From: Synechococcus sp. PCC 6312
Lineage (GTDB): Bacteria; Cyanobacteriota; Cyanobacteriia; Thermosynechococcales; Thermosynechococcaceae
Assembly (NCBI RefSeq): GCF_000316685.1
Contig: NC_019680.1
Coordinates: forward strand, 2,837,407 to 2,861,406
DNA length: 24,000 nucleotides
Reading direction: 5' to 3'
The notes under the pieces were generated by a model. The model was not told the origin of the DNA and ran no database searches. It saw only the letters and a list, made by a program, of their open reading frames with translations. Positions 1 through 24,000 of the stretch are shown in pieces. Both the position numbers and the translations under genes were made by a program. The stretch's first letter is position 1; each line of letters starts with the position of its first letter.

Positions 1-20
1 GGGGTGTGGGCGGCATTACT
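1..20. repeat. 3' end of an M3-type GC-rich hairpin repeat, cut by the window edge
   Basis: GGGGTGTGGGCGGCATTACT matches the ends of the M3 copies at 664-690 and 810-836, including the shared ...GGCGGCATTACT boundary. Confidence 0.6.
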
Positions 21-263
21 ATTAAGAATCATTCCTATTTGCAACTATTCAGAATTTTCTCAATAGGTTTTTTGTATTTGCCTAGAAATTTTGAATTAAA
101 TGCAGGAAAAATTCTTAATAAGCTGTTGTTTTTCTGTTACGAGGACTAGTCTTTATAGGTCTCACCCCTAGAACAGAATTATTGCAACTATAGCATAGTT
201 ACTGTCCATCTTTTTCCTGTATTTTAATTTCGATTTGTTTCCTGGTAGGTACTTTCCCCTGTC

Positions 264-500
264 TTACCCTTGCTTGACATGGCCTGGTTTCCAGCATTCG
301 CCTTCTGTGACGCAGTATTTTTGTCCTTCGGATTCTATCCAGATCAGGTCATTTTTGACTTTTGTAATTTCTCCGGTAACTATCTTTGTTCCGGTGATTT
401 TGTGCCAACCGTCTTTTACTGATTCGCTTGGAACTTCTGCTGATACGATTTCGCCAACTTCCATATTTTTTCCTTTAACTCCACTCTGGCTGAAAGACAT
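264..500 (-). CDS. Small hypothetical protein (78 aa; 66 aa if started at the ATG at 464)
   Basis: ORF track. The internal ATG at 464 is preceded by AAAGGA (SD-like) at about 7 nt; the ATG at 500 has no SD. No family recognised. Confidence 0.6.
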   Translation of the reverse strand: MSFSQSGVKGKNMEVGEIVSAEVPSESVKDGWHKITGTKIVTGEITKVKNDLIWIESEGQKYCVTEGECWKPGHVKQG

Positions 501-512
501 TATCTGTTTTTT

Positions 513-836
513 GGAGTGAGGGATGAGCGCAGCGAGGCCTGAACGGATTTATCGAAGCGCGAGCATAGCGAAGCCTGAGTCTGGCGGGAATGAGGGATGA
601 GCGTAGCGAGGCATGAATGGGAGCATGGCCGGAATGGGAGCCGAAGGCGGGAATGGAGAGGGGTGGGTGCCGGGGCGTGGGCGGCATTGATGGGAGTGAG
701 GGATGAGCGACAGCGAGGCCTGAACGGATTATCGAAGCGCGAGCATAGCGAAGCCTGAGTCTGGCGGGAATGAGGGATGAGCGTAGCGAGGCATGAATGG
801 GGAGAGGGGCGGGTGCCGGGGCGTGGGCGGCATTAC
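513..836. repeat. Tandem duplication (period about 180 bp) of a G/A-rich element (M5); each copy ends in an M3 hairpin
   Basis: GGAGTGAGGGATGAGCG...GGCGGGAATGAGGGATGAGCGTAGCGAGGCATGAATGG occurs at 513 and again at 693. Copy 1 carries about 37 extra nt (about 625-660) made of two more GAGC..GGAATGG subunits. Both copies end in GGGTGCCGGGGCGTGGGCGGCATT. Confidence 0.9.
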
Positions 837-1006
837 TTTCTTTTCTGATTCGATGCTTAATTATCCCTGGCCTGGAAGTTGTCGAGCGAGCGTAGCGAAG
901 TGAGGGGGGGGCGCAGGGGGTACTCCCCCCGATTTTCCATGTCTGTCATCCCAACGAGTCCCTGGCCTGGAACAGATGTGTTGTTCTAGGGGTGGATGAT
1001 TGCCAT

Positions 1007-1030
1007 AAAAAAAACCAGTCTTTCGACTGG
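1007..1030 (-). terminator. Intrinsic terminator (minus strand)
   Basis: Hairpin CCAGTC-TTTC-GACTGG (1015-1030), preceded on the plus strand by an A8 run, which is a U-run after the hairpin on the minus strand. Confidence 0.7.
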
Positions 1031-1040
1031 CTGTTGGTTG

Positions 1041-1160
1041 TTATTGGCGTGTTTCGCACTCTGAGTCTGTGAGACAGTCTGCTGTGAACAGAGGCATTGG
1101 CCCGCCGAGTGAGTGAATGCAAAGAGCTATGAATAGGAGGGTGAGATATTGCTTGAGCAT
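1041..1160 (-). CDS. Candidate 39-aa small secreted/membrane peptide (below the ORF-track cutoff)
   Basis: Hand translation: MLKQYLTLLFIALCIHSLGGPMPLFTADCLTDSECETRQ*. It has a hydrophobic N-terminus. It sits between an M1 element and a terminator, exactly like the other cassettes, and it has the same leader (ACGGCGTAGTGTTTGG) seen upstream of the 5391 and 3985 starts. Confidence 0.4.
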   Translation of the reverse strand: MLKQYLTLLFIALCIHSLGGPMPLFTADCLTDSECETRQ

Positions 1161-1174
1161 TTTGGCTACCAAAC

Positions 1175-1398
1175 ACTACGCCGTAGTTAGACACCCCAAC
1201 GGAACGCCGTTAGACCGTGTTATCGCTCCCCGACCTTGGGAGGGGCTGACGACCAGGGGGAGGAAGGGAAGCGATTAGATGGACTTACGGTGCAGCCATA
1301 GCTGAGGGCTTGCCCCTTGAAGTGGGGTGTATCATCCTACGGAGTGTTTCGGTGCGGTCGTTATTGGGACGGGTGGGGTGCCGGGGCCAGGGCGGCGT
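1175..1398. repeat. Structured repeat block A: M1 (about 1175-1335) + M3 hairpin (1371-1398)
   Basis: Outer helix ACACCCC (1191-1197) / GGGGTGT (1324-1330). Conserved junctions CGGAAC and CTTGAAG. The M3 hairpin is GTGCCG-GGGCCAGGG-CGGCGT. Confidence 0.8.
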
Positions 1399-1417
1399 TT
1401 TCATGGCCTGGAGACAA

Positions 1418-1446
1418 TAAAAAAAGCCCCAGATTTCTCCAGGGCT
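1418..1446 (-). terminator. Intrinsic terminator (minus strand) after the 1455-1664 gene
   Basis: AGCCC...GGGCT stem with an A-run on the plus strand (U-run on minus), followed on minus by ATTGTCTCC, a variant of the junction motif. Confidence 0.55.
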
Positions 1447-1454
1447 GTTTGAAT

Positions 1455-1664
1455 TTATGCGTCATGGATTAAAACGATTGATTCTGTGATTTGTTCTGCC
1501 AGATACCCTCGCCGCCGAAGAAACTTAGCGAATGCTTCTGTTTCCTCAGGGTCGCAGTAATAGGCTTCGCAACCGTATTTCTCCGAGTAGAAAGGCTTAA
1601 AGATCGGATTTTTGCTTTCAGAACGGAGAGCTTCAGTCGTGTCCATAAAAGAAACCTCATACAC
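1455..1664 (-). CDS. Small hypothetical protein (69 aa from GTG 1664; 63 aa from ATG 1646)
   Basis: ORF track. Protein-like composition (…KPFYSEKYGCEAYYCDPEETEAFAKFLRRRGYLAEQI…). Terminator immediately downstream and an M1 element immediately upstream. Confidence 0.65.
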   Translation of the reverse strand: MYEVSFMDTTEALRSESKNPIFKPFYSEKYGCEAYYCDPEETEAFAKFLRRRGYLAEQITESIVLIHDA

Positions 1665-1677
1665 ATTACTCTTTTTT

Positions 1678-1988
1678 GGAGAGCAGCCACGGAATGCACT
1701 TAGGGAGACTTGCCGCCGAGAGATTCAGGGATTAGTGAAGGGGTGTTCTGGCGGCTTAGTCGAACTTAGTGGACAGCGGAAGCTGAGGGCTTGTCCCTTG
1801 AAGTGAGATGCTACCTTGGCGAATCATGTGTGCGGGGGGCAGGGGGTGGCGAATCCCCTTAGCACAACTGGAGCAGCCCCTTGGGGGGCGAATAGCGAGG
1901 GGGGACAAAAGCCCGTCCGATTAGGACGGTTCAGTTCTGACATCGTGGACGGTGGCAGCGGGTGGGGTGCCGGGGTGTGGGCGGCATT
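1678..1988. repeat. Structured repeat block B: M1 (about 1678-1818) + M2 (about 1830-1955) + M3 (1959-1988)
   Basis: M2 (…CAGGGGG…CCCCTTAGCACAACTGGAGCAGCCCCTTGGGGGGCGAATAGCGAGGGGGG…AGCCCGTCCGATTAGGACGGTTCAGTTCTGACA) is near-identical to 4190-4322 and 5565-5668. The M3 consensus is GGGTGGGGTGCCGGGGTGTGGGCGGCAT. Confidence 0.85.
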
Positions 1989-2144
1989 TATGTCCTGAGT
2001 AAGAGAGTGTGGGTCATGGTCTGAGTAGTTGCATCGGAAGGAACTGCATATCCATTTTTGTTCTGTCCCGATTGGCATCACGGCACAGCCGCAGAGTGGG
2101 CAGTTCTTGAATTTGTCCAGGTTTTCTAACTTCTTTTTTTTCAT
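1824..2144 (-). CDS. Small zinc-ribbon-like protein whose ORF runs on into repeat block B
   Basis: N-terminal MKKKKLENLDKFKNCPLCGC…CSSFRC gives a CxxC…CxxxxC arrangement. From about residue 50 the reading frame is the reverse complement of M3/M2 (…AAHTPAPHPLPP…), so the true C-terminus is uncertain. Confidence 0.55.
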   Translation of the reverse strand: MKKKKLENLDKFKNCPLCGCAVMPIGTEQKWICSSFRCNYSDHDPHSLTQDINAAHTPAPHPLPPSTMSELNRPNRTGFCPPSLFAPQGAAPVVLRGFATPCPPHT

Positions 2145-2195
2145 TCTTCTTGTTTTGCTATAACAACACTTTTTCTGAAGGACTTTTTTATTTTG

Positions 2196-2292
2196 GGTAG
2201 GAAAGGGAGTTTGAGGGAAGGGAACAGGCCCTCATTGGTGGGTGGGGTGCCGGGGTTGCAAACGAGAGAAGGAGTGCAGCAAGGGCGGCATT
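2196..2292. repeat. M2b + M3 (loop-expanded variant)
   Basis: TAGGAAAGGGAGTTTGAGGGAAGGGAACAGGCCC…TGGTGGGTGGGGTGCCGGGG parallels 3396-3450. The GTGCCG/CGGCAT stem encloses an inner hairpin TTGCA…TGCAG. Confidence 0.75.
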
Positions 2293-2370
2293 CGGGAGAG
2301 AGAGAATTGAACGCACTTGTGTTGGCGAAGTCGAATATCTTGGCCTGTGGTACCAATAATTTCTTTTTGT

Positions 2371-2571
2371 TTATTCAGATTCAACATCGAAATAGGGTTC
2401 ACATCCGGCAGCAATTAAGACTTGATTACCTACCCTGGACATTGACTTGCTTCTAGGGCTATTTGTTATCCCCCATGCCTTAGCACAATCAGCAATGTCA
2501 TCAAATGTTATTCCTCCACCTCCTTCTGATTCCCAGAGTTTCTTGAAGGTATTTTTTGTGTAAACTGTCAT
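2371..2571 (-). CDS. Small hypothetical protein (66 aa)
   Basis: ORF track. Its start overlaps the stop of the upstream 34-aa ORF (TCATGA), which suggests translational coupling. Confidence 0.6.
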   Translation of the reverse strand: MTVYTKNTFKKLWESEGGGGITFDDIADCAKAWGITNSPRSKSMSRVGNQVLIAAGCEPYFDVESE

Positions 2572-2672
2572 GATGTTTTTCCTCTAATGGATTGGTTGTC
2601 TTCGTAGTTGTGATAGTTATCAGCGTAATAGTCGCCTTCATCCCAAGCGGGTTGATTGGGCTGTTCGTCCAT
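2568..2672 (-). CDS. Candidate 34-aa acidic peptide (below the ORF-track cutoff)
   Basis: Hand translation: MDEQPNQPAWDEGDYYADNYHNYEDNQSIRGKTS*. AAAGGA SD 8 nt upstream. The stop overlaps the next start, and the GTCCTGCGG junction motif lies upstream. Confidence 0.4.
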   Translation of the reverse strand: MDEQPNQPAWDEGDYYADNYHNYEDNQSIRGKTS

Positions 2673-2737
2673 TATTTTTATCCTTTAGCGACACTATTCC
2701 GCAGGACATTTTGATTTCCTTGACCTGGGAAGGGGAC

Positions 2738-3106
2738 TTAGACCCGCACAACCCGAACTGGCTTGCCAGCCGCCTGAGCCTCGCTGACCATATTGGCTGT
2801 GCCACGGCTCACGCCGTCCCAGAACACAACGGCTGCGTCACACGCCTGAGCCATGCTCCGGTTCCGAACCGGCCCAGCCGAGCGACCGAAAGCAGCCCAC
2901 TCAGCCGGGAACCGCTCAACCGCAAAACCACGCTCTTGAGCGTAACGCTCGCCAAGTGCATCTGCGCCACGACAGGCACCGGAAAGCACAACCACCTCAA
3001 AGCCCTGAGCCAACTTGTTGGCAAGCAAGGCATCGAGCCGCTCACAGAGCAAACCAAAATCACTGAACTGCCGAGAGCCAGCGATAACGACACGAAAGGG
3101 AGCCAT
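2738..3106 (-). CDS. SLOG-superfamily / DUF2493-like Rossmann-fold protein (122 aa)
   Basis: VVIAGSRQF…VVLSGACRGADALGERYAQE…PAEW…GRSAGPVRNRSMA…AVVFWDGVSRGT resembles the DUF2493/YspA-type SLOG pattern recalled from plasmid and phage proteins. Strong SD GGAGG upstream. Confidence 0.8.
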   Translation of the reverse strand: MAPFRVVIAGSRQFSDFGLLCERLDALLANKLAQGFEVVVLSGACRGADALGERYAQERGFAVERFPAEWAAFGRSAGPVRNRSMAQACDAAVVFWDGVSRGTANMVSEAQAAGKPVRVVRV

Positions 3107-3139
3107 GCGACCTCCAAAGAAAAAAAGAACAGCGTCTCT

Positions 3140-3660
3140 TTGACGACCCCCGGAACGCCGTTACCAAAACTTACCGCTCCCCGACCGACCCTGGAGGGAG
3201 GGGCTGAAGGTGCTTGCACCGTAAGGAAAGCGGCTAGTTTTGGTTACGGGGCAGTGCCATGCACTGAGGCTTTACGCCTTGAAGTGGGGTCGTATCCTGG
3301 AGGCTGCTGAGGTTCCCCTCCTGGGAGGGGTTAGGGGTGGGAGCGTGAACGGAGGTGAACACCACTTCACGGGGGTGCGGGGGGGCCTCCCCGCTATAGG
3401 AAAGGGGGTTTGGGGGAACGGAACGGGCCCCCAATGGGTGGGGTGCCGGGGCTGCGGCGATAAGGCTTTTGGTTTGTGAGAGAGGTTTATTCCGCAGGGG
3501 CGGCATTTGAGAGGGTTTGGGATAGGTTGCACTGGCCTGGGAAAGGCGGCCGGAAACGGCGACAGATTTTGATTTGGTGGGTAATGTTTATTCCGTTTCC
3601 GGCCGCCCGTTAATCTTGGCGTAGTCTGATAGGGGAACGGTACGGTGAGGTTTTGTAATT
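3140..3660. repeat. Structured repeat block C: M1 (3140-3295) + unique G-rich hairpins + M2b (3396-3436) + M3 long form (3436-3506) + M4 (3545-3607)
   Basis: M1 outer helix ACGACCCC (3142-3149) / GGGGTCGT (3285-3292). M4 is a 15-bp perfect inverted repeat, GGCGGCCGGAAACGG (3545-3559) / CCGTTTCCGGCCGCC (3593-3607). The segment 3436-3672 is about 95% identical to 4346-4583. Confidence 0.85.
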
Positions 3661-3663
3661 CAC

Positions 3664-3688
3664 AAAAAAAAGCCAGCCGAAGCTGGCC
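3664..3688 (-). terminator. Intrinsic terminator (minus strand) of the 3695-3985 gene
   Basis: GCCAGC-CGAA-GCTGGC hairpin with a preceding A8 on plus (U8 after the hairpin on minus). Confidence 0.8.
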
Positions 3689-3694
3689 TATTCG

Positions 3695-3985
3695 TTACCG
3701 TTGTTGCTGCTGTTCTACTTTTTGATTTTCTTGAATATTTTCTGTAATTGCCACAAAACCGCAGCTAATTGTTAGAACTAGAACTGGCCAAACCATTTTT
3801 TCTACTGTTTTGGCGTAGCTGTATCGCCTAGCCTTAAAATTTTTGCCCATTTCTACTTTTAATCTAACTTTTCTAAATTTACGATCTAATTCATTCCATT
3901 CTTTAACTAGACCGTTCCAACTGAAATCAAATACTTTAACGGTACGTTTGCCGTTTTTATCGTCACGAATCATTGCTTTACGCAT
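3695..3985 (-). CDS. Small hypothetical protein with a C-terminal TM segment (96 aa)
   Basis: ORF track. Hydrophobic stretch MVWPVLVLTISCGFVAI. Flanked by M1 upstream and a terminator downstream. Confidence 0.7.
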   Translation of the reverse strand: MRKAMIRDDKNGKRTVKVFDFSWNGLVKEWNELDRKFRKVRLKVEMGKNFKARRYSYAKTVEKMVWPVLVLTISCGFVAITENIQENQKVEQQQQR

Positions 3986-4002
3986 TGTAATTTACCAACA
4001 CA

Positions 4003-4575
4003 ACGGCGCTTGGATAGCACAGCACGGAACCGTCCTAGATTTTCTTATCGCTCCCCGACCCTTGGGAGGGGCTGACGTTGCTTGCAACGGAAGGAAAGCG
4101 ATTAGAAAATGTTGGTCGGCACTGCCCTAGCAGTGAGGGAGGGTGAGCCTCGAACCCGACCTTGAAGGCTGTGCTACCTTGCAAAAGCCTGTGTCGGGGG
4201 GGCAGGGGGAAGTCACCCCCTTAGCACAACTGGAGCAGCCCCTTGGGGGGCGAATAGCGAGGGGGGAGAAAAGCCCGTCCGTTAGCGTTAGCGTGCCGTA
4301 AGGCAATTAGGACGATTCAGTTCTGACACTGTGGGCAGTGGCAGCGGGTGGGGTGCCGGGGCTGCGGCGATAAGGCTTGTGGTTTGCGAGAGATGTTTAT
4401 TCCGCAGGGGCGGCATTTGAGAGGGTTTGGGATAGGTTGCACTGGCCTGGGAAAGGCGGCCGGAAACGGCGACAGATTTTGATTTAGCGGGTAATGTTTA
4501 TTCCGTTTCCGGCCGCCCGTTAATCTTGGCGTAGTCTGGCACGGGAATGGGACGTTGTGAGGTTTTGCAACTCAC
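4003..4575. repeat. Structured repeat block D: M1 (4003-4185) + M2 (4190-4322) + M3 long form (4346-4417) + M4 (4455-4517)
   Basis: M1 outer helix TAGCACAGC (4015-4023) / GCTGTGCTA (4168-4176). M1+M2 are near-identical to block E except for a swapped apical hairpin. M3+M4 are near-identical to block C. Confidence 0.85.
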
Positions 4576-4603
4576 AAAAAAAAGACCGGCCTTTCGGCCA
4601 GTC
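4576..4603 (-). terminator. Intrinsic terminator (minus strand) of the 4612-4773 ORF
   Basis: GACCGGCC-TTTC-GGCCAGTC hairpin (one mismatch) preceded on plus by A8. Confidence 0.75.
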
Positions 4604-4611
4604 CCTTTTCT

Positions 4612-4773
4612 TTAGTCTTGACTTATAGACTTAGCCTCTTCTTTAGTTAGATAGATTCCGAAGTCTCCTTCTACTTCGACCCAGACTCCACCTTCTTCTA
4701 AAGCCGCCGCCTCGTCTTTGGTTAGATAGATTCCGAAATATTCATCTATCTGAAACCATTCTGTATATGCCAT
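4612..4773 (-). CDS. Candidate 53-aa acidic protein with an internal duplicated motif (below the ORF-track cutoff)
   Basis: Hand translation: MAYTEWFQIDEYFGIYLTKDEAAALEEGGVWVEVEGDFGIYLTKEEAKSISQD*. The motif (Y/D)FGIYLTK(D/E)EA occurs twice. A terminator follows directly. Confidence 0.5.
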   Translation of the reverse strand: MAYTEWFQIDEYFGIYLTKDEAAALEEGGVWVEVEGDFGIYLTKEEAKSISQD

Positions 4774-4779
4774 CTGGTA

Positions 4780-4990
4780 TTACCAAACTCTACGCCGGGG
4801 TCCTACAGGGGAGCCGACTGGTCAAGGGGTAAAGTGGAGGGCTGCGGAATAAATTTGATGTTACTAAGACTTGCCGCCCCTGTCTCCGCTTATTGCAGAT
4901 CACTCTTTGTTCTCAGGCGGCTTAGTCGCAGTTAATCAAGTTTTATGCCGTAAAGCCTGGAACGTACCTTGACCACCCTCCATCACAACG
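4780..4990. repeat. Divergent M1-like structured leader (block F)
   Basis: Shares the leader ACCAAACTCTACGCC with block A, and the helix GACTTGCCGCC…GGCGGCTTAGTCG with M1 of block B. Also contains GGTCAAGG/CCTTGACC and TGGAGGG/CCCTCCA complementarities in crossing order. Confidence 0.45.
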
Positions 4991-5187
4991 AAGGATATTT
5001 ATATTCCCTGTATAATAGAAAGGCAGAGTTGCCACCCAACGCGAACAACCACCCATCCGGCGACCCTTTACTGTACTTAGCGAAAAATGTTTAGAAAGGT
5101 AATTTCTTTGGGCGGGCCTGGGAGAACGAAACAGACGTTCACCCTTACATATCTTCCCTATTTGATATGCCGAAGTCGGAAGAGGAT

Positions 5188-5212
5188 AAAAAAACGGGCG
5201 GCAGAGCCGCCC
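5188..5212 (-). terminator. Intrinsic terminator (minus strand) of the 5221-5391 gene
   Basis: GGGCGGC-AGA-GCCGCCC hairpin preceded on plus by A7 (U-run on minus). Confidence 0.8.
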
Positions 5213-5220
5213 CATATTTT

Positions 5221-5391
5221 TTAGCATTTATATTTAATACTAAAATCATCATCCTCCTCTTCAACTTTCATATAATCAACAAACTCTTTATTCTTCATTA
5301 CTTTCTTTACAAACTTATTTACCTCTTTCAAACTAAACAAATATCCACACTCTTTCTCAAACAACTTAAACTTCACTTCATAATAAAACAT
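5221..5391 (-). CDS. Small AT-rich hypothetical protein (56 aa from ATG 5391; the ORF track extends to 5427)
   Basis: ORF track. The M1 repeat starts at 5410, and the conserved leader ends about 18 nt before ATG 5391, which matches the spacing at the 3985 start. I therefore prefer the internal start (MFYYEVKFKLFEKE…). Confidence 0.6.
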   Translation of the reverse strand: MFYYEVKFKLFEKECGYLFSLKEVNKFVKKVMKNKEFVDYMKVEEEDDDFSIKYKC

Positions 5392-5409
5392 ACAAACAAC
5401 CAAAACACT

Positions 5410-5745
5410 ACGGCGCTTGGATAGCACAGCACGGAACCGTCCTAGATTTTCTTAGCGGCTGGCTTGCCAGACGGTTAGAAAATGTTGGTCGGCACTGCCC
5501 TAGCAGTGAGGGAGGGTGAGCCTCGAACCCGACCTTGAAGGCTGTGCTACCTTGCAAAAGCCCGTGTCGGGGGGGCAGGGGGAAGTCACCCCCTTAGCAC
5601 AACTGGAGCAGCCCCTTGGGGGGCGAATAGCGAGGGGGGGAAAAAGCCCGTCCGATTAGGACGGTTCATTGGGGGGGGTTGGGGGGGGAACGCCCCCCTA
5701 ATCTGGTATGCAGAACAAAGTGACGCTACCAGATTAGGTCTGAAA
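5410..5745. repeat. Structured repeat block E: M1 (5410-5560) + M2 (5565-5668) + G/C homopolymer hairpin + 12-bp inverted repeat (about 5698-5740)
   Basis: Outer helix 5422-5430 / 5541-5549. The apical hairpin is replaced by GGCTGG-CTTG-CCAGAC. The inverted repeat is CCTAATCTGGTA…TACCAGATTAGG (12 bp perfect). Confidence 0.85.
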
Positions 5746-5827
5746 CTTCGGCATAGGAAAATAGCGAGAGAGCCAGTCGTGCCTTATTAAAATCCACGAA
5801 TTCTGTAAGTCTTACTGGTTGCTTGTT

Positions 5828-6733
5828 TCAGGCTGATTTCGGCATATCAGATTCTTGGATATATGGCATAACTTCGTGTAGGACTTCTTTCATAAGTTCA
5901 GACTCACGGAGGCTTCCGCAGATACCGCTATAGAGGTTTGGCTTCCATCCATTAAGTTCATCGCAGTAGATCATGGTGTTGCAATGAAGTTTGGCCATCA
6001 TGATCATATTTCTACGGATCATGGCCTTAATGGCCCACTTAATCTTGAGGTCATCTTTGAGGTGCAGTTGACTGACTGGACCGGACTTGCCAGGGAGGTT
6101 ACGAAGTTTGGATTCAATGCGGTAGTATGTCCATTTTTGGGTATTGTACTTGCGGATATTGGCATACTTAGGAGCGATCCATTCCTTTTTGAAGGACTGA
6201 ATGAGGGTCTTAATTTCGGGTTGGCTCCAGACTTTGATCGGCTTTGCCGACTTATGGATAACGAGCTTATCGCCTGTTAGCCATTCCGACTCGGTTTGGG
6301 TGACGATTTCTACGAAGGACTTGAGTTCGTTGTGAGAGAACTTGTAAGTATAGACTTCACGCCCACTCCAGTTTTCTTTCTGGCTTTTATTGCTGCTTTT
6401 TACATGGTCAGCAACGATTAGTGTTTTCTGGGCCAACTCCCATGCTTTTTTTAGGGTTTCGACTCGTTCCTCCCAGGTTTCGATCACGTTCAGAACATAG
6501 GTCATGGTTACAATATCGGCGGGTTCGAGTGGGGTGGGGAAGTAGTAGGGGTCATAGCATTTTGACTTAAAGCCAAGTTCATTCAGCCATTCGGTGTCTT
6601 TTCCATACCCGCAGCCAAAATCCAGGTGCGACTGGCTTGGGTGGATCATCATGTTTTTGATCATCAATCTGACGGTACTTGAAGGATGCTTTCGCTTTGG
6701 AGCAGACTTATGGCGATTAGACTTGATTAGCAT
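5828..6733 (-). CDS. Class I SAM-dependent methyltransferase, N-terminal domain, with an uncharacterised C-terminal half (301 aa)
   Basis: Motif I LDFGCGYGKD followed by an acidic-loop-like …CYDPY…. The substrate (DNA, RNA or small molecule) cannot be told from the sequence. Confidence 0.8.
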   Translation of the reverse strand: MLIKSNRHKSAPKRKHPSSTVRLMIKNMMIHPSQSHLDFGCGYGKDTEWLNELGFKSKCYDPYYFPTPLEPADIVTMTYVLNVIETWEERVETLKKAWELAQKTLIVADHVKSSNKSQKENWSGREVYTYKFSHNELKSFVEIVTQTESEWLTGDKLVIHKSAKPIKVWSQPEIKTLIQSFKKEWIAPKYANIRKYNTQKWTYYRIESKLRNLPGKSGPVSQLHLKDDLKIKWAIKAMIRRNMIMMAKLHCNTMIYCDELNGWKPNLYSGICGSLRESELMKEVLHEVMPYIQESDMPKSA

Positions 6734-6813
6734 TTCTCTGACTGGACACTCTGAAAATAGTGTACTTGACTGGTCATGAAAGAATGACTATTCGTTTTTG
6801 ATTGGCCCTAGCA

Positions 6814-6840
6814 TAAAAAAGCCCTGCATTGCTACAGGGC
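6814..6840 (-). terminator. Intrinsic terminator (minus strand)
   Basis: GCCCTG-CATTGCTA-CAGGGC hairpin preceded on plus by A6. Confidence 0.75.
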
Positions 6841-6850
6841 GGAATAGGAC

Positions 6851-7018
6851 TTAATTTGCTGATTGTGGACTTAACTCATCAAATCCGGCAGGACGAACAA
6901 AGTCTTCCTCCTTCTTTAACTCATTCCAGATTTTGACTGGATTAAAGTAGCCATTGGTTTTGATGATGACTGATTTAAGCCCGGTTAGTGTTTTGTAGGT
7001 AAATGCGAATTGCCGCAT
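6851..7018 (-). CDS. Small hypothetical protein (55 aa from ATG 7018; the ORF track extends to 7207 across a terminator)
   Basis: The long ORF reads through the terminator at 7054-7089. The internal start gives MRQFAFTYKTLTGLKSVIIKTNGYFNPVKIWNELKKEEDFVRPAGFDELSPQSAN. Confidence 0.5.
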   Translation of the reverse strand: MRQFAFTYKTLTGLKSVIIKTNGYFNPVKIWNELKKEEDFVRPAGFDELSPQSAN

Positions 7019-7053
7019 GGATGAACCCTCTGAATTTGCCTTCACTGAAAGAC

Positions 7054-7089
7054 AATAGAAAAGCCGAAAGTTTGCACTCTCGGCTTTTC
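7054..7089 (-). terminator. Intrinsic terminator (minus strand) + junction-motif variant
   Basis: 10-bp stem GAAAAGCCGA / TCGGCTTTTC, followed on minus by TATTGTCTTTCAG. Confidence 0.65.
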
Positions 7090-7098
7090 TGGGTTGGG

Positions 7099-7347
7099 TT
7101 AGAAGCGTTTTCCAATCTGGTTTAAGATAACTCTTTCGTGGTGATCGAGTGGTCTTGTATAGGCATGGATAATAGCTTTGAGCAGACGTAGCATGATGGG
7201 AACACATTGATTGACAGTGAACCTTTTTGAGCTTTTTATTGCTTTTTTTAGATTCGATTTAGCCAGAAGGTTTAGCACCCTTTTTACACTTTTTTTAATT
7301 TTTAGCTTGCTTGATAATTCCGTTCTTCTTTGAATTGGGAGGCCCAT
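7099..7347 (-). CDS. Small basic hypothetical protein (82 aa, start uncertain)
   Basis: ORF track. Overlaps the end of the 7302-7550 ORF by 46 nt and is followed directly by a terminator. Lys-rich N-terminal half. Confidence 0.4.
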   Translation of the reverse strand: MGLPIQRRTELSSKLKIKKSVKRVLNLLAKSNLKKAIKSSKRFTVNQCVPIMLRLLKAIIHAYTRPLDHHERVILNQIGKRF

Positions 7348-7484
7348 CTATAGAAGTCTTGGTAGGTCAAATATAGAGCCTTTCTTGAGTCTTGGTCAAA
7401 GAGGATAATTTCGACCTCTTTTTCATTGATTTGGTAGCTCTCAATGATTCCGCTTCTGAGTAGCCATTCTAGTTTTGCTTGCAT
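7302..7484 (-). CDS. Small hypothetical protein (60 aa from ATG 7484; the ORF track extends to 7550)
   Basis: AAGGA SD 5-6 nt upstream of ATG 7484. No SD before 7550. Confidence 0.55.
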   Translation of the reverse strand: MQAKLEWLLRSGIIESYQINEKEVEIILFDQDSRKALYLTYQDFYRWASQFKEERNYQAS

Positions 7485-7568
7485 GGTTTTCCTTGGTGTT
7501 TCTGTAACGTTTTCTAGGGGAGGTTTGTAAATGCAAAGTTTTCCGGGCATAAGAGAACTTTACATTTT

Positions 7569-7982
7569 TTACAGCGGTATCTGGTATCTCCGTTCAGGAT
7601 TCTTTTGTGAATGTGCCTTGTGACCATGACTCCGAGGTTGGAAGCCCATTTTTGTCATGATCAGTTTCCAGTTTCTGTCATGTCCAATTCTTTTTTTTGG
7701 CCATAGGCGACAGCAAATGGTATGGGCTAATTCATGGGCATAGACTTGGGGCAGTTCTGACGGGTTTTCGGAGAGTAGGGGTAGATTTAATTCAATTTTG
7801 TCTTTACTGGCTCTCCCGGCTGTTGTTTTAAGGCGAGTATTGTATTTAACGGTAATGGGTTTTTCGGTGATCATGGCGATTATTTTGGCTGAGAATTGAC
7901 GCTTCAGTTTTTCCATGATGCCTTGGTGAATTGTCCGGATTCTTACCTTAGTTTTCTGGTCAATTCCAACAAATATTAGCAT
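7569..7982 (-). CDS. SprT-like zinc metallopeptidase domain protein (137 aa)
   Basis: N-terminal …NTRLKTTAGRAS…IELN… and the HExxH motif YAHELAHTIC match the SprT-like family pattern. AAGGAG SD upstream. Confidence 0.8.
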   Translation of the reverse strand: MLIFVGIDQKTKVRIRTIHQGIMEKLKRQFSAKIIAMITEKPITVKYNTRLKTTAGRASKDKIELNLPLLSENPSELPQVYAHELAHTICCRLWPKKRIGHDRNWKLIMTKMGFQPRSHGHKAHSQKNPERRYQIPL

Positions 7983-7996
7983 TTTTGGCTCCTTTA

Positions 7997-8020
7997 ATAA
8001 AAAAGCCTCTGATAGAGGCT
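7997..8020 (-). terminator. Intrinsic terminator (minus strand)
   Basis: AGCCTCT-GAT-AGAGGCT hairpin preceded on plus by an A-run. Confidence 0.75.
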
Positions 8021-8036
8021 CTGTGTGGTGAGATTT

Positions 8037-8207
8037 TTAAGCTAGGGCAGACTTAAGCCAAATGCACAGTTGTCGGTCGTTTGCAGTTCGTTGAGCAACC
8101 GGAACACGGCTAATGCGGATGTAGATGGTTGCCAATTCGCTGGCCAACTTACCGAGCGAGGGCTTTTTTGATAGGAGTAGCTGAGTCAGTTGTTGATGTT
8201 GGTTCAT
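8037..8207 (-). CDS. Candidate 56-aa hypothetical protein (below the ORF-track cutoff)
   Basis: Hand translation: MNQHQQLTQLLLSKKPSLGKLASELATIYIRISRVPVAQRTANDRQLCIWLKSALA*. A terminator follows. No clear SD. Confidence 0.35.
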   Translation of the reverse strand: MNQHQQLTQLLLSKKPSLGKLASELATIYIRISRVPVAQRTANDRQLCIWLKSALA

Positions 8208-8224
8208 AGATTTTTATGGAATAG

Positions 8225-8694
8225 ACATCCTAGCCGAAGGACAATAAAAAACTCTGGGTGTTAGCCAGAGCTTGGTTTTGGTTAGGAACCTCATCGCAGC
8301 CTATCCGAAGGTTAACCAAAAACCCCCACCATTTCTGATGAGGGCTTTTGATTGTCCATAACCTTGCCTGTAAGCACCTCATCCGAAGGAAAAGAAAAAA
8401 CCCTCATTATTCAATGAGGGAATCTTCCGTGTGTAGAGTTTGGTTTTATGACATCCTAGCCGAAGGACAATAAAAAAACCTCACCATTTCTGGCGAGGCT
8501 GGCCACCAAATGTATTCAGTTGTTGCACGACATTTTGTTACAACACAGTTTTTTTCTCCCTTCGATACAGCATTTGCACCAATCGCACTGAATTATTTTT
8601 GATACACCCCCACCGAAGGACAATAAAAAACCCCCATCGTTTGATGGAGGATTTTGTGTAGAGTTCTGGTTTTCTTCACCCGTTACCGCAGGAC
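8225..8694 (-). repeat. Tandem array of five to six ORF-less 'hairpin + T-run + ATTGTCCTTCGG' junction units
   Basis: On the plus strand, CCGAAGGAC (or CCGAAGGTT / CCGAAGGAA / CCGCAGGAC) occurs at 8234, 8305, 8383, 8460, 8613 and 8686. Each of the first five is followed by AATAAAAAA and a different hairpin (for example CCCTCATT-ATTC-AATGAGGG at 8401-8420). Confidence 0.8.
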
Positions 8695-8808
8695 ATGATT
8701 ATTTTTTACCCTTTTTTATACATTTCACCTGAGACTCCTGATCCGTTTGGAAGCCCTGTCTCTTCAGAACAGGGAGGAAAAACGAACAGCGACTTTAGTC
8801 GCCTACAT

Positions 8809-10086
8809 TTAGAAGACATAGGCATAACCGTCTTTTTTGTGCATGGCTTTGCAGTATTTGTGGCTGATACCTGCCACTCTTCCAGTTGCCGTGGCTATGT
8901 CAAAACTGCCAGAGGCTCGACAAAGAACCCGACCCACATAGAAGCCGATTTTCTTGCCTGCCGTAACGGTCGCTCTGACAATATCGCCAGTTTGAAAGCC
9001 TTTATGAATCTGTACTCTGGACTTATGGCGAGTCGAAAAACCAAACTTGTCAGTCCCACACATCTGCCGTGTGCCGTGACCTTTGGCGGTAATGAGCAAC
9101 GGCTTTGAAGTCAGGACTTTGAGCGCATCAACCTGACCCACACAAGCGGCATCCAACCAATGAGCTTTGGGCAGGTCTAAGCGGGTGCGGTTGAATTTAG
9201 TTTGTCCACCCGTCCCTGTCGTGAGTGGCAACCCCGTCGCTTTCAGTGCATTGAATAACGCCCATCGGGTAGAGTTGACTGCTGCTGCATCCTTGAGAGG
9301 GGCTTTAGCCTTTCTCAGAATCCGTTGTAGTAACTCAGGCTTACCGAATAGGAAGTCTCGAATGTCCTGATTTCCCTTGCTTTGGTTACAGGCATGACAA
9401 GCCATTGTGAGGTTAGAAACTCGGTCAGTTCCGCCTCTCGACCTGGGGTGAATATGCTCTACTTCTAAAGGGACATCTTTAGTTCCACAGTAAGTACATT
9501 TTCTGCCCCACTTTTCTAGTAGATACTCTCTGACTTCGTAGCCTTGTAATTCCCCTTGTTGGTACTCAATGCCTGAGATTTCAGGATTTTGTAACTTCTG
9601 TAGGTCAAACCGTACCAACTCTTGAGCGATACTGCCAAGGGGAGCTAGATTTCTGAGCCGATTTACCCAGGTCAGCACCGTATCAACTCGATGTTTCAGG
9701 CTAGGAGCAAGCCAACCATCAGGGCGATTACGATTTAGAAAACGGGGCTGACGATAACGGGTTTTCCGATTTCGCCTCCCACGCCGTAATTGACGACGAG
9801 ACAGCAAGGCATCTTTAATCTGTTGCCCCCGGTGCTGCAATTCGGCTCCAAAGATGATTTTGTTGCCTTGTTTAATTGCAATTCCAGTAACTTTAGAACC
9901 GGGGTCTAATTTGAGTTCTAAGTCTTGCACGGGGACATCAGGATGAGCTTCTTTCAAGATGAGGGTAAATGGAAAACGACGATATACTGCCGCTTTTCCT
10001 TGGTTGAGTAGATGACGAGCCTTCCCAGGATGAACGGGATCAAGCGGTCGTTTTTGGGTATCGAGAACAAAGATAAAATTGGACAT
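8809..10086 (-). CDS. iscB: IscB RNA-guided nuclease (OMEGA system; RuvC-HNH-RuvC with an N-terminal PLMP domain), 425 aa
   Basis: PLMP-type N-terminus VLDTQKRPLDPVHPGKARHLL. RuvC-I LKLDPGSKVTGIAI. Arg-rich bridge helix RRQLRRGRRNRKTRYRQPRFLNR. HNH CTYCG…EVEHIHPRSRGG…CHACNQSKGN. RuvC-III HWLDAACVG. ATG at 10086 with a GGAG SD; the track's GTG at 10155 lies in the omega-RNA region. Confidence 0.93.
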   Translation of the reverse strand: MSNFIFVLDTQKRPLDPVHPGKARHLLNQGKAAVYRRFPFTLILKEAHPDVPVQDLELKLDPGSKVTGIAIKQGNKIIFGAELQHRGQQIKDALLSRRQLRRGRRNRKTRYRQPRFLNRNRPDGWLAPSLKHRVDTVLTWVNRLRNLAPLGSIAQELVRFDLQKLQNPEISGIEYQQGELQGYEVREYLLEKWGRKCTYCGTKDVPLEVEHIHPRSRGGTDRVSNLTMACHACNQSKGNQDIRDFLFGKPELLQRILRKAKAPLKDAAAVNSTRWALFNALKATGLPLTTGTGGQTKFNRTRLDLPKAHWLDAACVGQVDALKVLTSKPLLITAKGHGTRQMCGTDKFGFSTRHKSRVQIHKGFQTGDIVRATVTAGKKIGFYVGRVLCRASGSFDIATATGRVAGISHKYCKAMHKKDGYAYVF

Positions 10087-10340
10087 TGAAAGTCTCCGTA
10101 AAACGGGTAATGTGTTCCTCGCCAATGTTTTTAAGGCTTGTTTGGCTAACGACACTGCTTTACCCCTCGTAAGGCTGTTTAATCGCTAACGACAGAGCTA
10201 CAAACTGGAAAGCATTTGTAGGTGTCATGACCTTAAAAACGTAGTCAGTCAAGACTTAGGCTGGTCAACTAACTGAAGCTAGAGGCATGAAGCCCCATTA
10301 CTTCAGTGCGGGGTGCTGACTCAGACTGAAAGACCGTAGC
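10087..10340 (-). ncRNA. Putative omega-RNA (HEARO-type) scaffold of the IscB element; 5' end and guide not resolved
   Basis: Position only. IscB omega-RNAs are encoded directly 5' of, and overlapping, the iscB start. The region is ORF-poor with local hairpins (for example CTTCAGT…ACTGAAG at about 10272-10310). I could not verify the consensus structure by eye. Confidence 0.55.
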
Positions 10341-10422
10341 TCTACGCCTTTTCCCAGGTAAAGTAGTAGCCATTTTCTTCAATGATTTTTAATATTTCTG
10401 ACTGTTTCATTTGGGTTACTCC

Positions 10423-10578
10423 TTAGCGATTGATTTCTTTCCAGGCTTGTTCTGCTTCTTTTTTGGTTTTGTAGAAACCGTAAAAGCAACTGCATACCAG
10501 GAAGCACCATTTCCCAATGTCTTTATGGGTTAGGCTGGCAAAGCGTTCTACATCGGCTTGGGTCAGTTGGAATATCAT
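10423..10578 (-). CDS. Candidate 51-aa hypothetical protein (below the ORF-track cutoff)
   Basis: Hand translation: MIFQLTQADVERFASLTHKDIGKWCFLVCSCFYGFYKTKKEAEQAWKEINR*. The junction motif CCGAAGGAC (10606) lies upstream. An AAGGAG follows its stop, ahead of a further 22-codon ORF (10342-10410). Confidence 0.4.
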   Translation of the reverse strand: MIFQLTQADVERFASLTHKDIGKWCFLVCSCFYGFYKTKKEAEQAWKEINR

Positions 10579-10625
10579 TTTATTTTTGGGTTTTAGAGCA
10601 TTTTTCCGAAGGACTTTTTGGGTTT

Positions 10626-10658
10626 TGTTCTAGGGGTGAGAGTGCTACCCCTAGAACA
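10626..10658. repeat. Perfect 12-bp-arm palindrome TGTTCTAGGGGT-N9-ACCCCTAGAACA
   Basis: Read directly from the sequence. Lies between the 10423-10578 and 10665-10997 ORFs. Confidence 0.9.
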
Positions 10659-10664
10659 GTTTGG

Positions 10665-10997
10665 TTAACTGGTGTAACGTTCAAATTCTTCAGCAATATC
10701 TTCAGCTTCTAGCTGAGATTCAATGATCTGGACTTTTTTGTTTGTGATCAGGACGTACATTCCGAGAGAGTCTTGGGGCAGTTTCAGCACTTCGATGACA
10801 TTGTGGGTGATCTGGCCAATCCAGTAGTAGTTGTCTGATTTTTCCCAGATTTGTGACAGGAAGTGTTTTTCGGCTTCATCTGGGTTGTCGAAGATGTTGG
10901 TTATCACTCCCTCGATCAGTGTTAGCCATTGCCCCTGGATTTCAGGATGGGTGCTTCTGGGGGAGGCTTGGCAGATTCCGGTATAGTTTTTGTCCAT
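10665..10997 (-). CDS. Hypothetical protein (110 aa)
   Basis: ORF track. AAGGA SD upstream. Bracketed by the two GTTCTAGGGGT palindromes. Confidence 0.75.
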   Translation of the reverse strand: MDKNYTGICQASPRSTHPEIQGQWLTLIEGVITNIFDNPDEAEKHFLSQIWEKSDNYYWIGQITHNVIEVLKLPQDSLGMYVLITNKKVQIIESQLEAEDIAEEFERYTS

Positions 10998-11040
10998 TTT
11001 TTGTTCCTTACGACTGCCAATCCGAAGGACTTTTAGTTGT

Positions 11041-11074
11041 TTGTTCTAGGGGTGGGCCATTACCCCTAGAACAA
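11041..11074. repeat. Perfect 13-bp-arm palindrome TTGTTCTAGGGGT-N8-ACCCCTAGAACAA
   Basis: Read directly from the sequence. Followed on the plus strand by CTTTTTT. Confidence 0.9.
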
Positions 11075-11086
11075 CTTTTTTATGGG

Positions 11087-11686
11087 TCAGCGGTTCATTC
11101 TACGGAAGTCCCAAGGTTTTATCTGGTCTGACTTCCAGACACCAACGCCTTCTTTTCGGGCTTCTTGTTCGGCTTGATCAACTTTGGCAAAACTAGGGCA
11201 GTTATTAGCGAACTTGCGGTAAGCGTAGGCCATGCCTTTGCGGGTCATGGTTTCTTGGACAAGGGTATTGCCCGTCCAGACTTCAGCGACCTTACGGCCA
11301 TAGCGGTCAGTGTTGGTAATGCGAAGGTCAACACGGTAGTCAGCTTTTTTTAAGATATTGCGGAGTGTATTACGGGATGCTTCGCCCAAGGGTTGTTTAA
11401 GTTCTGGTGCGTCAATACAGGCGAAGCGGACTCGGATTTCTTCGTTGCCATTGGTGGCTCGGATGGTATCGCCATCATGGATAGAGCGTTGAACAACTTG
11501 CCATTCGGTTAGTCCAGTTCTGGTTTGGGTGGGTGTTCCGATTTCGTTGACAACGGCTTCACGTTCGGATGGACTAATCATACGTCCACTAGTTGTTCTT
11601 GGATTGAGGGCTTCAATCTCGGACATTGGGACAGCTTGCGATACGCATCCGGTTAGGAAAATTGCTAGGAGTGGCCAATAACGCAT
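11087..11686 (-). CDS. Secreted thermonuclease (staphylococcal nuclease/SNc fold) lipoprotein, 199 aa
   Basis: Lipobox LTGC in MRYWPLLAIFLTGCVSQ. SNase core …DGDTIRA…IRVRFACIDAPE…GEAS…RYGRKVAEVW…. Confidence 0.88.
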   Translation of the reverse strand: MRYWPLLAIFLTGCVSQAVPMSEIEALNPRTTSGRMISPSEREAVVNEIGTPTQTRTGLTEWQVVQRSIHDGDTIRATNGNEEIRVRFACIDAPELKQPLGEASRNTLRNILKKADYRVDLRITNTDRYGRKVAEVWTGNTLVQETMTRKGMAYAYRKFANNCPSFAKVDQAEQEARKEGVGVWKSDQIKPWDFRRMNR

Positions 11687-11784
11687 TTTATAATTGATGA
11701 GCTAATTATAAATGAACTTTAGCATGGTCTTGACTTTCTGAAAAATTGCTGTATAGGGTTGCCGCAGAGTTTTGAGATTTATTT

Positions 11785-12450
11785 ATGCAGCGACTGATGG
11801 TAGCTCTGTTAGCGGTCATGGCCATGGCCATGACCGCTGGCGAAGTATTTGCAAATCCGTTCAAGATTCCCAATTCTACGGGTGATCGGGTAACGTTTCG
11901 GATGGATGGTTTAACGCCTGGTTCTGAGATTCAGGTCGGTGCCGGGGATACGAAAGCGAAACTTACCGCTTATACGATCAACAACTACGGGCGGATTAGT
12001 CCCCCGGCTGGTGCGACCAAGGTACGGAAATGGGGCGATACAACTTGGATCAACCTATCCAGTGCGACCGATCTGACTGATTCGGTCAAGGTTGCAACCG
12101 TTCAAGGTCAGCGTCAGTTTGCGCCTAAAGTGGCGGGTCAAAACTTACCGACTATCCCTTCCTTTATCAAACTTGGTACGGCGTTTTACTGGAATCCTGG
12201 CACTACGCTTCCAACTGATGGAATCTTCATTGAGTTTGATGTTCCGGTACAGCGTGTTGCGAAAGTTAATGCGTGTGGCCAGCTTTCAATCTCGGTTAGT
12301 TCGGTGAACGGCAGTGTCAATTACGTTCCTGCTGTGACGGTAAACGGAACAAGTTATACGATTGCAAGCCTTCCGGTCGGAAATCCGGCTAACTTATCTC
12401 GTTGCGTCAAGTACGGCGAGTCCACTTACGTCCGGTACGTTCCGCAGTAG
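11785..12450 (+). CDS. Secreted protein, paralog 1 of a four-member tandem family (221 aa)
   Basis: Signal peptide MQRLMVALLAVMAMAMTAGEVFA|NP. Family motifs NACGQLS…C.KYGESTYVRYVPQ. Confidence 0.85.
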   Translation: MQRLMVALLAVMAMAMTAGEVFANPFKIPNSTGDRVTFRMDGLTPGSEIQVGAGDTKAKLTAYTINNYGRISPPAGATKVRKWGDTTWINLSSATDLTDSVKVATVQGQRQFAPKVAGQNLPTIPSFIKLGTAFYWNPGTTLPTDGIFIEFDVPVQRVAKVNACGQLSISVSSVNGSVNYVPAVTVNGTSYTIASLPVGNPANLSRCVKYGESTYVRYVPQ

Positions 12451-12458
12451 AGGTACTG

Positions 12459-13076
12459 ATGTTAAGACCTGTCCTATTGGCTTTGTTTTGGTTGTTGGGT
12501 GCGTTGCCTGTGGTAGCGAATCCGGTACGAGTGCCGAGTGCCAGTGGTAACTCGATGCGCGTCAGTTTTGAAGGCTTCAATCCAAACAGTGAGGTACAGG
12601 TCGGCGTTGGCCTACGGCGATACCGAGCATCGCTGTCTATTAAACAGGGTGGGATGTCTTTTTTCCGGTTCACGTCACCTGAAGGAGCGACAGCGGTTCG
12701 TGTGGTTGGCCAAGAGAACTGGACGGCCCTGAGCCTTATTTCAGATCAGACCGCAAACTTGCGGGTCACTGGTACTGGTGAACAGCGTCAGTTTCTGGCG
12801 AAGAATCCGAAGGATTTTTGGTCAACCTTTGTTCCTTCTTTCAACGGGTATATGAAGGTGGGTCGGTCTTTCTTTTATCGGGGCAATGGAGACTCAATCA
12901 TGTTTGAGTTCAATGTCCAGGCTTACCGATTAGCAAAGGCGGATGCGTGTGGGCGAATTTCGCTGCTCTATCCGGTATCGGGTTCACGGGCCATCTCATC
13001 GGTCACGGTTGGCCAAACCTTTTACAGGCTTGACAGCGTTCCGACTGCCAGCAGATTGCCTGAATGTTCTCAATAG
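12459..13076 (+). CDS. Secreted protein, paralog 2 (205 aa from ATG 12459)
   Basis: GAGG SD precedes ATG 12459. Signal peptide MLRPVLLALFWLLGALPVVA|NP. DACGRIS…PECSQ. The track start at 12402 overlaps paralog 1. Confidence 0.8.
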   Translation: MLRPVLLALFWLLGALPVVANPVRVPSASGNSMRVSFEGFNPNSEVQVGVGLRRYRASLSIKQGGMSFFRFTSPEGATAVRVVGQENWTALSLISDQTANLRVTGTGEQRQFLAKNPKDFWSTFVPSFNGYMKVGRSFFYRGNGDSIMFEFNVQAYRLAKADACGRISLLYPVSGSRAISSVTVGQTFYRLDSVPTASRLPECSQ

Positions 13077-13095
13077 TTTTTCTTAGGAGTTGATG

Positions 13096-13824
13096 ATGTT
13101 TAATCGTATTTTTGTCCTTACTGCATTGCTCAGTCTTTTACCGACTGCGGTTTTTGCGGCTCCGACTAAGTTTACGAATCCTACAACCAACCGTGCCGAG
13201 GTAAATATCACTGGTTTTACGGCTGGTCAGGAAGTACCTATCGAATTTCAGAGTGTGACTAAATCGGTAAAAGCGAGTTGCCTGATTGGGTCGGATCGGT
13301 ATGCCTTGGTTTCCAGCGATGTTGCGGCCGAGATTAACCAGCCCTTTGAAGCCTTTGCTACTGCGGGTGGTACCCCTGCCATCAAAGTGAATGGTGGTGA
13401 GAATATTTGGGGTTCTGAGGAAGGTATGACCAATGGCCGTTGTGCCTTTGTTAACGGTACTCGCGTGTTCGTTGCCCCCAACGCACAGGGACAGGCTGTA
13501 CCTGTGACTGGAAACTACGGCCCTTTATTTGTTACCTCAACGGTGAATGCTGAAGGTAATGTAACGGGTAAGAGTTCCCTTTGGGTACGCGTTCCTACCT
13601 GGGATGCAGTACCAGTCCAAATCGTTGGTGGGAATACACAGAAGAAATACAAGGCGAATAGCTGTGGCATCGTCCGGTTTGCAGAAACTGAGACTGCTCC
13701 TTTAGCTCCTACCTTCAAAGTTGGTTCTACCATTTACACCGTTGCTAACTTAAGCACTGCTTACCCGCCCAAGTGCTATAAGACTGGCGAGACTTCTTAC
13801 ACTTTGTTTGTTCCGGCTCAGTAA
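13096..13824 (+). CDS. Secreted protein, paralog 3 (about 242 aa; start at 13093 or 13096)
   Basis: AGGAG SD at 13085-13089. Signal peptide MFNRIFVLTALLSLLPTAVFA|AP. C-terminus NSCGIVRFAETE…PPKCYKTGETSYTLFVPAQ. Confidence 0.88.
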   Translation: MFNRIFVLTALLSLLPTAVFAAPTKFTNPTTNRAEVNITGFTAGQEVPIEFQSVTKSVKASCLIGSDRYALVSSDVAAEINQPFEAFATAGGTPAIKVNGGENIWGSEEGMTNGRCAFVNGTRVFVAPNAQGQAVPVTGNYGPLFVTSTVNAEGNVTGKSSLWVRVPTWDAVPVQIVGGNTQKKYKANSCGIVRFAETETAPLAPTFKVGSTIYTVANLSTAYPPKCYKTGETSYTLFVPAQ

Positions 13825-13840
13825 TAGTTGTGATCTCACT

Positions 13841-13866
13841 GCGGCCTAGCTATAGGCCGCTTTTTT
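13841..13866 (+). terminator. Intrinsic terminator (plus strand)
   Basis: GCGGCCTA-GCTA-TAGGCCGC followed by T6. Confidence 0.85.
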
Positions 13867-13880
13867 GTGTAGGTGAACCT

Positions 13881-14627
13881 ATGCTTAAGACTCTATCCCT
13901 TTCACTTTTCTGGGTTTTTCTTCCATTGGTGGCATTAGCCCAACCGACTAAGTTTATGAATCCCACGACTAATCGGTCTGAGGTGAATATTACTGGATTC
14001 AGTCCAGGGCAGGAAGTGACTGTTGAGCTTCAGGGCGTAACCAAGACGGTTCGTGGTTCTTGTTCGGTTGGCAGTGACATTTACGCTTTACTTTCTAGCG
14101 ATGGGATTGGTGAGTTTCAGGAGCCTTTTAATGCCTATCTTGCGGCTACTGGCAATCAACCGGAGATTCGTCGTGGTGGTGTGAACCTTGGCAATCTGCT
14201 TGATGTTGAACCTATTTATAACGGTCGGTGTTCCTTTGTGAATGGGGCCAGGGTTTTGATGGGTGTTTATGGAACTGAGCGGATGACTGTTATTCCTCAG
14301 TCACAGATCAATGGTGTTGATCTACTGATGTTTACACCTGTTGACCAGAATGATAATCCGGTTCCTGGTAGTAAGCGGCAGCTTTGGGTTCGTGTACCGA
14401 ATTGGGAGCTAACTCCGATTCAAATTGTTGGTGGTTTTCTGGAGCGGAAGTACAAGGCGAATAACTGTGGCATTGTCCGATTTGCTGAAACAGCTACATC
14501 ACCTTTGCCTGAGACATTCAAGCTTGCTTCTACGGTGTATCAGGTTTCCAACTTATCCACTGCTTACCCGCCCAAGTGCTATAAGACGGGCGAGACTTCT
14601 TACACCCTGTTTGTTCCTGCTAACTGA
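13881..14627 (+). CDS. Secreted protein, paralog 4 (248 aa from ATG 13881)
   Basis: Signal peptide MLKTLSLSLFWVFLPLVALA|QP. The N- and C-terminal thirds are near-identical to paralog 3 and the centre is divergent. The track start at 13830 spans the terminator. Confidence 0.88.
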   Translation: MLKTLSLSLFWVFLPLVALAQPTKFMNPTTNRSEVNITGFSPGQEVTVELQGVTKTVRGSCSVGSDIYALLSSDGIGEFQEPFNAYLAATGNQPEIRRGGVNLGNLLDVEPIYNGRCSFVNGARVLMGVYGTERMTVIPQSQINGVDLLMFTPVDQNDNPVPGSKRQLWVRVPNWELTPIQIVGGFLERKYKANNCGIVRFAETATSPLPETFKLASTVYQVSNLSTAYPPKCYKTGETSYTLFVPAN

Positions 14628-14642
14628 TTCCTACTGTTATTG

Positions 14643-14667
14643 GGGAGGATTAAACCCTCCCTTTTTC
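14643..14667 (+). terminator. Intrinsic terminator (plus strand)
   Basis: GGGAGG-ATTAAAC-CCTCCC followed by T5. Confidence 0.75.
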
Positions 14668-14784
14668 TATGCGTTACTTTATCTTGCACATGGCGATTGG
14701 ATTTGTTCTAGGGGCATTGCCGTTGGGATTGTTAACGGGGTCACATATTCCAGACCCAGATATATTTTTCAAGGTTCAGAAGGA

Positions 14785-15144
14785 TTACAAACCATAGTAT
14801 TCAGGTTTTCGGTTGATAGCCTTATTTACTTCTTCTTCAAGCATCTGTGGGATCGAGAATTGCTTCTGTAAGCGAGTTCTAAGTCGTTTCAGCCGATTTC
14901 GTTGTTTTGCTTCTTCTGACCACTGGCGGGTTTTGATTGTTTCGTATGACCATGTTTGGCAATAGCCTGTGATGCCATTGTCTCGTAGTCTGTCAAGGAT
15001 TCTGTCAATTTTACTCTTAAGCTTTAATGTTGCTCTGTGCTGAGTGCTTCTGACATTAAGCAGTCGCCTTGGTAAGTTATTCGGCGGTTGGGTATAAGGG
15101 TTCATCCATGCAACGCCGTGATAGTAGATTATGTTTTTATTCAT
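14785..15144 (-). CDS. Hypothetical protein (119 aa from ATG 15144)
   Basis: ORF track (its start at 15150 is TTG; ATG lies two codons in). Basic, helical-looking C-terminal half. Confidence 0.65.
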   Translation of the reverse strand: MNKNIIYYHGVAWMNPYTQPPNNLPRRLLNVRSTQHRATLKLKSKIDRILDRLRDNGITGYCQTWSYETIKTRQWSEEAKQRNRLKRLRTRLQKQFSIPQMLEEEVNKAINRKPEYYGL

Positions 15145-15159
15145 CGTCAAGGATTTTCT

Positions 15160-15411
15160 TTAGTTGGTGCGGCCACTGGTAAGTTCCTTTGTGATTTGCA
15201 CTAATGTTCCGTCATCGTGGAGAAGATGAAACTCATCCTCCATGAAGGTTTTATAGACGGGGATACCTGTAGGGGCTAGGTAGAGTTGACCGTCTTGATC
15301 GTAAATATGGGCGGTTACTCCGCCACTCCAGACAGTGACGACAACACCAAACTCATACCTTTCTTGAGGTGGTTTTTTTAGCTTGATCTTGTTTCCTGGT
15401 CTTGCTTTCAT
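15160..15411 (-). CDS. Small hypothetical protein (83 aa)
   Basis: ORF track. GGAAG SD upstream. The junction-motif variant CCAAAGGAC (15439) lies upstream. Confidence 0.65.
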   Translation of the reverse strand: MKARPGNKIKLKKPPQERYEFGVVVTVWSGGVTAHIYDQDGQLYLAPTGIPVYKTFMEDEFHLLHDDGTLVQITKELTSGRTN

Positions 15412-15452
15412 TTGGCTTCCACGTTATTTACGCTGCCGCCAAAGGACTGCTT

Positions 15453-15665
15453 TTACCTAACGTTTTCTTGTGGAAAGTATCGTTTTAGAAGGGCAGCAAA
15501 TTCTTCTGTTTCTTCTTTATTTTTCACTTCGGCTTCTTTTGCCCTTTCCAATGCTTTTTCGAGTTTTTCTTGAATGATTCTGTGGTTTGGGTATCCATTC
15601 AGGACATTGATGATCAGGTTCATTTCTTTGGTGCTGAGTTGCACTTGATGAATAAGTCTGTCCAT
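15453..15665 (-). CDS. Small hypothetical helical protein (70 aa)
   Basis: ORF track (ATG at 15665). Confidence 0.6.
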   Translation of the reverse strand: MDRLIHQVQLSTKEMNLIINVLNGYPNHRIIQEKLEKALERAKEAEVKNKEETEEFAALLKRYFPQENVR

Positions 15666-15728
15666 CAATAAATCTCGAAGTGACTGATTATATAGTATTC
15701 CTTTTTCGATTGATTGGACTGTTCTATT

Positions 15729-15760
15729 GGGTGGGGTGCCGGGGCTTAAAAAGGGGCGGC
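15729..15760. repeat. Isolated M3-type repeat far from the left-hand array
   Basis: GGGTGGGGTGCCGGGGCTTAAAAAGGGGCGGC shares the 16-nt 5' core with all M3 copies. Confidence 0.75.
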
Positions 15761-15919
15761 TCCTTTATTTATTTCTAAGTTTCTGCAAAGCGTTTTCTGC
15801 TGCTGTTGTTGATAAGTAGGTTTTTACCAGTGACGTATCGGTTAAGATTGCTTCGGCTTCTTTCTCTGGCAAAGTGAGTAATGCTTGAGCTTTGGATCAA
15901 TACAGGTTGCCATGTTTTT

Positions 15920-16279
15920 TTACCTACCTTGCTCAAGGTCTTCGGAAACGATAGATGCAACCGACTCGGTGCTGAGTGTGACGGGTTGCTTTGATGCGTG
16001 GGTGTAGATGGAGTTGTACTCACCCTTTTCGCCTGAGTAATTCAAACATAGTTTATAGCCGTGTTTGGCCAGCTTGCTTTTGGCTAACTGGAACAGGATG
16101 GAACTAAGGGTATCCTTATTTAGCCAGAGGACTTCATGGCTGGTTGGATTTAAGAACCGCGTCCCGTAGTTGAGTCCTTTGTTTTTATCTCCACTCATGA
16201 CGGTGCAAATATGCTTGTATCCCTCAGCAATCAGACCTTTCCTTGCTTTCTCAAAGTTTTCACGGGTTGGTTGAATCAT
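15920..16279 (-). CDS. Hypothetical protein (119 aa)
   Basis: ORF track. The junction-motif variant CCGTAGGAC (16312) lies upstream. Confidence 0.7.
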   Translation of the reverse strand: MIQPTRENFEKARKGLIAEGYKHICTVMSGDKNKGLNYGTRFLNPTSHEVLWLNKDTLSSILFQLAKSKLAKHGYKLCLNYSGEKGEYNSIYTHASKQPVTLSTESVASIVSEDLEQGR

Positions 16280-16338
16280 GGATTTTTATCCTACTTTTTG
16301 GGGTTGTTATCCCGTAGGACTTTTGTTTGATCTGTTGT

Positions 16339-17583
16339 TTATAGTGCTTCTTCAGCCGGTCGCAGTTGAGCATCTGGGTTCAGTTGATTTTCACCAGTGG
16401 TAAGGATTTTGATTTGCTCTAAGTTTTTACGCATAGCGGCCCAGGCTTTGAAGGCATTGCTGGTGTATTGGTCGGCTTGGTTGACACGGCTGAGGTATTG
16501 ATCAGTTGACCCTGCGCCGTAGCGATAGGTAACTTCGTAGAGCTTGAGCCGTGTTTGCTCACGGCGAGCGAGTTCCTGGGTTGCTTGAAACTCTCGTTTG
16601 AACTGGTCGAAAGCAAGAACATCGAGCGTCACCTTATCTCGGATACGACCGGCCAGTTCTGCTCGGTTGCGTTGCAGTTCAGCGACTTTGATTTGGAGGT
16701 CGCCAATGGCGAGGCTGCGGGTAGCAGCGGCTTGTGAGCCACCAAATAAGTTAGTGATGAGTGGGATACCGATGAGGCTGAGAGCTTCCGCAATCCCTGT
16801 GCCGGTAAACAGACGGCCAATCTTATCGAAGGGCGATTCAGCGGTTGGCCCTGATGTGGTGACGGTTGTTTGTCGTCCGGTGAATGGGTCGGTGACGACC
16901 TGGGTGGTACCGAGTCTGGCACTTGGCCCAGCATCAAAGCTGAGATAACTCTGAAGTGCAGGGGTAAAGACCTCTAAGTTAACGAGCTTCTGGTTATTGC
17001 TCTGTGCTTCTTGGATGCGAGTATTGGCTTCTTCAATCCGGGCATCTACTTCCTTCAGGATTGGAGAGCGAGCAATCGCTAACTCTTGCAGCCGCTTTAC
17101 ACATTCCTGGGTACTGTCCAGGCAAGGAAGGCCGCCGAGTATGCCCTGCCATAGGTCGTTATTGAACTGAAACCGAAGCACTTCCTCCATGCTGGCAGCG
17201 GTTTGTCCGCCCTGAAATGGATTTTCAGGCAGTCGTGGCGCAGCGACTGGCGTTCTGGCTGGTATGGTTCCGCCACTTGGCATGGTTGTTGTACTTGGCC
17301 TCACACCACTTGGGACGGGAATGTTAACCGGCCGTGTGCTTGGTTGGGCTGGTCTGGTTGTTGACCCTGGACTGGTTGGGGTGGGGGGTGGGGATTCTGG
17401 CTCATCAAGGGTGGGTGGTGCGACTTCGCCACCACCGCCATCATCATCGGTTGTGATGACTGCTGGTTCTTCAGCTTCAGCGGGTTGGCTATTGGGCTGT
17501 GCCTTGGATGTCAAGGGTAAGCTCAACACGAATGTTAGTATCAGACTGCTCAAGCCAACGGATACGAGTGACTTTACCTGCAT
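16339..17583 (-). CDS. Secreted TolC/OEP-like coiled-coil protein with a Pro/Thr-rich linker (414 aa from ATG 17583)
   Basis: Signal peptide MQVKSLVSVGLSSLILTFVLSLPLTSKA|QP. Two OEP-like helical repeats (…ARSPILKEVDARIEEANTRIQEAQ… and …GAGSTDQYLSRVNQADQYTSNAFKAW…). The family assignment is by eye and tentative. Confidence 0.7.
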   Translation of the reverse strand: MQVKSLVSVGLSSLILTFVLSLPLTSKAQPNSQPAEAEEPAVITTDDDGGGGEVAPPTLDEPESPPPTPTSPGSTTRPAQPSTRPVNIPVPSGVRPSTTTMPSGGTIPARTPVAAPRLPENPFQGGQTAASMEEVLRFQFNNDLWQGILGGLPCLDSTQECVKRLQELAIARSPILKEVDARIEEANTRIQEAQSNNQKLVNLEVFTPALQSYLSFDAGPSARLGTTQVVTDPFTGRQTTVTTSGPTAESPFDKIGRLFTGTGIAEALSLIGIPLITNLFGGSQAAATRSLAIGDLQIKVAELQRNRAELAGRIRDKVTLDVLAFDQFKREFQATQELARREQTRLKLYEVTYRYGAGSTDQYLSRVNQADQYTSNAFKAWAAMRKNLEQIKILTTGENQLNPDAQLRPAEEAL

Positions 17584-18439
17584 AGGGACTCCTGACAGTG
17601 GATAGGGATTGTAATTGACTTTCGATCTGGTCTTTCTGGGTTTGCAGTTGGGCAAGTTGGAACGTCTGTTCCTGAACCGCACGGTCTGCATCTATTTGGG
17701 ATTGTTGGGATTGGGCTTGGAGCTTGGCCAGTTCTAACTGGTGCTGGTACTCGGTGTATTGGCGTTGCTGTTGCGCTCTGACTAACTTAGCGTTGGCCAT
17801 ACTGACCGCAGCGACTTTGTTGTTGACCATTTCCTTGGCAATTTCGACCTGTCGCTGCTCATGCTCTAAGACTGGTGGTGGAACTTCGCCTCCCATTGTT
17901 TGTAGAACGCCCATTTTCCGTTGTTGCTGGTTAAGAGCTTCCTGGGCTTGGTTTAGTTCGAGTTGCGCTCTTTGAACATCTGCTTGCTCTGATAGGTAGT
18001 CGGGGGATGGTAGTTGCCGGATTGTCATGGGTTGGGGTCGGTTTACCTGTCGGGCTTGCATCCGGTTAATTTGGACGGCCAGTTGCTGCTTCCGGTAGGT
18101 GAGTACCTCCTTGGCCTTGGCCCGATCAGCGAGGATTTGATTTCGTTGGATCGTGTCGCCCTGCCGCACCTTGAGGTCGCTTGGGTCAGTGATGGAGAGT
18201 TGGATTTTGAACCGCTTTGGGTTCTCGGTTCGTGTTCCCTGTGGTTCCGTTCCTGGGTCTATTGGTTCCGTTGTGTCTGTCGGGGGTTCGTCCATATCTT
18301 CATCTGCTGATTGAGCGATGGAGATATTAGGGATGATGATCGTATGGCTCATCACGAATAGGGTGGCCGAGATTGCACCGATGGCAACTAAGCCATTCAC
18401 AATTTGACCGAGGGTAATTTTGGCAATGAACTTTAGCAT
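17489..18439 (-). CDS. HlyD-like membrane-fusion / periplasmic adaptor protein (316 aa)
   Basis: N-terminal TM segment. Lipoyl-like half-motifs LKVRQGDTIQRNQILA and SPYAGKVTRI flank a long Gln-rich coiled coil. Confidence 0.8.
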   Translation of the reverse strand: MLKFIAKITLGQIVNGLVAIGAISATLFVMSHTIIIPNISIAQSADEDMDEPPTDTTEPIDPGTEPQGTRTENPKRFKIQLSITDPSDLKVRQGDTIQRNQILADRAKAKEVLTYRKQQLAVQINRMQARQVNRPQPMTIRQLPSPDYLSEQADVQRAQLELNQAQEALNQQQRKMGVLQTMGGEVPPPVLEHEQRQVEIAKEMVNNKVAAVSMANAKLVRAQQQRQYTEYQHQLELAKLQAQSQQSQIDADRAVQEQTFQLAQLQTQKDQIESQLQSLSTVRSPYAGKVTRIRWLEQSDTNIRVELTLDIQGTAQ

Positions 18440-18442
18440 GGT

Positions 18443-19570
18443 TTACTCTGCCAATGGTAAGAGAGTGGGTTCGATTGGGATAACGTCATGGGAATGTTGC
18501 TCTGCCCGTTGGTAGTAAGGAATAATGTCGGTCTGTTTCGCATCATTCCCAAAGCGGACAAGGGCTTGCAGGGGCTTGAGGGCTGAGACTCTCGTAGCGG
18601 CAAAGCGAAACTTTTTGGCTACCTTCTCAACCTCGACCTGATCCACAGGCAAGACAATCTTGGTGGCTGTATTACTGAGAACGTCTGGGCTAAGGTGACG
18701 CTCCGACTGACTAGCTACGACAAGATTCAGGCCGTACTTACGCCCGTCACAGACAATCCGATCCAGGGCAGGAGACTTACTGAGTTCCTTGGCTTCATCA
18801 ATGAAGATGAATGTTCTAGGGGTAGCAGCTTCACCATAGAGGCGATGGTTATCCATCAGTTGCTTGGCCAGACTTTCGGCGGCAATCGCCCCGATTTCTG
18901 GGGGTAGTTTCTGCATATCTACCCGAATGAGTGGATGGTTAAATGGCATATTAGTCCGATTGAAAATGCCATAAGTGAAGGTAGCCGCTAACTTTAGCTT
19001 CAGCTTCTGCGACTCTTTGCAACCATCCCTGCAGCGTTGCTCCAGTTCGTTTTGGACATGGCTGAAGTTGGGTGGTTCATTCCGCCAGGTTTCGACACTT
19101 TTGATTCCGAATCGGGCATAGAGTTCCCCTAGAACATCAAGGATTAGACCTTCCTGGTTTGGGCCAATCTGTAGGTTACGTTTCAGGATTTGACCGACCG
19201 TAATAGCTTGGATTTTAGGGCCGCCGCCTTCCGGGTCAAGGTTGAGCATCAGTGGGTTAATGCCGTACTCACTGTTGGCATGGAGCGGGATATGTTTCTC
19301 ATGGGGTAGGTACTGGTCGCCATGAAAATCAACAATGATGATTTGGCATTCTTGCTTTTTGAAAAGCTCCCAAGCGATTGCTTTGAGCGTCTGCGTTTTG
19401 CCACTGCCACTGGCTCCAATAATTGCAACATGGCCATTGGGTAAGTCGTTGTAGTTCCAGTGGGTGTTTGTACCCAAATGGATGCCATTGCTATTGAGGG
19501 TTGTCACTGATGATGTTGACGTTTTTTGAAAGGGGACTAAGCGTGGGCTTGGCAAAGTACGGGGGGGCAT
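18443..19570 (-). CDS. HerA/FtsK-superfamily (DUF87-like) P-loop ATPase (375 aa)
   Basis: Walker A GASGSGKT. Walker B FIFIDEAKEL. …GRKYGLNLVVASQ… is typical of HerA/DUF87 ATPases. No TM segment. Confidence 0.85.
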   Translation of the reverse strand: MPPRTLPSPRLVPFQKTSTSSVTTLNSNGIHLGTNTHWNYNDLPNGHVAIIGASGSGKTQTLKAIAWELFKKQECQIIIVDFHGDQYLPHEKHIPLHANSEYGINPLMLNLDPEGGGPKIQAITVGQILKRNLQIGPNQEGLILDVLGELYARFGIKSVETWRNEPPNFSHVQNELEQRCRDGCKESQKLKLKLAATFTYGIFNRTNMPFNHPLIRVDMQKLPPEIGAIAAESLAKQLMDNHRLYGEAATPRTFIFIDEAKELSKSPALDRIVCDGRKYGLNLVVASQSERHLSPDVLSNTATKIVLPVDQVEVEKVAKKFRFAATRVSALKPLQALVRFGNDAKQTDIIPYYQRAEQHSHDVIPIEPTLLPLAE

Positions 19571-19572
19571 GG

Positions 19573-20610
19573 TTACTCCTTGGGAACAACAGTACGGATG
19601 AGAATATTGCCAGTTACATCTGCACTGATGTTGGCCACATCTTGCGGTCTAGCAGATTTCAATCTGAGGATGCCTGTGTTATCCCTGGTGGGTTGAAACG
19701 TGACCGGATTATATCGGTCGATCAACGGGATTAAGTTTAGGCTCTCGCTATCGGCGACTGCAACCGTCCCGGTCAGGTAAGTCCGTTTTGGATACTGGTC
19801 TAAGTTGAGGTCTGAGATAGGTTGTTCTTCCAGTTGAACTTGTTTGCTTTCACTGGTCACGGCTGGGCCACGTTGGAGCCGGATACTGCCGATTTTGATT
19901 TGGGCGTTTTGAGACCGTCCGGCTCGGTAAAGGATACCGCCCTCACTTTGTACCAGTAGGTCGCTACCCGTTAGAGCTTGGACAACTTCAAACTTGTCTC
20001 TGATATTTTGCTGAGTAGCTTCATCCTTCCCAGAAATTTCGACATAGAGGATATTGTTCTGTCCTTTGGAGTTGACTTCTTCGATCACGCCTTCCGGTAG
20101 TCCGAGGAACTGGTTAAAGGCCATGACGATACCGCCTTGGGAGTTGATGTTGAGGATCAGTATCCCGATGGACAAGATAAAGGCAAAGACAAATGCTTCG
20201 GCAACTGAGTTTGTTCCCAGGCGTAAGTGCGGGTTGCCTGGGATCACCAGTCTGGCTTGACTGGGATAGAAGGCGGCCACTCCAGTCTTAGTGAAGACAT
20301 CACCAAACCAGCCCATGAAGTATCCAATCATTAAGGCTGCATAGACTGTGCCGTTGATCAGAAGGACGGGGCTAAGGATGACGGCCACGATTGCGGTTGC
20401 GATAAAGCTATGAGTGACAGAGCGATGCGGGAACTGACGTTCTAAGGTCATGCTGATTGGGAACAAGATGCGACCTGTCAATGATTTACTGGTATCCACA
20501 TCAGGGAGTTGTGAAGCGACTGCTGCCGTTAACAGGATGATTGGGTTACTACTTCCCAATATCCCTGCGACTGATGTGGCAGCGAGTACGGCGTGAGTGA
20601 TGGACTTCAT
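19573..20610 (-). CDS. Membrane protein: N-terminal DUF457/YdjM-like metal-dependent hydrolase domain fused to an unknown beta-rich C-terminal domain (345 aa)
   Basis: …THAVLA…QLPDVD…RSVTHS…WFGDVFTKTG… with 4-5 hydrophobic segments. The last roughly 170 aa have no recognisable family. Confidence 0.75.
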   Translation of the reverse strand: MKSITHAVLAATSVAGILGSSNPIILLTAAVASQLPDVDTSKSLTGRILFPISMTLERQFPHRSVTHSFIATAIVAVILSPVLLINGTVYAALMIGYFMGWFGDVFTKTGVAAFYPSQARLVIPGNPHLRLGTNSVAEAFVFAFILSIGILILNINSQGGIVMAFNQFLGLPEGVIEEVNSKGQNNILYVEISGKDEATQQNIRDKFEVVQALTGSDLLVQSEGGILYRAGRSQNAQIKIGSIRLQRGPAVTSESKQVQLEEQPISDLNLDQYPKRTYLTGTVAVADSESLNLIPLIDRYNPVTFQPTRDNTGILRLKSARPQDVANISADVTGNILIRTVVPKE

Positions 20611-20837
20611 GACTCTGGTTCCATCTCCACGCAGATTAAGGTGGTGTAGCCTTCGTTTTTTCCATCAAACGACACAATGCCTTGGCCAGACATTTGCTCT
20701 ATGAGGGCATTCATCACGCCTTCGGCCACTGCCATTCGGTTTTTGAGGGGATCAGACGAGCCAACGGTGACAGTGAGTTTGACCGTTTCTACCGTTTCGA
20801 TGGTCGTTCCGGGTTTGTATTTGAGCATGAGGGTCAT
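20607..20837 (-). CDS. Small hypothetical protein (76 aa)
   Basis: ORF track. 4-nt overlaps with both neighbours. Confidence 0.65.
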   Translation of the reverse strand: MTLMLKYKPGTTIETVETVKLTVTVGSSDPLKNRMAVAEGVMNALIEQMSGQGIVSFDGKNEGYTTLICVEMEPES

Positions 20838-21061
20838 AGCACTTCTCCTAGATTCATGTCCCGGTAGGACTTATCGACAATCTTGGCGTTCCAGTTTTTG
20901 GTCTTGGCTTCTAGTTCTATCTCCCAAACTTTGAGGTAGGGGCGCGACAGCAGGGGCGCATTACCGCGTATTCGATAATATTTTTCAAGCAGTGTTTTGG
21001 TCAGTAGTTGTTTGTAAGACTCTGGTAGGTTGCTTCCTTGGCAGAACAGCACTGTTTCCAT
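20834..21061 (-). CDS. Small hypothetical protein (75 aa)
   Basis: ORF track. 4-nt overlap with the downstream gene. Confidence 0.65.
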   Translation of the reverse strand: METVLFCQGSNLPESYKQLLTKTLLEKYYRIRGNAPLLSRPYLKVWEIELEAKTKNWNAKIVDKSYRDMNLGEVL

Positions 21062-21064
21062 GAT

Positions 21065-22024
21065 TCATCGCCCCAAGTGTCTTGATTTTCTTGGCATAGC
21101 GGTCACAAGCAGTCTCACGACACCGACTGTAACGGTGAGGATGCCGCCCATGAGGTAAAGGCTGGTGCTATTAAAGCCAAGGCCGATGAAGCGGACAATG
21201 ACAAAGCACAGCATGACAGCTATCAGGAATGGAGTCCCGTCTATCCATTGCGTATGGTCGGGCGATAGGTCATCCAGACCGAGATATTCTTCCTTGACGA
21301 CTCGCTTGGCCAACATCGGATTACCGCCACATCGTTCTTGAAGTTCAGCGACCTTGGCAGGGTCTAAGTCAATGCCAAGGTCTTGGGCGGTTTCATACAT
21401 GATTTGCCGAATCCACTTATTTTCGAGCGGTGGCAGTTCGATTCGGGGTAGCCGAATGAAAATGTCTTTGGGCGGCGGGTGGGTGGCGAACAGGAGGATA
21501 TGCTGATTCTTCTTGTGTAACCGTTCAAGCCAGTACCGGAATGTGGCGGCTATTTTATGAGCGTCATCAAAGATGAGGAAGGCCAGGTTATCTTGCAACC
21601 ACTGAAGAACGGCATCCTGTAGTTCTTGGATGTTCATCCGTTTCCCTTCCAAGTTGTAGGTATCTATCCCGAGCGTTTCAGCGATTTCCATCATGTTGAC
21701 CCTGACGGTATTGGGGGTAATGAGGCAACAACGGAAGCCTTCATCGGTTAATTGCTTGTGGACACTTTCGGCTAGGTAGCTCTTTCCGACTCCAACTTCG
21801 CTGACGACCAGGAGGCTGCTGTCTGCTTTTAGTGACGCAACGATGTGATCGAAAATTGATCGTCTATACAGACGGCTAGGAAGGGATTCTTCTGATGTGA
21901 TATTTACGGCTCCAAGTGACTCGGACTCGCCCGTTACTTGGTCAACGGCGTAGGTATAGAGTCGCCTGGTACCGTCTTTGAGGTTTTTAATGTGTCGTCT
22001 GATAGATTTTGCCACTGCTAACAA
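21065..22024 (-). CDS. AAA+/P-loop ATPase with two C-terminal TM helices (319 aa; TTG start per track)
   Basis: Walker A SEVGVGKS. Walker B FLIFDDAHK. C-terminal hydrophobic FLIAVMLCFVIVRFIGLGF and LMGGILTVTVGVVRLLV. Confidence 0.8.
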   Translation of the reverse strand: MLAVAKSIRRHIKNLKDGTRRLYTYAVDQVTGESESLGAVNITSEESLPSRLYRRSIFDHIVASLKADSSLLVVSEVGVGKSYLAESVHKQLTDEGFRCCLITPNTVRVNMMEIAETLGIDTYNLEGKRMNIQELQDAVLQWLQDNLAFLIFDDAHKIAATFRYWLERLHKKNQHILLFATHPPPKDIFIRLPRIELPPLENKWIRQIMYETAQDLGIDLDPAKVAELQERCGGNPMLAKRVVKEEYLGLDDLSPDHTQWIDGTPFLIAVMLCFVIVRFIGLGFNSTSLYLMGGILTVTVGVVRLLVTAMPRKSRHLGR

Positions 22025-22643
22025 ACCTCTTAAATTCAGCGACCATAGAACTGGAGCAACTTTTCCCGGTTTGATTTTTAACGAAGGTTATGAGTTCGTC
22101 ATACTTGCGAAGCTTGTTGTGCTGCCAAGCGATGTAGAGGAGGCCAAAGACGGTGCGCCTACGGCGGAGGTCGCAGAGCTTTCTGTGGTTACAGTGGAAC
22201 TCAAAGGGTATGGGAGTCTCCTCGATGATGCGTTGCCGTTCTTGATAGGCCTCGTGTTTAGACTTGGGCTTGGGTCTGGGTTTAGGTTTAGATTTTTTGT
22301 CAGGCTTTTCGAGTTCGGTTGGGATAAAAGAGTGTTGGAGGAAGGGAAGCCACCAATGGGGGTTATGGGGCCGGTGTTGTTCTAATGTGGCTTGTGGTAG
22401 GAATCGAGCTTGAGGTTGTGGTTCTTTATCATCCCTTGCAGGCATGAGTTGGAGTTTAGCGGGTGGGAGAAGGGGGATGGGGTCATCACCAAAGGCCTTA
22501 ACGGCTTCCCAAGCGGGTTCGATAGTGGTTTGGATGAGGGTTTCTGCCTTATGTCGGATTGCAGTTCCCCACCGTTCGAGAGTATTAAGGGTAGATCGGT
22601 AAATCTGACCCAATGTAATCTGCTGCCAGGGCGTGTTGTTCAT
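21987..22643 (-). CDS. Hypothetical protein with a Lys/Pro-rich central linker (218 aa from ATG 22643)
   Basis: ORF track (TTG at 22658; ATG at 22643). Overlaps both neighbours (38 nt and about 59 nt). Confidence 0.65.
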   Translation of the reverse strand: MNNTPWQQITLGQIYRSTLNTLERWGTAIRHKAETLIQTTIEPAWEAVKAFGDDPIPLLPPAKLQLMPARDDKEPQPQARFLPQATLEQHRPHNPHWWLPFLQHSFIPTELEKPDKKSKPKPRPKPKSKHEAYQERQRIIEETPIPFEFHCNHRKLCDLRRRRTVFGLLYIAWQHNKLRKYDELITFVKNQTGKSCSSSMVAEFKRFVSSGKIYQTTH

Positions 22644-22926
22644 GCTTGTTCGCCTCAAAGATATGGATACCGATTTCGATAGTGCTTGCGAGTAGGAGGA
22701 TGATCCCGACGAGTTTGTAAAAGCGGGATTTGTTGATGATGAAAGATTTAATAATTCCAGACTGGACGAGGTTAGCGGTTTGGACTCTCACCTGGCTATA
22801 AGAAAGGTCTGTCATTTTGCAAAGGGTATTGCGATCACAGACCTCCTGATTTTCAAGAACGCTCAGGATTCGCTCTCGCGTCTGCCGCCCTTGACTGAGT
22901 TTCTTTTGATTGAGTTTTGTGAACAT
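22585..22926 (-). CDS. Winged-HTH (MarR/ArsR-like) protein with a C-terminal TM segment (113 aa); first gene of the operon
   Basis: RERILSVLENQEVCDRNTLCKMTDLSYSQVRVQTANLVQSGII is wHTH-like. It is followed by the hydrophobic FYKLVGIILLLASTIEIGI. Confidence 0.7.
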   Translation of the reverse strand: MFTKLNQKKLSQGRQTRERILSVLENQEVCDRNTLCKMTDLSYSQVRVQTANLVQSGIIKSFIINKSRFYKLVGIILLLASTIEIGIHIFEANKHEQHALAADYIGSDLPIYP

Positions 22927-23052
22927 AAATAGCGCTTCAAAACTGGCTATATTTTAAGCCAGAAATTATAATCGGGCCAAAAAACGGGCCATAATTTATC
23001 TGGTGATTCTAAAGCCTTATTATTAAAGGATATTTATAACTGTCATTAACGC

Positions 23053-23094
23053 CTCCTAAGTGCTAGGCCGTGGGTTCGACTCCCACCAGTCCCG
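23053..23094 (+). tRNA. 3' portion only of a class-I tRNA (anticodon-loop-like CUCCUAA, so Arg-CCU-like); probable att direct repeat at the island boundary
   Basis: CTCCTAA | GTGCT | AGGCC | GTGGG-TTCGACT-CCCAC | CAGTCCC | G fits the layout anticodon loop, stem 3' strand, 5-nt variable loop, T arm, acceptor 3' strand and discriminator. No matching 5' acceptor strand (GGGACTG) or D arm occurs upstream. Confidence 0.6.
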
Positions 23095-23116
23095 TCCCTT
23101 ATCTATGAATATGTTC

Positions 23117-23152
23117 AGCCCTCAGACTCCTTTTGGGGGCTTTGTTTTGCTT
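23117..23152 (+). terminator. Possible terminator downstream of the tRNA fragment
   Basis: AGCCC…GGGCT stem followed by TTGTTTTGCTTTT. The loop is large, so this is weak. Confidence 0.35.
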
Positions 23153-23179
23153 TTCCCCAACGGTCATTTAGTGGCAAAA

Positions 23180-23365
23180 TTAGAGATTAAATCGGCTCTC
23201 TTGAGAAGAGGGTGATAGGTAAGACCAATGAGAAAAACAAGCCATCAGGCCCATTGGTAGATGTCCAAAATTTGTAGAGCCATACGCCTGACGCTTAATT
23301 ACCTTAATTTTATTATTAATCCCTTCCATCACCCCACTAGTAGGGCGAAGGTTTAGAGATAACAC
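23180..23365 (-). pseudogene. C-terminal remnant of an ISL3-family transposase
   Basis: …MEGINNKIKVIKRQAYGSTNF… matches the conserved ISL3 C-terminal motif (EGxNNKIKxxKRxAYGF). Only about 60 codons remain, with no upstream body. Confidence 0.7.
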
Positions 23366-23550
23366 ATTTAAGCAAAGTTGACCCAGCCGAAGATTAGTTA
23401 ACCCCTGACGAGGATCAAGCCTAGCAACATTTGGAAAAGGCGGTGTAGTCGCAAAATTGATCGTAATCCGACAGCGTTAAGTCAATCGCATCAAAAACAT
23501 ATTGAAACTACCATTCAAAAACATTAGAGACCGTTGAAGGCCTGAGGATT

Positions 23551-23784
23551 ATGGCTAAACGTCAAATTAGGAGCCTGGCATTGGTACTTTGCCGAACTTC
23601 TAAACAACCATTAATCAAAATTAACAGACTAAAATTACAGGTAAGACTTCAATGGTTCTGGAGTGATGACTGTAATGCTATAGAACGATATAAAGAAAAA
23701 GTATCCAAGAGTACATTTATCACGCCCCGCAACTCCAGCCTTACAGATTTTGTCCCATCTGACAACCGATTATTAATTTGCTGA
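23551..23784 (+). CDS. Doubtful hypothetical ORF (77 aa)
   Basis: ORF track. A GAGGA lies close upstream, but there is no family and the composition is odd. Confidence 0.25.
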   Translation: MAKRQIRSLALVLCRTSKQPLIKINRLKLQVRLQWFWSDDCNAIERYKEKVSKSTFITPRNSSLTDFVPSDNRLLIC

Positions 23785-23909
23785 ATTGGATTTCTTTAGT
23801 TAATCTTAAAACTATGAAAATTCATCAGAAAACATCGACTACTATAAACCAGATGAGTAATACTAACCTTAACTAGGCCGATATTCACCTGCCGCCTCCA
23901 GGGACAACT

Positions 23910-24000
23910 ATGGCTACCATCTTAATTGTGGATGATGATCCGCATAACTATGACGTGATTGAAATGTATTTAGCCGATCAAGATCATTGTCTCCATTATG
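23910..24000 (+). CDS. Response-regulator receiver domain, N-terminal 30 codons (truncated by the window end)
   Basis: MATILIVDDDPHNYDVIEMYLADQDHCLHY shows the classic beta1 + acidic-pocket (DDD) start of CheY-like receivers. Confidence 0.8.
   Translation, partial: MATILIVDDDPHNYDVIEMYLADQDHCLHY

Follow-up and report, generated by a model that had tools for sequence, protein, structure and literature searches.

Which process can be served by a gene cluster that places a membrane-fusion-type adaptor and a TolC-like protein next to an ATPase of the FtsK/HerA superfamily, with no conventional pump? Such a cluster was analyzed in Synechococcus sp. PCC 6312 within a window of 24,000 nucleotides of contig NC_019680.1 (Table 1; positions are those of the window unless a contig is given).

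Extent and conservation of the module

The original prediction described four contiguous genes, separated by 2-3 nt or overlapping one another, and this core proved to be real. Its genes are tightly packed on the minus strand, with spacers of 2 and 3 nt and a 95-nt overlap between the adaptor and OEP-like genes, and the reading of open reading frames together with dN/dS values shows that they are under purifying selection. However, the core is part of a larger unit of about 7 kb (15935-22968), which adds a wHTH gene, a gene for a basic 223-aa protein, a gene for an AAA+ (AAA_22) ATPase, and small ORFs. Thus, the four-gene description missed the regulators and the associated nuclease, and the HerA/FtsK-type ATPase, regarded there as the only energiser, is accompanied by a membrane-anchored AAA+ ATPase.

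The genes co-occur widely outside the source genome. The order AAA+ ATPase, YdjM fusion, FtsK/HerA ATPase, adaptor, OEP-like protein, all on one strand, recurs in dozens of cyanobacterial loci; all five genes are present in 34 of the 55 related loci with both flanks available, and four genes in 16. The host genome itself carries two diverged copies of the module, with dN/dS of about 0.1 for every main gene and dS of about 1. The recurring order and the purifying selection between copies confirm that the cluster is more than a chance assembly. The lack of an ABC, RND, or MFS pump also extends beyond the core, since neither the window nor the set of gene families shared by the surroundings of 86 related loci includes one. 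No description of a gene cluster of such composition was found in the searched literature.

Table 1. Features of the module and its surroundings in the window.
Feature	Position	Strand	Details
SNase homologue (staphylococcal nuclease)	11087..11686	-	PF00565, E 3e-18
119-aa protein, last gene common to the second copy	15920..16279	-	no family
Secreted single-repeat OEP/TolC-like protein	16339..17583	-	414 aa; OEP PF02321
Truncated MFP/HlyD-like adaptor	17489..18439	-	316 aa; NHLM_micro_HlyD
Soluble FtsK/HerA-superfamily P-loop ATPase	18443..19570	-	375 aa; DUF87, TrwB_AAD_bind
YdjM/DUF457 fusion, polytopic inner-membrane protein	19573..20610	-	345 aa; PF04307, E 3e-22
Small ORF sm2 (doubtful gene)	20607..20837	-	76 aa; ATGA overlaps with neighbouring genes at start and stop
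Small ORF sm1	20834..21061	-	75 aa; only in the two copies of the source genome
AAA+ ATPase (AAA_22) with two C-terminal membrane helices	21065..22024	-	PF13401
223-aa protein with Lys/Pro-rich basic stretch	21987..22658	-	no known family
wHTH protein, first gene of the module	22585..22926	-	113 aa; weak HTH_24/HTH_5 matches
attR-like 53-bp exact repeat, 3' half of tRNA-Arg(CCT)	23050..23102	+	right end of the 161-kb island

Component proteins

The proposed DUF457-like membrane hydrolase fusion is upheld by profile searches. The protein resembles E. coli YdjM and other PF04307 (DUF457) membrane 'metal-dependent hydrolases' in its N-terminal 150 residues, which match far above the cut-off (residues 1-153; 79 bits versus 29); the conserved His/Asp residues, as well as Arg, are invariant among homologues. 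To our knowledge, the function of this family is not established. Here, in contrast to E. coli YdjM, the domain sits inside a five-gene module, and the membrane part (approximately residues 1-157) is fused to about 190 further residues, beta-rich and with a TrmB-like barrel. In the AF2 model (pLDDT 87), the C-terminal domain (186-343) is two-lobed, and structure comparison relates the subdomain 170-251 to the C-terminal barrel of TrmB (Z 12.7, rmsd 1.7 A). The Lys/Arg-rich loops bear the His/Asp motif, which places this domain on the opposite side of the membrane. Thus, the extra soluble domain noticed earlier does exist, but it is predicted to be periplasmic and not a dock for the ATPase.

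Natural fusions connect this protein to other parts of the module. The YdjM protein is extended in 33 of the best 150 representatives, and in 11 of these 33 the extension matches either an adaptor profile built here or a Pfam lipoyl model; in 25 of the 30 long forms checked, no membrane helix lies between the two parts. The C-terminal domain of YdjM is thereby fused to the adaptor and once, in P0261, also to SNase, and clusters of YdjM-SNase fusions are present in Actinomycetota. These fusions suggest that the module parts belong together and point to nucleic acid. The SNase family is also encoded downstream of the module in 20 of the 45 loci whose flank spans 6 kb or more, and a PLD-type nuclease adjoins the module in locus L119. 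A conserved secreted 216-aa protein is encoded downstream in 20 loci; its N-terminus, like that of SNase, bears a hydrophobic or signal segment.

The second protein of the core is a soluble ATPase of the HerA/FtsK superfamily, as originally predicted: it scores above the cut-offs of DUF87 (44 bits versus 23.2) and TrwB_AAD_bind (42.7 bits versus 20.5), its Walker A motif (GxSGSGKT) and the residues D258-E259 show no variation, and none of the 78 family members contains a hydrophobic segment. Neither a HAS-barrel nor a DNA-recognition domain was detected. Some homologues are labelled in RefSeq as 'type IV secretion system DNA-binding domain-containing protein'. The P-loop core thus resembles type IV coupling proteins (VirD4/TrwB/TraD), although the N-terminal membrane anchor of the latter is missing; matches to the VirB4, TraD, TraG, CedD, and HerA models are only partial. 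The ATPase gene was not seen adjoining three long-form loci (L114, L117, and L119), and hence it may fall outside the universal core. The other ATPase matches PF13401 (E 1.5e-9; 38.7 bits versus a cut-off of 27) and has hydrophobic segments at 259-289 and 291-311; a hydrophobic segment within the last 70 residues is found in all 64 members of its family. Its gene is present in 59 of the 66 loci with enough upstream flank, and also in the non-cyanobacterial variants.

The HlyD-like assignment of the adaptor holds, for a truncated form. The protein has no match in Pfam, but it matches the HlyD-type NCBIfam model NHLM_micro_HlyD (E 5.6e-7), and its neighbours in the feature atlas are HlyD/MFP clusters. 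An N-terminal membrane helix precedes a split lipoyl (barrel-sandwich) motif, which flanks a coiled coil of about 175 residues. The beta-barrel and membrane-proximal domains of HlyD are absent, with only about 25 residues following the second lipoyl half. Pfam barrel-sandwich matches occur in just 6 of 31 homologues; the motifs G94 and P285..G288 are invariant, and the gene is present in 63 of the 64 loci with enough downstream flank.

The TolC-like protein, for which OEP repeats had been proposed, has one repeat instead of two. The longest ORF is 16339-17691, but the start at 17583, yielding 414 aa that open with a signal peptide, appears more plausible. The signal peptide is followed by a Pro-rich disordered stretch (approximately 21-128), and further features are a pair of conserved Cys residues and a long hairpin of helices. 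AF2 predicts helices 159-217 and 284-396 with pLDDT above 90 and the middle with low confidence. The match to OEP PF02321 (20.3 bits) is slightly below the 22-bit cut-off, 18 of 32 homologues match it at E<=0.01 (best 5.6e-7), and there are weak fold matches to TolC-family chains. The gene is present in 44 of the 64 loci with enough downstream flank, missing in 16 of the 55 with both flanks, and has dN/dS of 0.11. Overall, profile searches reassigned neither this protein nor the FtsK/HerA ATPase to another family.

The remaining genes are less widespread. The wHTH gene is found upstream, on the same strand, in 11 related loci (dN/dS 0.09 versus the second copy). The 223-aa protein (dN/dS 0.23) has no Pfam, NCBIfam, or PADLOC match, and 148-aa proteins similar to it at the N-terminus are encoded in 19 loci. 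Other loci lack ORF sm1 (dN/dS 0.16 versus the second copy), and there the AAA+ gene directly adjoins that of YdjM; sm2 shares just 39% identity with its other copy and is doubtful as a real gene. The 119-aa protein, 94% identical to that of the second copy (dN/dS 0.27), matched no family in profile searches and was not found at other loci.

Association with plasmids and integrated elements

The distribution of the module is patchy: of 401 cyanobacterial genomes, 31 have it, and these represent 23 of 155 genera. It resides on pSYSX of Synechocystis PCC 6803 and on plasmids of Synechococcus elongatus, Microcystis, and Nostoc; a near-full-length ATPase is encoded in at least 31 plasmid records, of which the best 29 listed are all cyanobacterial. 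In 28 loci ParA is encoded within 10 kb of the module. The four inspected plasmids were typed as non-mobilizable. In addition, pSYSX has an AAA/DUF2357/PLD block, and the S. elongatus plasmid has TIR and macro-domain genes.

In Synechococcus sp. PCC 6312, the module lies directly next to the attR-like end of an island of 161 kb that is inserted into tRNA-Arg(CCT), with the full tRNA gene at C1:2699442-2699519 and the 53-bp repeat at C1:2860456-2860508. In the genome of a sister species (G001) the island flanks are 95 nt apart, and thus the integration site is empty and the island absent. The island further includes a Schlafen-like gene as well as a type III R-M system. Outside cyanobacteria, a permuted, fused version of the module is found on small integrative elements, flanked by genes for a serine or tyrosine recombinase, excisionase-like HTH, and LexA-like repressor and by Rep or primase genes; here it occupies the slot of the transfer module. 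No VirB4 and no PF03432 relaxase were found in the source genome as a whole, no oriT or clt-like site was identified, the module was not found in viral contigs, and the searched literature yielded no report of transfer of pSYSX-type plasmids. None of the described components of the cyanobacterial MPF_C T4SS (PMC4027160) is in the conserved neighbourhood.

Possible functions

The module may be a translocator of DNA or protein, or serve in defence; its context favours a DNA-handling role in a mobile element. Our preferred reading, held tentatively, is that the module is a new kind of machine, an element-borne translocator moving DNA across the cell envelope. From the observed genes, families, conservation, order, mobile-element context, natural fusions, and missing conventional pump, we infer the following topology, assembly, substrate, and direction of transport. 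Five conserved parts would build an envelope-spanning machine. At the cytoplasmic face would be the membrane-anchored AAA+ (AAA_22) protein and the soluble FtsK/HerA-type motor, presumably ring-forming; in the inner membrane, the YdjM-family protein would turn its His/Asp site toward the cytoplasm and its beta-barrel domains into the periplasm. The stripped-down HlyD-like adaptor (lipoyl domain and long alpha-hairpin) would stand beside these domains, its hairpin reaching the small TolC-like protein, with its one repeat, in the outer membrane, and a periplasmic SNase-type nuclease would often accompany the machine. The motor would then drive the DNA of the element through the duct to the outside or into a neighbouring cell, in a step resembling conjugation or 'DNA donation', comparable to those of actinomycete TraB and Thermus ICETh1 TdtA but suited to a two-membrane envelope.

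The fixed gene order, the plasmid and island context, the transfer-module slot in non-cyanobacterial variants, the recurrent link to nucleases, the YdjM-adaptor fusions, and the absence of any conventional pump, VirB4, or relaxase all argue for a DNA translocator. So does the membership of the ATPase in the DNA-pumping FtsK/HerA superfamily, with a coupling-protein DNA-binding model above cut-off. In TraB-type (FtsK-like) conjugation of actinomycete plasmids and AICEs, an FtsK-superfamily ATPase is likewise found on small elements with integrase, excisionase, repressor, and Rep (PMC5365140). VirB4-type T4SS and relaxase are lacking in both cases. However, TraB combines membrane and DNA-recognition domains in a single large protein and works in hosts with one membrane, whereas here a bare 375-aa ATPase core has separate membrane, periplasmic, and outer-membrane partners in a two-membrane host, and the clt-like site is missing. 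Cyanobacteria are a naturally competent lineage, as are the hosts of TdtA/ICETh1. TdtA of Thermus thermophilus ICETh1 (transjugation) is also a HerA/FtsK-family ATPase, with likeness at the superfamily level, and ICETh1, like the island, is located at a tRNA 3' end between direct repeats (47 bp versus 53 bp here), is absent from a sister strain, and has a nuclease gene nearby (PMC5365140). TdtA differs in its HerA-like size of 568 aa and its pairing with a NurA-like nuclease; its described partners include no YdjM, MFP-like, or OEP-like protein.

Against a DNA translocator stand the lack of a relaxase, oriT, clt-like site, or report of pSYSX-type transfer, the ATPase without membrane anchor or recognisable DNA-recognition domain and its absence beside the three long-form loci, and the missing OEP-like gene noted above. 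A periplasmic nuclease is an odd partner for DNA export, and the adaptor and OEP-like protein resemble their families weakly. Moreover, defence systems contain compact HerA-type ATPases just as typically. Among profiles, the ATPase scores best, over the full length, with the PADLOC model mad8 of MADS (1.8e-22); defence models for DndH and HerA come next, and the nearest chain of solved structure is the ATPase domain of DptH (7es4, E 1.3e-17). A published account presents MAD7-MAD8 as a module of ATPase and nuclease (PMC13662399), and nucleases recur next to or fused to the module studied here.

Hence, a mobile-element-borne defence or exclusion system is conceivable, though unlikely. The HerA-type ATPase could, with low probability, sense or process invading DNA together with SNase and YdjM as a membrane hydrolase effector, and the envelope parts might, no more probably, position the nuclease at the entry path of phage, conjugative, or transforming DNA. 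Genes for defence often lie nearby, as on pSYSX, the S. elongatus plasmid, and the island, but the constant neighbourhood consists of genes for replication, partition, and recombinases and not of variable defence islands, and the module was not found in viral contigs. Besides the ATPase, the module proteins match no PADLOC model beyond generic P-loop, wHTH, and SNase domains. Methyltransferase, NurA-like, and other partners of MADS, DndFGH/DptFGH, or HerA-NurA-like pairs are missing, and the partners in the membrane, periplasm, and outer membrane do not resemble theirs. We know of no defence system combining an MFP-like adaptor with an OEP-like outer-membrane protein.

Type-I-like secretion or efflux of a protein, peptide, or small molecule, not DNA, by an unconventional inner-membrane engine seems improbable, and small co-encoded proteins or another product of the element are equally improbable cargo. 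The architecture is that of tripartite exporters (HlyB-HlyD-TolC, MacAB-TolC, DevBCA-HgdD): an anchored adaptor with a lipoyl domain split by an alpha-hairpin is encoded next to an OEP-family protein and an ATPase-powered inner-membrane component, and RefSeq labels homologues 'HlyD family secretion protein' or, in Nostoc and Microcystis, 'TolC family protein'. However, the inner-membrane partner is a YdjM-family protein with AAA+ and FtsK/HerA ATPases from loader and DNA- or protein-pumping families, the adaptor and OEP-like protein are reduced, and the adaptor is fused to YdjM in other phyla. The small ORFs are candidate cargo but are not conserved outside the source genome; the downstream secreted protein and SNase, having their own signal or hydrophobic segments, would not need such a system, and the nuclease fusions indicate nucleic acid. 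Finally, a plasmid-maintenance device for envelope tethering, partition, or resolution and processing of plasmid DNA at division, akin to septal FtsK or the nuclease-containing RK2 par stability locus, is very unlikely despite linkage to ParA/ParB, Rep (CyRepA1), and Xer-like recombinase genes, the FtsK family of the ATPase, and the DnaA/DnaC-like loader type of the AAA+ protein, as its periplasmic and outer-membrane parts have no obvious partition role, partition genes already adjoin the module, and it is kept on integrated elements, where partition is not needed.

For the preferred DNA translocator, TraB and TdtA are precedents (PMC5365140), and of 424 cyanobacterial plasmids in one published survey, 88% were called immobile by the current model (PMC8600333). 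The module may be a backbone module of a mobile element, carried by plasmids in most cyanobacteria and by an integrated 161-kb island in Synechococcus sp. PCC 6312.

The five-gene module and its island

The four adjacent minus-strand genes of the original prediction lie where it placed them, and profile searches upheld the families it had assigned, that is, YdjM/DUF457, FtsK/HerA ATPase, HlyD type, and OEP, the last just below the cut-off. Spacers of 2 and 3 nt separate the ORFs, and the adaptor and OEP-like genes overlap by 95 nt; the OEP-like ORF is open up to 17691, and the start at 17583 provides a signal peptide. The unit is larger than these four genes. A second, diverged copy is found 1.18 Mb away in the same genome (contig positions ~1,674,528-1,681,500; L017:6529-13498 among the compared loci), with 75-80% nucleotide identity to window 15935-22968. 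The block common to both copies adds, upstream, the genes for an AAA+ ATPase, a basic protein, and a wHTH protein together with two small ORFs and, downstream, a 119-aa ORF. A frameshift and a stop interrupt the ATPase gene of the second copy, and the remaining genes of that copy are open. For every main gene, comparison of the two copies gives dS of ~1 and dN/dS of ~0.1. The latter value indicates that the module genes are real and under purifying selection, and the former that the copies are old rather than the result of a recent duplication.

Features of the window, with strand and supporting detail
Feature	Window position	Strand	Detail
Repeat-rich region	1-5800		no ORF >199 aa
Class I methyltransferase-like gene	5828-6733	-	Methyltransf_23
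Small SprT-like zincin gene	7569-7982	-
IscB-type gene	8809-10155	-	448 aa; RRXRR (E 3e-75) and HNH
HEARO/omega RNA	10107-10320	-	RF02033, 161.6 bits
SNase-type nuclease	11087-11686		PF00565, E 3e-18
Five ORFs	11785-14871	+	148-265 aa
OEP-like protein	16339-17583	-
Adaptor	17489-18439	-	316 aa
FtsK/HerA ATPase	18443-19570	-	375 aa
YdjM fusion	19573-20610	-	345 aa
AAA+ (AAA_22) ATPase	21065-22024	-	two C-terminal membrane helices
Basic protein	21987-22658	-	223 aa
wHTH gene	22585-22926	-
Copy of tRNA-Arg(CCT) 3' half	23050-23102		53 bp, exact

The copy of the tRNA-Arg(CCT) 3' half begins ~125 nt past the first module gene, and the intact tRNA-Arg(CCT) lies 161 kb upstream of it. In the sister genome of the same genus, 95 nt separate the left flank of the tRNA from the right flank of the repeat, forming an empty site. 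Together, the repeat and these contiguous flanks show that a 161-kb island occupies the tRNA site (G000:C1:2699442-2860508, in coordinates of the PCC 6312 contig) and that the window is its far end. The island has the three features that define an integrative element: it is inserted at the 3' end of a tRNA, a direct repeat bounds it, and a relative has the site empty. The tRNA-proximal (left) end of the island encodes a type III restriction-modification system, a Schlafen-like protein, and a UmuC homologue; the 358-aa ORF adjoining the tRNA was assigned to no family, and no match to tyrosine or serine recombinases (PF00589, PF00239) was found inside the island. VirB4 (PF03135) and relaxases, searched for with PF03432 alone, had no match in the genome, which is 99.99% complete.

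Several other features of the island were observed in the window. The HEARO/omega RNA is directly upstream of the IscB-type gene on the same strand, and the two (8809-10320) look like an intact IscB-omega RNA unit. The first 5.8 kb of the window are full of dispersed 110-290-bp repeats (e.g., 3436-3672 vs. 4346-4584, 94% identical; 3997-4285 vs. 5404-5659, 86%; 513-621 vs. 693-801, 98%). Further copies are confined to the same island (C1 2.764-2.766 and 2.828-2.834 Mb), and none of these repeats matched an Rfam family; they may be iterons or small RNA genes, or form a cis-acting region for transfer or replication. Like the window, with its methyltransferase-like and SprT-like zincin genes, the module-bearing plasmid of S. 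elongatus PCC 11801 has a zincin-like metallopeptidase gene. Zincins in this setting would be reminiscent of the ArdC-type anti-restriction proteins found on transferable plasmids.

Conservation in cyanobacteria

The module ATPase has ~500 homologues, and those with a named source are cyanobacterial without exception; several carry annotations as FtsK, VirB4-like, or "type IV secretion system DNA-binding domain" proteins. Among plasmids searched with tblastn, at least 31 records contain a near-full-length match, with two copies on pSYSX of Synechocystis PCC 6803 and others in Synechococcus elongatus, Microcystis, Gloeocapsa, Stanieria, Nostoc, Anabaena, Calothrix, and Fischerella. In three plasmid loci, the RefSeq annotation gives the order ATP-binding protein, metal-dependent hydrolase, DUF87 (or T4SS DNA-binding) protein, HlyD family or hypothetical protein, and TolC family or hypothetical protein.

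We compared 80 further genomic loci, cyanobacterial except for a few unlabelled or probably mis-binned MAGs, and defined neighbor families by BLAST clustering of every ORF around the ATPase. All five genes occur in the same order and on the same strand in 34 of the 55 loci with both flanks, and in 16 more of these the OEP-like gene alone is absent. Where the downstream flank is sufficient, the adaptor is present in 63 of 64 loci and the OEP-like gene in 44 of 64; where the upstream flank is sufficient, the YdjM fusion and the AAA+ ATPase are each present in 59 of 66. In each of the four annotated loci inspected (window 17489-17583; pSYSX 8529-8596; Microcystis p1 and Nostoc pANSO36C; L019-L021), the adaptor and OEP-like genes share 68-95 nt, which they read in different frames. 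So long and well kept an overlap is unusual and suggests translational coupling.

An SNase-type nuclease is encoded downstream in 20 of 45 loci with sufficient flank, and a secreted 216-aa protein near the module in 20 loci; ParA is among the neighbors in 28 loci, and tyrosine recombinases are also frequent. The original prediction noted that no ABC, RND, or MFS pump accompanies the genes. This holds for the window ORFs scanned and for the families conserved around 86 loci, so that a conventional pump just outside the operon can be dismissed. In the window, the five plus-strand ORFs at 11785-14871 lie between the module and its usual SNase companion and look like an insertion into the downstream region; none matched a Pfam family, and the three scanned against PADLOC had no match there either.

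In an even sample of the phylum, the YdjM fusion is present in 31 of 401 genomes and 23 of 155 genera, and the module is absent from both genomes of the same genus. Such a patchy distribution is the pattern expected of a mobile trait.

Architecture of the module proteins

The FtsK/HerA ATPase belongs to the P-loop superfamily, with matches to DUF87 (44.1 bits, cut-off 23.2) and TrwB_AAD_bind (42.7 bits, cut-off 20.5) and with G52-T59 and D258-E259 invariant among 20 homologues. Partial matches were found to models of CedD, VirB4, HerA, TraD, and EccC, and a full-length one to PADLOC mad8 (1.8e-22); the solved chains matched are DptH, HerA, and EccC, the DptH ATPase domain being the closest. 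The protein is a bare motor core. FtsK/SpoIIIE/TraB and VirD4/TrwB proteins have their own membrane anchor, and FtsK and TraB also a DNA-recognition (gamma/wHTH) domain, whereas the module ATPase has neither: no hydrophobic segment or membrane helix occurs in any of 78 family members, there is no extra C-terminal domain, and FtsK_SpoIIIE scores 21 bits, under its cut-off of 24. It also differs from HerA proper, a protein of about 500-600 aa with an N-terminal HAS-barrel; the HerA equivalog models (cut-offs 800-970 bits) give ~40 bits over short P-loop stretches only. The ATPases of eight loci (L094-L101; plasmids NC_019746.1 of Gloeocapsa PCC 7428 and NC_019750.1 of Stanieria) reach 470-490 aa through an in-frame GIY-YIG nuclease domain (PF01541) that separates the two halves of the P-loop core and may be an insertion of the homing-endonuclease type.

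Residues 1-153 of the YdjM fusion match YdjM/DUF457 (PF04307, E 3e-22, 79.4 bits vs. a cut-off of 29), and ~190 residues follow. Among 37 sequences, D37, D39, H62, R63, H67, and D104 are invariant and H6 nearly so (>=90%). In the alignment-based AF2 model (pLDDT 87), five membrane helices precede a beta domain of two lobes (186-343). The first lobe resembles the TrmB C-terminal barrel (81 residues, Z 12.7, rmsd 1.7 A) and gives far weaker matches to WYL and Sm-like barrels. The Lys/Arg-rich loops and the invariant His and Asp residues share one membrane side; thus, by the positive-inside rule, the active site would be cytoplasmic and the C-domain periplasmic. The C-domain alone as a query returned three near-identical matches from a word index too insensitive for the domain, and prediction of a complex of the YdjM fusion and the ATPase from their own alignments scored 0.00, which is no evidence in either direction.

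The adaptor has the N-terminal anchor of MFP/HlyD proteins (hydrophobic segment 5-23, none later) and two apparent halves of a lipoyl/barrel-sandwich motif, around the invariant G94 and P285-G288, that enclose ~175 coiled-coil residues. It has no Pfam match itself, with barrel-sandwich matches in just 6 of 31 homologues, and an NCBIfam HlyD-type model matches at E 5.6e-7, far under the model cut-off. The ~25 residues after the second lipoyl half are too few for another domain. The adaptor therefore lacks the beta-barrel that follows the lipoyl domain in HlyD-type/MFP proteins and the membrane-proximal domain that RND and ABC adaptors have in addition.

The OEP-like protein has an export signal (hydrophobic segment 2-26), a Pro-rich disordered stretch after it, and an invariant pair of cysteines, C154 and C161, consistent with an extracytoplasmic location. 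OEP (PF02321) matches it at 20.3 bits, under the gathering cut-off of 22, and at E<=0.01 in 18 of 32 homologues (best 5.6e-7). The TolC family has two tandem OEP repeats per protomer, and a trimer forms a 12-strand barrel in a fold of beta-barrel plus long alpha-barrel. The module protein differs in its one partial match, of residues 288-392 to profile positions 81-183 of 187, and is best described as a single-repeat OEP relative; a TolC-like channel, if formed, would need six copies. The predicted monomer contains one confident long helical hairpin set, with low confidence in the middle (217-283). Foldseek found nothing significant for this model (TolC-family chains over ~110 columns at E 0.5-2), the VIA Z scores of 7.6-7.9 for MtrE, CusC, and VceC are in the range of generic helical matches, and the family profile found nothing relevant among PDB sequences. 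Non-cyanobacterial counterparts of 204-241 aa carry an unmarked PF02321 match; hhalign of the cyanobacterial profile with one of them (204 aa), a thin single-sequence target, gave a non-significant E of 0.18.

Fusions outside cyanobacteria and candidate functions

An exhaustive profile search with the YdjM fusion yielded 288 cluster representatives at E<=1e-30, and 33 of the best 150 are longer forms (>=440 aa). Their extension carries the lipoyl/coiled-coil/lipoyl part of the adaptor, and 25 of 30 long forms checked have no hydrophobic segment between the YdjM and adaptor parts. One chain, P0261, runs on into an SNase domain. One long-form cluster includes a Candidatus Poribacteria protein. 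The long-form loci have the same parts in different order, in the context of small integrative or replicative elements (see second table); L114, L117, and L119 showed no DUF87 ATPase. These natural fusions indicate that the C-domain of the YdjM protein and the adaptor, sometimes with a nuclease, act in one compartment as one unit.

Gene content of loci that encode long forms of the YdjM fusion
Locus	Genes	Nearby
L114	AAA+ / fusion	ParA
L116	wHTH / AAA+ / DUF87 ATPase / OEP-like (217 aa, no Pfam match on record) / YdjM-adaptor fusion
L117	tyrosine integrase / AAA+ / OEP (231 aa) / fusion
L119	PLD-type nuclease / AAA+ / fusion	ParA, ParG, integrase
L120	primase-helicase / AAA+ / DUF87 / OEP (241 aa) / fusion / serine recombinase
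L121, L122	serine recombinase / HTH_17 / LexA-like repressor / small ORFs / Phage_rep_O / 304-aa protein / DUF87 / OEP (204 aa) / fusion

YdjM (DUF457) membrane domains are also joined directly to SNase, as observed in Atlas clusters from Actinomycetota and in the 737-aa metagenomic protein of locus L115 (P0261). The Atlas also gave a full-length structural match in Bacteroidota. E. coli YdjM is SOS-regulated. The domain fusions suggest that action on nucleic acids at the membrane may be common to YdjM proteins as a family.

The module is thus a conserved five-part unit on mobile elements, with two cytoplasmic ATPases, a polytopic membrane protein, adaptor-like and OEP-like proteins, a recurrent nuclease link, and no conventional pump; we infer that its parts span the envelope and move DNA. 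A role in DNA donation or a conjugation-like process is, tentatively, the best single reading, based on the superfamily of the motor, the place of the module in elements, the nuclease fusions, and the absence of a T4SS. The elements that carry the module otherwise hold genes for integration, regulation, and replication only. One precedent is TdtA of Thermus ICETh1, also an FtsK/HerA ATPase, whose element is integrated at a tRNA and missing in a sister strain (PMC5365140); another is TraB of actinomycete elements. The cyanobacterial MPF_C T4SS is based on VirB4 and differs from the module (PMC4027160). Somewhat more doubtfully, the module may be an unrecognised type of DNA-transfer apparatus of two-membrane bacteria. 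In such an apparatus, the FtsK/HerA motor and the AAA+ loader would feed element DNA through the YdjM-family inner-membrane protein into a duct combining the minimal HlyD-like adaptor with a TolC-like channel that is single-repeat and possibly a hexamer.

Several observations count against DNA donation. No relaxase (PF03432) or cis site was found, some long-form loci lack the ATPase, a third of the cyanobacterial loci have no OEP-like gene, and a periplasmic nuclease sits oddly with DNA export. The nearest profiles of the ATPase are from defence systems (mad8, DptH), and MAD7-MAD8 is an ATPase-nuclease module (PMC13662399). The original prediction had offered a membrane-associated defence complex as its other possibility. 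Defence or exclusion at the envelope seems unlikely: MADS and other catalogued systems have partner genes beside the ATPase, whereas in PADLOC v2.0 (the 2023 release) the ATPase alone matched (mad8, DndH, HerA) and ten neighboring proteins had only generic domains.

Less likely again is a type-I-like exporter with a cargo other than DNA. Tripartite and type I systems encode an ABC, RND, or MFS transporter with the adaptor, and the module has none. A part in plasmid maintenance is improbable. A prophage lysis or spanin cassette was rejected: the module has two ATPases, the contexts seen contain no structural genes of phages, and the YdjM-fusion alignment found no relative in viral contigs.

All the module proteins can be placed, at least loosely, in known superfamilies, and the pairing of adaptor and OEP follows the logic of tripartite exporters. 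No described system was found to match the combination of a YdjM, AAA+, and FtsK/HerA engine with a stripped adaptor and a single-repeat OEP, and the literature searched, most subscription journals excepted, contains no description of the module (as pSYSX genes, as YdjM with HerA and TolC, or as a cyanobacterial plasmid cluster). In one survey, 88% of 424 cyanobacterial plasmids were called "likely immobile" (PMC8600333). By current models, most cyanobacterial plasmids have no means of transfer; conserved multi-gene units on them are few, and the module is one. If the module is a DNA-transfer apparatus of the kind described, it would provide a transfer route for many cyanobacterial plasmids without a T4SS or relaxase and for small integrative elements elsewhere; the presence of the module on plasmids of model strains (pSYSX of Synechocystis PCC 6803 and those of several Synechococcus elongatus) makes the hypothesis easily testable. 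Whatever its cargo, the module would add to ABC, RND, and MFS a further type of engine in the inner membrane for adaptor/TolC-type ducts, and give the widespread YdjM/DUF457 family its first functional context, and its single-repeat OEP protein has the form expected of a TolC ancestor prior to internal duplication. Its significance extends beyond cyanobacteria, with the same parts, permuted and fused, on small integrative elements of other bacteria.
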